Shown here: one piece after another, positions 1 to 20,318 of the stretch | How positions within the stretch are numbered: position 1 is the first letter of the stretch | How the letters are laid out: each line of letters opens with the position of its first letter | DNA from: a virus | Length of the DNA: 20,318 bases | Strand: one strand, 5' to 3' | Virus genome (UHGV): UHGV-0140021 | The notes under the pieces: model-generated | What the model saw: the letters and a program-made list of their open reading frames with translations, nothing else | The model's database searches: none | What the model was told of the DNA's origin: nothing | Translations under genes and position numbers: made by a program

Positions 1-707
1 CCGGTACCCTGCACGAGATATTTAGCTTCACCGCGACCAATTCGCTGCGCAATACGTCCAGCCAGATATGCCTCAATATCTACACCGCTGTCCTGCAGCA
101 GTTCATTGGAGACGCGGATAATTTTGGATGACAGTTTTTTAGCCCCCAGGATTGCGGTGCCGAATGTCACATCCCCCTCCGTTGCTGCAGCGTTTTCTGC
201 AAGCAGTTCCCCCTCCTCAGCTGTACCATCAGAAGTGGACCAGGTAATATCCTGACCGTTTGAAGTATTTAGGATTTGCGCAACGCTCACGATCCCGCCG
301 TAAGCTTTCATGGCATCAATAATGGTATTTCGCATCTGGGTAGGGACCGTATAACCACCTTTATCATCAGGTGTCGTTCCCTGCGCACGAAGTTCTTTAA
401 CGGCCTGACGTTCTTTAGCAGTCAGCTCACCGAAGCCATGGCGCAGGAGACGCACTTCTGCCTGCATTTCAGGACTTTCCTGACGCTGGCGCTGTTCAGG
501 CTCCTGTTCATCAACAAAAGACTGATCATGGCGGCGCAATTCCTCTTCACGAGCGATACGCTCATCAAGCGCGTCCAGTTCGGATTTTGCGGCGTTCCAC
601 TGAGTGCGCTGCTCTTCGGTCCAGGTGGTATCACCAATTTTATCGTGCAGAGCACGCATATCAGTGGCGATGGTGTTACGTTTTTGCTTCATTTCATGCA
701 GTTTCAT
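1..707 (-). CDS. Major capsid protein, HK97 family (N-terminal ~235 aa; C-terminus lies beyond the window start)
   Basis: Reverse-strand frame open from the window edge to ATG at 707, preceded by AAGGA SD. N-terminus MKLHEMKQKRNTIATDMRALHDKIG... is a charged coiled-coil delta domain typical of HK97-fold capsids. Sits directly after the prohead protease. Absent from the ORF track because it has no in-window stop. Confidence 0.8.
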   Translation of the reverse strand, partial: MKLHEMKQKRNTIATDMRALHDKIGDTTWTEEQRTQWNAAKSELDALDERIAREEELRRHDQSFVDEQEPEQRQRQESPEMQAEVRLLRHGFGELTAKERQAVKELRAQGTTPDDKGGYTVPTQMRNTIIDAMKAYGGIVSVAQILNTSNGQDITWSTSDGTAEEGELLAENAAATEGDVTFGTAILGAKKLSSKIIRVSNELLQDSGVDIEAYLAGRIAQRIGRGEAKYLVQGT

Positions 708-716
708 GGTTTTTCC

Positions 717-1316
717 TTACGCGTTAAGAAGAGTCAGCAGGCGCTCACGCGCCATTCGTTGATTAATGGCGTTATGTAGCGCACCACTGTCGCGCGCCTC
801 CTGCCAGGCTTTCATCGATCGGACGCCGGAATCGGCCTCCTGATATGCGGGATAGGTCACCGGACTGACATCAAACAGCCGGGAAAACTTTGATATTTCT
901 CGAATAACTACCCCTTCGTCGTCCTCATACCAGTGCTCACCATCACGGGCGACTCGAAAGGCAAAGGACGACTGGTTAATGTCACCGCGAAGCATCGGAG
1001 CCAGCACCAGGTCGCGAATGGTTTGCGTATCCGGTGCGGTAATGTCGTATCGCAGACCGCGATCATCTACAGACAGTGACAACGTTCCGGCAGCGCTACG
1101 ACCAAGGATAAAATTAGGGTCATGGTTAAACAGCCCGCGAACATCATCATTGAGCACATCGTCAAAAGCACCGGGTTTGATAATTTCACGAAACCCCCAG
1201 AGAGGTTCCGAGCGACTGTTAAACACCGATCCGTAACCCAGAATGCGGGTGGGCTCATCGGTGCGTTGTTCCGCGCGAACCTCCCCGCTATAGCAGCGTG
1301 TTTCACGGTCATTCAT
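717..1316 (-). CDS. Prohead protease, HK97 family (peptidase S78/U35)
   Basis: 199-aa ORF between portal and capsid genes; sequence character and position match HK97 gp4-type prohead proteases. Confidence 0.8.
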   Translation of the reverse strand: MNDRETRCYSGEVRAEQRTDEPTRILGYGSVFNSRSEPLWGFREIIKPGAFDDVLNDDVRGLFNHDPNFILGRSAAGTLSLSVDDRGLRYDITAPDTQTIRDLVLAPMLRGDINQSSFAFRVARDGEHWYEDDEGVVIREISKFSRLFDVSPVTYPAYQEADSGVRSMKAWQEARDSGALHNAINQRMARERLLTLLNA

Positions 1317-2535
1317 TGGTTTTTTCCTCGTCGGTTTTTGGTGCCTTAAAATCGTCTGCCGGGTTAGCCGCGTTCACGCTTACCAGCATTTCATCCAGGC
1401 CGTCTACCGGGTTCATATCTTCAAAGGCTCGCACCTCGTTGCGGCTCATCCAGCCATCGGTAATTGCAAAGTGGTAGAACTGAGCACGCTCCTGCGGGGT
1501 TCCGCGTAGCAGGCCTGTCAGGTTAAACCGGACGTAATACCCTGCCGCCAGCTCCGCACGAGTAAACAGCCGTCGGTTAAGCTCCTGCTCCCAGTTCGTT
1601 ACCCACGGCATGATCGTGTAGCGGACAAACTGAATCGCCTGTTCGGAGATATTGGAGTAGGTGGCTTTTTCGAGATCGTTAATCATGTGTGCCGGTACGT
1701 TGAAAATCCCGGCTATCATTGAGCGATTTAGCTTGGACATGTCAATGATCTGCGCGTCAATTGGCGATACAGTCAATGCCCTGTAATCCAGATCCGCAGG
1801 CAGCAGCATGGTTTTGTTTTCCTGGCTCCGTAGCGCCAGCGCGGCTTTTTGCCAAACCTTTTTGAGCCGTTCCCATCCTTCGCTTTTAATTTCCCCCTTC
1901 ACCGTGACGATGCCAGCAGGCCTTGCATTCCCACTAAAGAAGCTCTCCGTATACTTCTGACCGCTCATGCCCATACCGATTGTTTCAGCATGCTGCATCA
2001 CTGGACTAAGCCCCATTTTCTGGTTATTACCCAGCGCGCGAATGTGAACCATATCGTCAGGGCTGATGGCGAAAGCGCCCTCTTCGTTGTAAACCCCATA
2101 AGTGTAACGCCCACCGGTATTAATCAGGGTCGTTTCCCATGGCATGCAGCAATCCAGTGCAGTTACTTCGCCGCGGAGGTTACGTTTCACCCAGGTGTAC
2201 CCATTCCCCCAGCCGAGGATGTGGCGTTGCTTCAGCTCACGCCATTTGTAACTGGTCTGCCAGGTGTTTGGCTCATCATGAACCAGATAAAACGCAGGGT
2301 GATCCCGTGCGGGTTCAACCTTACCATTGTGCTTACGCATAACATGCAGTGGCATCTGGGCAAGGTTGGAAGACAATACATAGATACAGGCATACACCGC
2401 CGCCAGTTTCATCGCAGTCTCAGGACTGACATAAACATCTGCCCGGAACAACCCATCAGTATCAACAGCATCCCCGGTAATCGGGGTGGAAGGATTTTCC
2501 AGTGACTCACTTCTGAACATAGCATCAAGCAGCAC
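1309..2535 (-). CDS. Portal protein, HK97 family
   Basis: 408-aa ORF downstream of large terminase; GTG start at 2535 preceded by AGGGGG SD; size and position typical of HK97-like portals. Confidence 0.85.
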   Translation of the reverse strand: MLLDAMFRSESLENPSTPITGDAVDTDGLFRADVYVSPETAMKLAAVYACIYVLSSNLAQMPLHVMRKHNGKVEPARDHPAFYLVHDEPNTWQTSYKWRELKQRHILGWGNGYTWVKRNLRGEVTALDCCMPWETTLINTGGRYTYGVYNEEGAFAISPDDMVHIRALGNNQKMGLSPVMQHAETIGMGMSGQKYTESFFSGNARPAGIVTVKGEIKSEGWERLKKVWQKAALALRSQENKTMLLPADLDYRALTVSPIDAQIIDMSKLNRSMIAGIFNVPAHMINDLEKATYSNISEQAIQFVRYTIMPWVTNWEQELNRRLFTRAELAAGYYVRFNLTGLLRGTPQERAQFYHFAITDGWMSRNEVRAFEDMNPVDGLDEMLVSVNAANPADDFKAPKTDEEKTNE

Positions 2536-2686
2536 GCGTCCCCCTTCTGGCTATAGCCAGGGCGCCGACCAGCAGGAGTCCGCCGGAGAACATGAGAGCC
2601 GGGGCCAGACCAAACTGTAGGTAAAACCCAGACGTGAGCAGGCCGAAACCGGCCATACCGATAACATCAGCAATAAGTGATTTCAT
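2525..2686 (-). CDS. Small hydrophobic protein (53 aa), predicted membrane peptide
   Basis: Hand translation gives [53 protein letters not shown]. Its ATG overlaps the TerL stop (ATGA) and its stop overlaps the portal start. Below the 60-aa cutoff of the ORF track. Confidence 0.4.
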
Positions 2687-4416
2687 AGAATTAAGAGATC
2701 ATCGTCCGGATCAAGAGATGAGAGGAAATCGCCAGGCTCTTTAAGCATTGCCCGTCCGATCGCCATTATCAGCGCCACCGCGCCGTCGATTTTATTTTCG
2801 TTCTGCTCCTTGATAGGCTTCACAACATCATCGTTCCCCGGCAGATATTTCCCCACCACGTTGCTGATACACCAGCTCATGATCGGGTTACCGTCGTGAT
2901 GAAAACGCCCAGACTCAATGGCTGCTTCCAGCTCTTTCATTGGGTCTGACATATTGGTGTAGTTCTGAACGATAGTGATCGGATTAAGACTTTCATCAGC
3001 CAGATCATGTGAAAGCCCCGTCGCGCCGAATGGGTCAATCGGAGACTCACTGACCGGGTTGAGTTTGTTTGCTGCTTTGGCCTCTTCAAGGATGTAGCGG
3101 TAATCCACTTCAGCGCCATCAGTAACTGTAAGCAGTTCCATTTCAACCCATTTCTGAAATCGCTCCGCAGTACGACGATCTTCATTCTTTTCAACGCTGA
3201 ATACTGTGTCGTAAGGAACCCAGAAGCGGGGAGCAACGCTGTAGTAATGTGTCTTGCCGTCAATTTCTCTGGTGAACAACCGCGCCATACTGTTCATATC
3301 CAGCTTGCGCGCCAGGTCGAAAGACAGAACACATGGCTGTCCTTCGAATTGCTCCAGCGTCAGTGTCTTATCCTCGCAGTTCTGCCAGGAAACCAGGTTG
3401 TAGAAAGCGGCACGGGCTGCAACCCAGATATTGAGGTGTTTGGTTTTAAATACGCCAGCCTGGCGAGCATTATTGATAGCACGCTGTTGCTGGCTTAACA
3501 GAAAGTCACGGTAAACCGAGACACCCATATTCGGGTTGGCCTTCTCAAGCACTTTAGGATCGGTCCAGTCATCCCCCTCGTCGACGGTATATATCACGCC
3601 GAACAATTCCTCATTCGGTACCGTGCCGTTAAGCATCTCAATCACTTCACGCCGTTTGTCGTAGCATGGACCCTCAATGTTGTAACCTGCTGTGGTGATC
3701 GCCCACATCAGCGGTTGTCGCCGCGCCCCCATACCCGTCAGCATTGTGGTGTAGAGCGAATCTGTTGGGTGTTCGTGATACTCGTCAACAATCGCACAGT
3801 GCGGTGAAGCGCCGTCCCCAGGGTTACCAATCAGCGGCTCAAAACGCGCGCCATCTTCTGGCCGGTTCAGGTTGGACGCATTAACTTCAATCCCGAACGC
3901 GTCCACCAGCATCGGGGTGCGCTTACACATCAGACGAGCTGGTCTGAATACTTCCCACGCCTGTTTTTCAGTTGTGGCCCCGGAATATACTTCAGCGCCA
4001 AACTCGTTATCACAGGTAAAACAGTACAGCGCCACACCCGCCGAAATGGCCGATTTCCCGTTTTTACGCGGTATCTCCGTGTAAACCTCGCGAAATCGTC
4101 GAAGCTTCGACCCTTTCTGGACCCAGCCAAAGGCGCAGCACACAATAAACAGTTGCCATGCCTCCAGAGTGATCGGCATCCGCTTGAATGCCCACTCTCC
4201 TTTTGTATGTGGCAACAACTGGATAAATTTCGCGGCCTTTTCTGCCATGTCTTTATCGAAGCGGTAACGAAATTTCTTACTCTTTTCAGCCGCCATGTCA
4301 TCGATATGACGCTGGCAGGCCTGAATAACAAACTGGCACGCCGGAATTTTCCCCCGCACAACGTTGCGGGCGTATTGATTCGCGGCGTTTACGTTGGGGT
4401 ACGATTTCCGGCTCAT
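2683..4416 (-). CDS. Terminase large subunit
   Basis: 577-aa ORF, ATG overlapping the TerS stop (ATGA); size and gene order (TerS-TerL-portal) diagnostic. Confidence 0.9.
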
Positions 4417-4910
4417 GAGTTGATCATCTTCAGGAATGGGTTAGAGGTTTTCTTCTGTCCGGCAAGGCCAATCAGTCGCTGACGACTGCTGGGGTCAAGG
4501 CCAAGCATGGAGCCGGTAGAACTCATCTCCGATTCCTGCTCTTTCTTTGCGGTTAGCTCAGGGTTTTTTATCTTCCCCCCCATAGCACCAGTGATAGACA
4601 GCCCGTCTCTGGCGATATTTTTAACCGCCCTACGCCAGAACTCGTAGGCAACACACCAGCGCTCAAGTACGGCAAGATCGGTAACACACAGTAATCCCTG
4701 CCCACATAATTCTTTTGTGGTCAGTTCCCACATGATGACCGCCATAGGCAGACCGTCATCCTCAGAAAACCAGTCAGGTGGCGCCACACCTTTAATCGGT
4801 GTGAATACAGGTTCCTCTTTATTCAGGGCTCGTTTGCCGGGGTTCCCTGCCAGCTCCTTGCGCGCCGTTGGTTTGGGGCGACGCCCGGAACGCCCCGCCG
4901 TTCCAGCCAT
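4413..4910 (-). CDS. Terminase small subunit (P27 family)
   Basis: N-terminus [27 protein letters not shown] matches the characteristic P27-family start. ATG at 4910 has a GGAG SD 8 nt upstream; the ORF-track start at 4919 is an upstream GTG. Confidence 0.8.
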
Positions 4911-4919
4911 AAGCGACAC

Positions 4920-5036
4920 TCCTGGTTAAATTTCATTTTTCGCGGGTATAAAAATACGAGGAGGCGGGCAGTCCGGAAGGCGCGCGGTCGCAGAGATTAT
5001 ACCTCCCCCCACCCCAACTGATAATGACATATATTC
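4920..5036. other. Putative cos / packaging-recognition region between HNH endonuclease and small terminase
   Basis: 117-bp intergenic region with G/C runs (GGGGGGAGG, GCGACCGCGCGCC) and AT-rich blocks, placed where cos sites lie in HNH-TerS-TerL cos phages. Exact cut site not determinable from sequence alone. Confidence 0.3.
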
Positions 5037-5387
5037 TCATTTGAGCCGTTCACGCGCAGTCTTCGCTGCGTGACACGACCAACACAGGCTTTCAAGGTTG
5101 CTGTCTTCATCAGTGCCGCCGTGGGCCTTCGCTTTGATATGGTCCACGCAGGACGCCTGCTTCACTACTCCCTGCCGAAGATGGTTCTGACACAGCCCTT
5201 TGTCGCGCTTAAGTATCCGCTCCCGTATGACTTCCCACTTTGTTCCGTATCCACGCTGCTGCCGTGATTGACCTGGCTTATAGGACTTCCAGCCTTCACC
5301 TTTGTGATTTTCACAGTAGCCAGACGGGTCTGTTGTGGTGTTCCGACAGCCGCGAACGCGACAAGCCTTCGGTGTGCGCGGTGGCAT
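5037..5387 (-). CDS. HNH endonuclease (terminase-associated)
   Basis: Cys/His-rich protein (CRVRGC...CENH...CQNH...CVDH...HGG...N...CWSCH) with an HNH motif; ATG at 5387 with GGGGAG SD; location immediately upstream of the terminase genes. Confidence 0.85.
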   Translation of the reverse strand: MPPRTPKACRVRGCRNTTTDPSGYCENHKGEGWKSYKPGQSRQQRGYGTKWEVIRERILKRDKGLCQNHLRQGVVKQASCVDHIKAKAHGGTDEDSNLESLCWSCHAAKTARERLK

Positions 5388-5452
5388 ATTCACTCCCCAA
5401 AAAAACGCATAGCATTATCGCAGGCACTCAGTGAATGCCTGCTGTAATGCCG

Positions 5453-5650
5453 CTAGTCGTCGAGTTGCAGCACACCGTGCTCAAGTGACTCTGAGTAGGC
5501 GATCAGCCCTTTATATTCAGGGATAATCTCGCCATCTTCCGCTTCGAATTCCGGGATTGTCCCAGTGGTAATGGTGTATTGGGGCTGACCATCTTCCTTC
5601 GCAAAGGCTGCCAGGTCCTCAATCTGCTTAGCTGTAAGAACTACTGCCAT
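5453..5650 (-). CDS. Hypothetical small acidic protein (~65 aa)
   Basis: ORF between spanin and HNH genes; GAGG SD before the second ATG (5650); very acidic (EFEAEDGEIIPEYKG). Function unknown. Confidence 0.5.
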   Translation of the reverse strand: MAVVLTAKQIEDLAAFAKEDGQPQYTITTGTIPEFEAEDGEIIPEYKGLIAYSESLEHGVLQLDD

Positions 5651-5679
5651 ACTCATACCTCTGTTGTTAAAAAGCCCCG

Positions 5680-5934
5680 CTATTGCGAGGCTCGTGATTG
5701 CTCAATCGTTCGAATGTCTGCTTTATCCCTGTTACACATCCCCAACGCCCCCAGTAGGCTCACATTCAGATCAAGACTGGCCCCATAGGTCAGCGGGTCT
5801 GGAATATATGGCTGCGGGGTTTCAGCGGTCAGATTGGACGGAACTGGTTGCTGCGGCACTGGTACGTACACCGTCCGCGTATTGCCGCAGCCGGTCAGCA
5901 GCTGCAGCAGGAACAGGCCGGCGAGAGCAATCAT
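5680..5934 (-). CDS. Rz1-like o-spanin (outer-membrane lipoprotein), overlapping the 3' end of Rz in another frame
   Basis: Signal peptide with lipobox (LLQLLTGC) then a proline-rich segment (VPVPQQPVPSNLTAETPQPYIPDP). Starts inside the Rz gene; start taken at the internal Met (5934). Confidence 0.65.
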   Translation of the reverse strand: MIALAGLFLLQLLTGCGNTRTVYVPVPQQPVPSNLTAETPQPYIPDPLTYGASLDLNVSLLGALGMCNRDKADIRTIEQSRASQ

Positions 5935-6223
5935 CACCCGCAACAGCCACTTTGATATCTTCCTGAGTTCTCTGTGACTCCAGTGCGATCTGGTTTTTTG
6001 CATGCTGGTTAGCTCCCAGAATCATATTGGTGATGGCAACGGTTTTCAGTACGTTATCCATTACAGCGCGGTTGCTGTCGTTCGCATCCTGTAGCGTGTT
6101 CAGGCTGGCACTGATGCGAGTATTTTCATTCCAGAGCCAGGAGAAGATAACCAGCGCAACGATAGTCAGCCACCAGCGCCAATGCGCTTTAAACAAACCA
6201 AAGAGAGTGATAAGCGCCATCAT
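5822..6223 (-). CDS. Rz-like i-spanin
   Basis: 133 aa with N-terminal transmembrane segment (LTIVALVIFSWLW) and a charged helical periplasmic domain; ATG overlaps the endolysin stop (ATGA). Confidence 0.7.
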   Translation of the reverse strand: MMALITLFGLFKAHWRWWLTIVALVIFSWLWNENTRISASLNTLQDANDSNRAVMDNVLKTVAITNMILGANQHAKNQIALESQRTQEDIKVAVAGDDCSRRPVPAAAADRLRQYADGVRTSAAATSSVQSDR

Positions 6224-6834
6224 GACAGCTCCGCCAGCGACCGGCTGTAACGCACCTTACGGTCAGTCAGTCCATTCTGGCCACCATTGATGATCTGCGT
6301 GACACGCACGATGTCGCCCGAATAAAGCAGACAACCACGCATGGTGAAGTACCACGCCGCCGAACGAGCCGCATGTCGCTCTTGCGTCAGAAGTTCTGGC
6401 GTACTGACAAGGTCAAGCTTCAGCGCCGAACCGCATTTGGTGTAGTTCTCGCGGCCGGTGATTTGAAGCAGGCCACGACCGCGATATTTCCAGCCGTCAC
6501 CCTGGCTGTTATTCCCCATACGGTCACCGTAAACCAGATTGGCTATTTGTGGCTGGTGAGCGACCTGTTTACCATCGACACGCCCCAGTATTTCGCACTG
6601 GTACGGCGTCAAGCGCTTACCAAAGGTTTTCTTCAGCCCGTCTACCGAGTAGTTGAAGCTCTCGACCAGCGAGGTAAAACCAGCAGATTCATGCCCAACT
6701 TGTGCAATGAACATGGCCTGATCGTTAACTGCTGTAATTCCAAACTCTTTCATTGCCGCATCAATGTGCAGAAACCAGCGTGCAGAAAGCCCGGCGCTGA
6801 TACCAGCCGCCTGCTGAAATTGTTGTTGGTTCAT
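6220..6834 (-). CDS. Endolysin, glycoside hydrolase family 19 (chitinase-like)
   Basis: 204-aa ORF directly after the holin; AQVGHESAGF...LVESFNYS...GRGLLQITGRENY motifs typical of GH19 endolysins. Confidence 0.85.
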   Translation of the reverse strand: MNQQQFQQAAGISAGLSARWFLHIDAAMKEFGITAVNDQAMFIAQVGHESAGFTSLVESFNYSVDGLKKTFGKRLTPYQCEILGRVDGKQVAHQPQIANLVYGDRMGNNSQGDGWKYRGRGLLQITGRENYTKCGSALKLDLVSTPELLTQERHAARSAAWYFTMRGCLLYSGDIVRVTQIINGGQNGLTDRKVRYSRSLAELS

Positions 6835-6843
6835 GGGGATCCC

Positions 6844-7179
6844 TTACTTGGCGTCGCCACCAAAGCGAACGTTGAAAACACGCGTGGCCATTGAGCGCAC
6901 CTGCTCAACGCCAACGAAACCCAGCGCGCCACCGATAGCGATGGAAAGAGACTGTGGAAGGTTGAAATACTCGAGTGCGGAAACAGCCGTCAGCGTCATG
7001 GCGCCACACATCAACCCTTCCAGCACCATCTTTTTCCAGCCACCGCCGACATACGCAATTCGCAGTACAGCCATCGCTACCGATAAAAGGACGGCACCCA
7101 TTGGCGTATCACCGCGCCACCAGCTATGAAGTAACTCAATTAACTCCGTCCAGGAGTGAGGGTCGTTGTGCATTTTCAT
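6844..7179 (-). CDS. Holin (possible holin/antiholin dual start, MKM...)
   Basis: 111-aa protein with hydrophobic transmembrane segments, first gene of the lysis cassette, GGAGGTGA SD upstream. The N-terminus Met-Lys-Met resembles the lambda S dual-start arrangement. Confidence 0.75.
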   Translation of the reverse strand: MKMHNDPHSWTELIELLHSWWRGDTPMGAVLLSVAMAVLRIAYVGGGWKKMVLEGLMCGAMTLTAVSALEYFNLPQSLSIAIGGALGFVGVEQVRSMATRVFNVRFGGDAK

Positions 7180-7363
7180 GGTCTCTCACCTCCGATAGTT
7201 CGGATGGCGCTGTGTGATGAAAGGAGGATCAGGCTTCACGGGCTGGATTTATCAACAATGCGTATCGAGGATGATTCCCGTGATCCTGAATCAGAACGGG
7301 CTCTGCGCAAGCGCCTGTCGGATTGGGTTATGAGCCGTCCGTCAGTGAGCCCTGAATATGAAA

Positions 7364-7385
7364 AAGGCCACCAGAAGGCAGCCTT
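7364..7385 (-). terminator. Weak hairpin-plus-U-run downstream of the 80-aa moron ORF
   Basis: AAGGC / GCCTT stem (5 bp) with 12-nt loop followed by TTT on the minus strand; weak. Confidence 0.25.
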
Positions 7386-7420
7386 AATAAATGTGGTGTA
7401 CCTATTTATTAATCAGATAG

Positions 7421-7663
7421 TTAAGACTCAAGATCAATTAAATAGCTATTCCCTTTAGACGTAATTCTATTCACTATCCAGCTGTCGTCACAATCAGACG
7501 TACTCTGCACAGCATTTACCAGACCCAACTCAGCGAGATCAGAAATAGCAAAATTCACCGCTTCCGCTGGAATGTGAGGAAGATCAGAAGATTGAATTGT
7601 TTCACGTGGTCCAAGAGCGCTTGCGCGACTCAGAGTTTCGATATGAACAGATGTTAATTTCAT
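7421..7663 (-). CDS. Hypothetical protein (80 aa), moron between the Q terminator and holin; possible small winged-helix protein
   Basis: ORF with AAGGCGG SD, bracketed by a candidate extended -10 promoter (TGTTACAAT, plus 7699-7707) and a downstream hairpin; lower GC than flanking genes. Confidence 0.5.
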   Translation of the reverse strand: MKLTSVHIETLSRASALGPRETIQSSDLPHIPAEAVNFAISDLAELGLVNAVQSTSDCDDSWIVNRITSKGNSYLIDLES

Positions 7664-7741
7664 TATGCCGCCTTTGTGTTGTCGTTTTGCTTGCGGCTAT
7701 TGTAACACATTGATTTTTACGTAGATTGAATGGCCTAGTGC

Positions 7742-7768
7742 AAAAAAAACCCGCTCGGTGGCGGGTTT
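7742..7768 (-). terminator. Rho-independent terminator downstream of the Q-like gene (tR'-like)
   Basis: Minus-strand read: ACCCGC-caccga-GCGGGT followed by eight T. GC-rich 5-6 bp stem, 6-nt loop, long U-run. Confidence 0.75.
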
Positions 7769-7778
7769 CTTAACTCTG

Positions 7779-7833
7779 AACATACAATGCCCATCGTTAA
7801 TGTCAAATATACACAAAAACGGCAACATTGCAA
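7779..7833 (-). promoter_or_regulatory. Candidate late promoter (pR'-like) between Q and the terminator
   Basis: Minus strand carries TTGCAA-16nt-TATATT and an overlapping TTGACA-16nt-TATGTT; either would initiate a short transcript ending at the terminator, as in lambda pR'-tR'. Exact -35/-10 assignment uncertain. Confidence 0.4.
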
Positions 7834-7849
7834 ACATCATGACGCTAAA

Positions 7850-8680
7850 TTACGCGATATTTATCACATCTTCACTTTTAGTCACCCGATTCAGTTGAGA
7901 GCTTGAATAACTCTCCTCCTGGAAACATTTGGTCACCAGGCTTTCATAGAATGGTTTCCAGCTATAACGCCACGTTCGGTCAGGCAGACTCGGCAACTCA
8001 GAAAAAACACCTCGATAGGCAACCGATGATTTTGGCCTGCTGTATCCCCGACCTTCACAGCGCTTACATTCTTTGTAAACCGGTACGCCCTGCAGTTCTG
8101 TCGCTTTACGGTCAATAGTCTTACCTGTGCCGCCGCACTGGCATCGCTTACTTAACTTTCCTGTGCCATGGCAGCGGGAACATAACGTATGATCAGTGTC
8201 AGTTACATCGCGCTTAACCTCAAAGTCAGATGGTGACTGTCTCAGGTCTTTTGCCCATTGTGGCAATCGCATTGTGTAATGACTTTTAGTCACGGTTTTA
8301 GTAGTTGTAAGCAACCCTTTACCACTACATTTTGGGCATGCCACGCTATCAGCGGCTGATGAGGAATAATCGTTATAGGCAAACCGGGCAAGAATACGCA
8401 TGCAGAGGGGAAACTTTTTCCCTGACGCTTTACGAATGGCCATGGGCGCATGCTCTTTCGCGTACTCCGTTAGCCAAGCTATTGACGCCTCCCTGTCCTG
8501 GCTGCTGATACCAGCTTTGCCCAGAAACATTGCCAGGCCTATCCCCGCATCGGCCTGAGTCATCCCCAGTGCAGCCATTACATCAGTAACCGTCAGTTGT
8601 TCACTGGCTGTCGCTCTGCTGGTATCTGATATGTGCATACCTTTCGGCGCAAAAAATTTCAGTACATTATCCAGGTTCAT
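7850..8680 (-). CDS. Antitermination protein Q-like
   Basis: 276-aa protein with several CxxC zinc-binding pairs (CPKC, CSRC, CQC, CKRC); last gene before the late promoter/terminator and lysis cassette; N-terminus resembles enterobacterial prophage Q proteins (from memory, not searched). Confidence 0.65.
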   Translation of the reverse strand: MNLDNVLKFFAPKGMHISDTSRATASEQLTVTDVMAALGMTQADAGIGLAMFLGKAGISSQDREASIAWLTEYAKEHAPMAIRKASGKKFPLCMRILARFAYNDYSSSAADSVACPKCSGKGLLTTTKTVTKSHYTMRLPQWAKDLRQSPSDFEVKRDVTDTDHTLCSRCHGTGKLSKRCQCGGTGKTIDRKATELQGVPVYKECKRCEGRGYSRPKSSVAYRGVFSELPSLPDRTWRYSWKPFYESLVTKCFQEESYSSSQLNRVTKSEDVINIA

Positions 8681-8695
8681 ACGGTCTCCATACGT

Positions 8696-9724
8696 TTAAG
8701 CTTTCGCAATTACGCCGATCGCCAGCGCCCGATCCATAAAACGCAGTAGCAGCTCAAGCTGCGTACCATGCTTCTGCTCGAATGCTGGTACATCGGCGTG
8801 TAACTCGTCGTGGCACTCTCTGCACAGAGGGATCACGAAGAGGTCATGGGCTTTTGTTGCTGTACCACCCATACCGTGCCCTACGATATGGTGCGGATCA
8901 TCTGCTGGCCGTCGGCAACACTCACAGGGTTGTGTTTTAACCCAGCGGGTGTACGTCTCATTTACCCAGCGGCGTCGCTTTGGCCTGAGCATGAAAGACT
9001 CTGGCGACTCCGGATCAACAGAGAGCGTTAGGATCTTCTTCGCCTTCTCCTGCACGAGGCTGGTTGCAGACGCGGAAGGCACAATGTCGCTTTCCCTCAT
9101 GACCGAGCGGATCTTCTCATCCGGAAGGCGTAGCCCCTTGTGCGCAACGCTTTCCGGAATAACATCAGCCAGGTCGTTTCTAACCATCCACCAGCACAGT
9201 TCCGGAAGCGTCAGGATATGCGACTCGGGAAAACCAGAATCACGCCGAATGACTTCCAGAATCCAGGATACCAGGTTTCCGGCCGCTATACCTGCAAGCT
9301 GTTCGGTATGCTGCCCCGACAAAGTGTGATCGCAATGCCAGCACAGGCGAATGCTTCCTGGTGGGTGCCGCATTGTTGTGAAGTTCTTGTCGTGCCACGT
9401 TGAATGTGGCCACTGGCATACAAACCGATTACTCAACCATTGCTCAAGGGAAGAAATCCCACCGGCACGCTGAATAACCCTCTCATTCTCGAAGACCTGA
9501 CGCATTACCGGATCATCAGCCAGCGGCTGAATGGCTGCCGGAACAGCCCCGGTACTGAATGACGCCATTTCTTCTGGTTCAGGCTCGAGCAGAACGCGAC
9601 CACGCATGAAGAGGTGCATCAGTTCCGCACCGGGACGGAACAGCACAATCCCCATACGATGGGCGATCTCGGGGGTAAGCAGAGCTCTCACGCGACCTGC
9701 CCCCTGGCAATGTGTTCTGCCCAC
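8696..9724 (-). CDS. DUF968-family protein (YdfU-like) with C-terminal HNH-type zinc-finger motif
   Basis: 342-aa ORF with GTG start; C-terminus CECCRRPADDPHHIVGHG...LCRECHDELH is HNH-like. Start overlaps the antirepressor 3' end, so the true start may be further downstream. Confidence 0.55.
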   Translation of the reverse strand: MGRTHCQGAGRVRALLTPEIAHRMGIVLFRPGAELMHLFMRGRVLLEPEPEEMASFSTGAVPAAIQPLADDPVMRQVFENERVIQRAGGISSLEQWLSNRFVCQWPHSTWHDKNFTTMRHPPGSIRLCWHCDHTLSGQHTEQLAGIAAGNLVSWILEVIRRDSGFPESHILTLPELCWWMVRNDLADVIPESVAHKGLRLPDEKIRSVMRESDIVPSASATSLVQEKAKKILTLSVDPESPESFMLRPKRRRWVNETYTRWVKTQPCECCRRPADDPHHIVGHGMGGTATKAHDLFVIPLCRECHDELHADVPAFEQKHGTQLELLLRFMDRALAIGVIAKA

Positions 9725-10371
9725 AGTCCACCAATCCAGCGCACGCCTTTCGCCGTGAAACGTGCCTGGCTGAATGCATGATTTGAGGTTACGGATGTGC
9801 CGGTTTTCACTTCAAAACGGCCCGCATCAATATGCTGATGCCGTGGGGTCATCGTTCCGCCAAGGCGATACATGATGTCGTTCTCAAGGAGGAATAACCG
9901 CAGATCTGGCTCTTTGGCCTTAAGCAGTTTTGCCACCTGGCGGAATGACATTGACCCACTGGCTGTACAGTACCGATCAACAAACGCTACCTTCGGCGCC
10001 GCGGCAGCCAGTTCGTTAGTCAACTGCTGTTTTTGTTCTGCAAGGTCAGCTGCAAGACGTAGGGCTTCAGAGAATGATTGAGGAATCGTCTGCTGCTGTG
10101 CCTGCTCAAGCTCCTGCCAGCGATCAACCAGACGCGCGGTAAACTCCGGCGACAGCTGCGCGACAACGATATAACTGTCCCGCTTCCCTATCAGATAAAC
10201 CGATACCGACTGATTGAGGTGATTTTTAACTTCCCCCATTGGGGGGAGTTCAATAACACCGCGCTCTGCCAGGCGTTCAATGGACCGTTTAACATGGTCA
10301 TGTCGTGATTCCACCAGCTCAGCAATATCGCTGCTGGACATGGTTAATGCTGTTGTTGCTAATTGGCTCAT
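9688..10371 (-). CDS. Phage antirepressor (Rha-like N-terminal domain, KilAC/ANT C-terminal domain)
   Basis: N-terminus ...SSDIAELVESRHDHVKRSIERL resembles Rha-family regulators; C-terminus ...AFVDRYCTASGSMSFRQVAKLL resembles the ANT/KilAC domain. Start chosen at ATG 10371 (MSQLATT) with GGAGA SD. Confidence 0.65.
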   Translation of the reverse strand: MSQLATTALTMSSSDIAELVESRHDHVKRSIERLAERGVIELPPMGEVKNHLNQSVSVYLIGKRDSYIVVAQLSPEFTARLVDRWQELEQAQQQTIPQSFSEALRLAADLAEQKQQLTNELAAAAPKVAFVDRYCTASGSMSFRQVAKLLKAKEPDLRLFLLENDIMYRLGGTMTPRHQHIDAGRFEVKTGTSVTSNHAFSQARFTAKGVRWIGGLWAEHIARGQVA

Positions 10372-10384
10372 ACTTTTCTCCATA

Positions 10385-10771
10385 TCAGGCGGCTGCACCC
10401 GCCGGTTCATATCTGCTGATCGTTATCTCTACCCGACCTTTCGGCACTACGGGTCCCCATTCCACCAGCATGCGCTTAATCTGGCTGTCGTCTTCCCAGA
10501 CACCCGCATGCGTCAGCGCGTCAAACAGGGCTTTGTTGTAATTATCGATATCCCGGCGGCGCGCATCCGGCGGGTACAGAGTGATTTCTACCGCTGCCAG
10601 TTCAGTCGATGGCTTCGGGAGACGTCGTAATTGCTCAATGATCGCCACGCAGGCAGCGCTCTGGTATTTACGAGCATCAGCGCTAATGAGGTGACGACCG
10701 GCCAGCGGCCCCTTATTAGGGGCGCGCCAGTACGTGTTCACGCTCGGAGGGAACGGGAGCACAAGTTTCAT
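10385..10771 (-). CDS. rusA: Crossover junction endodeoxyribonuclease RusA (Holliday junction resolvase)
   Basis: MKLVLPFPPSVNTYW... with DARRRDIDN and LFDALTHAGVWEDD motifs closely matching E. coli RusA; ATG overlaps the C5-MTase stop (ATGA); GGAGG SD. Confidence 0.9.
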   Translation of the reverse strand: MKLVLPFPPSVNTYWRAPNKGPLAGRHLISADARKYQSAACVAIIEQLRRLPKPSTELAAVEITLYPPDARRRDIDNYNKALFDALTHAGVWEDDSQIKRMLVEWGPVVPKGRVEITISRYEPAGAAA

Positions 10772-12702
10772 GCCACCTCCTGCTGTTGCACTGCACACAG
10801 TTCCGGAAGATTTGCCTCCACCAGCGCCCTGGCGAATGGTGGTGGTACCGCATTACCGCAGCGGGCTACCTGCTTATCTTTTGCATAGCGATTTCCACGG
10901 TAGTCCTGATCAATAACGTAACCATCCGGGAAGCCCTGCGCTTTGTAGAGTTCATGCGGCTGCAACATGCGCATTCCGATATCAACGATCTGGTATTTAA
11001 CCCCATCGATCGTTACCAGCCATTCATCGTCACTTTCCCCGCAATACGTCTCGAGAAATGTGCGTACCTCACCCACGTGTTGGCCACCAGCAGTGATTGT
11101 TGGCATTGGCACATCAAGGCGTTGCCCGTCGCGGCATGTTCCACGCAGTTTCACCAGATGAGAGGCAACTACCGCATGATGGTCGACAGTGGTCACTGAA
11201 TGCGCGGGTTCATCCATACTGACACCAGGCCCCGTATAGTTACCGCCGTAGTGTTTCGCCAGGAACGCGCTCACCGTCGCAAATTTATTTCCGCCTGCAG
11301 TAACGGTCCCCAGCGGGTTATCCAGTCGCAGCACACGCGGTTCTTGCCCAGGTCGTTCGCCATAACCCATCTGAATCAGCGTAGGCGTTACCGGTTGAGA
11401 TTTACCGCCACCACCAGCGGTGATGGTTGCGCTCGGTTCGTCTGCACGGTGGCCGACGCTGGCCCCAAACTGGCGGGCTATCACTGGCGCAACCAGACAG
11501 GCTCGGGATTGCTTCAGAATGGTATGAGCAGGTTTATCCAGCGGGCGCGGTTTCGCCTGGTATTCACTACCACCATTACCCGCCAGGAATGGCGTCAGTG
11601 CAGCCTCAACAATCCCGAGTGCATGCCCGTTCCCGCCCGGGCGTTTTGACGTGCCAGCGGTTACCGTCGGAACAGGTTCGGTAAGGGGCTGCCCGGTTGC
11701 GCCAGTGCGGAATTTTGTCAGGTGTGGAACGGCTAACGCGTAGCCGAGTTTTTTAGTAATGGTCTGTAATGGCTCATTCAGTGACTGTCCGCGAAAAGCG
11801 TCATACGCATTTTTTGAGCTCGTGTGGTTGCACTTCACAATAAACGGCGACGCACTTTCGATAACAAAGCGCTGTATGCCGCGCGCGATCCGCTTCAGAG
11901 TGTTCTCCGCCAGCGGTTTTTTGCGGTCGAAGATGGACAGGGCCGGAATATTCCAGTCGATACATTCCGCAGCGGTACGCCATGGCATCAGCCTGCCACT
12001 TTGCACCTCCAGAGACTTAGGATCCCCATGGGTAATAGCAGGCCACTGGATTGGGCAACCATCGCAACGCATAACCATGAAGAAGCGTTTGCGGATCGTC
12101 GGCGCGCCGTAATCACACGCACGTAGTTCGCGATAATCAACATCATATCCCAGCCCATCCACCAGCTTTTGTGCCTGCTCGCTACCTCTTTCGATAGACA
12201 GAAACTCACAAACCTCAGCCAGTGCCGGGTGATCAGCAGGAATGCCAGTGGACAGCATGCCGACAAATGCATTGAATGTTTCGCCAGTGCGGGCAGGATC
12301 CGGACGCATTTCATCGGCCAGCAGCGGTCCCCACGTTTTGAACTCTTCCACGTTCTCCAGCATCATCACGCGCGGTCGCTTTGCCAGTGCCCAACGCAGA
12401 ACAATCCAGGCCAGACCGCGTATCTCTTTTTTCACAGGCTTTGCGCCTTTTGCCTTCGAGAAGTGTCGGCAGTCCGGGCTAAACCATGCCAGTCCGACAG
12501 GATGACCTCCGGTGGCGGCTACCGGATCCACGTCAAATACGGATTCACAATAATGCAGTGTGTCCGGGTGGTTCGTCTTGTGCATCGCAATGGCGTTTTC
12601 GTCGTGGTTTATCGCAATATCCACGCTGCGCCCGATCGCCAGTTCAATACCCGTTGATGCGCCACCGCCACCAGCAAAGTTATCAACGATAATCTCACGC
12701 AT
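10768..12702 (-). CDS. DNA (cytosine-5)-methyltransferase, unusually long (644 aa) with a repeated TRD-like region
   Basis: C5-MTase motifs: I DNFAGGGG, IV SPDCRHFS (catalytic PC), VI ENV, VIII TIRKRFF, IX ELYKAQGFPDGY, X CGNAVPPP. A ~330-aa variable region holds six repeats of [DN]-x-P-x-x-T-[IV]-T(-A-G-G). Confidence 0.9.
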   Translation of the reverse strand: MREIIVDNFAGGGGASTGIELAIGRSVDIAINHDENAIAMHKTNHPDTLHYCESVFDVDPVAATGGHPVGLAWFSPDCRHFSKAKGAKPVKKEIRGLAWIVLRWALAKRPRVMMLENVEEFKTWGPLLADEMRPDPARTGETFNAFVGMLSTGIPADHPALAEVCEFLSIERGSEQAQKLVDGLGYDVDYRELRACDYGAPTIRKRFFMVMRCDGCPIQWPAITHGDPKSLEVQSGRLMPWRTAAECIDWNIPALSIFDRKKPLAENTLKRIARGIQRFVIESASPFIVKCNHTSSKNAYDAFRGQSLNEPLQTITKKLGYALAVPHLTKFRTGATGQPLTEPVPTVTAGTSKRPGGNGHALGIVEAALTPFLAGNGGSEYQAKPRPLDKPAHTILKQSRACLVAPVIARQFGASVGHRADEPSATITAGGGGKSQPVTPTLIQMGYGERPGQEPRVLRLDNPLGTVTAGGNKFATVSAFLAKHYGGNYTGPGVSMDEPAHSVTTVDHHAVVASHLVKLRGTCRDGQRLDVPMPTITAGGQHVGEVRTFLETYCGESDDEWLVTIDGVKYQIVDIGMRMLQPHELYKAQGFPDGYVIDQDYRGNRYAKDKQVARCGNAVPPPFARALVEANLPELCAVQQQEVA

Positions 12703-13576
12703 GGGTTACCCCCTGCATGCTGCCAACAAGACCACGCGCAATTGTAATAATTTCGCTGGTGGCCGTTCGTTCCAGCCAGAGTTGATTGATGTTGGCTTTC
12801 AGCTTGTTCTGCTGAGCCTCACTCAATACGTCAACGCCTTCCACCTGGTTAAACACCAGACCAACCTCTAGAGGCCAGATACGTGACTCAGTTTCCGATG
12901 GTATTACTGGTTCCTGGGCTGTCCGCACTGCAATTGTTTGCTCTTTACCAACAGCGAATTGAGCCAGCGCCATAAATTCCCGACCTTTTGCCTCCAGTTC
13001 TGTGCGGTTGATATAGCTGAACCGCTCACCACGCCACGACTTATCGAATACAGCTATGGCACCGGCAAAAAACGCGCTGGTGGGTTTCTGTTTTTCGTCA
13101 GCAGGTACAAACCACACAGGCAGATCGAACCCAATGCGCCCGCGAATGAATACAATGTGATCGGCATCTTCCGGCCACCACGTTTCACTCGGCGCGGCTT
13201 TTATCAGGAATACATAGCGACCGCCCTTCTCGCGCTGGGCTGCTGCGTATTTCATGATGTGCGTCATACCAGTGATCGCCTGTTTCTCGTGGTACTGCGA
13301 ACGGCTATACGGTGGGTTGCCATAGCCAGCGCCACCCAGTTCTGCCAGACGTTCAGACCAGTCCTGCGTCAGCGCGTTATCTTCGGCGGTGTACCATGCC
13401 GGGCATTTCGCGTTGTCGGCGTCAGCAAACAAGTCCAGAACTAATGGACCAAATAGCGCGTTGATCCCCCAAAAAAGCAGATCCGGTGTTCGCCACTGAT
13501 CGCCAACTTCTTTCAATTCGTGGGCTGGTTGGCTACGTAGTTCCGCCAGCGACTGGCAATATTTGTTTAACGTCAT
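12695..13576 (-). CDS. Phage N6-adenine DNA methyltransferase (Dam-like family) with ~110-aa C-terminal extension
   Basis: QWRTP...DLFADADNAKCPAWYT...GNPPYS motifs typical of phage Dam-family N6-adenine MTases; start overlaps the upstream ORF stop and its stop overlaps the C5-MTase start. Confidence 0.8.
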   Translation of the reverse strand: MTLNKYCQSLAELRSQPAHELKEVGDQWRTPDLLFWGINALFGPLVLDLFADADNAKCPAWYTAEDNALTQDWSERLAELGGAGYGNPPYSRSQYHEKQAITGMTHIMKYAAAQREKGGRYVFLIKAAPSETWWPEDADHIVFIRGRIGFDLPVWFVPADEKQKPTSAFFAGAIAVFDKSWRGERFSYINRTELEAKGREFMALAQFAVGKEQTIAVRTAQEPVIPSETESRIWPLEVGLVFNQVEGVDVLSEAQQNKLKANINQLWLERTATSEIITIARGLVGSMQGVTHA

Positions 13577-13935
13577 CCTCTGAACCCCTCTGGAATCGTT
13601 GTATCAACCGGACCAAAAGCCATCACATCGCGCTTTTTCGCACCCCAGTCAGCGCGTTTAGGCCGTCCCTTCTGCTCCCAGCGGGTAGCGCTTTGCAGAT
13701 AGCTCTCGAATTTCTTCGGGCCGAACAGCGTTTCCGGGCGCATGTACTGGTACTGCTCGTCGTTCTCGTGCCAGTGCTCATGCTTCAGGTCGATAACCAG
13801 TTGCAGGTCTGCAACGCTGTATCCCTCACGCAGTCGGGCACGGATGTTCTCCAGGGATGTTTTTGATTTCTGATACCGGGATCCGCTGATCTTGTTCAAA
13901 TGGGTCAGAACCAAAATTGCCTGATCAGTAATCAC
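13573..13935 (-). CDS. C-terminal portion of an O-like replication protein (conserved phage C-terminus, RPETLF...KFE.YL motif); possibly a fragment of a disrupted gene
   Basis: 120-aa ORF from a GTG with no recognisable SD; its frame is open upstream to 14016 and so almost abuts the stop of the O-like N-terminal ORF (14007). Confidence 0.5.
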   Translation of the reverse strand: MITDQAILVLTHLNKISGSRYQKSKTSLENIRARLREGYSVADLQLVIDLKHEHWHENDEQYQYMRPETLFGPKKFESYLQSATRWEQKGRPKRADWGAKKRDVMAFGPVDTTIPEGFRG

Positions 13936-14006
13936 GACTTCAGGGTCTGGTTGCGCCGCAACCGGACAAGAGGGTTTTGAAGTTACTTGTGGATCTTGTT
14001 TTGATT

Positions 14007-14408
14007 TTACTGACGGTCAAAACCGCCGTTTTTGACGGATTTCGACGGGTCAGTTTTTGAGGCGTCAAATTTTGATGCGTCAGATTTTGACGTGTCAGAA
14101 TCTGACAGTTGAGAAAATGCGGCAGCCTGAAGTTTCGCCACATTCAGGCGGTACACGTTCGAAGCATTACGGTTACCATTACGGCGCTGTGTACGCGTGA
14201 GCCAGCCATCTTTTTCAAGCTTAGCGATTGCCGTTCTGATAGTGCTCGGCCCTGCGCCAAGCTGGCGAGCAATAGTTTCAATGGACGGCCAGCACACGCC
14301 CTCATCGCTGCTGAAATCAGCGAGGCGGGCCATGATCGCGACACTAGACAACTTCATGCCCGACGCCGCGCAACCATCCCATACGTAGCCGGTTAATTTA
14401 GTGCTCAT
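14007..14408 (-). CDS. Replication initiator O-like protein, N-terminal HTH DNA-binding part; 3' end encodes the ori iterons
   Basis: N-terminus MSTKLTGYVWDG...CWPSIETIARQLGAGPSTIRTAIAKLEKDGWL is a typical replication-initiator winged-helix; C-terminal repetitive peptide (SDSDTSKSDASKFDASKTDPSK) is coded by the 15-bp iterons; SD GGGAGA upstream. Confidence 0.65.
   Translation of the reverse strand: MSTKLTGYVWDGCAASGMKLSSVAIMARLADFSSDEGVCWPSIETIARQLGAGPSTIRTAIAKLEKDGWLTRTQRRNGNRNASNVYRLNVAKLQAAAFSQLSDSDTSKSDASKFDASKTDPSKSVKNGGFDRQ
14025..14114. repeat. Replication origin iterons (about five 15-bp direct repeats, TTTTGAnGCGTCAnn) embedded in the O-like gene, with an adjacent AT-rich stretch (13975-14010)
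   Basis: TTTTGA-type hexamers recur at 14030, 14040, 14055, 14070, 14085 and 14100 (15-bp period for the last five); each unit carries TGAnnnnTCA inverted symmetry. Same layout as ori-lambda inside gene O. Confidence 0.65.
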
Positions 14409-14417
14409 GATCGTCCG

Positions 14418-14744
14418 TTATCTCCCTGAACTTTTGCCTGAAATGCTCAAGTGGGCTGAAGCATTCGTGCGGGTAGCCATCACGCAGATAGATAACGCGC
14501 TGTGTTTCTGGCTCCCAGCGGATAACACGGACTGGCACTCCACGGTGATCTTTGAACCTTCGGTTAAGTTCGCGCACAGGCGTTTCGCCCTCCGGTTGTA
14601 GACCCCCACAATTGAAACCGCCCTACTGTGGTTACACGGAACCAAGCGGTTTGATAATCTGCGTTCATACCGAAACAACGGAGTACCCGAAACCGGGATC
14701 ATCCTGAGTTGCGGTAGACGGTTAAAAGCCGTTAAACTGCTCAT
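14418..14744 (-). CDS. Hypothetical basic protein (108 aa); uncertain gene
   Basis: ATG 6 nt after the CII-like stop with GGAG SD; its stop lies 9 nt before the O-like ATG. Weakened by many rare codons (AGG, AGA, CGG, CTA) and a competing plus-strand ORF (14401..14601). Confidence 0.25.
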   Translation of the reverse strand: MSSLTAFNRLPQLRMIPVSGTPLFRYERRLSNRLVPCNHSRAVSIVGVYNRRAKRLCANLTEGSKITVECQSVLSAGSQKHSALSICVMATRTNASAHLSISGKSSGR

Positions 14745-14749
14745 GCGGA

Positions 14750-15301
14750 TTATTTCTCCATACTCGAAGAGTTGTTCGCCAAGGCGCCCGGAGCTGCACA
14801 CTCGCGGGCGTCACTCTTTTCAGCGACACAAAAAACTCGATAAAGAAGCGCTACGTGCTCCTGGAACTTCGCAATAACCTGATAGCTGTTTTCCTCAATC
14901 TGAGCGCGCTCATCTGCGTCAATCACCCCATCAGCCGTGGCTTTACGTACAAAATTAGAATGACGGCCTATCCATTCGATGGACTCCATCAGGCGCTGGT
15001 TGATATCGGCGTTATCCAGATCATCAACATCTGCCAGCGGTACAAATACGCCCTGAGAATGGCGCGCAACGGCATCAGCGATATGAGTTGAACCACCAGC
15101 ACGTTGTAAAACCATTGCCCAGCCCAGCGGGAAGATCTGATCGCCGTCAACACGAAGGCGGTTAAACAATGCGTTCTCTGTCACGCCCAACCATTCCGCC
15201 GCCTCGGCATAACCACCAGGTAGATCGGTGATCGTTTTTTTTATCGCCGCCACCAGCCAGGCTGGCTGACGTTCGACTTTCCAAATAGGTTCGTTACCCA
15301 C
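14750..15301 (-). CDS. CII-like / YdaT-like transcriptional regulator (HTH)
   Basis: Position immediately downstream of cro; HTH-like segment DLPGGYAEAAEWLGVTENALFNRLR. Start trimmed to GTG 15301 (AAGGGG SD) because the longer ORF overlaps cro; start remains uncertain. Confidence 0.45.
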   Translation of the reverse strand: MGNEPIWKVERQPAWLVAAIKKTITDLPGGYAEAAEWLGVTENALFNRLRVDGDQIFPLGWAMVLQRAGGSTHIADAVARHSQGVFVPLADVDDLDNADINQRLMESIEWIGRHSNFVRKATADGVIDADERAQIEENSYQVIAKFQEHVALLYRVFCVAEKSDARECAAPGALANNSSSMEK

Positions 15302-15344
15302 GGTTAACCCCTTAATTCTGTGGTTATAAAAATCAGCTCGTCTG

Positions 15345-15545
15345 CTACTGTTTAGGGTAAATGTCAGGACGAAGATCAGATTTGCTGATAATCCCAGCAG
15401 TTGTTTCCTCCAGCTTTTTAGCCAAGGAAAAACCTGCCTTTTTGTAGCCATTGAAAACTAAACGCAGGTAGCCAGGCGTGGAACCTACGCTTCCAGCTAA
15501 TTCGCCTTGCTGCTCTTTAGTTAAAGAGTCCCAATACTCTTTCAT
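15345..15545 (-). CDS. Cro-like repressor (66 aa)
   Basis: Small ORF divergent from cI, ATG at 15545 with AGGAGG SD, start overlapped by a 17-bp operator. Assignment is mainly positional. Confidence 0.6.
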   Translation of the reverse strand: MKEYWDSLTKEQQGELAGSVGSTPGYLRLVFNGYKKAGFSLAKKLEETTAGIISKSDLRPDIYPKQ

Positions 15546-15633
15546 AATATGTACCTCCTGTGTACATATTACACGAAAGAAATGAACCCACAAGGTACTT
15601 GTACCATAGAGGTACACATTGTTTAATTTGCTG
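15546..15633. promoter_or_regulatory. Immunity control region (oR-like): divergent promoters and 17-bp operators TGTACC-N5-(G/T)GTACA
   Basis: Operators at 15550-15566 (TGTACCTCCTGTGTACA) and 15600-15616 (TGTACCATAGAGGTACA), extra GTAC half-site at 15595. Candidate -10 TAATAT for cro on the minus strand and TTTAAT (15622-15627) just upstream of the cI ATG. Confidence 0.6.
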
Positions 15634-16308
15634 ATGAAAACTATCCAGGAAATCAGGCGATTAAACGCCCGAAAATTGAGAGATGGTGTTGGGGGTAATA
15701 GCTACTTCGCTAACATGATCGATCGTGAACCTACACAAACCAGCCGGTTTATGGGTGAAGGTGCCACCAAAGGTATTGGTGACGCTATGGCAAGGCATAT
15801 CGAAAAATGTTTTGACTTGCCTCAAGGTTGGCTAGATACCGAACATCAAACTACCAACATTGCTAAATCACCCGACGTTTCAGACGTTAAAAGATCAATT
15901 ACGATGGTCCCGGTTATATCCTGGGTGCAAGCCGGAGCATGGACGGATGCTGGTTATGCAGAGGTAGATTTGAGTAGTGTAGAAACATATCCTTGTCCCG
16001 TTCCGTGCGGGCCAATGACTTATATCTTACGCGTCATTGGTGATTCAATGATCGATGAGTATCGTCCTGGCGATATGATTTTTGTAGATCCAGAGGTTGC
16101 AGCTTCTCATGGCGATGATGTTATTGCTTTAATGCATGATTCTGGCGAAACGACGTTTAAACGATTAATAGAAGATAGTGGCGAAAAGTTTCTTAAAGCT
16201 TTAAACGCCAACTGGCCAGAGCCATATATTAGGATCAATGGTAATTGCTCGATTATTGGCACCGTTGTTTTCTCAGGAAAACCACGACGGCACAGGCATA
16301 AGCCTTAA
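15634..16308 (+). CDS. cI-type prophage repressor with LexA-like S24 peptidase domain
   Basis: C-terminal domain has the GDSM serine motif and downstream lysine (TFKRL); divergent from cro across the operator region. ATG 15634 chosen (ORF track starts at TTG 15619); no SD, consistent with a leaderless or short-leader transcript. Confidence 0.85.
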   Translation: MKTIQEIRRLNARKLRDGVGGNSYFANMIDREPTQTSRFMGEGATKGIGDAMARHIEKCFDLPQGWLDTEHQTTNIAKSPDVSDVKRSITMVPVISWVQAGAWTDAGYAEVDLSSVETYPCPVPCGPMTYILRVIGDSMIDEYRPGDMIFVDPEVAASHGDDVIALMHDSGETTFKRLIEDSGEKFLKALNANWPEPYIRINGNCSIIGTVVFSGKPRRHRHKP

Positions 16309-16317
16309 CCCATCATC

Positions 16318-16345
16318 ACAAACCTGCTTCGGCAGGTTTTTTTAT
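16318..16345 (+). terminator. Rho-independent terminator of cI
   Basis: AAACCTGC-TTCG-GCAGGTTT followed by TTTTTTT, immediately after the cI stop. Confidence 0.85.
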
Positions 16346-16347
16346 CC

Positions 16348-16380
16348 TTGACAATGTACCCTCAAGGTACATAATGTACC
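16348..16380 (+). promoter_or_regulatory. pL-like early promoter with overlapping operators (oL)
   Basis: TTGACA (16348-16353), 16-nt spacer, CATAAT (16370-16375). Operator TGTACCCTCAAGGTACA (16355-16371) sits between -35 and -10, plus overlapping GGTACATAATGTACC (16366-16380); same half-site as the oR sites. Confidence 0.65.
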
Positions 16381-16661
16381 TATACGAAACAGCGAACAGG
16401 CAGGACGCCCACGAAGTAGCCGCCGGTGACGTATGAATAACCGGATGATTCGCTGACAGGTGTCTTCGGGAGGGGTTACGGGCTGGAGTGACTACCAGCG
16501 TCGACAGCTCTATCCGACGAAACGGAACCGTCTAACCCGCGGTTGTCGGTGAAAAGTACCGTAGGGATGCCAGCTAGTCACTGGCCCCCGCCCGAAGATA
16601 CCTACCACCGCGCCTGATGTGGTTAAAAGCAGGCTAAAGCAATAACAAGTAACTCCATGTT

Positions 16662-16712
16662 CTGGCGGACCGGTGTTTTCCCGTGTATTTCCGGTAACCG
16701 CCAGCCTTTTTC
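16662..16712 (+). terminator. Intrinsic terminator inside the early-left leader
   Basis: CTGGCGGACCGG (16662-16673) pairs with CCGGTAACCGCCAG (16691-16704): 12 bp with a 2-nt bulge and 17-nt loop, followed by CCTTTTTC. Confidence 0.6.
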
Positions 16713-16842
16713 AGATCACAACATGAAAGCGCACTCCTTCACTTACCAGTTATGGGTGACAGGTGTGAAACAAGCGGAGTGCGCTTCCAGTTGAGTATGG
16801 AGAAAGTTCGGCGGTGGCAGCCGCCTTAACGAGGGTAAAACC

Positions 16843-17214
16843 ATGAGTAATGACCGCATGACCGTAGTGCCAGATTTTCTTGGCGAACTGGATGCCGGCG
16901 TGTTCATGAACAAAATCGCGGCAGCACTTAACACCACCGCGCTTGGCGTTCTGAACAACGGCAACAAAGGCAAAGTAGTCCTCACCTTTGATTTTGAGCG
17001 CATGGGTAATTCCGTTGAAGAGAAGCGCGTCAAGATCAAGCACAAGCTGAACTACAGCACCCCAACACCGCGTGGTAAAGCCTCCGAAGAGGACACAACC
17101 GAAACCCCGATGTGGGTCAACAAAGGCGGGAAGCTCACCATCCTGCAGGAAGATCAGGGTCAGCTGTTCGGGATCACTGGCGCGGTGGATGGAAAGCTTA
17201 AAGCGGCTCAGTGA
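16843..17214 (+). CDS. Hypothetical early protein (123 aa), first gene of the early-left operon; possibly YfdP-like
   Basis: ORF with GAGGG SD 9 nt upstream; first gene after the leader; size and context similar to CPS-53 yfdP (recall only). Confidence 0.55.
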   Translation: MSNDRMTVVPDFLGELDAGVFMNKIAAALNTTALGVLNNGNKGKVVLTFDFERMGNSVEEKRVKIKHKLNYSTPTPRGKASEEDTTETPMWVNKGGKLTILQEDQGQLFGITGAVDGKLKAAQ

Positions 17215-17270
17215 TCCGCAACAACAAACTCACTGATACCACTTTGATCATCAGTTAATAAGGAATTTTT

Positions 17271-18098
17271 ATGTCTCAGTTAGACAGCGGTACCTTCAAG
17301 CAGGTCAAAGACCTGGTTCTTTCCGGTTATCACCTGAATGATATTCATGGCCTGGCTTGCCCGACCGCATTACTGCCAGAGGGTACTGGCGTTGAAAGCC
17401 TCGAGCGCTTTTCTCTGGAACGTTTCCGCTTTCGTGGCGAAATGACCACAACCAGTATTGACGACTTCGCACGTTATTCTAAAGGTTACGCCAGCGACAG
17501 TGAACCAGCTCGTTGCTTCATTGACGCTGACAACATGACCGCCCGTTCAGTGTTCAACATCGGCACCCTGGATAATCCTGGTCACGCCGATAACGTTGCT
17601 TCAATCACCCTGAAGAAAACCGCCCCGTTCCGCGCGTTACTGCAGATCGATGGTCAACGTCTGAAACAAAAGCAAATTGCTGAATGGCTGGAAGACTGGA
17701 GCGATTACCTGCTGGCGTTTGATGCTGATGGCAATACGATGCAGATTTCCCAGGCGGCTCAGGCTGTGCGTCGTATCACTATTCAGCAAGCAACACAGCA
17801 GGACCATGAAACTGGTGATTTCGCTGGTAAAAAATCGCTGATGCAAAGCGTTGAAGCAAGCAGCAAAGACGTAATGCCTGTGGCGTTCGAGTTCAAATGT
17901 ATGCCGTATGAAGGCCTGGGCGAACGCCGCTTTAGCTTGCGTAACAGCCTGCTGACTAGCGATGAACCCTGCTTTGTTCTGCGCATTGTCCAACTTGAAG
18001 CTCAGGAAGAAGCGATCGCCAACGAATTCCGCGATTTGCTGATCAGCAAGTTCGAAGGCGAATCAGTGGAAACTTTCATCGGTAACTTTAAAGCCTAA
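17271..18098 (+). CDS. YfdQ-like protein (DUF2303 family), 275 aa
   Basis: AAGGAA SD; length nearly identical to E. coli CPS-53 YfdQ (274 aa) and followed by an HD-domain gene as in the yfdQ-yfdR arrangement. Homology inferred from size and context, not searched. Confidence 0.55.
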   Translation: MSQLDSGTFKQVKDLVLSGYHLNDIHGLACPTALLPEGTGVESLERFSLERFRFRGEMTTTSIDDFARYSKGYASDSEPARCFIDADNMTARSVFNIGTLDNPGHADNVASITLKKTAPFRALLQIDGQRLKQKQIAEWLEDWSDYLLAFDADGNTMQISQAAQAVRRITIQQATQQDHETGDFAGKKSLMQSVEASSKDVMPVAFEFKCMPYEGLGERRFSLRNSLLTSDEPCFVLRIVQLEAQEEAIANEFRDLLISKFEGESVETFIGNFKA

Positions 18099-18110
18099 TT
18101 GCTCTGCATT

Positions 18111-18137
18111 AAATCCCCGGCGCCGCGGGGATTTATT
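18111..18137 (+). terminator. Hairpin with partial U-run after the YfdQ-like gene (possible terminator or attenuator)
   Basis: AAATCCCCG-gcgc-CGGGGATTT followed by ATT; GC-rich stem. Confidence 0.4.
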
Positions 18138-18226
18138 GAAGCGTAATTCCATTAATTATCGCCAACCGGCGAGGGATTCGTGCAACCAAAATCTGCGCGG
18201 TGCAGCGCGCCAATATGGAGAAAGAC

Positions 18227-18766
18227 ATGAGCTACATTCAGACATTTTCCGGTAAAAAATTTAACTACCTGACCGCCACAATCGACGATATCGATGTTGA
18301 GGATATCGCGACTGCTCTTTCCAACATCTGTCGATTCGCTGGGCATCTCCCAGAGTTCTACAGTGTGGCCCAGCACTCTGTGCTTGTAAGCCAGATTGTG
18401 CCGCCAGAGTTCGCCTTTGAAGCGCTAATGCACGACGCTGCGGAGGCATATTGCCAGGATATTCCGGCCCCGCTCAAAGCCTTGCTGCCTGACTACCAGC
18501 GCATGGAAACTTATATTGATGGTCTTATCCGCTTTAAATTCGGTATCCAGCTTGAGCAAGCTGCCGTCGTGAAATATGCCGATCTAACCATGTTAGCTAC
18601 CGAGCGCCGTGATCTGGAAATCGATGACGGTTCGAAGTGGGAAATTCTCGAAGGTATTCCCTGCTCTGATCTCGTTCAGGTTATTCCTCTCCGTCCTGGT
18701 CAAGCCTATGGCCTGTTCATGAATCGCTTTAACGAACTGGTGGAGCTGCGCCAATGCGCCGCATGA
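18227..18766 (+). CDS. HD-domain phosphohydrolase, YfdR-like (5'-deoxynucleotidase family)
   Basis: 178 aa from ATG 18227 (GGAGAAAGAC SD); conserved H...HD residues (AQHS, LMHDAAE) typical of HD-domain nucleotidases; same length as E. coli YfdR. Confidence 0.7.
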   Translation: MSYIQTFSGKKFNYLTATIDDIDVEDIATALSNICRFAGHLPEFYSVAQHSVLVSQIVPPEFAFEALMHDAAEAYCQDIPAPLKALLPDYQRMETYIDGLIRFKFGIQLEQAAVVKYADLTMLATERRDLEIDDGSKWEILEGIPCSDLVQVIPLRPGQAYGLFMNRFNELVELRQCAA

Positions 18767-18929
18767 AGGTAAAAGAACTCGTAGCGGAGGCTTTTGCCTC
18801 CGTTACTGAATTGCCACCAAAGCATGCACCGCTTATGCGCGAAGTCGCCACCAGACTGGAAGCTACGTTCGCAGCATTAAAAGAGTCTCTGGTGCAACTG
18901 GAACAGGAACGTAAAGGTAAAACGCCATG
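18753..18929 (+). CDS. Small hypothetical protein (~58 aa)
   Basis: Hand-translated ORF MRRMKVKELVAEAF...; overlaps the YfdR-like 3' end and its stop overlaps the next ATG (ATGA). Below the ORF-track size cutoff. Confidence 0.35.
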
Positions 18930-19181
18930 ACCGTATTTGAATATCTCCAGGCTCATCCGAATACCACCAGCGGTGAAATCGCCAAAGGTATGAACAAAAA
19001 GACACCCGCGGTCGCTGGCGCATTATCGCAACTCTATGGCACCGGCCGGATCGTGAAGTCTGGTGTTCGCAAGGGCATACCAACATACCGTGTTAACGAT
19101 ATGCCGTTTGGGTGCAGTAACAGCTTAACCATGATGTTTAACCAGCTATTGAATAGCGCCAGACAGGGAGCAGCCCAATGA
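18927..19181 (+). CDS. Hypothetical protein (84 aa)
   Basis: ORF in operon context with overlapping start and stop; no recognisable motifs. Confidence 0.5.
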   Translation: MTVFEYLQAHPNTTSGEIAKGMNKKTPAVAGALSQLYGTGRIVKSGVRKGIPTYRVNDMPFGCSNSLTMMFNQLLNSARQGAAQ

Positions 19182-19564
19182 AAGCACTCAACAAACAGGC
19201 ATACCGAGCTGATGGCGGTGATATTGGAGCAGGGCGTCTCAAAGAGATAGCCGACAACGCATATGGCGATGAAGAAAAGCGCTGGCTGGCGCAACGAGTG
19301 CTGGCGCTGCTGGATGAGAATCTCCAACTACAGCGCGACAAAGATTCGCTTGAAGCAGTTGCGATTGCTATGCGTGACGATATGCGGGAGGCGCGTGAAA
19401 AGCTGGAAGCCGCAGAGAAGCGCGTAGCAGACCACCGTAAGGTGCTAAACAGCCTTGCAGCTGTAGCCCGTCGCTATCTTCCTGATTATGACGAACATCC
19501 TGAAATTCAGGCCGCTGACGAATTACTTGAGAGCGCCGCTGGCATTGGCGTGAAGGGGGAGTGA
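19178..19564 (+). CDS. Hypothetical coiled-coil protein (128 aa), possibly YfdS-like
   Basis: Charged helical sequence; start overlaps the upstream stop. Size close to CPS-53 YfdS (120 aa); not verified. Confidence 0.5.
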   Translation: MKALNKQAYRADGGDIGAGRLKEIADNAYGDEEKRWLAQRVLALLDENLQLQRDKDSLEAVAIAMRDDMREAREKLEAAEKRVADHRKVLNSLAAVARRYLPDYDEHPEIQAADELLESAAGIGVKGE

Positions 19565-20026
19565 ATGCAGATTTCACCAATCACCTTAAAAGTTGCCAAA
19601 GAATTTGTGGCGAAACATCACCGTCACAACAAACCGCCAACAGGACATAAATTTAGTATCGGTCTGAAAAATTCTGATGGTGAATTGATTGGCGTAGCTA
19701 CCGCAGGAAGACCAATAGCCAGGAATTTCGATGATGGCCTTACTCTGGAGGTTAACCGTACTTGCACAACTGGAGAGCGCAACGCTAACAGCGCTCTTTA
19801 TGGAGCAATCTGGCGGGCAGCAAAGGCTATGGGTTATCAGCGCTGCATAACCTACACCCAAGCGGATGAATCCGGGGCATCGCTGCGCGCGGCTGGTTTT
19901 GTCCGGGTTAAGGAACTTCCCGCGAGAAAAGGGTGGGCAGCATCAAGCGTTGCACTGAAAGATAAGCGAGACCCGGTAGGAAATGGTGGTGTTACACGCG
20001 TTCTTTGGGAAATAAGGAGAAGGTAA
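19565..20026 (+). CDS. Hypothetical protein (153 aa)
   Basis: ORF starting immediately after the upstream stop (GGGGGAGTGA ATG); no confidently recognised domain. Confidence 0.5.
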   Translation: MQISPITLKVAKEFVAKHHRHNKPPTGHKFSIGLKNSDGELIGVATAGRPIARNFDDGLTLEVNRTCTTGERNANSALYGAIWRAAKAMGYQRCITYTQADESGASLRAAGFVRVKELPARKGWAASSVALKDKRDPVGNGGVTRVLWEIRRR

Positions 20027-20318
20027 TGGAAAAAATAACCAATGAGCAGTTAGATAGCCTGATTAAATCAGCGGTAAATTCTTCTGGTCCATTGCCTCAT
20101 GACGAGAAATTCTCACAGATAATTTCAGCATTACGAGAATTGCGTACTCATCGTAATTTAATTAACGAACGGGGAAATTTCTCTAAATCAACTAACAACC
20201 ACCCGTCGCACGGTCCTGTATCACTCGATCGCCTGCACCAAATACGCGACCACCTGCAGCATGATACCCAGTACTCAAACGGCGGGAACAGAGCTTACAT
20301 TCTCGCAGATATGTTGAA
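20026..20318 (+). CDS. Hypothetical protein, 5' partial (continues beyond window end); AT-rich gene
   Basis: ATG overlaps the upstream stop (TAATG); frame open for 97 codons to the window edge (MEKITNEQLDSLIKSAVNSS...); visibly more AT-rich than neighbouring genes. Confidence 0.5.
   Translation, partial: MEKITNEQLDSLIKSAVNSSGPLPHDEKFSQIISALRELRTHRNLINERGNFSKSTNNHPSHGPVSLDRLHQIRDHLQHDTQYSNGGNRAYILADML

Follow-up and report, generated by a model that had tools for sequence, protein, structure and literature searches.

What is encoded in the narrow slot between the genes for the large terminase subunit (TerL) and the portal in the virus genome UHGV-0140021, and if it is a protein, what does it do there? 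The whole stretch of 20,318 nucleotides was analyzed and is called the window here. ORF calling and translation placed an ATG-initiated ORF of 53 codons at 2525-2686 on the minus strand (2686..2525). The first-pass annotation had described this frame as perfectly packed between its neighbors, with the ATG overlapping the TerL stop and the 3' end overlapping the portal start. Both overlaps were confirmed, and the strand, which that description lacked, is added here. The features of the locus are as follows.

2683..4416, minus strand: large terminase subunit TerL, 577 aa, the upstream coupled neighbor (phrog_9, E=1e-191; PF03354 and PF20441).
2683..2686, minus strand: ATGA overlap, in which the ATG of the small gene (2686-2684) shares bases with the TerL stop TGA (2685-2683) (sequence).
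2525..2686, minus strand: gene for a small, predicted two-helix membrane protein, 53 codons (ORF and translation, phrog_7105 match, conservation, dN/dS).
2612..2677, minus strand: predicted helix 1, residues 4-25, with conserved D7, G10, G13, G20, and Y22-L23; marginally hydrophobic in the window copy (AlphaFold2, conservation, Kyte-Doolittle).
2549..2608, minus strand: core of predicted helix 2, residues 27-46; strongly hydrophobic, with the invariant G35 (AlphaFold2, Kyte-Doolittle, conservation).
2528..2548, minus strand: basic C-terminal tail RRGTRAA, whose codons double as the Shine-Dalgarno sequence and GTG start of the portal gene (sequence).
1309..2535, minus strand: HK97-type portal, 408 aa, GTG start, the downstream coupled neighbor (phrog_12, E=2e-127; PF04860, E=9e-99).

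The small ORF terminates at a TGA (2527-2525), and the portal gene starts at a GTG (2535-2533), giving an 11-nt overlap. The portal Shine-Dalgarno sequence AGAAGGGGGA is located at 2548-2539, 5' of the GTG; the last seven codons of the small gene hold both the ribosome-binding site and the start codon of the portal gene. Among 35 unique relatives, AGAAGGGGGA and the GTG are near-invariant, and the portal start codon is GTG, or ATG at the identical position. In distant lineages, the portal Shine-Dalgarno sequence likewise lies inside Arg/Gly/Lys codons of the small-gene tail. At the upstream junction, the ATGA is kept in 83 of 83 related loci, and no purine-rich Shine-Dalgarno sequence was found in the 30 nt upstream of the small-gene ATG. 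Because of this missing site and the ATGA overlap, the small gene is probably translationally coupled to TerL. No promoter-like or terminator-like sites flanking the small ORF were found on the minus strand. Its G+C content (0.58-0.60 versus 0.50-0.55 in the neighbors) is higher because of the Gly/Ala codons. In Escherichia coli, PGAP calls the same three genes (TerL, the small gene, and the portal) with an identical portal start. Two alternative starts were considered and rejected. Relatives have Leu at the position of M11 in the small protein, and a portal start at a downstream ATG is incompatible with the CTG or TTA that occupies this codon in most relatives, while the GTG (or ATG) is conserved.

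The first-pass annotation had considered a frame artefact and had named conservation of the frame in relatives, together with dN/dS, as the checks. The frame was found intact, with its ATG and ATGA, in 83/83 related loci and in 17/17 loci from GTDB genomes, that is, in all 100 examined; the genome-collection scan for related loci was run with alignment A1 (closer relatives), not with the diverse alignment A2. Variable sites number 17, 14, and 39 at codon positions 1, 2, and 3, respectively, so third positions are favored. The dN/dS value of the small ORF is 0.21 (0.19 for the non-overlapping codons alone), indicating purifying selection, and the corresponding values of the flanking TerL and portal segments are 0.06-0.07; the constraint on the small gene is ~3-fold weaker than that on its neighbors. 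In four of the five other frames, dN/dS is 1.0-2.9, and in the antisense frame sharing its third positions, it is 0.41. Synonymous divergence (pS) is 0.29 in the small gene versus 0.42-0.45 in the flanks. An overlapping gene in another frame, on either strand, was rejected on account of stops in most or all copies. The chance of a 53-codon open frame is ~(61/64)^53 = 0.08, which is not rare, and the significance of the frame therefore rests on its conservation (83/83, 17/17, and dN/dS of 0.21). With respect to the tail, part of the conservation may stem from the embedded portal Shine-Dalgarno sequence. Judged from these sequence comparisons, the small ORF is almost certainly a real protein-coding gene and not a frame artefact. 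It is a genuine gene of the late head/packaging operon in an SfV-like lambdoid prophage of the Citrobacter type.

The composition of the product (10 Leu, 9 Ala, and 9 Gly among 53 residues) and its ARRGTRAA tail agree with the earlier description of a Gly/Ala/Leu-rich peptide with a basic tail. The AlphaFold2 model is a helical hairpin whose helices span residues 4-25 and 27-52 (pLDDT 89). Of the two membrane-spanning stretches that had been proposed from the sequence, the second holds: helix 2 is clearly hydrophobic (Kyte-Doolittle 2.1-2.2), and the predicted structure is indeed a two-helix hairpin. Helix 1, however, is marginal in this copy, where its best 17-residue Kyte-Doolittle value is 1.55, compared with 1.72 for the family mean and 2.69 for the branch that includes L37 of phage phiP27. 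Conserved small residues are found on one face of helix 1 (G10, G13, and G20), and helix 2 contributes G35, which is invariant in 44 diverse members. The motif D7, G10, G13, G20, YL, G26, and G35 and the hairpin architecture are kept in members sharing 35-50% identity, as well as in the L37 branch. The product is very probably an inner-membrane helical hairpin, as modeled. Based on hydropathy, the AlphaFold2 hairpin, and the positive-inside rule, its predicted topology is N-in/C-in with a periplasmic turn of 2-4 residues and a short basic cytoplasmic tail. A lipoprotein was also considered and rejected; the Cys19 of E. coli variants lacks conservation and lies outside any lipobox. Foldseek found nothing with E<1 for the predicted hairpin in PDB or BFVD, although a hairpin of 53 residues is too simple a fold for such a search to be informative.

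The small protein matches phrog_7105 over its full length (E=7.2e-22; residues 1-52 aligned to positions 1-52 of the 52-position profile), and this profile also matches 44/44 diverse relatives. A second profile, phrog_502 ("membrane protein"), matches the window protein at E=2.6e-4 and 21 of the 44 relatives with E down to 2e-7. A profile search of 1.84 billion proteins yielded 108 family representatives at 50% identity, nearly all of 47-60 aa. When the diverse alignment A2 was compared with the phiP27 L37 family using hhalign, the probability was 94.4% (E=8.7e-8, 51 columns). The A2 profile scored K312, L37, and gp3 of Burkholderia phage phiE125 at 19-31 bits, and the pinholin and AtpE controls at -2 and -6. 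Transmembrane composition can inflate profile-profile scores; the transmembrane controls nonetheless fell below 0 bits. On the evidence of these profiles, the small protein belongs to a widespread family, PHROG 7105/502/4810, which remotely includes phiP27 L37 and phiE125 gp3. Like the window protein, the latter two have 50-60 aa, two hydrophobic helices, and a very short turn, and their genes occupy the slot between TerL and an HK97-type portal. Features that set the L37 branch apart from the window protein are its YPPAG turn, its WSW motif, and a helix 1 of far greater hydrophobicity. Scans of the small protein against Pfam and PADLOC returned no match, and the NCBIfam scan returned only a sub-threshold ComI (E=0.07).

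As to the annotation status, the family is listed as hypothetical in the databases, and phiP27 L37 (NP_543089) carries the label "membrane protein". The claim that the ORF is unannotated stands for the SfV record, which omits the small gene and over-extends the portal gene into it, and the record of Klebsiella phage 48ST307 also misses it. It does not stand in general, because PGAP annotates the homologue in E. coli among the matches listed (the region is present in 262 genomes), and an identical protein in NCBI is a hypothetical protein of Citrobacter freundii. A search of the literature on phiP27 L37, on SfV, and on small membrane proteins encoded between terminase and portal turned up no publication about the family. 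The family match names the small gene without explaining its role.

In every context examined, the family is directly upstream of an HK97-type (PF04860) portal gene, and in most cases TerL directly precedes it. These contexts include the window, Dina, QHHSV-1, Evi, and contigs L083-L086, L096-L098, and L101-L104; the flanks are unconfirmed for the short contigs L099/L100. The order TerS-TerL-small gene-portal-S78 protease-MCP recurs in Ralstonia phage Dina, Halomonas phage QHHSV-1, Escherichia phage Evi, and metagenomic contigs, with TerL identity down to 36% across the contigs compared. Contigs L084-L086 represent a lineage with additional genes and a 190-nt gap between TerL and the small gene; even so, the portal start is still overlapped by 4 nt. 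The description of a membrane peptide in a head-morphogenesis operon as unusual was therefore overstated, since a large catalogued family (PHROG 7105/502) occupies this exact slot in many proteobacterial HK97-type head modules.

The distribution of the gene is nevertheless uneven. It is always present in the SfV-like clade (83/83 and 17/17 loci). Of 12 more distant HK97-type junctions that were sampled, 8 lack it. Serratia phage Opt-148, Caulobacter phage TMCBR4, Acinetobacter phage fLi-Aba02, Xanthomonas L522, and Paenibacillus phage Wanderer have no small gene at the TerL-portal junction although their portals are homologous, and in Streptococcus phages Javan95/108 and Moraxella phage Mcat23, unrelated soluble ORFs fill the slot. 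Because phages with homologous portals exist without it, HK97-type heads do not need the small gene in general, and it looks like an accessory. In the isolated Halomonas phage QHHSV-1, a 1-nt deletion splits the small gene, which is either a sequencing error or a sign of dispensability. Co-inheritance with the portal rather than TerL was also considered. Pairwise nucleotide distances among 67 unique loci showed that the small gene follows both the TerL 3' end (partial r 0.72) and the portal 5' end (0.46); these distances fit plain linkage and do not discriminate. Since, among close relatives, the divergence of the small gene follows the TerL 3' end no less well than the portal 5' end, a preferential linkage to the portal rests on one lineage.

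Here, we propose a role for the small protein based on its position, coupling, and predicted structure. Ribosomes terminating on TerL would translate the small gene, and for this reason, the protein would be made late and in a fixed proportion to TerL and the portal. It may then serve as a non-universal membrane-embedded accessory of the portal or packaging step, for example by holding portal or packaging complexes at the inner membrane or nucleating them there. A late-operon membrane hairpin gene acting as a portal/packaging accessory is the explanation we favor for the observations taken together, and we hold it tentatively; the portal- or packaging-linked role itself is possible rather than probable. 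A role in lysis or exclusion, as suggested earlier, appears less likely. Counting against a portal role, only ~12 residues would face the cytoplasm, offering little surface for portal binding.

A parallel is offered by phage T4, in which gp40 is a viral chaperone needed for assembly of the membrane-bound gp20 portal initiator (PMC9958956). The logic that the small protein may share with gp40 is that of a phage-encoded membrane helper at the portal step. No sequence relationship was found; PHROG and Pfam scans of the small protein gave only phrog_7105 and phrog_502. T4 gp40 is also larger and is not known to be encoded adjacent to gene 20. Nor are HK97-type proheads known to be assembled at the membrane. 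In phage lambda, as the first-pass annotation had remarked, a small gene, W, has a comparable place; it lies between A (TerL) and B (portal), and its product gpW is a soluble head-completion protein that attaches to the portal once packaging is over. This resemblance is one of position only. The small protein has no Pfam match to the gpW family and is instead predicted to be a hydrophobic hairpin, and the relatives of this head module have head-tail adaptor genes annotated downstream of the capsid gene.

A lysis-timing or membrane-permeabilizing protein of the holin, antiholin, or pinholin kind is a rather unlikely alternative. According to this explanation, a late N-in/C-in hairpin would oligomerize via its glycine-rich faces and depolarize the membrane or modulate the canonical holin, and lysis timing would be tied to structural-gene output. 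In its predicted architecture, the protein would resemble class II holins and pinholins such as S21-68 of phage 21, which are small, Gly/Ala-rich, and late, with two predicted transmembrane helices, N-in/C-in topology, and a basic C-tail. The gene also shares the late transcript with the lysis genes, and the conserved glycines (G10, G13, and G20 on one face of helix 1, and G35 in helix 2) would suit oligomerization. The genomic context argues otherwise. The window already has a complete lysis cassette at 5680-7179, comprising a holin/antiholin (6844-7179), an endolysin, and Rz/Rz1, and in the loci examined, the small gene adjoins the portal and never an endolysin. No holin family was matched at threshold in Pfam, NCBIfam, or PHROGs; Phage_holin_3_6 (PF07332) appeared very weakly, below threshold, in 2 of 44 members (E ~0.003). 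Class II holins and pinholins further differ in their location in lysis cassettes, their greater length, their dual start, and their SAR-type TMD1. The small gene has no dual-start motif, and its helix 1 is not SAR-like, since the Kyte-Doolittle values given above (1.55, 1.72, and 2.69 for the window, the family mean, and the L37 branch) contrast with ~0.5 for what we take to be the sequence of pinholin S21-68 TMD1. The suggestion of a lysis-modulating protein is weakened by the complete cassette elsewhere, the lack of a credible holin-family match, and the character of helix 1.

It is also doubtful that the gene encodes a host- or competitor-directed membrane effector placed inside the head operon. 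Such a protein could mediate late superinfection exclusion, counter membrane-acting abortive-infection systems, or inhibit or modulate a host inner-membrane protein. Its patchy distribution among HK97-type modules suggests an accessory function, it evolves faster than its neighbors, and, having almost no soluble part, it could act only inside the membrane. The category given to PHROG 502 is "moron, auxiliary metabolic gene and host takeover", an assignment due only to the label "membrane protein". HK97 gp15-type superinfection-exclusion morons encode small inner-membrane proteins in the morphogenetic operon of HK97-like temperate phages. Such morons bring a promoter and a terminator with them and are expressed in the prophage state, whereas the small gene has neither and is coupled to late genes; the PHROG scan revealed no sequence similarity between them and the small protein. 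Its G+C content is not deviantly low, coupling to TerL implies that it would not be expressed from a repressed prophage, and its fixed position, coupled on both sides across deep divergence, is unlike that of sporadically inserted morons. The PADLOC scan likewise gave no match to support an effector. The earlier suggestion of an exclusion protein is accordingly weakened by the missing promoter and terminator and by expression coupled to late genes.

Translation of the short ORF might instead only hand ribosomes from TerL to the portal and set the portal:TerL ratio, the peptide being incidental. This agrees with the start lacking a Shine-Dalgarno sequence and overlapping the TerL stop, the stop overlapping the portal start, and the embedded portal Shine-Dalgarno sequence; the reduced pS (0.29 versus 0.42-0.45 in the flanks) hints at some nucleotide-level constraint. 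Such a coupling spacer is nonetheless highly improbable, because selection acts on the amino acids (dN/dS of 0.21, and 0.19 in non-overlapping codons), the motif and hairpin survive divergence to 35-50% identity and are also present in the L37 branch, and a mere spacer would not stay hydrophobic. Finally, TerL and the portal might be separated by a non-coding spacer whose open frame is accidental or an artefact of annotation, and the ~8% likelihood of 53 open codons in random sequence and the missing SfV annotation might speak for this. It is effectively refuted by the conservation data (100/100 intact loci, third-position bias, dN/dS of 0.21, and 108 distant family clusters), leaving it a negligible probability.

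Returning to the portal/packaging accessory, a bolder version of the proposal would regard the family as an unrecognized class of membrane-embedded portal/packaging co-factor in HK97-type temperate proteobacterial phages, in which oligomers of the glycine-zipper hairpin in the inner membrane would serve to nucleate or tether the dodecameric portal or the motor formed by TerL and the portal. We consider this quite unlikely. If it were true, the membrane would be the starting place of assembly or packaging for many HK97-like heads regarded as "cytoplasmic", as it is for T4 with gp40.

The finding of the small gene is solid and only moderately novel; its family is already catalogued. Its consequence for annotation is that the SfV and Klebsiella phage 48ST307 records need correction. 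For phage biology, it places a translationally coupled membrane-protein gene under purifying selection between two of the best-studied genes of the head and packaging modules, which are considered well understood. Hundreds of prophages in enterobacteria carry the gene, among them phiP27-like and SfV-like elements of pathogenic E. coli and Shigella. Should the protein instead act in lysis or on the host, the structural operon would have concealed a new small membrane effector; should it work together with the portal, membrane-associated head assembly would extend beyond T4.

The small ORF of 53 codons lies on the minus strand, which the first-pass annotation did not state, between the genes for the large terminase (TerL) and an HK97-type portal:

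2686..2525, minus strand, small ORF (53 residues, from the sequence translation)
4416..2683, minus strand, TerL, the 5′ neighbor (phrog_9, E = 1e-191; PF03354; PF20441)
2535..1309, minus strand, HK97-type portal, the 3′ neighbor (phrog_12, E = 2e-127; PF04860, E = 9e-99)

Profile matches placed a P27-type small terminase (TerS) ahead of TerL and an S78 prohead protease beyond the portal. The tight packing previously described is real. The ATG of the small ORF (2686–2684) and the TerL stop (2685–2683) form an ATGA overlap, and the small ORF ends at a TGA (2527–2525), with 11 nt common to it and the portal gene. The portal start is a GTG (2535–2533) preceded by AGAAGGGGGA at 2548–2539.

Because an open frame of 53 codons is expected by chance with a frequency of roughly 8%, openness by itself is weak evidence for a gene, and conservation is decisive. 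The first-pass annotation had proposed conservation and dN/dS in relatives as a check, and the frame proved intact throughout. An intact 162-nt ORF with the ATG start and the ATGA overlap was present in 83/83 loci (80 returned by scanning IMG/VR for a sequence pattern, plus those of SfV, Edwardsiella phage EPP-1, and the window), and an intact ORF of 52–53 codons was found in all 17 loci from GTDB genomes (Atlantibacter, Kluyvera, Citrobacter, Buttiauxella, Mangrovibacter, Kosakonia, Phytobacter, Edwardsiella, Rouxiella, and Symbiopectobacterium). The 30 distinct nucleotide versions vary at 17, 14, and 39 sites of codon positions 1, 2, and 3, respectively. The dN/dS value (Nei–Gojobori) was 0.21 for the frame and 0.19 for the codons free of any overlap. 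Of the five other frames, four gave 1.0–2.9, and the antisense frame with common third positions gave 0.41; all five contain stops in most or all copies. The flanking 150 codons gave 0.07 (TerL) and 0.06 (portal). Together, the intact frames, dN/dS, and third-position variation indicate that the peptide is under purifying selection, with a constraint about three-fold more relaxed than that on TerL and the portal.

The protein is rich in Gly, Ala, and Leu, as first noted (28 of the 53 residues). AlphaFold2, with a 44-sequence alignment as the input, predicted a helical hairpin (helices 4–25 and 27–52, mean pLDDT 89). Of the two membrane-spanning stretches in the first-pass annotation, helix 2 is clearly one (Kyte–Doolittle 2.1–2.2), whereas helix 1 is marginal in the window copy (1.5; 1.72 for the family average and 2.69 for the relatives of phiP27 L37). 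The RRGTRAA tail is predicted to be cytoplasmic by the positive-inside rule, and the predicted topology is therefore an N-in/C-in hairpin with a periplasmic turn of 2–4 residues. The conserved positions are D7, G10, G13, G20, Y22–L23, G26, M32, and G35, the last being invariant in 44 members (35–75% identity to the window protein). The glycines of helix 1 share one face, which suggests tight helix packing.

The protein gave a full-length match to phrog_7105 (E = 7e-22) and a second match to phrog_502 ("membrane protein," E = 2.6e-4), and searches of Pfam, NCBIfam, and PADLOC gave no meaningful match. Among 44 diverse relatives, 44 matched phrog_7105, 21 phrog_502, and 7 phrog_4810. Searching 1.84 billion representatives with a profile yielded 108 clusters (E ≤ 1e-3), of which almost all have members of 47–60 aa. 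The order HNH–TerS(P27)–TerL–small gene–portal (PF04860)–S78 protease–major capsid protein is found again in Ralstonia phage Dina, Halomonas phage QHHSV-1, Escherichia phage Evi, and several metagenomic contigs, among which TerL identity to the window falls to 36%. Similar hairpins occupy the same slot in more distant HK97-type modules: Vibrio phage K312 (67 aa), phiE125 gp3 (61 aa), and phiP27 L37 (60 aa, annotated as "membrane protein"). The profile built from the diverse family alignment scored these three at 19–31 bits and pinholin and AtpE controls below zero, and hhalign gave 94% probability between the window family and an alignment of L37 homologues, whose branch includes E. coli clusters that each occur on ~1,000 contigs. 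Eight other sampled TerL–portal junctions (Serratia Opt-148, Caulobacter TMCBR4, Acinetobacter fLi-Aba02, Xanthomonas L522, Paenibacillus Wanderer, Streptococcus Javan108 and Javan95, and Moraxella Mcat23) had no hairpin gene or an unrelated soluble ORF. The small gene is therefore common and fixed in position, yet not universal, and looks like an accessory.

In one lineage (L084–L086), TerL and the small gene are parted by two additional genes, a terminator-like hairpin, and a gap of 190 nt, yet the small gene and the portal start still share 4 nt. This is the only direct evidence for a tighter link to the portal than to TerL; distance correlations among close relatives did not discriminate between the two. 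In metagenomic contig L086 (Logan SRR27686862, 720–775), the terminator-like hairpin (CCGGCGCAAAACC...GGTTTTGCGCCGG) and a T-run abut the small-gene ATG, near which neither a Shine–Dalgarno (SD) sequence nor an upstream stop codon was found.

Several copies are irregular or repeated. In QHHSV-1 (KX879752.1, 3501–3690), a 1-nt deletion (CCC to CC) splits the gene; the annotated QHH_52 has 30 aa, and the rest, in another frame, matches an intact 63-aa relative (P0049). Either the record contains a sequencing error, or the gene is dispensable in an isolated, plaque-forming phage. Many representatives of the Evi-like branch (P0052, P0055, P0059, P0061, P0063, and P0066) have divergent or extended C termini after ...SGCLLLL, and P0050 and P0052 continue into portal N-terminal sequence, a pattern suggestive of frameshifts or assembly errors that recur at the junction. 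The chromosome of Symbiopectobacterium purcellii (NZ_CP189882.1) carries five copies with identical protein sequences, each an intact 52-codon ORF.

On the minus strand flanking the small ORF, neither a sigma-70-like promoter nor an intrinsic terminator was found, and the 30 nt upstream contain no SD sequence. In most lineages, the start overlaps the TerL stop or lies 0–14 nt away (ATGA, TAATG, TGACCATG); translation is likely by termination–reinitiation coupling to TerL. Among relatives, the portal start and the purine-rich SD before it hardly vary; the start codon is GTG in the window, and some relatives have ATG there. Because both elements lie within Arg/Gly/Lys codons of the small-protein tail in every lineage, conservation of the basic tail may be partly at the nucleotide level. 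This lambdoid prophage encodes a CI repressor, a CII-like protein, an O-like replication protein, methyltransferases, and Ant, and the block constitutes its late operon:

7850–8680, Q-like antiterminator, upstream of the late block with the small gene
6844–7179, holin/antiholin, lysis cassette ahead of the head block
6220–6834, endolysin, lysis cassette
5680–6223, minus strand, Rz/Rz1, lysis cassette
5037–5393, minus strand, HNH gene, between the lysis cassette and the terminase genes

The spanin ORFs overlap (Rz-like, 6223–5822; Rz1-like, 6003–5680; both minus strand), and the Rz1-like ORF extends well past the Rz stop and is not fully embedded. The window holds two HNH-type genes. The small one lies just 5′ of TerS, a position like that of HK97 gp74 and consistent with HNH-assisted cos cleavage; the other (8696–9724, minus strand, phrog_96, 342 aa) lies between Ant and Q, with a 37-nt overlap with Ant. 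The lambda-O-like initiator (13573–14408, minus strand) is apparently split into two ORFs, 14408–14007 and 13935–13573, corresponding to the N- and C-terminal parts of the profiles. The split may be a frameshift, which, if true, would suggest a defective prophage.

On the features tested, the small protein falls outside the holin, T4 gp40, gpW, and moron-exclusion classes. Tentatively, it may assist the portal/packaging step as an accessory embedded in the membrane: produced in a constant ratio to TerL and the portal, it could tether portal or motor complexes to the inner membrane or nucleate them there. Among known systems, T4 gp40/gp20 is the only precedent for such membrane-helper logic. 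There, gp40 acts with the membrane-bound gp20 initiator (PMC9958956). The main weaknesses are that only about 12 residues would face the cytoplasm in the model and that related portals manage without the gene. A lysis-timing or permeabilizing protein, which the resemblance in architecture to class II holins would favor, is unlikely given the complete lysis cassette elsewhere in the window, the lack of a holin family match, and a helix 1 that is not SAR-like. The patchy distribution and faster evolution would suit a membrane effector aimed at the host or a competitor, but its position is fixed and coupled and it is without independent expression signals, which leaves this role doubtful. That the ORF is a coupling spacer and its peptide incidental is very improbable, being contradicted by the amino-acid-level conservation. 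The frame artefact considered in the first-pass annotation is rejected as extremely unlikely by the 83/83 and 17/17 intact loci, the dN/dS of 0.21, and calls by PGAP.

Databases already contain both the sequence and its family. In NCBI, a 100% identical protein is listed as a Citrobacter freundii hypothetical protein. The region is present in 262 of 5,426 complete E. coli genomes (87–88% identity). Among the E. coli matches listed, PGAP annotates the same three-gene arrangement, with the small gene and a 408-aa portal. In the SfV record (NC_003444.1), an intact 53-codon homologue (2289–2447) is left unannotated, and the portal (orf3) is called 16 codons longer, with a start within the small ORF. 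Klebsiella phage 48ST307 (KY271402.1, ~530–710) has an unannotated L37-like hairpin ORF (VLITILSFIIGLAGAVLISAGAWLILPAAGLITGGSICLIWSYLTARAV...) in a nominally "intergenic" 172-nt TerL–portal gap. The literature search found no paper on the family. What the analysis contributes is the evidence that this is a selected gene, the connection of the SfV-type with the phiP27/phiE125-type proteins, and the rule of a position directly 5′ of HK97-type portals with the portal ribosome-binding site inside the small gene. A member of the catalogued families PHROG 7105/502, it is a conserved late-operon gene, overlapped at both ends, that encodes a predicted membrane hairpin and travels with HK97-type portal genes.

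Follow-up and report, generated by a model that had tools for sequence, protein, structure and literature searches.

An exchangeable cassette encoding a small predicted winged-helix protein between the Q and holin genes of a lambda-like Citrobacter freundii prophage

Gene order at the late promoter and boundaries of the cassette

The window, by which we mean the whole stretch of DNA analysed here (20,318 nucleotides, UHGV virus genome UHGV-0140021), is part of a lambda-like prophage of Citrobacter freundii, whose late genes are transcribed from the minus strand. First come RusA, Rha/ANT and DUF968, then the antiterminator gene Q, the late promoter region, a terminator, the cassette under study, the holin, a GH19 endolysin and the Rz genes (Table 1).

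Table 1. Coordinates of the features between and including the Q and holin genes of the window
Feature	Position	Strand	Description	Basis
Q, late antiterminator	7850..8680	-	276 aa; left anchor of the slot	Pfam PF03589 Antiterm, E 8.5e-47
Late promoter region, pR'-like	7779..7833	-	candidates TTGCAA 7833-7828 / TATATT 7811-7806 and TTGACA 7806-7801 / TATGTT 7784-7779	consensus scan
tR'-like intrinsic terminator	7742..7768	-	8-bp GC-rich stem, 6-nt loop, T-run: AAACCCGC-CACCGA-GCGGGTTT + T5	
Exchangeable cassette	7370..7741	-	promoter block, leader, ORF, terminator stem; GC 40.9%	alignment with L081 and L071
Conserved candidate promoter block	7699..7730	-	TTCAATCTACGTAAAAATCAATGTGTTACAAT, ending in the extended -10 TGTTACAAT (7707-7699)	
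Leader	7664..7698	-	35 nt, CA-rich tract, Shine-Dalgarno AAGGCGG (7674-7668)	sequence
80-aa ORF	7421..7663	-	acidic, predicted winged-helix protein, pI 4.5, ATG start	
Intrinsic terminator closing the cassette	7361..7385	-	9-bp stem, 4-nt loop, TTTTT	scan and fold
Holin leader, outside the cassette	7180..7360	-	~65-nt extension 7360-7296, then conserved element	
Holin	6844..7179	-	111 aa; right anchor of the slot	Pfam PF05106 Phage_holin_3_1, E 6e-32

Homologues of Q are found at 76-100% identity in Citrobacter and related prophages, and the late promoter region is kept with Q homologues down to 47% identity; the same holds for the conserved initial transcribed sequence TTAACGATGGGCATTGTATG on the 3' side of the promoter candidates. 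By analogy with the lambdoid architecture we infer that 7779-7833 functions as the late promoter. The tR'-like element folds with a dG of -16.0 kcal/mol (z -3.87). PR' is constitutive, and its transcription is terminated just downstream in lysogens (PMC7547250). Late promoter and tR' together (7742-7800, minus strand) would yield a short RNA (~60 nt, TTAACGATGGGCATTGTATG...) that is made constitutively in the lysogen and would correspond to the 6S RNA of lambda and to StxS, a regulatory sRNA of Stx phages (PMC7547250). A scan of the whole window against Rfam returned no RNA family at the gathering threshold.

The limits of the cassette are set by two IMG/VR contigs, L081 and L071, that have a Q 96-98% identical to that of the window and the same promoter, tR' and holin leader (L081 also the same holin), and lack the ORF. 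The window and these relatives are near-identical up to the T-run of tR' (~7742), which is the left boundary, and near-identity resumes at the T-run of the second terminator (~7366); the 372 nt in between (~7741-7370) are swapped for an unrelated filler of ~131 nt ending in a hairpin of its own. The stem of the closing terminator belongs to the cassette, while everything from its T-run onward is shared flank. GC content is 40.9% in the cassette and 41.6% in the ORF as against 51.9% in the window, which places the cassette in the lowest 0.4% of 372-nt windows. At the level of sequence, these comparisons establish the cassette as a discrete, exchangeable unit of deviant GC content.

Presence and absence of the gene follow the same pattern: a family member was found in 8 of the 18 IMG/VR contigs whose Q shares 96% identity or more with that of the window, other cargo or filler occupying the remaining 10, and in 10 of the 80 contigs with a Q at least 78% identical. 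The other cargo in those 10 of 18 contigs consists of a 178-aa and a 61-aa protein, a ~178-aa membrane-like protein or a 64-aa protein; the rest hold filler.

The first-pass annotation had proposed a self-contained accessory unit at 7364-7740, between the Q-dependent terminator and the holin. These limits coincide almost exactly with those of the indel, and the proposal is supported at the sequence level by the clean replacement, the presence/absence pattern, the GC content and the -10 motif and hairpin that travel with the gene. That the ORF has a lower GC content than its neighbours was likewise borne out; that it is followed by ~240 bp of AT-rich spacer was not. The 241 nt between ORF and holin (7420-7180) have a GC content of 49.8%, the AT-rich part being only the 35 nt after the stop codon (25.7%), and the stretch 7369-7180 reaches 53.7%.

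The Q-to-holin slot and the family of the 80-residue protein

The gene was flanked by a Q gene and a holin in all of the ~15 distinct contexts that we examined. Three Q families are represented (PF03589, PF06323 and DUF1133), and the lysis cassettes comprise Phage_holin_3_1 with GH19, Phage_holin_2 with lysozyme, and Phage_holin_8 plus 3_7 with GH108, GH19 or peptidase M15. The premise that lambdoid phages usually run from tR' straight into the holin gene is too simple, as the gap often holds variable cargo: judged by the sequences compared, it is a commonly occupied, hypervariable cargo slot of lambdoid prophages in Enterobacteriaceae. Elsewhere, related Q genes are accompanied by 256-270-aa proteins, an 82-aa protein, a 63-aa winged-helix protein plus a methyltransferase, or nothing; HK225 carries a reverse-oriented 136-aa gene, and an E. 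coli prophage a 171-aa gene. A PADLOC search with five other slot cargo proteins gave no match.

Several of these loci deserve separate mention. The 63-aa winged-helix-like protein, encoded at 3543-3733 of L015 (Klebsiella phage Kp4866-6) and 4518-4709 of L028 (Phytobacter), stands beside a Q 79-80% identical to that of the window, shows weak matches to DprA_WH and TrmB and is followed by a DNA methyltransferase gene; its kinship to the 80-aa family is undetectable (hhalign probability 0.15%). Two cargo genes share the slot in L041, L042, L054, L055 and L035, which carry the E. coli-type 89-aa subfamily: the 89-aa member, a hairpin lacking a T-run, a 268-aa protein (phrog_30208, hydrophobic in its C-terminal half) and then the holin. 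Finally, the related Citrobacter prophage L011 has a 79-aa family member in the Q-holin slot and, in addition, a bona fide DUF2513 protein of 135 aa between the Rz genes and the terminase (8372-8779).

The coordinates, translation and Shine-Dalgarno sequence first annotated for the 80-aa ORF were all confirmed, and the ORF starts with ATG. Pairwise dN/dS against homologues of 65-84% identity is 0.26-0.44, which identifies the ORF, by sequence comparison, as a real gene under purifying selection. A profile search of a 5.8-billion-sequence set yielded 44 clusters at 90% identity, all from Enterobacteriaceae (Citrobacter, E. coli, Klebsiella and Kosakonia only) and all labelled 'hypothetical'; a profile search of 1.8 billion representatives yielded 5 clusters at 50% identity. 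The length and start of the window protein are kept in five deep subfamilies that share 31-47% identity with it. The window protein itself is identical to a Citrobacter freundii 'hypothetical protein', and one IMG/VR contig has both an identical Q and an identical ORF. A clear full-length match links the protein to PHROG 32916 (E 3.2e-19, residues 1-77 on profile positions 1-77 of 89; E 1e-23 for P0009); since this PHROG carries no annotation, membership says nothing on function. The phage collection held one distant match only, plasmid tblastn gave no match for the family, and neither did a scan of genome contigs with the close-family alignment. No paper on DUF2513, on the PHROG number or on the accession and locus tag of the E. 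coli homologue came up in the literature searches.

In E. coli APEC O78 (NC_020163.1; L061 2573-3380) the 89-aa homologue is intact within a decayed prophage, in which annotation marks both the neighbouring Q gene and a methyltransferase as truncated pseudogenes. Among 5426 complete E. coli genomes, 41 contain the segment at no less than 95% identity, and in 38 of these the identity is 99% or more. An intact homologue beside a truncated Q hints, at the sequence level, at a Q-independent use of the gene.

AlphaFold2 modelling from a 13-sequence alignment (pLDDT 89.2, pTM 0.79) predicts a helix (5-15), a short strand/helix, a second helix (33-45), a beta hairpin (49-53, 62-67) and a C-terminal helix (69-79), and a profile of the family matches BldR across its winged-helix core (E 0.002). 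According to the model, the product folds as an acidic winged helix resembling the MarR core or PadR. This predicted winged helix-turn-helix core would be common to the protein and to MarR/PadR regulators, which differ from it as follows: the protein has 80 aa against ~140 in MarR, the N- and C-terminal dimerisation helices are absent with only the single C-terminal helix (69-79) left, the wing is acidic and has no DxR, and the alignment covers the MarR core alone. The protein is not a member of the MarR family, and no MarR or MarR_2 Pfam model matched it at E <=1, nor was there a PadR match. Its pI is 4.5 and its net charge -6 (pI 4.5-6.7 across the family), and the wing tip, SDCDDS in the window protein, is acidic or neutral in all subfamilies where MarR has a basic, DNA-contacting wing with DxR; an acidic protein with an acidic wing tip is a poor fit to DNA binding.

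No Pfam model matched the window protein above threshold. The nearest, DUF2513 (PF10711), scores 22.7 bits (E 1.3e-4) against a gathering threshold of 29.6, and 16.7-21.5 bits with other subfamilies; some close homologues carry a weak precomputed PF10711 match. The model has 100 positions, more than the protein has residues, and the kinship to DUF2513, which together with B. subtilis YjcQ (PDB 2HGC) is among the closest known counterparts, is distant and below threshold. Neither the window protein nor P0009 matched the PADLOC-DB defence models at E <=1, and NCBIfam gave no match for the 80-aa protein; the fold searches and the defence and annotation model libraries yielded no functional lead.

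Candidate promoter, terminator and flanking leaders

The extended -10 reported upstream of the gene, TGTTACAAT, is present at 7707-7699. Taken alone, it is at chance level (TGNTAYAAT has one match in the window against 0.95 expected), and a consensus scan recognised no -35 element with it; it is the comparison of family versions, not the motif, that supports a promoter. The general motif TGNTANAAT lies 26-37 nt 5' of the start codon in all 21 distinct versions of the family, in the form TGTTACAAT, TGTTATAAT, TGGTAAAAT or TGATACAAT, and, together with a downstream hairpin, it accompanies the gene across subfamilies of 31-47% identity. The leaders of these versions are mutually unrelated in sequence despite the invariable presence of the -10.

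The 32-nt block that ends in the -10 is identical at 29 of 32 bases (manual count) between the window and L035, which belongs to the E. coli 89-aa subfamily, as compared to 61% nucleotide and 46% amino acid identity of the coding sequences and 53% identity of the leaders. Downstream of every one of the 19 exact matches of the block in IMG/VR lies a family member. A different element, TAGCCACTCCAA, stands 5' of the -10 in a second group, made up of members from Klebsiella, Kosakonia and metagenomes, where it is identical at 18 of 18 positions between members with coding sequences 55% identical. In the sequences compared, the DNA just upstream of the -10 is more conserved than the coding sequence. 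The upstream element varies by protein subfamily, as would be expected if the product itself binds it; this co-variation could also reflect shared ancestry. Repeated operator half-sites of the form TCAAT-N11-TCAAT were considered and rejected (four matches in the window against 1.4 expected, none at regulatory positions).

Within the 35-nt leader, GCCGC (7697-7693) can pair with GCGGC (7671-7667), and the resulting hairpin is not significant (dG -8.1, z -1.0). A stretch complementary to the Shine-Dalgarno sequence sits right after or 5' of the -10 in three subfamilies (window 7664-7698; L007 5966-6000; L013 3971-4000), so that it would be contained in a long late transcript and largely missing from a transcript started at the gene's own promoter. 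The corresponding hairpins in the 5' leaders of the three subfamilies each have a z of about -1, that is, chance level. CA-rich leaders with ACAACA-type tracts occur in all three.

The hairpin closing the cassette, AAGGCTGCC-TTCT-GGTGGCCTT at 7385-7364 with a T-run to 7361, was located correctly in the first-pass annotation and underrated there as weak: its fold has a dG of -13.8 kcal/mol and a z of -3.0, within the range of -3.0 to -4.5 among the terminator folds examined. A hairpin (dG <= -8) with a T-run within 130 nt downstream is found in 16 of the 21 family versions, in some as a tandem pair of terminators. With any cargo, a terminator stands at the right edge of the slot, so that the one assigned to the cassette is in part a feature of that location.

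Beyond the terminator, the holin leader contains a conserved element (7180-7295, minus strand), TTCAGG(A/C)TCACGGGAATCA...CCCGTGAAGCCTGA, followed by CCTCC...GGAGG around the holin ribosome-binding site. Loci with this leader include L001, L007, L013, L014, L037 and L060, and copies of it (~7290-7180) occur in HK225 and mEp237, in prophages of Klebsiella and Citrobacter and in 83 complete E. coli genomes; no fewer than three types of holin follow it, whichever cargo precedes it. TCACGGGAATCA...CCCGTGAAGCCTGA may form a long-range stem of 11-12 bp; RNAalifold found no compensatory pairs in it, and Rfam gave no match for the leader. The 65-nt extension at 7296-7360 (minus strand), which opens with a partial duplicate of the leader start (ATTCAGGGCTCAC versus ATTCAGGATCAC), is flank and not cassette, since it is also present in the ORF-less L081 and L071. 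A second copy of the leader in L017 (5825-5935), ~1.5 kb downstream of the first and ahead of a second holin-like start (ATGAAAATGAAC...), suggests, as far as the sequence goes, a duplicated or stacked lysis-cassette entry point. On the opposite strand, an antisense ORF of 100 aa (7156-7458, plus) covers the cassette terminator, the leader and the beginning of the holin gene; the frame is kept in near-identical relatives only and not in the L001 and L007 types, and the ORF, which is unlike the reverse cargo gene of HK225, is probably spurious.

Transcription and function of the cassette

We favour, with moderate confidence, an autonomous moron cassette that has its own lysogen promoter and terminator, serves in addition as the first late gene and may encode a small winged-helix regulator. 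In the lysogen, sigma-70 RNA polymerase would start from the -35-independent extended -10 TGTTACAAT, with a start site near 7692, and produce a monocistronic message of ~330 nt that stops at the hairpin 7385-7361; we propose that, because the transcript stops there, the holin stays silent. After induction, Q-modified polymerase coming from pR' would pass tR', the cassette and the cassette terminator, and through this read-through the gene would also become the first late gene. On weaker grounds, the 80-aa protein may be a small sequence-specific DNA-binding regulator, consisting of a MarR-type core and one C-terminal helix, that binds the conserved block just 5' of its own -10 and thereby regulates itself; this site is suggested by the block being more conserved than the gene and subfamily-specific. 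A further target, of benefit to the lysogen, may lie in the host or in an incoming phage. The single-slot position of the family could mean that its role is tied to late transcription or lysis, and a role of the 80-aa protein in lysogenic conversion or superinfection, as put forward in the first-pass annotation, is a guess.

A second reading, which we consider rather unlikely, keeps the transcription unit as it is and has the product bind a protein instead of DNA (a factor of the host, part of a defence system or a protein from a superinfecting phage), with a function in exclusion or anti-defence. While the acidity of the protein and its missing DNA-contact motifs favour such a role, its best structural and profile matches are DNA-binding regulators, the subfamily-specific conserved DNA upstream of the -10 suggests a cognate binding protein, and known defence models gave no match.

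Less probable still is that the gene is a late gene only, with no promoter of its own: it would then be the first gene of the Q-dependent late transcript and have a lytic role, such as tuning late transcription or lysis timing, and the upstream block would be an RNA or DNA element of the late leader. This is difficult to reconcile with the extended -10 occurring in 21 of 21 versions at a promoter-like distance despite unrelated leaders, with the terminator kept between ORF and holin, with the dispensability of the gene in phages that have the same Q, leader and holin, with the intact copy beside a truncated Q in E. coli, and with the lack of dependence on a particular Q or holin type among the contexts examined. 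These observations have to be set against the location of the ORF on the same strand directly downstream of tR', its position between Q (three families) and holin (several types) in every context examined, and a -10 motif that on its own is non-significant in the window and lacks a -35.

A more speculative variant, which we regard as improbable, is that of a position-locked regulator: by binding the block downstream of tR', the protein would gate read-through from the constitutive late promoter to the lysis genes, or would work in trans on the corresponding region in superinfecting lambdoid phages. Such a regulator would explain the single slot occupied down to 31% identity with any type of Q and holin, an upstream element more conserved than the coding sequence and the retention of the gene in decayed prophages; if true, either mode of action would represent a novel type of immunity or exclusion factor encoded in the late operon. 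A chance ORF in a non-coding spacer, with no gene product, deserves practically no credence: the ORF is short, 'hypothetical' in every source and has no Pfam match above threshold, but this reading is effectively refuted by a conservation pattern that combines dN/dS of 0.26-0.44 with a start and length kept in 44 clusters down to 31% identity, and a confident fold prediction and the phrog_32916 match (E 3e-19) speak against it as well.

The favoured reading, an autonomous moron that is also a late gene, has close parallels among known phages. In its presence/absence pattern and its base composition the cassette matches the published definition of a moron (PMC2629481). Like the morons of lambdoid phages in the concept of Hendrix and Juhala (lambda bor and lom, the P22 'ant moron'), it is present in some and absent in other near-identical phages at the same place, deviates in base composition, has a candidate promoter and terminator of its own and lies within the late operon with no evident role in morphogenesis or lysis. 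It differs from them in that the 80-aa family occupies one slot only instead of being scattered, and in that the DNA upstream, the candidate promoter included, is, by sequence comparison, more conserved than the gene. The nmpC/lc genes of DLP12 and PA-2 are cargo of the same Q-to-holin gap. In Stx phages the slot holds stx, on the 3' side of the constitutive PR' and tR' and on the 5' side of the lysis cassette (PMC7547250, PMC8065619). Being downstream of PR'/tR', cargo in this position is co-transcribed with the late genes after Q antitermination. In contrast to the stx, nmpC and lc cargo, the product of the cassette is a predicted cytoplasmic winged-helix protein of 80 aa, not a toxin or porin, and a terminator stands between the gene and the holin.

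A moron in the Q-to-holin slot is an already known kind of element, and the present arrangement is well-formed but ordinary. What takes it beyond the routine is the confinement of the family to one slot, upstream DNA conserved more than the coding sequence, and the existence of natural empty-slot relatives. The locus provides a cleanly delimited, comparatively validated moron in the slot that carries the Shiga toxin genes in Stx phages, and a newly defined small winged-helix family (44 clusters) in prophages of Citrobacter, E. coli, Klebsiella and Kosakonia, which offers testable parts in its promoter block and its terminator, with the empty-slot relatives as natural controls. If the protein is a prophage-expressed regulator or exclusion factor, it adds to the genes by which prophages benefit their lysogens; if not, it is routine accessory cargo.

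Follow-up and report, generated by a model that had tools for sequence, protein, structure and literature searches.

How many DNA sequences can one cytosine methyltransferase read? The question is raised by a gene in the UHGV virus genome UHGV-0140021, a stretch of 20,318 nucleotides analyzed here at its full length (the window). A first-pass annotation had described the product as a C5-cytosine methyltransferase (C5-MTase) with six tandem repeats resembling target-recognition domains (TRDs) and had proposed a multispecific anti-restriction function. Multispecific C5-MTases are a textbook curiosity, represented by a handful of Bacillus phage enzymes with two to four TRDs. The gene and its upstream neighbor are as follows.

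10768..12702, minus strand: C5-cytosine DNA methyltransferase gene, 644 aa (PF00145, E=5e-20; closest solved fold, 3g7u)
12695..13576, minus strand: Dam-family N6-adenine methyltransferase gene, 293 aa, upstream (PF05869, E=9.5e-44)

The window is a lambdoid prophage in which the C5-MTase gene sits between the replication genes and Q, with a Dam-family MTase, RusA, Ant, DUF968, and Q as neighbors. An 8-nt overlap joins the stop of the adenine MTase gene to the start of the C5-MTase gene, so the operon contains a second orphan MTase, and on the downstream side the C5-MTase gene overlaps RusA. No restriction endonuclease was found near the gene, including with PADLOC; the C5-MTase is an orphan enzyme in a phage early operon. 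Two distant relatives, one from a Burkholderia pseudomallei prophage and one from a Gemmatimonadota MAG, likewise adjoin a second MTase, and a restriction endonuclease is absent there. A tRNA scan of the window found no tRNA.

The identification of the 644-aa product as a C5-MTase is borne out by its score against PF00145 (72.5 bits, above the curated cut-off of 22) and by the full set of motifs I, IV, VI, VIII, IX, and X, which occur in order and are nearly invariant among homologues. Its score against TIGR00675 (54.9) lies under the cut-off of that model (100.65), and it is thus a superfamily member rather than a Dcm equivalog.

12661..12678, minus strand: motif I, FAGGGG, AdoMet binding, aa 9-14 (nearly invariant in 150 homologues)
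12457..12480, minus strand: motif IV, SPDCRHFS, with catalytic Cys78, aa 75-82 (motif reading and 150 homologues)
12349..12357, minus strand: motif VI, ENV, aa 116-118 (motif reading and homologues)
12079..12099, minus strand: motif VIII, TIRKRFF, aa 202-208
10918..10968, minus strand: motif IX region, MLQPHELYKAQGFPDGY, aa 579-595
10840..10857, minus strand: motif X, GNAVPP, aa 616-621

Motif IV is atypical, with P-D-C where P-C-Q is usual, and the motif IX region contains the strings MLQPHELYKAQGFP (aa 579-592) and ELYKAQGFPDGY (aa 584-595). In the AlphaFold2 model the catalytic core has a pLDDT of >90, and a Foldseek search of the PDB matched the model to 3g7u, DNMT1, MET1, M.HaeIII, and M.HhaI (E values of 1e-8 to 4e-12), with 3g7u the closest solved fold, followed by DNMT1, M.HaeIII, and M.HhaI. 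These matches cover the catalytic fold alone, since the repeats have no confident fold. As judged from motifs and model, the enzyme is a complete C5-MTase with intact catalytic motifs and is predicted to be competent.

Between the end of motif VIII and the start of motif IX lie 370 aa, rather than the ~330 aa estimated earlier. This spacing is indeed far longer than in monospecific C5-MTases (104 aa in M.HhaI); it is 212 aa in the triple-specific M.SPRI and 276 aa in the rho11s and H2 enzymes. It is made up of a conserved folded segment of ~88 aa (209-296) and ~261 aa of repeats (297-557), followed by a tail.

11815..12078, minus strand: conserved pre-repeat segment within the small domain, aa 209-296, PWRTAAECIDW...SIFDRKKPLAENTLKRIARG...PFIV (pLDDT 86-98)
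11719..11814, minus strand: unit 1, aa 297-328, RGQSLNEPLQTITKKLGYALAVPHL
11575..11718, minus strand: unit 2, aa 329-376, TGQPLTEPVPTVTAGTSKRPGGNGHALGIVEAALTPFLAGN
11479..11574, minus strand: unit 3, with a degenerate core, aa 377-408, PRPLDKPAHTILKQSRACLVAPVI (dN/dS 0.008)
11359..11478, minus strand: unit 4, aa 409-448, VGHRADEPSATITAGGGGKSQPVTPTLIQMGYG
11251..11358, minus strand: unit 5, aa 449-484, ERPGQEPRVLRLDNPLGTVTAGGNKFATVSAFLAKH
11152..11250, minus strand: unit 6, aa 485-517, YGGNYTGPGVSMDEPAHSVTTVDHHAVVASHLV
11032..11151, minus strand: unit 7, aa 518-557, RDGQRLDVPMPTITAGGQHVGEVRTFLETYCG
10969..11031, minus strand: conserved tail hairpin running into motif IX, aa 558-578, EWLVTIDGVKYQIVDIG (pLDDT 76-87)

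Residues S256, R271, and G275 of the pre-repeat segment are invariant in homologues, and AlphaFold2 places the strands of the tail hairpin at 562-565 and 568-571. Between these two elements lie seven contiguous units of 32-48 aa, six with a T-[IV]-T core and one with T-I-L, which share the consensus l-d-E-P-x-x-T-V-T-A-g-g around a P-x-x-T-[IV]-T core. All six copies quoted by the first-pass annotation were recovered (at aa 308, 340, 421, 461, 497, and 530; 11083-11781), but the total is seven; the copy that had been missed is the degenerate DKPAHTILKQS of unit 3 (aa 388-398; 11509-11541).

The repeats are not a chance pattern of short motifs. The expression P..[STH][ILV][TL] occurs 7 times in the protein against 0.14 expected, with a maximum of 3 over 20,000 shuffles, and the mean pairwise alignment score of the units is 33.4, whereas shuffled units score 18.1 ± 0.85 (z=18). 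A DNA-level search of the gene found no unit-length repeats, so the unit duplication is ancient; the same result excludes both a recent tandem duplication and an assembly artefact. In comparison with phage Flotzy, the repeats had a dN/dS of 0.029 and the catalytic core one of 0.063, with dS saturated (1.1-1.6), and in orthologues of equal architecture the conservation of the repeats matches that of the core. By dN/dS, purifying selection acts more strongly on the repeats than on the catalytic core.

This result bears on whether all of the units are at work. The functional TRD could consist of unit 7 and the tail only, beside motif IX, with the upstream units surviving from past duplications as pseudo-TRDs or spacers. 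No unit type of the family is commoner than that of unit 7, which is nearly constant in its C-terminal position, and a forced global alignment of the family to M.HhaI by hhalign, set aside for its zero confidence over the TRD, places the M.HhaI T-L loop on that type, the penultimate one. Lange et al. are also said to have described, in 1991, inactive pseudo-domains in the Bacillus phage enzymes. Relics or spacers, however, would not be held as tightly as upstream units 2-5, whose dN/dS values against Flotzy (0.008-0.034, at or under that of the core, with synonymous sites saturated) are lowest in degenerate unit 3 (0.008), nor would their types be expected to be conserved between proteins sharing 45-60% identity. 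We therefore consider it improbable that unit 7 works alone.

Unit composition among relatives indicates how the array changes. The 121 proteins of ≥78% identity fall into 15 architectures of 5-9 units, set apart by duplications and by indels of 35-39 aa that add or remove whole units cleanly and in register; in the 605-aa homologues, for example, unit 5 is missing as a clean 39-aa deletion. Across 150 representatives of clusters at 50% identity, the number of units ranges from 1 to 12, and protein length follows 415 + 33n (r=0.77). Typing by average linkage (single linkage had merged all units into one cluster) gave ~290 unit types, in combinations that are unique to almost every protein, at times with shared types in permuted order (E/K, 8:2; K/B, 4:2). 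Individual types are nonetheless kept between proteins that are only 45-60% identical. On this sequence evidence the modules are separable, apparently removed and rearranged in nature under purifying selection. The family itself extends to >2,500 clusters at 50% identity (E<1e-30) in Enterobacteriaceae, Serratia, Burkholderia, and Gemmatimonadota.

The same comparisons raise the question of whether one unit equals one TRD. The smallest relatives retain ~2 units, and some units may therefore be structural; together with the near-constant "A-H" unit pair at the C terminus of the family, this points to a basic small domain made of two units or more, and one unit may not correspond to one TRD. The hairpin-like units might then jointly form a single extended or composite DNA-binding domain with one specificity, or with a relaxed and near-nonspecific one, in which a change in unit number would alter affinity, processivity, or footprint and add no targets. 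Arrays of open repeats can gain or lose copies without harm, and a high constraint on every unit is expected if all of them touch DNA together. We nevertheless regard a composite domain as rather unlikely, for several reasons. First, solenoids and repeat arrays are usually predicted with confidence, whereas the repeats of the window protein reached a pLDDT of only 40-60 in AlphaFold2 with a 150-sequence alignment. Second, the many distinct and conserved unit types, their near-unique sets, and their permuted orders are unlike homogeneous structural repeats. Third, the linkers between units are rich in Gly and Pro (G+P is 20% within the repeats versus 14% elsewhere in the protein). Fourth, a single unit resembles the whole TRD core of the monospecific M.HaeIII.

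The last resemblance comes from profile alignment. In local hhalign the best match of the unit profile in M.HaeIII was 226-249, with P-x-x-T-V in register, and none of 200 shuffles scored as high; the best match in the SPR, rho11s, and H2 enzymes was GEPAFTVNTIDRHGVAV, a score reached by 2 of 200 shuffles. This support is modest (pairwise P of ~0.01, with five targets tried), and the label of last TRD-like unit for the latter match depends on where the TRD boundaries in SPR are drawn. The description of the repeats as TRD-like has the register with M.HaeIII and the last SPR/rho11s/H2 unit on its side, but other searches do not bear it out: local hhalign of the unit profile against M.HhaI gave no TRD match, HMMER with the unit HMM gave nothing significant in SPR, rho11s, or H2, and hmmsearch of the unit profile over all PDB sequences returned chance matches (hydantoinase and LPMO) and no MTase. 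Structure prediction, which the first-pass annotation had proposed as a check, revealed neither TRD modules nor a solenoid in two models; the repeats were of low confidence in both, including that of the 3-unit homologue P0258 (pLDDT 41-67).

The lack of a significant TRD match in the HMMER and PDB sequence searches and of a confident fold could also mean that the repeats do not read DNA at all and serve instead, for instance, in regulation or in protein-protein interaction, as an array accommodated at a permissive site of the methylase. This is very improbable in our judgment: the array lies precisely where a TRD is expected, between motifs VIII and IX, no other part of the protein is a candidate TRD, and the P-x-x-T-[IV]-T core is in register with the TRD cores of M.HaeIII and SPR.

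The reading that we favor, and hold to be reasonably probable, is an orphan methylase of the lytic phase with multiple TRDs, probably multispecific and directed against restriction. It would be analogous to the enzymes of Bacillus phages, in which tandem TRDs confer several specificities (PMC8936443). M.SPRI, M.phi3TI, M.rho11sI, and M.H2I are likewise phage-encoded orphans in which a single catalytic core is combined with a lengthened VIII-IX region. Their modules are also short and contiguous, with T-[LIV] cores 30-48 aa apart (the three xT[ILV]x cores of SPR are spaced by 30 and 48 aa, and the window units by 32-48 aa), and their last unit, EPAFTVNTIDRHGVA, aligns with the window unit profile. 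Unlike these enzymes, whose modules have no significant HMMER similarity to the window units, the window enzyme belongs to another core subfamily, with a P-D-C-x-H-F-S motif IV and the conserved 88-aa pre-repeat segment. The hosts of its family are Gram-negative and beyond, unit number is higher (7 in the window enzyme and at most 12 in relatives, compared to 3-4), and diversity is far larger (~290 unit types and >2,500 clusters). Multispecificity is proven for the Bacillus phage enzymes and predicted for the window enzyme. We found no description of the window family or its specificity in the literature; it is apparently a separate, very large, undescribed family of proteobacterial and wider prophages. 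Against independent TRDs, twelve of them on one core would, to our knowledge, be without precedent.

Other known systems share single features. M.BssHII/M.phiBssHII and M.BceSV, set beside the window enzyme here by description, also combine several TRDs with a single core but belong to other lineages (Firmicutes); M.BceSV is borne by a prophage, multispecific, and silent in the lysogen (PMC3526280, PMC11347163). M.HaeIII (monospecific for GGCC and solved with DNA in 1dct and 3ubt) has a catalytic fold matched by the window model and a TRD core in register with the unit consensus, but it has one core rather than seven, an ordinary VIII-IX length, and a place in a restriction-modification system. 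The C5-MTase of the enterobacterial prophage CP-933R (3g7u), the closest solved relative by sequence and fold, differs in its length (376 aa) and canonical P-C-Q motif IV, and in the alignment only the core and motif IX are matched while the repeat array is unaligned. Nonspecific phage and prophage adenine MTases, such as M.EcoGII, are also orphans that broaden the protection of exported DNA (PMC12707154). In contrast to the window enzyme, they use N6-adenine chemistry and another fold class, and they achieve breadth through lack of specificity rather than stacked readers.

We propose the following mechanism. (i) One catalytic core would bear seven short (32-48 aa) TRD-core-like modules on Gly/Pro-rich linkers. 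(ii) During lytic growth the gene would share the transcription of the delayed-early (nin-region) genes. (iii) The modules would dock by turns at the catalytic cleft, each reading its own short DNA sequence, and progeny phage DNA would consequently be 5-methylated at several targets and escape several host type II restriction systems. (iv) The adjoining Dam-family adenine methylase may give extra protection. We infer the independence of the units as TRDs, their distinct specificities, the timing of expression, and the anti-restriction role; the sequence suggests that the enzyme probably marks several different DNA sequences and so carries phage DNA past host restriction. Against an anti-restriction role, dense m5C would open phage DNA to McrBC-type modification-dependent restriction (PMC12707154). 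More tentatively, and as somewhat less than an even prospect, prophage C5-MTases across phyla may hold combinatorial libraries of 1-12 self-contained mini-TRDs of ~35 aa, swapped by in-register recombination.

If the units are functional TRDs, the Bacillus phage strategy would operate at a far greater scale, in prophages of Salmonella, Escherichia coli, Klebsiella, Citrobacter, Burkholderia, and other bacteria, and if each is an autonomous sequence reader, these enzymes would far exceed every other known DNA methyltransferase in multispecificity. Such a strategy could have gone unseen because routine PacBio methylomes leave m5C unreported (PMC4393132) and prophage methylases are silent in lysogens (PMC8936443, PMC3526280). 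It would bear on the ability of temperate phages and transduced DNA to get past restriction barriers between enteric pathogens and on the interplay with McrBC-type modification-dependent restriction, and it would change the reading of m5C signals that follow prophage induction. The units would also amount to a natural, minimal, and swappable DNA-reading code for C5-MTases, and a swappable reader of 35 aa would lend itself to the engineering of methylase specificity. Natural variants that differ by unit indels (5-9 units, ≥78% identity) constitute a ready-made deletion series for the multi-TRD idea; they include P0025, in which unit 5 is missing, P0117, in which units 3 and 5 are missing, and P0003, P0074, and P0076, which have additional units. 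Relatives of >900 aa had been considered as fusions with a second enzymatic domain; this was rejected, as their extra portion is an intein.

The 644-aa protein is a member of the C5-MTase superfamily by every criterion that could be tested. It matches PF00145 (Pfam, E=5e-20), and the protein nearest to it, at 98% identity, carries the annotation “DNA cytosine methyltransferase [Salmonella enterica]” and represents 1,124 member sequences. All motifs quoted in the first-pass annotation were found where it had placed them, but the gap between motifs VIII and IX, put there at ~330 aa, measures 370 aa; its first 88 aa (aa 209-296) form a family-conserved, confidently modelled segment outside the repeats. 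All six proposed repeat copies exist, but a seventh, degenerate copy (DKPAHTILKQS, aa 388-398) lies between the second and third. Motif IV (12457-12480, minus strand) reads S-P-D-C-x-H-F-S rather than the canonical G-x-P-C-Q-x-F-S, with Asp between Pro and the catalytic Cys, and this variant is near-invariant across the 150-sequence family alignment. The gene and its upstream neighbor are as follows.

10768..12702, minus strand: C5-MTase ORF, 644 aa
12695-13576, minus strand: Dam-family N6-adenine MTase (PF05869, 293 aa), directly upstream of the C5-MTase

The seven units are each 32-48 aa long and consist, in order, of a Gly-rich linker, the core [DE]-x-P-x-x-T-[IV]-T-(A-G-G), a short hydrophobic strand (h-A-h-V), and x-x-F-L-x-K-Y-x-G. 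They are far above chance expectation: 7 occurrences of the core pattern were counted where 0.14 would be expected, and mean pairwise scoring of the units gave z=18 relative to shuffles. A search of the gene at the DNA level found no repeat, indicating that the array is ancient and excluding recent duplication or artefact as its origin. In a codon-by-codon comparison with the homologue of Escherichia phage Flotzy (81% nucleotide identity), synonymous sites were saturated (dS 1.1-1.6), and dN/dS was 0.029 for the repeats (dN=0.047), 0.008 for degenerate unit 3, and higher, at 0.063, for the catalytic core. Conservation of the repeats among same-length orthologues equals that of the core. Both results indicate that every unit is held at the residue level, so that in general the units cannot be explained as linkers, relics, or pseudo-domains. 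That only the last unit is active is improbable in our view, being contradicted by the very low dN/dS values of the units upstream.

Several lines of evidence bear on whether the units are target-recognition domains (TRDs), as first proposed. They fill precisely the VIII-IX slot, and nothing else in the protein is a candidate TRD; position thus argues that they are TRD-like, and a role other than DNA reading seems very improbable. Sequence comparisons gave a mixed picture. The unit HMM had no significant match in the GenBank sequences of the multispecific Bacillus phage enzymes M.SPRI, M.rho11sI, and M.H2I (SPR, rho11s, and H2) and no methylase match in the whole PDB (hmmsearch). The more sensitive hhalign gave no TRD match in M.HhaI (verified sequence) but did give matches in other enzymes, with scores judged against 200 shuffles. 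Its best local match in M.HaeIII (sequence checked against 3ubt and 1dct) was to residues 226-249, within the TRD and with P-x-x-T-V in register (score reached by 0/200 shuffles), and its best match in SPR/rho11s/H2 was to the last unit, GEPAFTVNTIDRHGVAV (2/200 shuffles). SPR, which reportedly has triple specificity (Gunthert and Reiners, 1987), contains three such cores at intervals of 30 and 48 aa, matching the spacing of the window units. M.HhaI has a conserved T250-L251 in recognition loop II, and in M.HaeIII guanines are contacted by arginines flanking the T-V core. The window units have type-specific residues at what we take to be the corresponding flanks (−12 to −1 and +6 to +12 from Thr).

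The units behave as modules across homologues. The closest 120 proteins (78-98% identity; 570-700 aa) have 15 architectures of 5-9 units and differ by clean, in-register deletions, insertions, or duplications of whole units (35-39 aa). HMMER, run exhaustively against 1.84 billion cluster representatives, returned 2,558 clusters at E<1e-30. Among the best 150 of these, the unit HMM found 1-12 units per protein, and protein length followed 415 + 33n (n, number of units; r=0.77). Average-linkage clustering of 1,739 units at 45% identity gave ~290 types, some recurring in dozens of proteins with overall identity of only 45-60%. The type combination is near-unique to each representative, and shared types are occasionally in reversed order (E/K 8:2, K/B 4:2). 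The commonest constant element is a C-terminal pair, “A-H”; window unit 7 belongs to type “A,” and “H” denotes the PLHTITTKDRFGLVT type, whose head is absent from the window protein. The smallest family members keep ~2 units, as might be expected of a composite or extended DNA-binding array with single or relaxed specificity, but the unit types are numerous, distinct, and shuffled and no confident repeat fold was obtained, both of which count against such an array, which we consider unlikely.

Family hosts include Salmonella, E. coli, Klebsiella, Citrobacter, Enterobacter, Kluyvera, Serratia, Burkholderia pseudomallei, and a Gemmatimonadota metagenome-assembled genome (MAG). Two distant contexts were inspected. 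In both, a phage-like cluster contains the gene adjoining a second MTase, with no endonuclease nearby; orphan-MTase pairing seems recurrent.

L006 (B. pseudomallei prophage), 7863-9035: pairing of a PF01555 (N6_N4) MTase with the multi-unit C5-MTase homologue
L008 (Gemmatimonadota MAG locus), 8902-11529: pairing of a PF01555 (N6_N4) MTase with the multi-unit C5-MTase homologue

RusA is encoded near the C5-MTase in the B. pseudomallei prophage, and the PF01555 MTase of the Gemmatimonadota MAG is fused to an SNF2-related domain. Family members of >900 aa (P0130, P0184, P0202, P0215, P0231, P0241, and P0192) carry an intein with a Hint domain and, in most, a LAGLIDADG homing-endonuclease domain. 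It is inserted exactly before the catalytic Cys of motif IV (WFSPD|CFPAGT...VVHN|CKHFS), which makes the active-site Cys the +1 extein residue.

Structure prediction did not display TRD modules. AlphaFold2, run on the window protein with a 150-sequence alignment, gave pLDDT >90 for residues 1-285 and 565-635 but 40-60 for the repeats, with scattered hairpins only, and a 3-unit homologue gave the same picture. Neither model contained a confident regular solenoid, the outcome that would have spoken against the original proposal. Gly and Pro together make up 20% of the repeats, versus 14% elsewhere, and the models would fit a flexible “beads on a string” arrangement in which the units become ordered only on DNA. 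The prediction may also have suffered from repeat alignments that were out of register.

The initial interpretation of a multispecific anti-restriction methylase is partly supported, by architecture, constraint, modularity, and orphan phage context; predicted structure speaks neither for it nor against it. We consider that the protein is probably an orphan, lytic-phase, multi-TRD C5-MTase. One catalytic core would use several alternative mini-TRDs and methylate several target sequences; expressed in the lytic phase with no restriction partner, it would, together with the co-transcribed Dam-family enzyme, shield progeny DNA from several type II systems. Bacillus phage enzymes that carry tandem TRDs (PMC8936443) offer a precedent, as does M.BceSV, a multispecific prophage enzyme that is inactive in the lysogen (PMC3526280, PMC11347163). 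Dense m5C draws McrBC-type restriction (PMC12707154), a cost of this model. In its architecture, the spacing and separability of its modules, and its orphan phage context, the window protein resembles the Bacillus enzymes, but by sequence it lies outside that group, whose defining property, one target per module, is a prediction for the window protein. Our literature search found no description of the family; published Salmonella methylomes report m6A and m4C only (PMC4393132), and m5C datasets are scarce. Its interest lies mainly in scale (up to 12 modules, hundreds of module types, and thousands of clusters), and the existence of natural unit-indel variants makes the multi-TRD hypothesis directly testable.

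The mosaic lambdoid prophage that makes up the window is related to SfV, ST64B, and phage 118970_sal3 and has the gene order cI, cII-like, replication genes, Dam-family MTase, C5-MTase, RusA, Ant, DUF968, Q, lysis genes, HNH, terminase, portal, and protease. The C5-MTase start shares 8 nt with the Dam-family stop, and the end of the gene overlaps the RusA ORF start, placing it in a delayed-early operon located between the replication genes and Q. The Dam-family protein seems to correspond to the MTase half of a PAPS-reductase-MTase fusion, as its match to phrog_33262 is confined to profile positions 284-490 of 495 and the gene at this position in Flotzy encodes 444 aa annotated as PAPS reductase. 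Between Ant and Q, a 342-aa DUF968 protein (8696-9724, minus strand) has a weak HNHc_6 match (phrog_96, “HNH endonuclease”) and no PADLOC match, and there is no indication that it serves the methylase as restriction partner. In the leftward early region lie genes for a DUF2303 protein (17271-18098, plus strand) and a homologue (18200-18766, plus strand; no Pfam match) of phrog_318, “deoxyribonucleoside 5' monophosphate phosphatase,” which may have a nucleotide-metabolism role in a temperate phage. An HNH endonuclease gene (5037-5393, minus strand) immediately precedes the two terminase genes (small and large), a layout typical of HK97-like, HNH-assisted cos packaging.

What the first reader, a model, noticed from the sequence alone, without database searches (positions are those of the whole stretch)
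13573..14408. O-like replication initiator is split into two ORFs in different frames exactly at its embedded origin
The N-terminal HTH ORF (14408-14007) ends with TAA at the edge of the AT-rich ori segment, and the ORF carrying the conserved phage C-terminal domain (13935-13573) is in another frame that is open upstream to 14016. The C-terminal ORF starts at a GTG with no SD. This is what a one- or two-nucleotide indel within 14010-14016 would produce in an ancestral single ~275-aa O-like gene. No slippery X-XXY-YYZ heptamer is present, so programmed frameshifting is unlikely. No P/DnaC/DnaB-like helicase loader follows the initiator. Either the prophage is replication-defective (cryptic), there is an assembly error, or the initiator is genuinely two-piece. 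E. coli CPS-53 is annotated with O-protein fragments (yfdN/yfdO), from memory.
Basis: partly seen in the sequence, partly recalled or inferred. Interest (0 to 1): 0.6.

Follow-up and report, generated by a model that had tools for sequence, protein, structure and literature searches.

The report
Phage replication initiator broken by deletion
A phage's DNA-replication starter gene is split in two here because 22 bases are missing from the replication origin inside it; this is a one-off loss-of-function lesion (or a low-coverage sequencing artefact), not a new kind of two-part protein.

Summary
On the minus strand, a 133-aa HTH_36 ORF (14408-14007) and a 120-aa Phg_2220_C ORF (13935-13573, frame open from 14016) lie in different frames at an iteron-bearing, AT-rich linker.

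The cause is not a 1-2 nt indel. It is a 22-bp deletion (CCCGTCAGAATCTGGCGGGGAT) at window 14017/14016. Over 16.7 kb it is the only indel against an intact Citrobacter prophage (CP024679.1) and a second metagenome contig. From 4789 to 20318 there are zero and one substitutions respectively.

The intact form is a single 285-aa protein. It occurs in hundreds of Citrobacter, Salmonella and E. coli variants and in isolated phages (LLS, phiNP, F1055). The deleted segment is a conserved quasi-palindromic, inverted iteron-like element plus one GATC, so both the protein and the presumed origin are damaged.

The junction occurs only in two ENA assemblies. These are probably from one sample, at about 5x coverage, and a library or assembly artefact cannot be excluded. 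No slippery site or ribosome-binding site supports recoding or a functional split. The missing helicase loader is normal for this module, including in functional phages.

Verdict: an ordinary pseudogenising lesion of low interest.

The parts
14398..14577 (-). DUF4222 small ORF (59 aa). Its stop overlaps the initiator start by 11 nt. It is the conserved upstream partner of this initiator type.
   Evidence: Pfam DUF4222 E=4e-17. The same gene is annotated upstream of the intact initiator in E. coli and Citrobacter relatives.
14007..14408 (-). 5' fragment of the initiator gene. It comprises residues 1-131 of the 285-aa protein (winged-helix HTH_36 origin-binding domain plus the iteron-encoded linker), then two out-of-frame residues (RQ) and TAA.
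   Evidence: HTH_36 E=3.3e-12. The DNA is identical to L013 10001-10392.
14031..14105 (-). Five tandem 15-bp iteron-like repeats (consensus TCAAAATCTGACGCn), the presumed initiator-binding sites of the embedded origin. This is an inference by analogy with lambda ori.
   Evidence: TRF period 15, 4.1 copies, score 75. The repeat finder family D1 with spacing 15,15,15,15. Mapped from L013 10304-10378 with window = 24409 - x.
14014..14017 (-). Deletion junction. Here 22 bp (CCCGTCAGAATCTGGCGGGGAT in the gene's sense strand) are missing relative to all intact relatives. Placement is ambiguous by 2 nt (CC microhomology). The lost segment is an inverted, quasi-palindromic iteron copy plus one GATC.
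   Evidence: Alignments. It is the single gap in 16.7 kb. The 8-bp-stem hairpin has a free energy of -6.7 kcal/mol, z -2.1.
13974..14016 (-). AT-rich part of the linker. In the intact gene it holds two 22-nt GATCC...AAAAC repeats. The first has lost its GAT to the deletion.
   Evidence: the repeat finder family D2. GC 0.35 at 13980-14019.
13573..13935 (-). 3' fragment of the initiator gene, a GTG-started ORF of 120 aa whose frame is open from 14016. It encodes the complete Phg_2220_C domain, now out of frame with the 5' fragment and lacking a Shine-Dalgarno sequence.
   Evidence: Phg_2220_C E=4.5e-24. Translation. Identical to L013 10415-10858. AlphaFold model of the domain has pLDDT 93.9.
12695..13576 (-). 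Phage Dam (N6-adenine) methyltransferase gene. It overlaps the initiator stop (ATGA) and takes the position where lambda has P.
   Evidence: Pfam Dam E=9.5e-44. The order is the same in intact relatives and in phages LLS and phiNP.

Best explanation
**What the locus is.** It is the replication-initiator gene of a lambdoid Citrobacter-type temperate phage.
- In its normal state the gene encodes one 285-aa protein.
- That protein has an N-terminal winged-helix (HTH_36) domain, a low-complexity linker and a C-terminal Phg_2220_C domain.
- The DNA encoding the linker carries the presumed origin: five direct 15-bp iterons, one inverted quasi-palindromic iteron and an AT-rich stretch containing GATC sites.

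**What happened.** In this sample 22 bp have been lost at window 14017/14016. They comprise the inverted iteron hairpin plus GAT.
- The most likely mechanism is replication slippage across the hairpin.
- The loss shifts the frame by -1.
- The result is a 133-aa DNA-binding fragment ending in RQ-stop, and an untranslated or poorly translated C-terminal frame.

**Expected consequence.** This is a very recent loss-of-function lesion in an otherwise intact phage.
- The phage should be unable to fire its origin.
- It is damaged in trans, because the C-domain is no longer tethered to the DNA-binding domain.
- It is probably also damaged in cis, because a conserved origin element is lost.

**Shown.** The deletion, its uniqueness, the intact single-ORF state of relatives and the absence of recoding signals.

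**Inferred.** The origin function of the repeats, the hairpin mechanism, the replication defect, and that the deletion exists in the biological DNA rather than only in the library.

**Confidence.** The figure of 0.62 is for the full statement, including that the deletion is real. That the split derives from a 22-bp loss in a single-gene initiator, and is neither a designed two-piece arrangement nor a recoded one, I hold at about 0.93.
For: **The lesion.**
- three intact E. coli homologues (285-293 aa, single CDS) carry the 22 bp that the window lacks.
- window 3573-20318 aligns to L009 and to Citrobacter CP024679.1 (L013) at 99.7% with exactly one gap, the 22 bp.
- from 4789 to 20318 there are 0 mismatches to L009 and 1 to L013.
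- the intact translation equals the N ORF(1-131) + PSESGGD + the C frame.

**The intact state is the norm.**
- the best 120 hits of each search are all 285 aa (one is 287). They come from Citrobacter, Salmonella and E. coli, and one variant is on at least 1000 contigs.
- isolated phages F1055, LLS, phiNP and YeP1-3 have a single ORF.

**The split state is rare.**
- the junction 22-mer is absent from GTDB representative genomes, IMG/VR and JGI metagenomes.
- the exact split products occur on only 2 contigs.

**The lost element matters.**
- the deleted segment and its flanks are the best-conserved part of the linker in phages LLS and phiNP and in the Nissle prophage.
- iteron anatomy.
- the deleted segment folds into an 8-bp-stem hairpin.

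**No recoding signals.**
- the overlap window is only 3 codons, with no slippery heptamer and no Shine-Dalgarno sequence before the GTG.
Against: **The deletion may not be biological.**
- The deletion rests on two ENA assemblies: NODE_254, cov 5.05, and scaffold_207.
- These share a contig end or N-gap at the same nucleotide, so they probably derive from one thin read set.
- I could not inspect the reads.

**The slippage mechanism fits imperfectly.**
- A single 22-bp event has only 2 bp of microhomology.
- The obvious 7-bp direct repeats (CCGTCAG) are 21 bp apart.
- Simple slippage between them would have given an in-frame deletion.

**Function is untested.**
- Origin function of the repeats has not been tested for this family.
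- The replication defect has not been tested either.
Confidence: 0.62

Rival explanations
1. The 22-bp gap is an artefact of library preparation or of low-coverage assembly. One route is polymerase jumping across the quasi-palindromic hairpin during library PCR. Another is a gap-closing join in a thinly covered repeat region. On this reading the phage in the sample actually has the intact 285-aa gene.
For: - The window is a contig of k-mer coverage about 5 (record name NODE_254_length_20318_cov_5.048561).
- The only other contig with the junction has a 10-N scaffold gap exactly where the window ends. That points to the same sparse reads.
- The deleted segment is a hairpin inside a repeat array.
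- Many isolate assemblies break inside this gene, giving 'partial' products of 124-143 aa.
- Apart from the gap, the sequence is identical to an intact relative over 15.5 kb.
Against: - De Bruijn assemblers need the junction k-mers to be present in reads. No repeat of 21 nt or longer spans the site.
- A join through the 10-nt imperfect overlap GA(C/T)CCGTCAG would delete 21 bp, not 22 (read).
- Deletions of 22 bp are not a typical Illumina error.
- Two assemblies with different contig naming, differing by 2 SNPs, agree on the junction.
Confidence: 0.3
2. The initiator genuinely works as two polypeptides. The 133-aa origin-binding fragment and a separately translated Phg_2220_C protein would assemble at the origin in trans.
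For: - About 10 of the 150 best 50%-identity representatives of the C-domain are Met-started proteins of 114-150 aa that look stand-alone.
- The C-domain is a shuffled module found behind many different N-terminal domains.
- The GTG ORF would contain the whole domain.
Against: - The arrangement is private to one sample.
- It arose by a deletion that also removes a conserved non-coding-type element.
- There is no Shine-Dalgarno sequence, and the start is a GTG 72 nt after the upstream stop.
- Every close relative, and every isolated phage examined, has one ORF.
- From my own knowledge of lambda O, not tested here, the isolated N-terminal domain binds the origin but does not support replication.
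Confidence: 0.04
3. A programmed -1 ribosomal frameshift, or another recoding event, restores a full-length initiator from the two frames.
For: The second frame is -1 relative to the first, and the two frames overlap by a few codons.
Against: - The only permissible window is GAC CGT CAG, between TGA 14019-14017 and TAA 14009-14007.
- That window has no X_XXY_YYZ or other slippery motif.
- The two-frame state is not conserved in any relative.
- Even a restored product would lack seven residues, and the DNA would still lack the origin element.
Confidence: 0.01

Closest known systems
Enterobacterial phage 'O family protein' / 'conserved phage C-terminal domain-containing protein' (HTH_36 + Phg_2220_C, TIGR02220). 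Examples: WP_096324181 of E. coli C3728, the 285-aa Citrobacter protein P0121, gp44 of Escherichia phage LLS, and Rep of Citrobacter phage phiNP.
   Same: - The DNA is identical to the Citrobacter CP024679.1 gene apart from the 22 bp.
- The two domains are the same.
- The position after cro, cII-like and DUF4222 and before Dam is the same.
- The iteron array in the linker is the same.
   Different: The window copy is interrupted. It lacks 22 bp, is split into 133-aa and 120-aa ORFs in different frames, and has lost the inverted iteron and one GATC.
Bacteriophage lambda O protein with ori-lambda inside its gene
   Same: - The logic is the same. An N-terminal origin-binding winged helix and a C-terminal partner-binding domain are joined by a linker.
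- The DNA encoding the linker holds iterons followed by an AT-rich stretch (lambda annotation).
- Brezellec et al. 2017 (PMC5509034) report by HHpred that lambda O is HTH_36-like plus Phg_2220_C-like.
   Different: - There is no detectable sequence similarity by BLASTP.
- With hmmscan, lambda O hits Phage_rep_O only, and the Citrobacter protein hits HTH_36 and Phg_2220_C only.
- The iterons are 15 bp, against about 18-19 bp in lambda.
- No P-like helicase loader follows. A Dam methylase sits in that position.
E. coli K-12 CPS-53 (KpLE1) remnant yfdM-yfdN-yfdO-yfdP-yfdQ
   Same: - It belongs to the same phage lineage. YfdP and YfdQ (DUF2303) homologues lie in the window's leftward operon.
- YfdO is a leftover C-terminal half of a related initiator, 98% identical to residues 192-313 of the E. 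coli C4 protein.
- It is therefore a precedent for initiator fragments in defective prophages.
   Different: - YfdO has a different C-domain with no Pfam hit. Only the IPxGFRG tail is shared.
- It arose by a large deletion that removed the N-domain and the immunity region.
- YfdN is PerC-like, not an O fragment.
- CPS-53 is heavily decayed, whereas the window phage shows a single lesion.
DnaD/DnaB-type (DDBH2) and SPP1 G39P-type helical domains of Gram-positive replication organisers
   Same: - The AlphaFold model of the C-domain is a small helical bundle.
- The N-domain has a sub-threshold DnaD_N hit (23.8 bits against a cut-off of 27).
   Different: - The scores are marginal and equal to those for unrelated AAA+ lid domains.
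- A sequence profile finds no solved relative.
- Membership is not established.

Membership tests
HTH_36 + Phg_2220_C phage replication initiators ('O family', TIGR02220 type) | N-terminal HTH_36 winged-helix domain | tested here: met
   E=3.3e-12, 46.5 bits against a cut-off of 25, residues 23-70 of the 133-aa ORF.
HTH_36 + Phg_2220_C phage replication initiators ('O family', TIGR02220 type) | C-terminal Phg_2220_C domain | tested here: met
   E=4.5e-24, 84.8 bits against a cut-off of 27, with the full profile 1-73 matched in the 13573-14016 frame.
HTH_36 + Phg_2220_C phage replication initiators ('O family', TIGR02220 type) | Both domains on one polypeptide | tested here: not met
   In the window the domains are separated by TAA 14009-14007 and a -1 frame change. 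The feature is met in all close relatives. The window copy is therefore a disrupted member, a pseudogene.
HTH_36 + Phg_2220_C phage replication initiators ('O family', TIGR02220 type) | Position in the rightward early operon after cro and a cII-like gene, with repeats inside the gene | tested here: met
   Peptidase_S24 repressor, cro-like ORF, Phage_CP76 (cII-like), DUF4222, then the initiator. Five 15-bp repeats lie in the gene.
Lambda O family (Pfam Phage_rep_O, PF04492) with P partner | Phage_rep_O N-terminal domain | tested here: not met
   Lambda O scores 5.7e-36. The intact Citrobacter protein P0121 shows no Phage_rep_O hit at E<=1. BLASTP of P0121 against lambda O finds nothing significant.
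Lambda O family (Pfam Phage_rep_O, PF04492) with P partner | Adjacent P-type (or DnaC/DnaB-type) helicase loader | tested here: not met
   The next genes are Dam, a cytosine methylase, RusA, Ant, DUF968 and Q-like. The same holds in intact relatives and in phages LLS and phiNP.
Lambda O family (Pfam Phage_rep_O, PF04492) with P partner | Origin (iterons plus an AT-rich region) embedded in the initiator gene and bound by the initiator | tested here: inconclusive
   The repeat anatomy and AT-rich stretch are present, and the element is conserved. Binding and origin activity cannot be tested with these tools.
Programmed -1 ribosomal frameshift genes | Slippery heptamer in the overlap, and conservation of the two-frame layout in relatives | tested here: not met
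   The overlap is GAC CGT CAG only. Relatives have a single frame.
Decayed (cryptic) prophage | Several independent inactivating lesions or large deletions relative to intact relatives | tested here: not met
   There is one gap and 25-26 substitutions in 16.7 kb against the intact relatives L009 and L013 (CP024679.1). All 25 differences from L009 lie in 3889-4788; L013 adds one at 7750. Gene order and lengths are the same as in L009 and L013.
Genuine mutation (as opposed to artefact) | Junction supported by multiple independent reads | not testable with these tools
   Only assemblies are available: two contigs, coverage about 5, with a shared contig end.
DnaD-like (DDBH2) domain | Significant structural or profile similarity of the C-domain to DnaD C-terminal domains | tested here: inconclusive

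The most novel reading that the evidence does not exclude
The deletion is real and not simply a dead gene. On this reading, the stand-alone 133-aa origin-binding fragment has some function. It might work with a separately made C-domain as a split initiator. Or it might act as a dominant-negative origin blocker that keeps the prophage grounded and excludes related superinfecting phages with the same iterons.
Probability: 0.04. Interest if true: 0.45.

Novelty: already known. Interest (0 to 1): 0.1.

Why it matters
It matters little beyond annotation. The two ORFs should be annotated as one disrupted initiator gene, and this phage copy should be regarded as probably replication-defective.

Two modest points may be of general use:
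- **The origin element as a weak point.** The most conserved element of the presumed origin is a hairpin inside the coding linker. One slippage event there can destroy both the cis and the trans function.
- **No helicase loader.** This widespread initiator module (HTH_36 + Phg_2220_C, preceded by DUF4222 and followed by Dam) works in plaque-forming phages without any recognisable helicase loader. How those phages recruit DnaB is the more interesting open question, but it is not specific to this window.

Tried and rejected
- **Junction searches.** I searched for the exact deletion junction as a 35-mer and a 22-mer in GTDB representative genomes, IMG/VR and JGI metagenomes. None was found.
- **In-frame intermediate.** I tested whether the window differs by only 1 nt from a natural in-frame 21-bp-deleted allele. 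That junction was absent from IMG/VR and JGI metagenomes.
- **Lambda O membership.** There was no BLASTP or hmmscan link.
- **YfdO as a homologue of the window's C-ORF.** Rejected. Only the last 16 or so residues align.
- **Solved-structure relatives.** Single-sequence and profile searches gave only generic MarR-type HTH hits or noise.
- **Assembly collapse on a repeat.** Rejected as a simple explanation. No repeat long enough spans the site, and the available 10-nt imperfect overlap would give a 21-bp loss, not 22 bp.
Full report
**1. What is in the sequence.**

On the minus strand an ATG ORF runs 14408-14007 (133 aa) and stops at TAA 14009-14007.
- It carries an HTH_36 winged-helix domain (E=3.3e-12).
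- It has a sub-threshold DnaD_N hit.

A second ORF starts at GTG 13935 and ends at 13573 (120 aa).
- Its frame is the -1 frame of the first.
- It is open upstream to 14016, where TGA 14019-14017 closes it.
- It contains a complete Phg_2220_C domain (E=4.5e-24).

Between the two domains lie the repeats and an AT-rich stretch.
- Five tandem 15-bp repeats (TCAAAATCTGACGCn) lie at 14105-14031.
- GC is 0.35 at 13980-14019.

**2. What caused the split.**

Megablast against complete E. coli genomes found homologues annotated as one CDS of 285-293 aa, 'conserved phage C-terminal domain-containing protein'. Aligned to three of them, the window lacks 22 bp exactly at the frame change.

The intact protein is very common.
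- Two database searches each returned 120 best hits. All were 285 aa except one of 287 aa.
- They came from Citrobacter, Salmonella and E. coli, and one variant is on at least 1000 contigs.

I fetched the DNA of the closest protein (P0121).
- Window 3573-20318 aligns to a Citrobacter chromosome (CP024679.1, L013) and to an unrelated metagenome contig (L009).
- Identity is 99.7% over 16.7 kb, with a single gap: the 22 bp CCCGTCAGAATCTGGCGGGGAT.
- From 4789 to 20318 there is no substitution against L009 and one against L013.
- All 25 differences from L009 lie in the terminase genes at 3889-4788; L013 adds the one at 7750.
- The intact translation equals the window's N-ORF residues 1-131, plus PSESGGD, plus the window's C frame.

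So the lesion is a 22-bp deletion at 14017/14016, not a 1-2 nt indel.
- Its placement is ambiguous by the dinucleotide CC.
- The obvious 7-bp repeats (CCGTCAG) are 21 bp apart.
- I therefore asked whether a natural in-frame 21-bp-deleted allele exists, from which the window would differ by one C.
- Its junction is absent from IMG/VR and JGI metagenomes.
- No 278-aa protein appears among the best hits.

**3. What was lost.**

In the intact gene the five direct iterons are followed by two elements.
- The first is an inverted copy, TTTTGACCCGTCAGAATCTG. It is 90% complementary to iteron 1.
- The second is a pair of 22-nt GATCC...AAAAC repeats.

The deleted 22 bp are most of that inverted copy plus the first GATC.
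- As single-stranded DNA the segment folds into an 8-bp-stem hairpin (-6.7 kcal/mol, z -2.1).
- The stretch GGCGGTTTTsACCCGTCAGAATCTGGnGGGGATCCGTCAGTAAA is the best-conserved part of the linker.
- It is conserved in the isolated phages LLS (81% protein identity) and phiNP (65%) and in the Nissle 1917 prophage.
- That pattern suggests a cis-acting role, which is my inference.

The deletion thus damages the protein and probably also the origin.

**4. How rare the split is, and whether it is real.**

The split state is very rare.
- The exact split products exist on only two contigs.
- The junction is absent from GTDB representative genomes, IMG/VR and JGI metagenomes.

The two contigs are probably not independent.
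- The window is the whole contig ENA ERZ1754149 NODE_254_length_20318_cov_5.05.
- The other contig is ERZ28588632 GIBS16-1_SAMN04436967 scaffold_207. It differs at two positions.
- It has a 10-N scaffold gap exactly where the window ends.
- The two are therefore probably assemblies of one thin read set.

Simple assembler collapse is unlikely.
- No long repeat spans the site.
- The available 10-nt imperfect overlap would give a 21-bp loss.

At about 5x coverage, however, a hairpin-jump artefact of library PCR cannot be excluded without the reads. I put about 0.6 on a real, very recent deletion and about 0.3 on an artefact.

**5. Rivals.**

- **Programmed -1 frameshifting.** The only permissible window is GAC CGT CAG, which has no slippery motif. 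No relative shares the two-frame layout.
- **A functional two-piece initiator, evidence against.**
  - There is no Shine-Dalgarno sequence before a GTG that lies 72 nt after the upstream stop.
  - The state is private to one sample.
  - A conserved DNA element has been lost.
  - Single ORFs are found in phages F1055, 118970_sal3, LLS, phiNP and YeP1-3.
- **A functional two-piece initiator, caveat.** About 10 of the 150 best 50%-identity representatives of the C-domain are Met-started proteins of 114-150 aa. Stand-alone forms may therefore exist in distant lineages.

**6. The missing helicase loader.**

The gene after the initiator is Dam, followed by a cytosine methylase, RusA, Ant, DUF968 and a Q-like antiterminator.
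- The same order, without any P, DnaC or DnaB homologue, is found in all intact relatives.
- It is also found in the plaque-forming phages LLS and phiNP.

It is a property of the module, not a sign of decay.

**7. Comparison with known families.**

- **Own family.** The gene is a disrupted member of the enterobacterial 'O family' initiators (HTH_36 + Phg_2220_C).
- **Lambda O.**
  - It works like lambda O in layout: an origin inside the gene, between a DNA-binding domain and a partner-binding domain.
  - HHpred similarity of lambda O to both Pfam families is reported in PMC5509034.
  - It is not a member of the lambda O sequence family. There is no Phage_rep_O hit and no BLASTP similarity.
- **The C-domain as a module.**
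  - Among 80 diverse full-length representatives it follows HTH_36 in 21 and DnaD_N in 5.
  - It follows DUF6291 in 3, and Phage_rep_org_N, Rep3 and Phage_rep_O in 1 each.
  - I assign no fold family.
- **K-12 CPS-53.**
  - YfdO is the C-terminal 122 aa of a related 313-aa initiator (98% identity), with a different C-domain.
  - YfdN is PerC-like and YfdM is a Dam fragment.

**8. Verdict.**

This is a real feature with an ordinary explanation. A single 22-bp deletion, or an artefact mimicking one, lies in a well-known, widely distributed phage initiator gene. It is unique to one low-coverage metagenome sample. Interest is low.

Noticed in passing
window 20318 (contig end); L007 2775-2784: The only other contig carrying the deletion (scaffold_207) has a run of 10 N exactly where the window contig ends. 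Intact relatives have 38 bp there. The two assemblies therefore probably come from the same sparse reads (contig coverage about 5).
   Followed up: yes
L001 2434-3747 (Salmonella phage 118970_sal3) vs L002 2434-3408 and 3405-3878 (phage F1055): In 118970_sal3 the initiator CDS (437 aa) reads through the usual GFRG-stop into the next gene. In F1055 the same sequence is two genes (325 aa and 157 aa). This is another gene-boundary anomaly at this initiator, in the opposite direction (fusion).
   Followed up: partly
window 13573-13978 and 13925-14408: Mosaic joints flank the linker. The C-domain DNA is 91-92% identical to Salmonella phages whose N-domain is unrelated. The N-domain plus linker is shared with E. 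coli 1943 and Nissle prophages that carry a different C-domain subtype. The origin-containing linker acts as a recombination seam between modules.
   Followed up: partly
window 14398-14577 (minus strand): A DUF4222 ORF of 59 aa overlaps the initiator start by 11 nt. It is the conserved upstream neighbour of this initiator type in E. coli and Citrobacter prophages. Its function is unknown, and it was not called as a gene on several metagenome contigs.
   Followed up: partly
window 10768-13576 (minus strand); origin region 13974-14016: A Dam and a 644-aa cytosine methyltransferase sit directly after the initiator, where lambda has P. The AT-rich part of the presumed origin carries GATC sites, one of which is lost with the deletion. 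Functional relatives (LLS, phiNP) also lack any helicase loader, and how they recruit DnaB is unexplained.
   Followed up: partly
cluster members of the 133-aa and 120-aa products: Many isolate assemblies of Citrobacter and Salmonella end inside this gene, giving 'partial' products of 124-143 aa or C-terminal pieces. The locus is therefore a frequent contig break point. The likely cause is co-resident mosaic prophages.
   Followed up: no
window 3889-4788: All 25 substitutions relative to the otherwise identical contig L009 cluster in the small and large terminase genes. This is a sharply bounded mosaic patch.
   Followed up: no
L015 6113-7247 (E. coli K-12 CPS-53 yfdM-yfdN-yfdO): YfdO is 98% identical to the last 122 residues of a 313-aa initiator of E. 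coli strain C4. YfdN is PerC-like and YfdM is the first 91 residues of a Dam. K-12 thus keeps a truncated copy of the same replication module with a different C-domain.
   Followed up: yes
window 14750-15451 (minus strand): The cII-like (Phage_CP76) reading frame is 233 aa from its first ATG, but it is called as 183 aa on related contigs. The true start is unresolved.
   Followed up: no

Follow-up and report, generated by a model that had tools for sequence, protein, structure and literature searches.

Gram-positive temperate phages have origins in initiator genes, for example oriL in gene 38 of SPP1 and the repeats in rep of TP901-1. In phage P1 oriR and E. coli oriC, GATC-containing repeats lie in an AT-rich unwinding region, and these origins show Dam dependence and SeqA sequestration. 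Phage lambda, analyzed here as a control with the same tools, gave four iterons at nt 349–433 of the O gene, an AT-rich stretch, and a 28-bp palindrome (inverted repeat I4). Together with ori-lambda, the six-iteron origins of Stx phages (PMC7466680) are among the closest known counterparts of the locus described here.

We analyzed a 20,318-nt stretch of DNA, the virus genome UHGV-0140021 (the window). Our results indicate that it very probably contains the replication origin of a lambdoid prophage inside the prophage's own initiator gene, as ori-lambda lies within O, and that this copy is damaged. The locus resembles ori-lambda in its location within the initiator gene, where it directly follows the part for the N-terminal DNA-binding domain; in having dyad-symmetric tandem iterons with A-tracts, an AT-rich stretch, and a palindrome, the last corresponding to the 28-bp palindrome that lies rightward of ori-lambda; and in the order of these parts along the rightward-type transcription from a cro/cII-like region. 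By contrast, the lambda iterons are 18–19 bp long (ATCCCTCAAAACGAGGGA) and 20–24 bp apart, whereas the period here is 15 bp and the core, TCAAAATCTGAC, is unrelated. The family described here also has an extra, separate proximal unit; its AT-rich part consists of two or three 24-bp repeats, each beginning with GATC; its N-domain belongs to Pfam HTH_36, not Phage_rep_O; and the C-domain in the window is Phg_2220_C, followed not by a P-like loader but by a Dam methylase gene.

Short AT-rich tandem GATC repeats that adjoin an array of putative initiator sites are a likeness to P1 oriR and oriC, although the present locus is intragenic and has no conserved DnaA box. As in SPP1 and TP901-1, an AT-rich region comes after the repeated (here putative) binding sites that a winged-helix initiator has in its own gene. 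Hosts, partner proteins, and the sequences of the repeats differ from those of SPP1 and TP901-1, however, and no close sequence relationship was detected.

Layout of the putative origin

The features of the locus are listed below in window coordinates; the iteron units are given on the sense (minus) strand in codon register.

14007..14408, minus strand: N-terminal initiator fragment, 133 aa, with a winged-helix HTH_36 domain and a repeat-encoded linker
14031..14105, minus strand: iteron array of four good 15-bp units and one degenerate unit, defined by Tandem Repeats Finder, motif counts against shuffles, and register
14105-14091, minus strand: iteron unit 1, TCAGATTCTGACACG
14090-14076, minus strand: iteron unit 2, TCAAAATCTGACGCA
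14075-14061, minus strand: iteron unit 3, TCAAAATTTGACGCC
14060-14046, minus strand: iteron unit 4, TCAAAAACTGACCCG
14045-14031, minus strand: degenerate fifth unit, TCGAAATCCGTCAAA
14094-14105, 14079-14090, 14064-14075, and 14049-14060, minus strand: 12-nt cores, TCARAATCTGAC
14009..14030, minus strand: spacer and deletion scar, with a small inverted repeat GTCAAAACCG/CGTTTTTGAC (I11), from the alignment with prophages
13972..14016, minus strand: AT-rich candidate unwinding element, from GC content and a direct repeat (D5) with 24-nt spacing
13945..13967, no strand assigned: 23-bp GC-rich palindrome GTCCGGTTGC-G-GCGCAACCAGAC (inverted repeat I8, 11-nt arms, 91% complementary)
13940..14143, minus strand: spurious third-frame ORF, 67 aa, with QNLT repeats; the repeats keep this frame open
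13573..13935, minus strand: C-terminal initiator fragment, 120 aa, matching Pfam Phg_2220_C / TIGR02220 (2.6e-24)

The iteron array occupies nt 304–378 of the gene and begins at codon 102, directly after the HTH_36 domain (residues 23–70). Tandem Repeats Finder reported a period of 15 at 14038–14099 (4.1 copies, 78% matches, score 75), and motif counts exceeded those in all 100 shuffles. The motif TTTGANGNGTCA, with at most one mismatch, matched five times within 14041–14097 and once elsewhere in the window (shuffles: 1.4 ± 1.1 per window, with 0/100 reaching six), and the core TCARAATCTGAC, with at most two mismatches, matched nine times in the window, including six matches within 14049–14106 (shuffles: 3.0, with 0/100 reaching nine). 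The 15-bp tandem array proposed in a preliminary description of this DNA is thus real, and the "further copy" it placed at 14030 corresponds to the degenerate fifth unit at 14031–14045. Each iteron core, a 12-mer that reads TCAAAATCTGAC in the minus-strand sense, spans an A-tract and has a variable 3-nt spacer after it. Translated, the array gives the peptide SDSDTSKSDASKFDASKTDPSKSVK. Both the repetitive peptide SDSDTSKSDASKFDASKTDPSKS and the alternative-frame ORF (13940..14143, minus strand) were as previously described, and phiP27-type initiators actually use that third frame for a short stretch (TVLTLQNL).

The TGA and TCA half-sites give the iterons an internal dyad symmetry. This symmetry, which had been pointed out before, is genuine, but the 10-mer TGACNNGTCA by itself turns up about as often as chance predicts (8 found with at most one mismatch in the whole window, 7.6 expected). 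The significance of the array lies in its tandem arrangement and not in the bare TGACNNGTCA dyad. The half-sites are just 7–8 bp apart, an unusual spacing for a dimeric HTH protein. Judging from position-by-position conservation, the putative binding unit may be either the TGA-N4-TCA dyad or the conserved 12-mer across the A-tract, and the overlapping 15-bp lattice of half-sites may imply a filament-like assembly of the initiator rather than discrete dimers. The T4 tracts had been called phased; they are out of helical phase because they recur every 15 bp, or approximately 1.4 helical turns. A search of the window for extra iteron copies, such as might mediate autoregulation near the cro promoter, found none beyond chance.

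The GC content at 13975–14010 is 28%, compared with 52% in the window, and is among the lowest 0.5% of 36-nt segments, in agreement with the AT-rich segment reported earlier. In relatives, this element is organized as two tandem 24-bp repeats, GATCCGTCAGTAAAATCAAAACAA and GATCCACAAGTAACTTCAAAACCC, each headed by GATC. The first 24-bp repeat in the window lacks its GAT, and the sole GATC left is at 13992–13995. A GATC-N20-GATC pair is present in 64/80 related loci, and Proteus has three perfect 24-bp copies. The Asp codon is GAT at both GATC sites, as opposed to mostly GAC within the iterons. The GATC-headed repeats of the family often adjoin a phage-encoded Dam methylase gene; nevertheless, phage Dam does not explain the GATC pair because the pair occurs both with (25/30 loci) and without (39/50 loci) a downstream Dam gene. 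A candidate DnaA box in the AT-rich stretch, AGATCCACA, matches at 7/9 positions but, by inspection, is replaced by GATCCATCA or GATCCGTCA in most relatives, and was rejected.

Along the direction of transcription the order is iterons, AT-rich region, and palindrome, with the palindrome directly after the AT-rich repeats. At least nine paired positions were found in the palindrome of 28/64 loci, compared with 10/1280 shuffles; its arms are conserved while its center is variable, and it moves together with the C-terminal (Phg_2220_C) module.

Conservation of the repeats and exchange of initiator modules

Using a six-sequence alignment of the N-domain, we gathered 80 loci from different Enterobacterales species, a set in which shared ancestry and concerted evolution of the repeats inflate the cross-locus statistics, and found the array in ~73 of them (3–8 cores at 15-bp spacing, nt ~300–440 of the gene). 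A failure of the units to be conserved in related phages had been named as evidence against an origin; since their conservation in fact extends from Citrobacter to Proteus, this comparison does not speak against the idea. Past the array comes a highly variable spacer of 14–18 nt that leads to the proximal unit, and the 45 nt beside this spacer are at least 95% conserved in a set of 62 distinct sequences that ranges from Citrobacter to Providencia. More than 120 IMG/VR contigs contain the element, with a single copy in each of these viral contigs.

One type of N-domain plus repeats is joined to Phg_2220_C in 58 loci, to a lambda-O-type C-domain in 13, and to other C-domains in nine. The lambda-O-type domain is carried by SfIV, CPS-53-like, and Providencia prophages (E = 1e-25, the value for SfIV against lambda O, and 2e-29), with lambda-like palindrome DNA (29/36 nt) in the Providencia prophages as well. 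In Salmonella phage 118970_sal3, the type of C-domain seen in the window is joined to a different N-domain, and the repeats are 23 bp × 4.1 instead; the DNA that this phage has in common with the window extends only from 13573 to ~13978. At the equivalent position, the phi24B O gene and a Klebsiella phage have repeats of 22–24 bp. The same units as in the window are found in phiP27 and SfIV amid different upstream and downstream genes, and the similarity of E. coli 1943 to the window is lost just past the putative origin region. These comparisons suggest that repeat specificity follows the type of N-domain, independently of the C-domain and of the neighboring genes. Likewise in lambda, the N-domain is exchanged together with the iterons and the C-domain as a module of its own, with ori at the O-gene module junction. 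The comparisons show this lambda rule to extend to a different DNA-binding fold.

Given this mosaicism, the conserved stretch might be chiefly module-boundary sequence whose low divergence reflects recent homologous recombination that shuffles N- and C-terminal initiator modules, and not selection on an origin. Mosaic edges do map here (the divergence of E. coli 1943 and the start of 118970_sal3 homology at ~13978), three or more classes of C-domain occur on one N-module, and many proteins in databases are "partial" ones that stop at aa 124–143, i.e. assemblies break here. We nevertheless regard this explanation as improbable: conservation is site-specific and not block-wise, with the spacer being variable next to its well-conserved 45-nt neighbor, and core positions within the array are conserved while the adjacent spacer triplets vary. 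Nor does a module boundary exclude an origin, given that ori-lambda likewise coincides with a module junction.

The repeats might alternatively be a slippage by-product of a disordered Ser/Asp/Lys linker peptide between the initiator domains, with no role as DNA sites. With 5 codons to each 15-nt unit, the array is indeed in frame and yields (S/T)DxSK repeats, and its copy number of 3 to 8 among relatives is what slippage predicts. Codon choice, however, is fixed beyond the needs of the peptide. Within codons 100–128 of 77 distinct loci, Ser is encoded by TCA/TCT in 86% of cases, compared with 22% in the N-domain, and by AGY in 3% compared with 51%, while Lys is encoded by AAA in 97% compared with 59%. 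In a position logo, third codon positions of the core hold 1.4 bits, and the sole freely varying codon, which varies at all three positions, is the DNA spacer. Synonymous change is nearly absent from the 42-nt element adjoining the array: in the 14 codons that follow the array, identical codons numbered 13/13, 13/14, 11/13, and 13/14, compared with 39–52% in the N-domain. Furthermore, phiP27 and locus L088 retain GGTTTTsACCCnTCAGAATCTGG in another reading frame, where it encodes an unrelated peptide, and unrelated N-domains have unrelated repeats at the equivalent place. A linker by-product is therefore very unlikely, and the pattern of substitutions argues that the constraint acts on the DNA rather than on the peptide.

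It is also highly improbable that the repeats serve another factor or an RNA signal (an operator array, attenuator, antisense promoter, or YmfL/CII-like or DUF4222 target): palindromic units could suit any dimeric regulator, the array has one promoter-like match (minus strand, 14098–14069), and long imperfect hairpins (I1) are possible in the region, but promoter-like and terminator-like matches in the region are at chance level, the whole window has no Rfam match, the repeats track the N-domain type of the initiator and not the neighboring genes (phiP27 and SfIV), and GATC-headed AT-rich repeats with a flanking palindrome are features of origins, not of operators.

The initiator and its deletion in the window

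The N-terminal fragment matches Pfam HTH_36 (3.3e-12), PHROG 391 "replication initiation O-like" (2.3e-43), and PHROG 11896 (1.1e-70). A Pfam scan of the N-domain (E ≤ 0.01) returned HTH_36 and weak GntR, MarR, and DnaD_N matches; Phage_rep_O was absent. Because PHROG 391 matches while Phage_rep_O does not, the "O-like" label appears to denote analogy or remote homology. Another profile, PHROG 428 "replication initiation protein", matches the N-terminal fragment over profile positions 89–205 and the C-terminal fragment over profile positions 230–356. Among relatives of solved structure, the N-domain found only generic GntR/MarR winged-helix matches and the C-domain nothing credible; a Pfam scan of 16 C-domains gave Phg_2220_C only. 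Profiles that are DnaD_N-like or described as "DnaD-like helicase loader" match the two protein halves weakly, and the latter PHROG match (3.7e-8) is the sole hint on helicase recruitment. Behind the initiator in the window there is no P, DnaC, or DnaB gene; the next gene encodes Dam methylase, and the lambda-O-type C-terminal (P-interacting) domain with its adjacent P gene is likewise absent from the window.

Alignment with prophages of E. coli C3728 and strain 1943 showed that the window, as read from a metagenome assembly (ERZ28588632, scaffold_207; SAMN04436967), lacks 22 nt between two direct repeats of CCGTCAG. The deletion junction is at ~14016/14017, its exact position being ambiguous within the repeated CCGTCAG. 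Intact relatives read GGTTTTGAC-CCG-TCAGAATCTGGC-GGG-GATCCGTCAG at the junction and the window reads GGTTTTGAC-CGTCAG; the junction sequence is GGTTTTGACCGTCAGTAAA without the 22 nt and CCGTCAGAATCTGGCGGGGATC with them. Lost through the deletion were the origin-proximal unit TCAGAATCTGGC, which is the most conserved unit, and the first of the two conserved GATC sites. The deletion also shifts the reading frame, and therefore the N-terminal fragment ends at a premature TAA (14007–14009) and the initiator is left in two fragments. In a three-frame translation, the frame of the C-terminal fragment differs from that of the N-terminal fragment and is open from 14016, although the listed start is a GTG at 13935. 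A putative origin inside the initiator coding sequence, as first described, is what intact relatives have; in the window, most of the AT-rich stretch lies between the two ORF fragments because the frame stops at 14007–14009.

Intact relatives encode a single protein of 285–289 aa with both domains (e.g. WP_096324181), and the best 120 of 2845 matches are all 285 aa long. The ORF ends early in three of the surveyed loci. The deleted allele itself was found in only two ENA contigs, with 0 matches in IMG/VR and JGI metagenomes. With both domains present but in two frames after the 22-nt deletion, the window is a disrupted member of the Enterobacterales prophage initiators that combine HTH_36 and Phg_2220_C (TIGR02220). 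We considered a programmed frameshift that would rejoin the fragments, and rejected it because the overlap is only ~8 nt, from the upstream TGA of the C-terminal frame (14017–14019) to the TAA of the N-terminal frame (14007–14009), and contains no slippery heptamer. Because the deletion splits the initiator and removes the proximal unit and one GATC, the copy in the window is probably not a working pair of origin and initiator. Unless the initiator is provided by a related phage resident in the same host, the origin of this copy is most likely a remnant that does not fire.

A model for initiation and its implications

From the layout and conservation of the locus, we infer a course of initiation for intact members of the family. 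The HTH_36 winged-helix N-domain would bind the tandem 15-bp units (core TCAAAATCTGAC) and the separate conserved proximal unit (TTTTGAC-CCG-TCAGAATCTGGC). The resulting nucleoprotein complex would destabilize the adjacent AT-rich element, with its two 24-bp repeats and a Dam site, GATC, at the head of each; the C-terminal domain would then bring in the host helicase machinery, and the GC-rich palindrome would bound the element downstream. Our search of the literature on this initiator family, which covered subscription journals thinly, found no binding, unwinding, or autonomous-replication experiment, and nothing specific describing this iteron family.

The likeness to ori-lambda that the preliminary description had drawn extends to gene position, order of parts, conservation at the DNA level, covariation with the N-domain, and module exchange; it breaks down at the split initiator, the HTH_36 domain, and the sequence and period of the iterons. 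Because the N-domain is HTH_36 rather than Phage_rep_O and the iterons differ in sequence and period, the locus appears to work like ori-lambda yet to belong to a different family. For specialists, this result is expected rather than surprising.

More tentatively, this may be a methylation-gated phage origin, in which firing or SeqA-type control of re-firing is set by the Dam state of the two GATC sites; we consider this possible but rather doubtful. If it holds, initiator-only enterobacterial prophages, i.e. those with no P, DnaC, or DnaB, would be controlled more like oriC or P1 oriR than like lambda.

For the contig itself, the prophage is flagged as probably replication-defective, which bears on whether such elements are called inducible or cryptic. 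For the family, the analysis provides a testable origin map, made up of the iteron core, proximal unit, GATC-headed unwinding element, and palindrome, for very common prophages of Citrobacter, Salmonella, E. coli, Shigella, Klebsiella, Yersinia, and Proteus, a group that includes serotype-converting phages of the SfII/SfIV type and a prophage of E. coli Nissle, and whose replication has so far been annotated by analogy alone.

The iteron array and the conserved element

The window, taken from scaffold_207 (22.6 kb) of metagenome assembly ENA ERZ28588632, is a lambdoid prophage or phage genome with the following genes.

15345–15617, minus strand: cro-like gene, first in the minus-strand order
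14750–15451, minus strand: YmfL/CII-like gene, after the cro-like gene
14398–14577, minus strand: DUF4222 gene, between the YmfL/CII-like gene and the replication initiator
14007–14408 and 13573–13935, minus strand: replication initiator in two fragments, between the DUF4222 and Dam methylase genes
12695–13576, minus strand: Dam methylase, next after the initiator
Past the Dam methylase gene, minus strand: C5-cytosine methylase, then RusA, antirepressor, DUF968, Q, lysis, terminase and portal genes, in this order
15619–16308, plus strand: LexA-like repressor

Tandem Repeats Finder (TRF) reported a period of 15 with 4.1 copies at 14038–14099, and both the motif of the preliminary description and the conserved core were strongly clustered in the array relative to shuffles. 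Sense-strand units, four good and one degenerate, span 14105–14031. Downstream along transcription, 13975–14010 has 28% GC (lowest 0.5% of windows) and holds a 24-nt direct repeat, D5; an inverted repeat with 11-nt arms, I8, follows at 13945–13967. The 15-bp repeats and AT-rich stretch originally described were confirmed by TRF, shuffles and GC content, and the element reaches beyond the 13975–14114 first assigned to it.

Units of the iteron array in the window (sense, minus strand; core-spacer)
Unit 1: TCAGATTCTGAC-ACG
Unit 2: TCAAAATCTGAC-GCA
Unit 3: TCAAAATTTGAC-GCC
Unit 4: TCAAAAACTGAC-CCG
Unit 5, degenerate: TCGAAATCCGTC-AAA

The array alternates TGA and TCA half-sites at distances of 7 and 8 bp, so the bound unit could be either a TGA-N4-TCA dyad, whose centre varies, or the conserved 12-mer that spans the A-tract; TRF often preferred a 30-bp super-period. 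Since 15 bp is about 1.4 helical turns, the T4/A tracts, formerly described as phased, are out of helical phase.

The same units were found at gene nt ~300–440, in 3 to 8 copies, in relatives whose N-domains are 61–99% identical to that of the window, including phages SfII and SfIV, Klebsiella phage 1 LV-2017, Yersinia phage YeP1, phiP27 and the E. coli Nissle prophage. Our survey covered 80 loci (Citrobacter, Kluyvera, Enterobacter, Buttiauxella, Yersinia, Rahnella, Pantoea, Providencia, Proteus and others). A variable spacer of 14–18 nt separates the array from a block of about 75 nt, most positions of which are conserved at 95% or more (62 distinct sequences; consensus GGTTTT(G/C)ACCCnyCAGAATCTGGnGGs-GATCCGTCAGTAAAtTCAAaacaw-GATCCAyCAG...). 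The block contains one further, "proximal" unit, after which come two AT-rich repeats of 24 bp that both begin with GATC; 64/80 loci have this GATC-N20-GATC pair, and Proteus has three perfect 24-bp copies, with the proximal unit as 33-bp repeats. Next, in the Phg_2220_C subgroup, comes a palindrome, GTC(C/A)GGTTGC-NNN-GCAACC(C/A)GAC; at least 9 paired positions were found in 28/64 loci versus 10/1280 shuffles.

The same initiator (N-domain identity 63–91%) and iterons also appeared in non-enterobacterial records, namely loci L027 (Vagococcus sp.), L032 (Chryseobacterium sp.), L057 (Martelella alba, 742-bp contig) and L084 (Pseudomonas lundensis) and database match H67 (Elizabethkingia phage EKP1). 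These are likely contaminating contigs or misassigned hosts.

Other features of the window were noted alongside. Three DNA-modification genes are present in this one prophage (10768–13576, minus strand, and 19565–20026, plus strand): a Dam-type N6-adenine methylase of 293 aa; a C5-cytosine methylase that, at 644 aa, is unusually long, with its Pfam DNA_methylase match split over three stretches and its gene overlapping the Dam-type gene by 8 nt; and a modification protein resembling Mom. The AT-richest spot (7384–7445; 22% GC in 36-nt windows starting at 7384–7409) lies between the Q-like antiterminator gene (7850–8680) and the lysis genes, and is therefore probably the late promoter/qut region. 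The YmfL/CII-like ORF is 233 aa from its first ATG and overlaps the cro-like ORF; in the public annotation of this contig the gene product has only 183 aa (L014, 2108–2659), so translation probably begins at an internal start. Left of the repressor gene, at 16954–16973, TRF found a small tandem repeat with a 9-bp unit (AACAAAGGC x 2.2, score 33).

Disruption of the initiator gene in the window

The array-bearing ORF (14007–14408; 133 aa, HTH_36) terminates just past the array, and a second ORF in another frame (13573–13935; 120 aa) bears the Phg_2220_C domain. PHROG 428, "replication initiation protein", covers both fragments at consecutive profile positions. In the close relatives from E. coli C3728 and strain 1943, the initiator is one uninterrupted ORF of 285–289 aa, and alignment of the window to them gave a single 22-nt gap between two CCGTCAG copies; what the deletion takes away is exactly the proximal unit plus the first GATC. 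Citrobacter and Salmonella very commonly encode the intact 285-aa protein (2845 matches, the best 120 of which are all 285 aa); among the 80 loci surveyed, which come from different species, the ORF ends early in 3. Both truncated products are recorded from only two ENA contigs, and the deletion junction had no match in IMG/VR or JGI metagenomes; more than 120 IMG/VR contigs carried the intact element, each in a single copy. As read in this metagenome assembly, the deletion is probably a private, inactivating mutation. Rejoining of the fragments by programmed frameshifting is implausible because their 8-nt overlap has no slippery site.

A second, independent disruption inside the same element was seen in Rouxiella badensis (L076, CP114060.1) at gene nt ~400–420, where the G-run ahead of the first GATC is one G shorter (CTGGGGGGATCC versus CTGGGGGGGATCC in locus L074) and the ORF stops after 142 aa. 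With its repeats and G5–7 run, the origin region may be a hot-spot for mutations inactivating prophage replication. Many database entries in the cluster of the 133-aa fragment are "partial" and end at residues 124–143, hence draft assemblies often break inside the array, possibly owing to the repeats or to co-resident prophages with a common N-module that differ after it.

Initiator modules and constraint on the DNA

One N-domain and repeat type occurs in fusion with at least three different C-terminal modules, namely Phg_2220_C in 58 loci, a lambda-O-type module in 13 and others in 9 (among them phiP27, whose initiator gene is followed by DnaC-like and DnaB genes). By BLASTP, the initiators of SfIV (L004, 2501–3442) and Providencia locus L070 matched lambda O with E = 1e-25 and 2e-29, respectively, and L070 has lambda-like palindrome DNA (29/36 nt). 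Salmonella phage 118970_sal3 shares C-domain DNA with the window (92% identity, from about 13978); its N-domain differs and comes with repeats of its own (23 bp x 4.1). In phi24B O and a Klebsiella phage, the HTH_36 domain has about 40% identity to that of the window and is accompanied by 22–24 bp repeats at the same gene position. This covariation suggests that binding specificity follows the N-terminal domain. Judged from sequence, the pattern is the classical lambdoid one, with N-domain and iterons as one module and the module junction at the ori. The combination of HTH_36 N-domain, 15-bp iterons and lambda-O-type C-domain was observed in SfIV and in Providencia and Proteus loci (L070, L071, L075, L078–L081); no P-like gene follows the SfIV initiator, and the Providencia loci retain DNA similar to the ori palindrome of lambda (29/36 nt).

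A recombination "linker" between initiator modules is compatible in part with these data: it fits the mosaic boundaries and the assembly breaks at this region, but leaves unexplained the site-specific conservation beside highly variable spacers, and it can coexist with origin function. An operator, promoter or RNA element was not supported.

Four independent observations point to purifying selection acting on the DNA, and contradict a purely peptide-level origin of the repeats. First, a logo of 37 units from six lineages gave 1.4–2.0 bits at core positions, third codon positions 3, 6 and 9 included, and the codon forming the 3-nt spacer varied at all three positions. Second, an unbiased count over 77 distinct loci revealed that codon choice differs between the linker (codons 100–128) and the N-domain within the same genes; Fisher tests gave tiny p-values, inflated by shared ancestry, and the effect size is what counts.

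Codon choice in the linker and the N-domain
Ser as TCA/TCT: linker 86%, N-domain 22%
Ser as AGY: linker 3%, N-domain 51%
Lys as AAA: linker 97%, N-domain 59%
Asp as GAC: linker 70%, N-domain 50%

Asp is encoded by GAT at both GATC sites and mostly by GAC inside the iterons. Third, positions that encode the same amino acid in different lineages use the same codon in only 39–52% of cases in the N-domain, and in 13/13, 13/14, 11/13 and 13/14 across the 14 codons of the proximal element. Fourth, phiP27 and locus L088 keep GGTTTTsACCCnTCAGAATCTGG in another frame, reading TVLTLQNL or VFTRQNLT, not GFDPSESG. Their frame across the proximal unit (GGTTTTGACCCTTCAGAATCTGG; phiP27 locus L007, gene nt 439–470, and L088) is that of the window ORF 13940–14143, previously dismissed as spurious; Citrobacter and E. 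coli relatives read this unit in a different frame.

Relation to ori-lambda and a proposed mechanism

Analyzed with the same tools, lambda (NC_001416) has four annotated iterons at O nt 349–433 with spacings of 20, 24 and 23 nt, then an AT-rich stretch and a 28-bp palindrome, GTCAGAGAATTC-TGGC-GAATCCTCTGAC. These three parts recur in the window's element, in identical order and at a matching gene position. By contrast, its period is 15 bp rather than about 19 bp, its core is unrelated to the lambda iterons, its type includes a separate proximal unit, and its AT-rich part is built from GATC-headed repeats; moreover, the initiator N-domain is Pfam HTH_36, not Phage_rep_O, and no P-like gene lies downstream of the initiator in the window. 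The proposal of an ori-lambda-like origin inside the initiator gene probably holds for the kind of element; in the window, however, the gene is split and the origin damaged, and the family is not lambda's. As far as sequence can tell, the element works like ori-lambda, although it is outside the lambda O/ori family in the strict sense.

We propose that the winged-helix N-domain, which has only generic GntR/MarR-like matches in the PDB, would bind the units, and that the initiator-iteron complex would open the adjoining 24-bp AT-rich repeats; the Dam state of both GATCs may influence this step. The C-domain might then recruit host helicase functions; the sole hint is a PHROG "DnaD-like helicase loader" match (3.7e-8), and searches of the PDB and other Pfam families with this domain returned nothing. 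The element is predicted to belong to the intragenic lambdoid origins, a well-known class, and is ordinary to a specialist but useful as a map.

Follow-up and report, generated by a model that had tools for sequence, protein, structure and literature searches.

Motif A, a 64-nt three-way junction at the 5′ end of the early-left leader of an SfV/ST64B-like lambdoid prophage, is a real RNA and the most conserved element of that leader. Judging by the sequences compared, it is a leader RNA of phages that lies close to the promoter, has a new fold, and is very widely distributed. The reading favoured here, tentative and drawn by analogy with known systems, is that motif A may serve as a cis-acting processive antiterminator in the slot of nutL or putL, structurally unrelated to put. 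The window (the whole stretch of 20,318 nt from the virus genome UHGV-0140021) had been described earlier from its letters; that description, hereafter the sequence-only reading, recognised a structured leader and missed motif A.

The Immunity Region and the Early-Left Promoter

The window comprises the immunity region of the prophage. Besides the cro-like and Q-like genes (Table 1), its minus strand carries a cII-like gene, O-like replication genes, methyltransferases, RusA, and lysis genes. A Q-like protein is thus present among the annotated genes of the window, where no N was found; tRNA or tmRNA-like genes were not found either. The pL-like promoter, which is under repressor control, is the sole promoter-like site revealed by a promoter scan of 16200–17300, and transcription would start at about 16382–16384.

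The sequence-only reading had described a near-consensus promoter with its operator directly after the cI terminator, a first credible gene about 460 nt further on, only short ORFs in between, one of them spanning a terminator, and no N-like ORF where lambda has N. All of this holds. The gap of about 460 nt between the promoter and the YfdP-family gene contains ORFs of 20–45 codons only, none of them conserved; the 45-codon ORF (16657–16794) runs across the terminator, and its ATG is a CTG in most relatives. Between the promoter and the terminator there is no N-like ORF, nor was a conserved small ORF, which the sequence-only reading had named as the kind of finding that would speak against its proposal, found across the homologues.

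Table 1. Features of the immunity region and the early-left leader (window coordinates).
Feature	Position	Strand	Description
Q-like antiterminator gene	7850–8680	−	
cro-like gene	15345–15545	−	
cI-like repressor gene	15619–16308	+	matches PHROG 4 repressor family
Intrinsic terminator of the cI-like repressor gene	16320–16339	+	8-bp stem, then TTTTTATCCTT
pL-like sigma-70 promoter	16348–16375	+	TTGACA-16-CATAAT; 11/12 positions match
Operator palindrome	16356–16370		GTACC-N5-GGTAC; overlaps pL-like promoter
Motif A	16391–16454	+	64-nt three-way-junction leader RNA (61-sequence alignment, covariance model, RNAalifold)
Motif A, P1	16391–16396 with 16449–16454		6 bp
Motif A, P2	16399–16401 with 16407–16409		3 bp, GGC/GCC; loop AGGAC
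Motif A, J2/3			CACGAAGUAGCCG (CACGAAGUAGC); single-stranded
Motif A, P3	16423–16427 with 16440–16444		5 bp; 12-nt loop GRCRUAYGAANN
Motif A, J3/1			AUGA
Module B, type B1	16458–16603	+	about 146-nt structured RNA (covariation and fold)
Module B, outer helix	16458–16475 with 16586–16603		about 17 bp (12+4: GGUGUCUUCGGG-AG-GGGG with CCCC-G-CCCGAAGAUACC)
Module B, hairpin CUGG/CCAG	16483–16498		
Module B, hairpin GCCAG/CUGGC	16569–16585		
Module B, inner hairpin AACCG/CGGUU			loop UCUAACCC
A-rich spacer	16604–16661	+	ACCACCGCGCCUGAUGUGGUUAAAAGCAGGCUAAAGCAAUAACAAGUAACUCC; MFE −7 kcal/mol, z = +1.1; weakly structured
Intrinsic-terminator-like hairpin	stem 16662–16704, whole 16662–16711	+	17-nt loop, then CCUUUUU
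Long hairpin after the terminator	16719–16793	+	−32.8 kcal/mol, z = −3.4; CAAC..GUUG flanks; 11-bp core
SD-adjacent hairpin	16810–16825	+	GGCGG(U)-loop-(G)CCGCC; 5 nt before SD
Shine–Dalgarno sequence	16831–16835	+	GAGGG
First early-left gene	16843–17214	+	ATG at 16843; 123 aa; PHROG 204 / YfdP family (RefSeq name in relatives)
YfdQ-family gene	17271–18098	+	PHROG 210; RefSeq name in closest E. coli relative

Structure and Conservation of Motif A

The alignment of motif A is gapless and includes 61 distinct sequences. The proposed pairs are satisfied in 95.8% of its cells, as against no more than 43% in controls with slid partners, and 10 of the 14 pairs show a double-sided change. The covariation score was reached by none of 500 shuffles, and RNAalifold independently yields the same fold. 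Covariation is strong in helices P1 and P3, and for P1 three or more sequence versions were seen (AGCGAA/UUCGCU, GUCAUC/GAUGAC, and CCACC/GGUGG), while P2 does not vary in the alignment, so that covariation speaks neither for nor against it. Thus, the covariation check on homologues proposed in the sequence-only reading, when run, revealed compensatory changes in the RNA.

Against this variable background, J2/3, the GGCAUAYGAA part of the P3 loop, and the AUGA of J3/1 are invariant or nearly so. Altogether, motif A contains roughly 30 invariant nucleotides, about 22 of them contiguous in the junction and loop. Taken alone, the element is thermodynamically ordinary (z = −1.5); its covariance model assigns 90 bits to the window copy and detects no second, putR-like copy on the pR side or elsewhere in the window. 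A hammerhead-like core was considered and ruled out on inspection of the lengths and sequences of the junction strands; the Rfam models were silent as well.

Distribution and Genomic Context of Motif A

By blastn, motif A was found in about 50 GenBank phages at 80–97% identity, with hosts from Escherichia, Salmonella, Shigella, Yersinia, Pantoea, Citrobacter, Pectobacterium, Klebsiella, and Aeromonas. Its bearers include ST64B, SfV/SfII/SfIV, ZF40, mEp237/mEp460, and T5-like Providencia phages, and among lysogens S. Typhimurium SL1344 (ST64B), S. flexneri (SfV), and E. coli UTI89. Among 5426 complete E. coli genomes, 1370 (about a quarter) match the query, chiefly over motif A. The invariant 22-mer GGCAGGACGCCCACGAAGTAGC used as a query retrieved more than 120 IMG/VR contigs with 106 distinct motif A variants, as well as 92 stretches, almost all from Enterobacterales, in a collection holding one genome per species; a single Xenorhabdus genome has up to four copies. 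The invariant core is common to phages of Escherichia, Salmonella, Shigella, Yersinia, Pantoea, Pectobacterium, Klebsiella, Xenorhabdus, and Aeromonas, and such constancy of junction and loop nucleotides across these hosts suggests recognition by a conserved host machine. In no searched record is motif A annotated as RNA, and in a few it is overlaid by "hypothetical protein" calls. Full-text literature searches on RNAs resembling put, on antitermination in ST64B/SfV, on sRNAs of ST64B, and with the sequences of the motif as such yielded no description of it, the put-like prophage list of King et al. 2011 being outside the comparison.

The position of motif A relative to the promoter is also constant. 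A sigma-70 promoter (at least 9/12 match, within 70 nt) lies in 108 of 212 unique upstream regions of motif A, compared with 2 of 179 control segments; the −10 element mostly ends 12–16 nt before P1, so that motif A would begin at about +6 to +10 of the transcript. In ST64B, SfV, and ZF40 the order is the repressor gene, terminator, promoter, motif A, and early-left genes. Since motif A is joined to many different operator types, it belongs to the early-left module and not to the immunity module. Beyond lambdoid phages, the T5-like Providencia phage PR1 carries motif A in its terminal repeat, ahead of the pre-early A2/A1 genes; T5 pre-early genes are transcribed by the unmodified host polymerase.

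What follows motif A is far less constant. The first ORFs downstream, which in many relatives begin only 5–90 nt after it, fall into 39 unrelated clusters, so motif A probably works independently of its neighbour. Eight representatives of these clusters were checked and gave PHROGs of unknown function or no match; hence, a protein partner encoded just downstream of motif A was rejected as a candidate. In a subset of relatives, a hairpin and a perfect boxA, GCTCTTTAA, lie about 31 nt after motif A.

The Leader as a Mosaic of Modules

The whole region between the promoter and the first gene is an ORF-free structured leader RNA whose helices are backed by covariation. Its minimum free energy is −170 kcal/mol, compared with −153 ± 6 kcal/mol in shuffles (z = −2.7), and it folds better than each of 100 shuffles, in line with the density of RNA structure that the sequence-only reading had noticed. 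A search of Rfam 15, which that reading had also advised, gave no family match for the leader: there was no hit at the gathering threshold in the whole window, only spurious matches in a permissive scan (E up to 10) of 16250–16900, and nothing in a scan of one type B2 relative.

When the leader is aligned with those of ST64B and the closest E. coli relative, strain MEI4O1-23, it proves to be a mosaic of three modules: motif A, module B, and module C. The segment 16390–16457 is common to the window, ST64B, and E. coli MEI4O1-23. The next one, 16458–16603, is common to the window and ST64B only, and its place in E. coli MEI4O1-23 is taken by a 121-aa ClpX-type zinc-finger ORF. Finally, 16604–16842 is common to the window and E. 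coli MEI4O1-23 and, in part, also to ST64B. Such an arrangement does not agree with the functional unit centred on 16463–16712 that the sequence-only reading had envisaged: the module B part of this unit is narrowly distributed and is replaced by protein-coding genes in close relatives, whereas the widespread invariant element is the 64-nt motif A at the 5′ end, upstream of all the structures listed there.

Module B has 39 unique homologues, in which two unrelated types of interior are enclosed in a common outer helix. Type B1, that of the window and ST64B, is represented by 23 unique sequences, and type B2, whose fold is comparably elaborate, by 15. In B1 the pairing holds in 97.3% of cells versus at most 51% with slid partners, and 10 pairs have changed on both sides; module B alone folds at z = −4.4. 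The long-range helix pairing 16463–16475 with 16586–16598, as drawn in the sequence-only reading, is confirmed and even extends to the limits given in Table 1. The helix said to be nested in it (16487–16494 with 16575–16582) is better explained in another way: AGTGACTA and TAGTCACT would form a loop–loop contact between the CUGG/CCAG and GCCAG/CUGGC hairpins. Both hairpins covary, their loops are complementary, and a loop–loop pair changes from U-A to C-G, so that kissing loops in module B are probable as judged by these substitutions. Of the two inner hairpins proposed, AACCG/CGGTT is present, and an inner hairpin with the loop YYAACCC recurs across the module B lineages; CGTCG/CGACG exists only in the window's variant, while the relatives keep a recurring helix CCGAC/GUCGG with compensatory variants in other lineages (CUGGUG/CACCAG, CCACG/CGUGG, and CAGC/GCUG). 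In nearly all cases, module B is situated 64–800 nt downstream of motif A and is almost always followed, within 20–70 nt, by the conserved terminator. An ORF stands in for module B in the otherwise near-identical leaders of some relatives.

Module C starts with the A-rich spacer, which is near-identical in more than 20 relatives regardless of whether module B or an ORF lies upstream. The terminator hairpin that follows was correctly predicted from the sequence: its stem has a free energy of −19.5 kcal/mol (z = −2.35) and is followed by a U-tract. Throughout about 30 relatives, its 7-bp base, CUGGCGG/CCGCCAG, is unchanged, variation in the upper stem leaves the pairing intact, and a U-tract of 4–7 nt follows. 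Being a GC-rich hairpin with a U-tract and conserved in relatives, 16662–16711 is a predicted intrinsic terminator, which a simple scan misses because of the 17-nt loop and the 2 nt between the stem and the U-tract. The 11-bp hairpin noted earlier (16727–16737 with 16777–16787) is real and forms part of a longer one; relatives retain its flanks CACAAC/GUUGUG and closing pairs AAG[C/G/A]GCA / UGC[G/C/U]CUU around unrelated interiors of 60–200 nt. The GGCGG/CCGCC hairpin reported before the Shine–Dalgarno sequence is likewise present and is conserved in ST64B and E. coli MEI4O1-23.

Motif A as a Candidate Antiterminator

According to the favoured reading, once the repressor is lost, the host RNA polymerase would start at about 16382 and transcribe motif A first. 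The nascent three-way junction would then fold and act in cis on the elongating polymerase, either directly or with host factors, and the polymerase modified in this way would resist termination. It would thus be able to cross about 460 nt of untranslated leader, otherwise an obvious target for Rho, as well as the conserved terminator at 16662–16711, allowing expression of the early-left operon (yfdP, yfdQ, and beyond). Motif A would thereby fill, by an unrelated fold, the slot of nutL and N in lambda and of putL in HK022 and HK639, with modules B and C being exchangeable structured cargo or processing elements within a protected leader. It is by analogy that we infer the binding of motif A to the polymerase and its antitermination activity.

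The closest parallel is put: it has been demonstrated to antiterminate and to bind RNA polymerase at the β′ zinc-binding domain, and rpoC mutations block its action. HK022 putL has been described just downstream of pL, and put consists of two tandem stem-loops with a triplex (PMC9378689). Like motif A, the put elements of HK022 and HK639 are cis RNAs of about 65–70 nt just after pL in lambdoid phages without N. A dedicated protein is dispensable for put, and motif A would likewise work without one. The annotated putL of HK639 heads a kil-containing operon, and in mEp237, where no N is annotated, the kil preceded by motif A is a homologue of the HK639 one (40% identity, E = 3e-14); in HK639, just as with motif A, there is a left-side copy only. 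However, the tandem stem-loops of put, with their conserved bulges, differ from the three-way junction that P1 closes in motif A. A search with the motif A covariance model gave no hit in the HK022 loci or anywhere in the HK639 genome, the annotated putL (34187–34312) included, and blastn of motif A gives no match to HK022 or HK639. Homology to put was therefore rejected for both the reconstructed HK022 putL and the annotated HK639 putL; the CGAAC that put and motif A share lies in a P1 strand that covaries away in other subfamilies. Motif A may work like put, yet it is not a put RNA.

The comparison with lambda nutL and N leads to a similar outcome. Both nutL and motif A come first in the pL transcript, with terminators further on, but the window has no boxA or boxB and no N-like ORF. 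In terms of sequence, a boxA of the form CGCTCTTA or GCTCTTTAACAA is not conserved in the leader, and the 600 nt that follow the window's motif A contain no GCTCTT[TA]A; as for boxB with N as the first gene, no ORF of more than 45 codons precedes 16843, and none is conserved. The boxA-like AGCTCTAT at 16506–16513, to which the sequence-only reading had pointed, is not conserved, its homologues having AACTCAGC, CGCTCACC, or GGATCACT. The covariance model finds nothing in lambda, and the idea of the lambda pL leader as a relic of motif A was abandoned because only a 9-nt identity (GCAGGACGC), which is not significant, links the two. As neither HK022 nor HK639 nor lambda yields a hit with the model, the analogy is positional and is not one of homology. 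Motif A is distinct from put in sequence and fold, from nut in boxA, boxB, and N, and from all Rfam families; what it has in common with put is its place in the early transcript, just after pL, in an N-less lambdoid phage. The sequence-only proposal of an RNA-based antitermination element analogous to nutL or put thus persists as the best reading, while its boxA argument fails and membership in the put or nut family is not supported.

If antitermination were the general function of motif A, terminators might be expected downstream. A strict scan of up to 2 kb downstream of motif A found sense intrinsic terminators in 27 of 80 non-redundant loci, 35 in total, compared with 81 antisense terminators downstream and 84 sense-strand ones in the upstream regions. 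The detector, which was the same for the controls, recognises intrinsic terminators only, uses discrete hairpin lengths, and misses some terminators, the window's own among them, so the counts are underestimates. Nevertheless, these numbers mean that motif A is not generally followed by predicted terminators, and the idea of their general enrichment was rejected. With no general excess, the case for antitermination draws on the analogy and on the window's own subfamily, where the terminator conserved between motif A and the operon counts in favour. The presence of only one motif A copy per phage, with none on the pR side, counts against.

Alternative Functions of the Leader RNA

A less likely explanation, though one with several points in its favour, is that motif A does not bind the polymerase on its own but provides the landing place for a protein acting in trans (the Nus complex as in rrn, CsrA, Hfq/ProQ, or a phage protein encoded elsewhere), which would control elongation, Rho access, stability, or translation of the early-left transcript. 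In the rrn leader, boxB-boxA-boxC together with Nus factors constitute an RNA signal that requires no phage protein and shields a long untranslated transcript from Rho. Those relatives in which a hairpin and the perfect boxA follow motif A resemble it; the window itself has no boxA, and motif A is unrelated to boxB and boxC. The phage mEp237, which carries motif A and lacks an annotated N, belongs to a set of phages chosen for their Nus dependence (PMC11893012); in mEp237 this dependence may stem from the early system or from the Q system.

There is also a resemblance to CsrA-binding hairpins (CsrB repeats, the flhDC 5′ leader), which likewise have one GGA exposed in a small hairpin loop and another about 40 nt from it, right at the start of the transcript. 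Two GGA sites at such spacing fit the CsrA dimer consensus. When two GGA motifs 10–63 nt apart, with at least one in a loop, were looked for, CAGGACG was found in the loop of the P2 hairpin GGC-AGGAC-GCC, and GGAUGA about 40 nt downstream at the P3/J3-1 boundary, both invariant; a Providencia variant retains GGA in its P2 loop (AAGGAAA). However, the second site is partly paired, with G59 and G60 lying in P3, and the GGA motifs account for only about 8 of the roughly 30 invariant nucleotides, most of which are elsewhere. No conserved protein is encoded beside motif A either.

It is unlikely that the promoter-to-terminator unit (about 16382–16711, some 330 nt) is instead a discrete ncRNA made on induction, in which motif A and module B would be the functional parts, perhaps trimmed at the long helices, acting in trans on a host target, with the operon receiving terminator leak-through only. 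The complex, covarying fold of module B with its probable kissing loops would suit such an RNA, as would its nearly invariable location downstream of motif A and 20–70 nt ahead of a conserved terminator. There is also a precedent in KilS, an Hfq-associated sRNA derived from the kilR 5′ UTR in the homologous early-left leader of the K-12 Rac prophage (PMC8175672), and ST64B-type long leaders share short segments with the KilS region. Nevertheless, Rac has no motif A according to the covariance model, and the 18-nt match of the window to the KilS region is not significant; KilS is not the same RNA as the window leader. Further, motif A is far commoner without module B, often directly before ORFs, and module B is replaced by protein-coding genes in near-identical leaders. 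Because of the short U-tract (4–5 U after CC) and the long loop, termination at 16662–16711 is probably partial, and 16700–16842 contains no separate promoter for the genes that follow.

Still less probable is a role of motif A in the 5′ UTR whereby it would protect the early-left mRNA from 5′-end-dependent decay or tune translation while leaving elongation unaffected. Its constant place at the extreme 5′ end, with the first ORF following within 5–90 nt in many relatives, would agree with this. On the other hand, an unpaired tail of about 6–10 nt precedes P1, and such tails are poor at blocking 5′-end sensing (RNase E, RppH); a simple protective hairpin needs no such set of some 30 invariant unpaired nucleotides, and the first start codon in the window is about 390 nt away from motif A. 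Lastly, it is highly improbable that motif A is an aptamer of the riboswitch kind, controlling the early-left operon in response to a small molecule: the three-way junction with invariant junction nucleotides and covarying helices does resemble known aptamers, but a conserved expression platform is missing (what comes after P1 is wholly different between subfamilies), P2 has only 3 bp, and a scan with E up to 10 gave no match to an Rfam riboswitch.

Significance

Whatever the mechanism, motif A and module B represent well-supported RNA families. As they are absent from Rfam, they go unnoticed in annotation pipelines or end up beneath spurious "hypothetical protein" calls. A broader proposal, slightly more doubtful than the antitermination reading it builds on, is that motif A may represent, beside put, a second class of antiterminator RNAs that modify the polymerase, with a structure of its own and found in roughly one in four complete E. 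coli genomes as well as in well-known phages, and that module B may be a new kissing-loop RNA of about 150 nt in the protected leader, where it replaces a protein-coding gene.

RNA-only processive antitermination in phages is, to our knowledge, known from one family only, put, which serves as the model for a nascent RNA that reprograms RNA polymerase. If motif A does act as an antiterminator, an unrelated fold in the slot of put would mean that this solution has evolved more than once, and structural work would gain a new RNA that binds the polymerase or a host factor. It would also explain how the early-left genes, including kil and those for recombination and excision functions, are expressed in many lambdoid prophages that have no N.

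Motif A and the gene or RNA that follows it

In E. coli MEI4O1-23, the closest E. coli relative, the place of module B, the structured RNA that follows motif A in the window, is occupied exactly by a gene for a 121-aa ClpX C4-type zinc-finger protein (L010 2598-2963), which belongs to PHROG 20296, a family of unknown function. This gene is bordered by motif A on one side and by the same spacer and terminator as in the window on the other, and its position matches that of N in lambda.

In the SfV-like subset, a perfect boxA (GCTCTTTAAAAA) lies ~31 nt downstream of motif A and is directly preceded on its 5′ side by the hairpin AAGCGCC-CUACAG-GACGCUU; the two elements occupy the region ~20-60 nt past motif A. 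This subset comprises the loci L018, L039, L044, L048, L052, L056, L067, L069, L087, L109, and L130. The hairpin-then-boxA arrangement resembles the boxB-boxA order of the rrn operons.

The longer leader of the ST64B type (L003 3350-3510) has short segments in common with the kilR 5′ UTR of the K-12 Rac prophage (L244 8260-8480). According to the comparison of the two sequences, these are TGTGGTGAATGCGGCTCAGCGCACGCGG and ATTGCTGTGTGAAGTCTTG..GGCG, and the core of KilS, annotated as an Hfq-associated sRNA, is among them. In contrast to the ST64B-type leader, the window is devoid of the part resembling the Rac kilR 5′ UTR. Another annotated RNA, termed “M3-like RNA”, is present in the HK639 record (L009 37910-37969), on the pR side, in the interval that separates the cII-like gene from the gene after it.

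Motif A in a T5-like phage and in Xenorhabdus genomes

A diverged motif A scoring 72 bits has been found in the virulent T5-like Providencia phage vB_PreS_PR1 (L007 2977-3056), where the P2 loop reads AAGGAAA. It is located within the terminal repeat with divergent genes on either side, and the pre-early A2/A1 DNA-transfer genes lie downstream. Four separate copies of the 22-nt core of motif A, each an exact match, are present in the single genome of Xenorhabdus sp. TCT-1 (L262, L263, L304, and L307), and several other Xenorhabdus genomes have two or three copies each.

The post-terminator hairpin and other features of the window

In three loci (L020, L167, and L232), the variable interior of the post-terminator long hairpin bears the tRNA T-arm-like strings CTGGTTCGATTCCAG and CGTTCGATTCG; in L187 a D-arm-like string, GTAGCTTAATTGGTAGAGCG, is located 3′ of this hairpin. 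ARAGORN called no tRNA in L020 and L187, the two of these loci that were scanned.

Further features of the window are listed below; the terminator-like hairpin on the minus strand could halt transcription converging on pL.

Additional features of the window
Feature	Position	Strand	Location
Terminator-like hairpin, 11 pairs then ATTTTGTT	16941-16917	minus	inside the first early-left gene
Mom-like DNA-modification protein gene	19565-20026		early-left operon
Two large DNA methyltransferase genes	10768-13576		pR operon

Follow-up and report, generated by a model that had tools for sequence, protein, structure and literature searches.

A yfdP-yfdQ-yfdR-type predicted early-left operon in a Chi-rich lambdoid prophage, probably of the SfV/ST64B/φNP/LLS type

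Genes and control elements at the locus

We analysed a stretch of viral DNA of 20,318 nucleotides (UHGV virus genome UHGV-0140021; here, the window) with a focus on positions 16843 to 20026. The seven open reading frames (ORFs) listed for this region in a first-pass annotation made from the sequence alone were all found on the + strand, at the positions and sizes given there: a 123-aa yfdP homolog (16843..17214), a 275-aa yfdQ homolog of the DUF2303 family (17271..18098), a yfdR homolog encoding an HD-domain 5'-deoxynucleotidase-type phosphohydrolase as judged by sequence homology (the HD gene; longest ORF 18200..18766, 188 aa, starting at GTG 18200), and genes for proteins of 58 aa (18754..18930), 84 aa (18927..19181), 128 aa (19178..19564) and 153 aa (19565..20026). 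PHROG E-values among the operon ORFs ran from 7e-34 to 1.9e-103, and the Pfam match to DUF2303 had an E-value of 2.3e-65. Because each ORF has family support, we consider them genes and not chance ORFs.

The coupling proposed for the small ORFs is real, and the junctions along the operon are 13 nt, ATGA, ATGA, TGA-ATG and TAATG. The operon extends past 20026, since in the last junction an ATG overlapping the stop codon opens a frame that runs off the window (20026..20318, + strand; phrog_6144, 3.7e-7). This next gene encodes 118 aa in contig L004, which is identical to the window, and 308 aa in contig L003. We read the remainder of the operon on a contig that matches 13,048 bp of the window with 100% identity; there, the string of genes runs on, including one for a DEDD-type 3'-5' exonuclease, as far as a PrtN/excisionase-like gene.

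Upstream of the operon, a gene for a 229-aa CI-type repressor (15619..16308, + strand) encodes an S24 (LexA-like) autocleavage domain (Peptidase_S24, 7e-25) and matches the transcriptional repressor family phrog_4 (4.5e-46). An OR region between cro and cI (15550..15616) contains three operator-type palindromes, at 15550, 15583 and 15600. The cI transcript is ended by an intrinsic terminator-like hairpin and T-run (16320..16339, + strand) with an 8-bp stem and a 4-nt loop followed by TTTTATCC. Directly after this terminator lies the predicted pL promoter (16348..16375, + strand), in which TTGACA and CATAAT are separated by a 16-nt spacer and 11/12 positions match the consensus. Two OL operators (16355..16391) overlap the spacer, the -10 element and the start site of pL, i.e. 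the perfect palindrome TGTACCCTCAAGGTACA at 16355 and a site with two mismatches at 16375. In total, the window contains five sites of the type TGTACC-N5-GGTACA with 0-2 mismatches versus 0.56 expected, a number reached in 0/100 shuffles.

Between pL and yfdP lies a long untranslated leader of ~460 nt (16383..16842, + strand) with a minimum free energy of -170 kcal/mol, which folds better than its shuffles (z = -3.28) and matched no family in an Rfam search. The leader is common to E. coli relatives only at ~16603-16720 and 16790-16843, and is absent from CPS-53 of E. coli K-12. These data bear out the earlier proposals of a repressor-controlled promoter, here near-consensus and overlapped by two OR-type operators, and of a structured leader. 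Upon DNA damage, cleavage of CI would allow pL to fire, and the early operon would be expressed.

The other strand carries genes for terminase, endolysin, Q, methyltransferases, an O-like protein, CII and Cro, as identified by Pfam and PHROG, and gene calls on identical contigs place a RusA resolvase in the nin region. At the DNA level, the window is similar to ST64B, φNP, 118970_sal3, LLS and SfV. Judging from sequence, the region is probably (roughly 75%) the pL-driven early-left operon of a lambdoid prophage of the SfV/ST64B/φNP/LLS type; that the module itself is a yfdP-yfdQ-yfdR-type early operon is very likely. The host is most likely Citrobacter freundii. The first-pass annotation had called the cluster intact, which holds for the cluster and not for the whole prophage: this copy has a frameshift in the O-like replication gene, and the prophage may therefore not complete a lytic cycle.

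Homologs of YfdP, YfdQ and YfdR and the genes that follow them

The suggested likeness of the first two genes to yfdP and yfdQ, for the latter originally based on size, is supported by full-length BLASTP homology. The 123-aa protein is 59% identical to K-12 YfdP (E 2e-48), matches phrog_204 (1e-41) and is encoded immediately upstream of the DUF2303 gene; the identical protein on contigs L003-L005 is assigned to PF27127 (YfdP). The 275-aa protein is 57% identical to K-12 YfdQ (E 2e-111), belongs to PHROG 210 and matches the DUF2303 profile PF10065 over positions 28-269 of 269 with 220.9 bits, well above the curated cutoff of 26.6. It also matches PDB entry 9o7m, 'YfdQ Protein' (4.5e-40). This entry, the only solved structure of a relative, contains 36 chains; a large homo-oligomer is therefore the probable form of YfdQ.

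The AF2 model of the YfdP homolog (pLDDT 79.6) gave no informative fold match, and that of the YfdQ homolog (pLDDT 91.8) had no fold relative besides the YfdQ family. Thus, as far as the models tell, YfdP and YfdQ have folds without solved relatives outside their own family. An RdgC- or RexA-like DNA-binding protein was considered for YfdQ and rejected because the fold is not common to both. DUF2303 comprises at least 1394 clusters at the 50% identity level, with representatives of uniform length, and yfdP and yfdQ make up a very widespread early cassette of two phage genes, the products of which would work jointly as one unit.

The HD protein is 68.5% identical to K-12 YfdR over 178 aa (BLASTP, E 2e-92) and matches phrog_318 (7.5e-97). 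The first-pass annotation, which described an HD-domain protein with an H...HD signature and the size of YfdR, was right in likening it to YfdR; its start has to be moved. The most likely start of the HD gene is ATG 18227, which is preceded by the ribosome-binding site GGAGA, and not GTG 18200: the homology to YfdR sets in at this ATG, and on identical contigs gene callers give 179 aa (18227..18766, + strand). Over its full length the protein is a homolog of YfdR with an intact H...HD...D tetrad, and H50, H69-D70, E73, D78 and D119 are kept in common with YfdR, YfbR and Atu1052. Thus, neither outcome that would have spoken against the first-pass reading was seen: the similarity to YfdP, YfdQ and YfdR is significant and the metal-binding residues are in place. 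The 5'-deoxynucleotidases YfbR and Atu1052 (PDB 2gz4) share with the HD protein the H...HD...D site and the equivalents of E73 and D78; however, YfbR is only ~20% identical to it, and the Pfam YfbR-like match of the HD protein reaches 17.2 bits versus a cutoff of 25.9.

The spacer between yfdQ and the HD gene (18099..18226, + strand) is predicted to form three hairpins, of which two keep their pairing via two-sided changes relative to the yfdQ-yfdR spacer of K-12 (fold z = -2.28). The position of this spacer coincides with a mosaic breakpoint.

The first-pass annotation had likened the operon to the yfdP-yfdQ-yfdR-yfdS-yfdT cluster of CPS-53. This likeness holds for yfdP, yfdQ and yfdR and fails for yfdS and yfdT. 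BLASTP of the 58-, 84-, 128- and 153-aa ORFs against YfdS and YfdT gave only E > 0.7, six-frame tblastn for both proteins at E<=1 had no hits across the window, L003 and L004, and no DUF551 domain was detected in the window ORFs or in the remaining operon genes of the identical contig. Moreover, the PHROG families of these ORFs are unlike those of YfdS and YfdT or match different profile segments. We therefore reject the four ORFs as candidates for YfdS or YfdT.

The four genes have affiliations of their own. The 58-aa protein belongs to phrog_12248 (7e-34). The 84-aa protein is winged-helix-like, matches phrog_1687 'MarR family' (4e-25) and has a weak match to the N terminus of YfdN (E 2e-4). 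The 128-aa protein is an Ead/Ea22-like coiled-coil protein (PF13935, 2.2e-7, 31.9 bits versus a 27-bit cutoff; phrog_8171, 4e-28). The 153-aa protein belongs to the XF1762 family (NCBIfam NF045478, 1.5e-59, 200 bits versus a cutoff of 50) and is Mom-like, as it matches phrog_1384 'Mom-like DNA modification protein' (2.5e-41); against Pfam Mom (PF25680) it reached 27.0 bits, just under the cutoff of 27.1, and over profile positions 3-118 of 202 only.

We counted gene linkage across 80 close and five distant loci. A YfdP gene lies directly next to the DUF2303 gene in 79/80 close loci and in 5/5 distant loci; wherever a sampled locus included the upstream DNA, the two genes were adjacent. Of the 80 close loci, 76 have the HD gene, 51 the 58-aa gene, 39 the 84-aa gene, one the 128-aa gene and none the 153-aa gene; 51 have a DEDD exonuclease, and genes for YfdS and YfdT were found in none. 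The HD gene is present in 0/5 distant loci and recombines independently of yfdPQ. Going by these sequence comparisons, the YfdP-YfdQ pair is the unit with deep conservation, and the genes downstream are mosaic. Enterobacterial phages have added a YfdR-type HD protein to this cassette; the genes after the HD gene we infer to be interchangeable 'ea22-region' cargo.

Relationship to CPS-53 and to phages without a recombination module

CPS-53 (NC_000913.3, 2473604-2476178) and the window share the order, orientation and similar spacing of yfdP, yfdQ and yfdR, the hairpin-rich yfdQ-yfdR spacer, and a yfdM-like Dam methyltransferase gene on the other side (80% identity). By contrast, where CPS-53 has yfdS and yfdT, the window has the 58-aa, winged-helix, Ea22-like and Mom-like genes. 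Moreover, the window keeps cI, cro, cII, pL, the operators and the long leader, which are all gone from CPS-53. CPS-53 is thus a decayed relative without its immunity region.

The absence of exo/bet/gam-like genes, previously noted for the window, also extends to the rest of the operon as read on the identical contig: Pfam and PHROG detected no Exo, no Beta/Erf/Sak-type annealase, no Gam/Abc2 and no SSB in either part. The early-left operon thus lacks the annealase of a lambda-type Rec module, and its sole nuclease is the Rv2179c-like DEDD 3'-5' exonuclease. In lambda and P22, the Red/Gam and Erf/Abc modules sit at the same place in the genome, in the pL operon and flanked by the immunity region and the excision genes, whereas here such recombination proteins are undetectable by Pfam or PHROG.

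Chi sites are abundant in the window, with 14 on one strand and two on the other, whereas 500 shuffles averaged 0.54 and 0.30 and never exceeded four; no octamer is commoner in the window than CCACCAGC. The majority of the sites (14/16) lie on the strand of rightward transcription from cro to lysis and, as judged from gene order, are oriented for RecBCD entry from the right end. As an enteric enzyme, the RecBCD of Citrobacter would be expected to recognise the E. coli Chi octamer. Altogether, these observations suggest that this phage, without a Red/Erf/Gam-type module, probably depends on host RecBCD, which would act at its many co-oriented Chi sites.

The same yfdP/yfdQ/HD trio is present in LLS, ST64B (sb35-sb37) and φNP, with ~78-81% DNA identity over the trio. 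For these phages, the 'LLS functional type group', an early-left operon with the trio and no Rec module was described in 2025, and their genomes, like the window, carry numerous Chi sites co-oriented toward the right arm (PMC12315714). The window differs in its likely Citrobacter host and in its cargo, which includes the XF1762/Mom-like gene missing from all 80 relatives. Also, LLS was reported to have no recombination gene in the nin region (PMC12315714), whereas the window phage has RusA there. In total, the operon is a well-preserved, ordinary example of an arrangement already described in related phages.

Possible roles of the module

On balance we favour a primary function of the HD protein as a nucleotide phosphohydrolase. 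By analogy, it would act on dNMPs and reshape the nucleotide pool, in line with its complete H-HD-D site and with the presence of its family in unrelated phages: the family turned up in 341 phage records, among them those of virulent phages that infect Caulobacter, Bacillus and Rhizobium. [quoted passage not shown] 2008). Given the 68.5% identity to YfdR, the HD protein may also bind DnaA domain I.

The first-pass annotation had proposed a host-replication-interference module. In such a module, the YfdR homolog expressed from pL would bind DnaA domain I, YfdQ and the small proteins would help to block oriC, and the block on initiation would favour the phage. The findings on which it drew are indeed published: YfdR binds DnaA, and yfdQRS or yfdQRT supplied in multicopy inhibit initiation in vivo as well as in vitro (PMC4776307, Noguchi and Katayama 2016). 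Moreover, these authors suggest an ancestral role in phages and cite SfV orf29-31, and both a close YfdR homolog and a YfdQ homolog are present here. [quoted passage not shown] No homolog of YfdS or YfdT is encoded in the window, the full operon or the 80 related loci, and since yfdS or yfdT is required, the published initiation-blocking set is incomplete here, so that the proposal was an extrapolation. Also, the inhibition depended on overexpression or multicopy genes, no phenotype followed from deletion, the authors allow for a possible artefact, and YfdQ, YfdS and YfdT bound neither YfdR nor DnaA strongly (PMC4776307). Finally, the HD family occurs across phages of unrelated hosts and the YfdP-YfdQ pair occurs without an HD gene; therefore, other primary functions are indicated. 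We consider such interference doubtful, and it is only slightly more credible that the host's DnaA-dependent initiation is measurably inhibited when the operon is expressed from pL.

Alternatively, YfdP and YfdQ could take the place of Rec proteins with an unrecognised recombination or DNA-end function, e.g. annealing, end binding or modulation of RecBCD. yfdP and yfdQ are the first genes of the pL operon, where lambda has its Rec genes, and rdgC occupies the same slot behind the common leader in related prophages. At distant locus L090, a weak Rad52_Rad22-type protein is encoded directly after the YfdP-YfdQ pair, and at L087 an RNase_T-type exonuclease just before it; the DEDD exonuclease of the close loci points in the same direction, as does the weak MMS sensitivity of a yfdQ deletion (cited in PMC4776307). 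Nevertheless, this function is improbable: the YfdQ and YfdP models are unlike the folds of annealases, Gam, Abc2, SSB, RdgC and RexA, and the heavy Chi loading argues for using and not blocking host RecBCD. In addition, the LLS paper judged a hidden recombination role unlikely because ArgO145 carries the yfd cluster beside a complete four-function Rec module (PMC12315714).

Equally improbable is an anti-defence or superinfection-exclusion cassette, in which, for example, the HD enzyme would degrade a signalling or modified nucleotide and a YfdP/YfdQ assembly would sequester a host or phage factor: PADLOC matched none of the operon proteins and the YfdP and YfdQ models have no known anti-defence fold, although the early promoter-proximal place adjoining the immunity region is typical of such cassettes, the HD gene is exchanged independently, a Mom-like/XF1762 gene lies nearby and two DNA methyltransferase genes elsewhere in the phage, and production of YfdQ in a CPS-53 host altered the production of another phage (preprint 10.1101/413146).

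Returning to the favoured reading of a pL-driven early-left operon, a more far-reaching version would have the trio act as a dedicated host-takeover device that stops DnaA-dependent initiation and/or drains dNMP pools independently of YfdS and YfdT. We consider this version quite unlikely; if true, the device would work in phages that hand recombination over to host RecBCD and Chi.

The gene trio and the functional hypothesis have both been published before, and nothing here is unexpected to a phage specialist. In E. coli K-12, however, the trio has been studied only as a promoter-less remnant, whereas the window contains a fully controlled yfd trio with repressor, operators, pL, leader and complete reading frames. 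Because these control elements and frames are complete, the window or the inducible relatives LLS, ST64B and φNP would be a better system than CPS-53 for asking whether YfdR-type proteins interfere with DnaA during phage development and what the ubiquitous YfdP-YfdQ pair does. Moreover, the lambdoid strategy of a Chi-rich genome without a Rec module is now extended to a probable Citrobacter prophage.

Genes of the early-left operon

The stretch from 16843 to 20026 holds seven closely spaced ORFs of 123, 275, 188, 58, 84, 128 and 153 aa, all on the + strand. All seven were present as the first-pass annotation had placed and sized them, and each has a strong phage-family match, i.e. the 123-aa ORF starting at 16843 (phrog_204, 1e-41), the 275-aa ORF (phrog_210, 1.9e-103; full-length DUF2303, Pfam 2.3e-65), the HD-domain ORF (phrog_318, 7.5e-97), the ORFs of 58 aa (phrog_12248, 7e-34), 84 aa (phrog_1687, 4e-25) and 128 aa (phrog_8171, 4e-28), and the XF1762-family or Mom-like ORF of 153 aa (19565-20026; phrog_1384, 2.5e-41). 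In an NCBIfam search of the seven ORFs, only the last had a match (NF045478, 1.5e-59); against Pfam Mom it scored 27.0 bits with a cutoff of 27.1 bits. The operon extends past 20026: a further ATG, overlapping the stop codon there, starts a reading frame that is still open at the window end.

The HD gene itself was present, while its length of 188 aa is that of the longest frame. Because homology to YfdR begins at ATG 18227 and gene callers give 179 aa on identical contigs, this ATG, preceded by a GGAGA ribosome-binding site, is almost certainly the start (18227-18766, + strand). 3' of the HD gene, neighbouring genes overlap or abut at each junction (13 nt, ATGA, ATGA, TGA-ATG and TAATG), which is consistent with translational coupling.

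To compare the operon with the cryptic prophage CPS-53 of E. coli K-12, we retrieved the K-12 region and searched each window ORF by BLASTP against YfdM through TorI. The 123-aa protein matched YfdP (59% identity, E 2e-48), the 275-aa protein YfdQ (57%, E 2e-111) and the HD protein YfdR (68.5% over 178 aa, E 2e-92), all end-to-end. By contrast, the proteins of 58, 84, 128 and 153 aa had no match to YfdS or YfdT (E > 0.7). Six-frame tblastn for YfdS and YfdT at E<=1 found nothing in the whole window or in two extended contigs; DUF551, the domain of YfdS, was absent from every window and downstream operon protein; and YfdS and YfdT fall in PHROGs other than those of the window proteins. The only PHROGs in common with YfdT, phrog_5117 and phrog_60, are reached via a 308-aa downstream protein that matches different segments of the two profiles, and orthology of the downstream ORFs as distant YfdS/YfdT analogues was dropped. 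Since no downstream ORF matches YfdS or YfdT, the resemblance is to yfdP-yfdQ-yfdR and not to the five-gene yfdP-yfdT cluster that had been proposed.

It was previously shown that YfdR binds DnaA through Phe46 of domain I and that multicopy yfdQRST inhibits initiation (PMC4776307), as the first-pass annotation had stated. The minimal inhibitory set is yfdQ and yfdR with either yfdS or yfdT; yfdQR alone does not suppress, yfdP is dispensable, deletion has no phenotype, and YfdQ, YfdS and YfdT do not bind strongly to YfdR or DnaA (PMC4776307). The authors considered the overexpression effect a possible artefact and, pointing to SfV orf29-31, already proposed an ancestral phage role (PMC4776307). 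Because yfdS and yfdT are missing here, the published minimal set for replication inhibition is incomplete in the window.

On alignment, H69-D70, E73, D78 and D119 are invariant in the window HD protein, YfdR and YfbR, and the first histidine, H50 ('SVAQHS'), lines up with its counterpart in Atu1052, a homolog of known structure. The HD protein keeps its metal-binding residues, whose loss would have counted against the first reading. The HD family was found in 341 phage records, some of them from virulent phages of Caulobacter, Bacillus and Rhizobium, and this spread speaks for a general role in nucleotide metabolism rather than one specific to DnaA; the HD phosphohydrolase of the window may retain DnaA binding.

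Promoter, leader and spacer

The gene for an S24-type repressor of 229 aa (15619-16308) ends in a terminator-like hairpin (16320-16339), directly followed by pL (TTGACA-16-CATAAT, 16348-16375), which agrees with the consensus at 11/12 positions. Two copies of the palindrome TGTACC-N5-GGTACA, a perfect one at 16355 and one with two mismatches at 16375, overlap the promoter, and three further copies lie between cro and cI. These five sites compare with 0.56 expected, and five were reached in 0/100 shuffles. Control of pL by the repressor, as proposed from the first reading, is thus well supported at the sequence level by a near-consensus promoter overlapped by operator-type palindromes that are shared with the cro-cI region.

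The leader between pL and yfdP (16383-16842; ~460 nt) is moderately structured and folds better than its shuffles (z = -3.28), in agreement with the structured leader described earlier. A known RNA family in the leader was looked for with Rfam, which gave no family at the gathering threshold and only chance-level matches at E<=1. No N-like antiterminator gene is evident. Conservation of the leader with CPS-53 was rejected: the two are not alignable because K-12 is without the leader altogether.

The leader varies among relatives, and only promoter-distal parts of it are common to E. coli relatives. In E. coli EC2001, an IS5-family element and an ORF for a ClpX-type zinc finger are inserted in it (4267-5936 of contig L002), and some IMG/VR relatives that have the same repressor carry an additional 350-600 nt between cI and yfdP. 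Prophages of E. coli Nissle 1917 and relatives that carry the promoter-distal leader segment (~16603-16843) have rdgC and other genes instead of yfdP, yfdQ and the HD gene; the slot directly behind the leader is thus a place where alternative cassettes are exchanged.

Separating yfdQ from the HD gene is a 128-nt spacer (18099-18226) whose conservation reaches to K-12 CPS-53. It contains three hairpins, in two of which pairing is kept through changes on both sides, and may serve in attenuation or processing.

Linkage of the genes across relatives

A search with a single YfdQ protein gave 80 IMG/VR loci whose YfdQ is a close relative (84-99% identity). YfdP was encoded at 79/80 loci, the exception being a locus cut at the contig end, and the HD protein at 76/80. 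The 58-aa protein was found at 51/80 loci, the 84-aa protein at 39/80 and the 128-aa protein at 1/80, while YfdS and YfdT were each found at 0/80. The gene for the Mom-like 153-aa protein was absent from all 80 loci (0/80), though it lies inside the early-left operon here; this phage also encodes a Dam-type (12695-13576) and a C5-type methyltransferase (10768-12702), beside which the 153-aa protein may be a further DNA-modification function. Among the close loci, HD identity alternates between ~97% and ~70% independently of YfdQ identity, which places a mosaic breakpoint in the yfdQ-HD spacer.

Moreover, six distant DUF2303 representatives (36-40% identity) were looked up by contig, and upstream DNA was available for five. 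In 5/5 of these loci, which lie within phage early regions, a YfdP gene (PF27127) directly adjoins the DUF2303 gene or overlaps it; an HD gene was beside it in 0/5. The DUF2303 family has 1394 representatives at the 50% level and is of uniform length. On these comparisons, the best-supported reading is that YfdP and YfdQ form a deeply conserved unit with the HD protein as a companion in the enterobacterial loci sampled, and that the genes after the HD gene are interchangeable accessory genes.

Recombination functions and phage group

The early-left operon was read beyond the window on metagenome contigs, one of which is 100% identical to window positions 7271-20318 while two others differ by one indel. 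It continues with one or two ORFs without assigned function, an Rv2179c-like DEDD 3'-5' exonuclease (3.6e-74) and a PrtN/excisionase-like protein. No annealase, Exo, Gam/Abc2 or SSB was found across the whole operon, so that the absence of exo/bet/gam-like genes first noticed in the window also holds beyond it. Only one gene related to recombination is recognisable in the window; it encodes a RusA-type Holliday-junction resolvase (10385-10771, - strand; PF05866 on an identical contig) and lies outside the operon in the nin region.

After the operon, at the prophage end, the opposite strand encodes a 175-aa SocA/Panacea-domain protein and an unannotated 153-aa protein (14602-15596 of contig L003), which look like a toxin-antitoxin-type pair; beyond them are host genes for a cupin protein, zur, csbD, dinF and lexA. 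An E. coli relative has a truncated tRNA-dihydrouridine synthase fragment at its prophage end, which suggests integration at dusA.

The early-left operon of phage LLS, described in 2025 in Genome Research, is closest to those of ST64B and φNP and has exactly the yfdP, yfdQ and HD genes; the authors argue that a hidden recombination system is an unlikely role for this trio, since phage ArgO145 has it together with a complete recombination module (PMC12315714). LLS is among the DNA matches of the window. Prompted by that paper, we counted Chi octamers against 500 dinucleotide-preserving shuffles. On both strands together, GCTGGTGG occurs 16 times in 20.3 kb, with shuffle means of 0.54 and 0.30 per orientation and a maximum of 4 in 500. 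Fourteen of the 16 sites share their strand with cro-to-lysis transcription, and two do not: CCACCAGC, the commonest octamer of the window, is at 3903, 6170, 7117, 9188, 10311, 10462, 10818, 11084, 11411, 12159, 12668, 15093, 15250 and 18964, and GCTGGTGG is in the opposite orientation at 12755 and 13076. Judging from gene order, the sites are oriented such that they would act on RecBCD coming in at the right chromosome end, as is the case in LLS. Citrobacter RecBCD is assumed to recognise the same octamer. This pattern matches the published LLS class of Chi-rich lambdoid phages without a recombination module, and the phage appears to depend on host RecBCD and Chi.

On the other window strand are genes for Cro, CII, a DUF4222 protein, an O-like initiator, the two methyltransferases, an antirepressor, a Q-like antiterminator, an endolysin and a large terminase. 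At the DNA level, the window resembles ST64B, 118970_sal3, φNP, LLS/Eeyore/Flotzy and SfV, and the nearest YfdQ proteins (97-98% identity) are from Citrobacter freundii. The O-like gene (13573-14408, - strand) is split into 133 and 120 aa through loss of 22 bp between direct repeats (CCGTCAG) in its iteron-like region, and is intact (285 aa) on two near-identical contigs (6281-7138 of L003, and L005). It is possible that this prophage copy is defective in replication, or that the indel is a variant of the assembly or of the population.

PADLOC gave no matches, and membership of the operon proteins in a defence system was rejected. The only solved relative of YfdQ is PDB 9o7m ('YfdQ Protein'; E 4.5e-40 with the single sequence, 3.4e-87 with a profile), in which 36 chains of a 274-aa DUF2303 protein imply a large homo-oligomeric assembly and from which the fold, and possibly the function, should become clear. 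A YfdP partner in this structure was ruled out, as the PDB has no YfdP-like chain at E<=10, in 9o7m or elsewhere. Literature searches found no paper associated with 9o7m and nothing functional on YfdP.

Altogether, the first interpretation was half right: the yfdP-yfdQ-yfdR likeness and the lack of a recombination module stand, while yfdS-yfdT and with them the published minimal inhibitory set do not. The literature already contains both the trio in phages of this group and the hypothesis of replication interference. On the best-supported reading, a known phage group is represented here by an ordinary early-left operon, of which this copy is well preserved.
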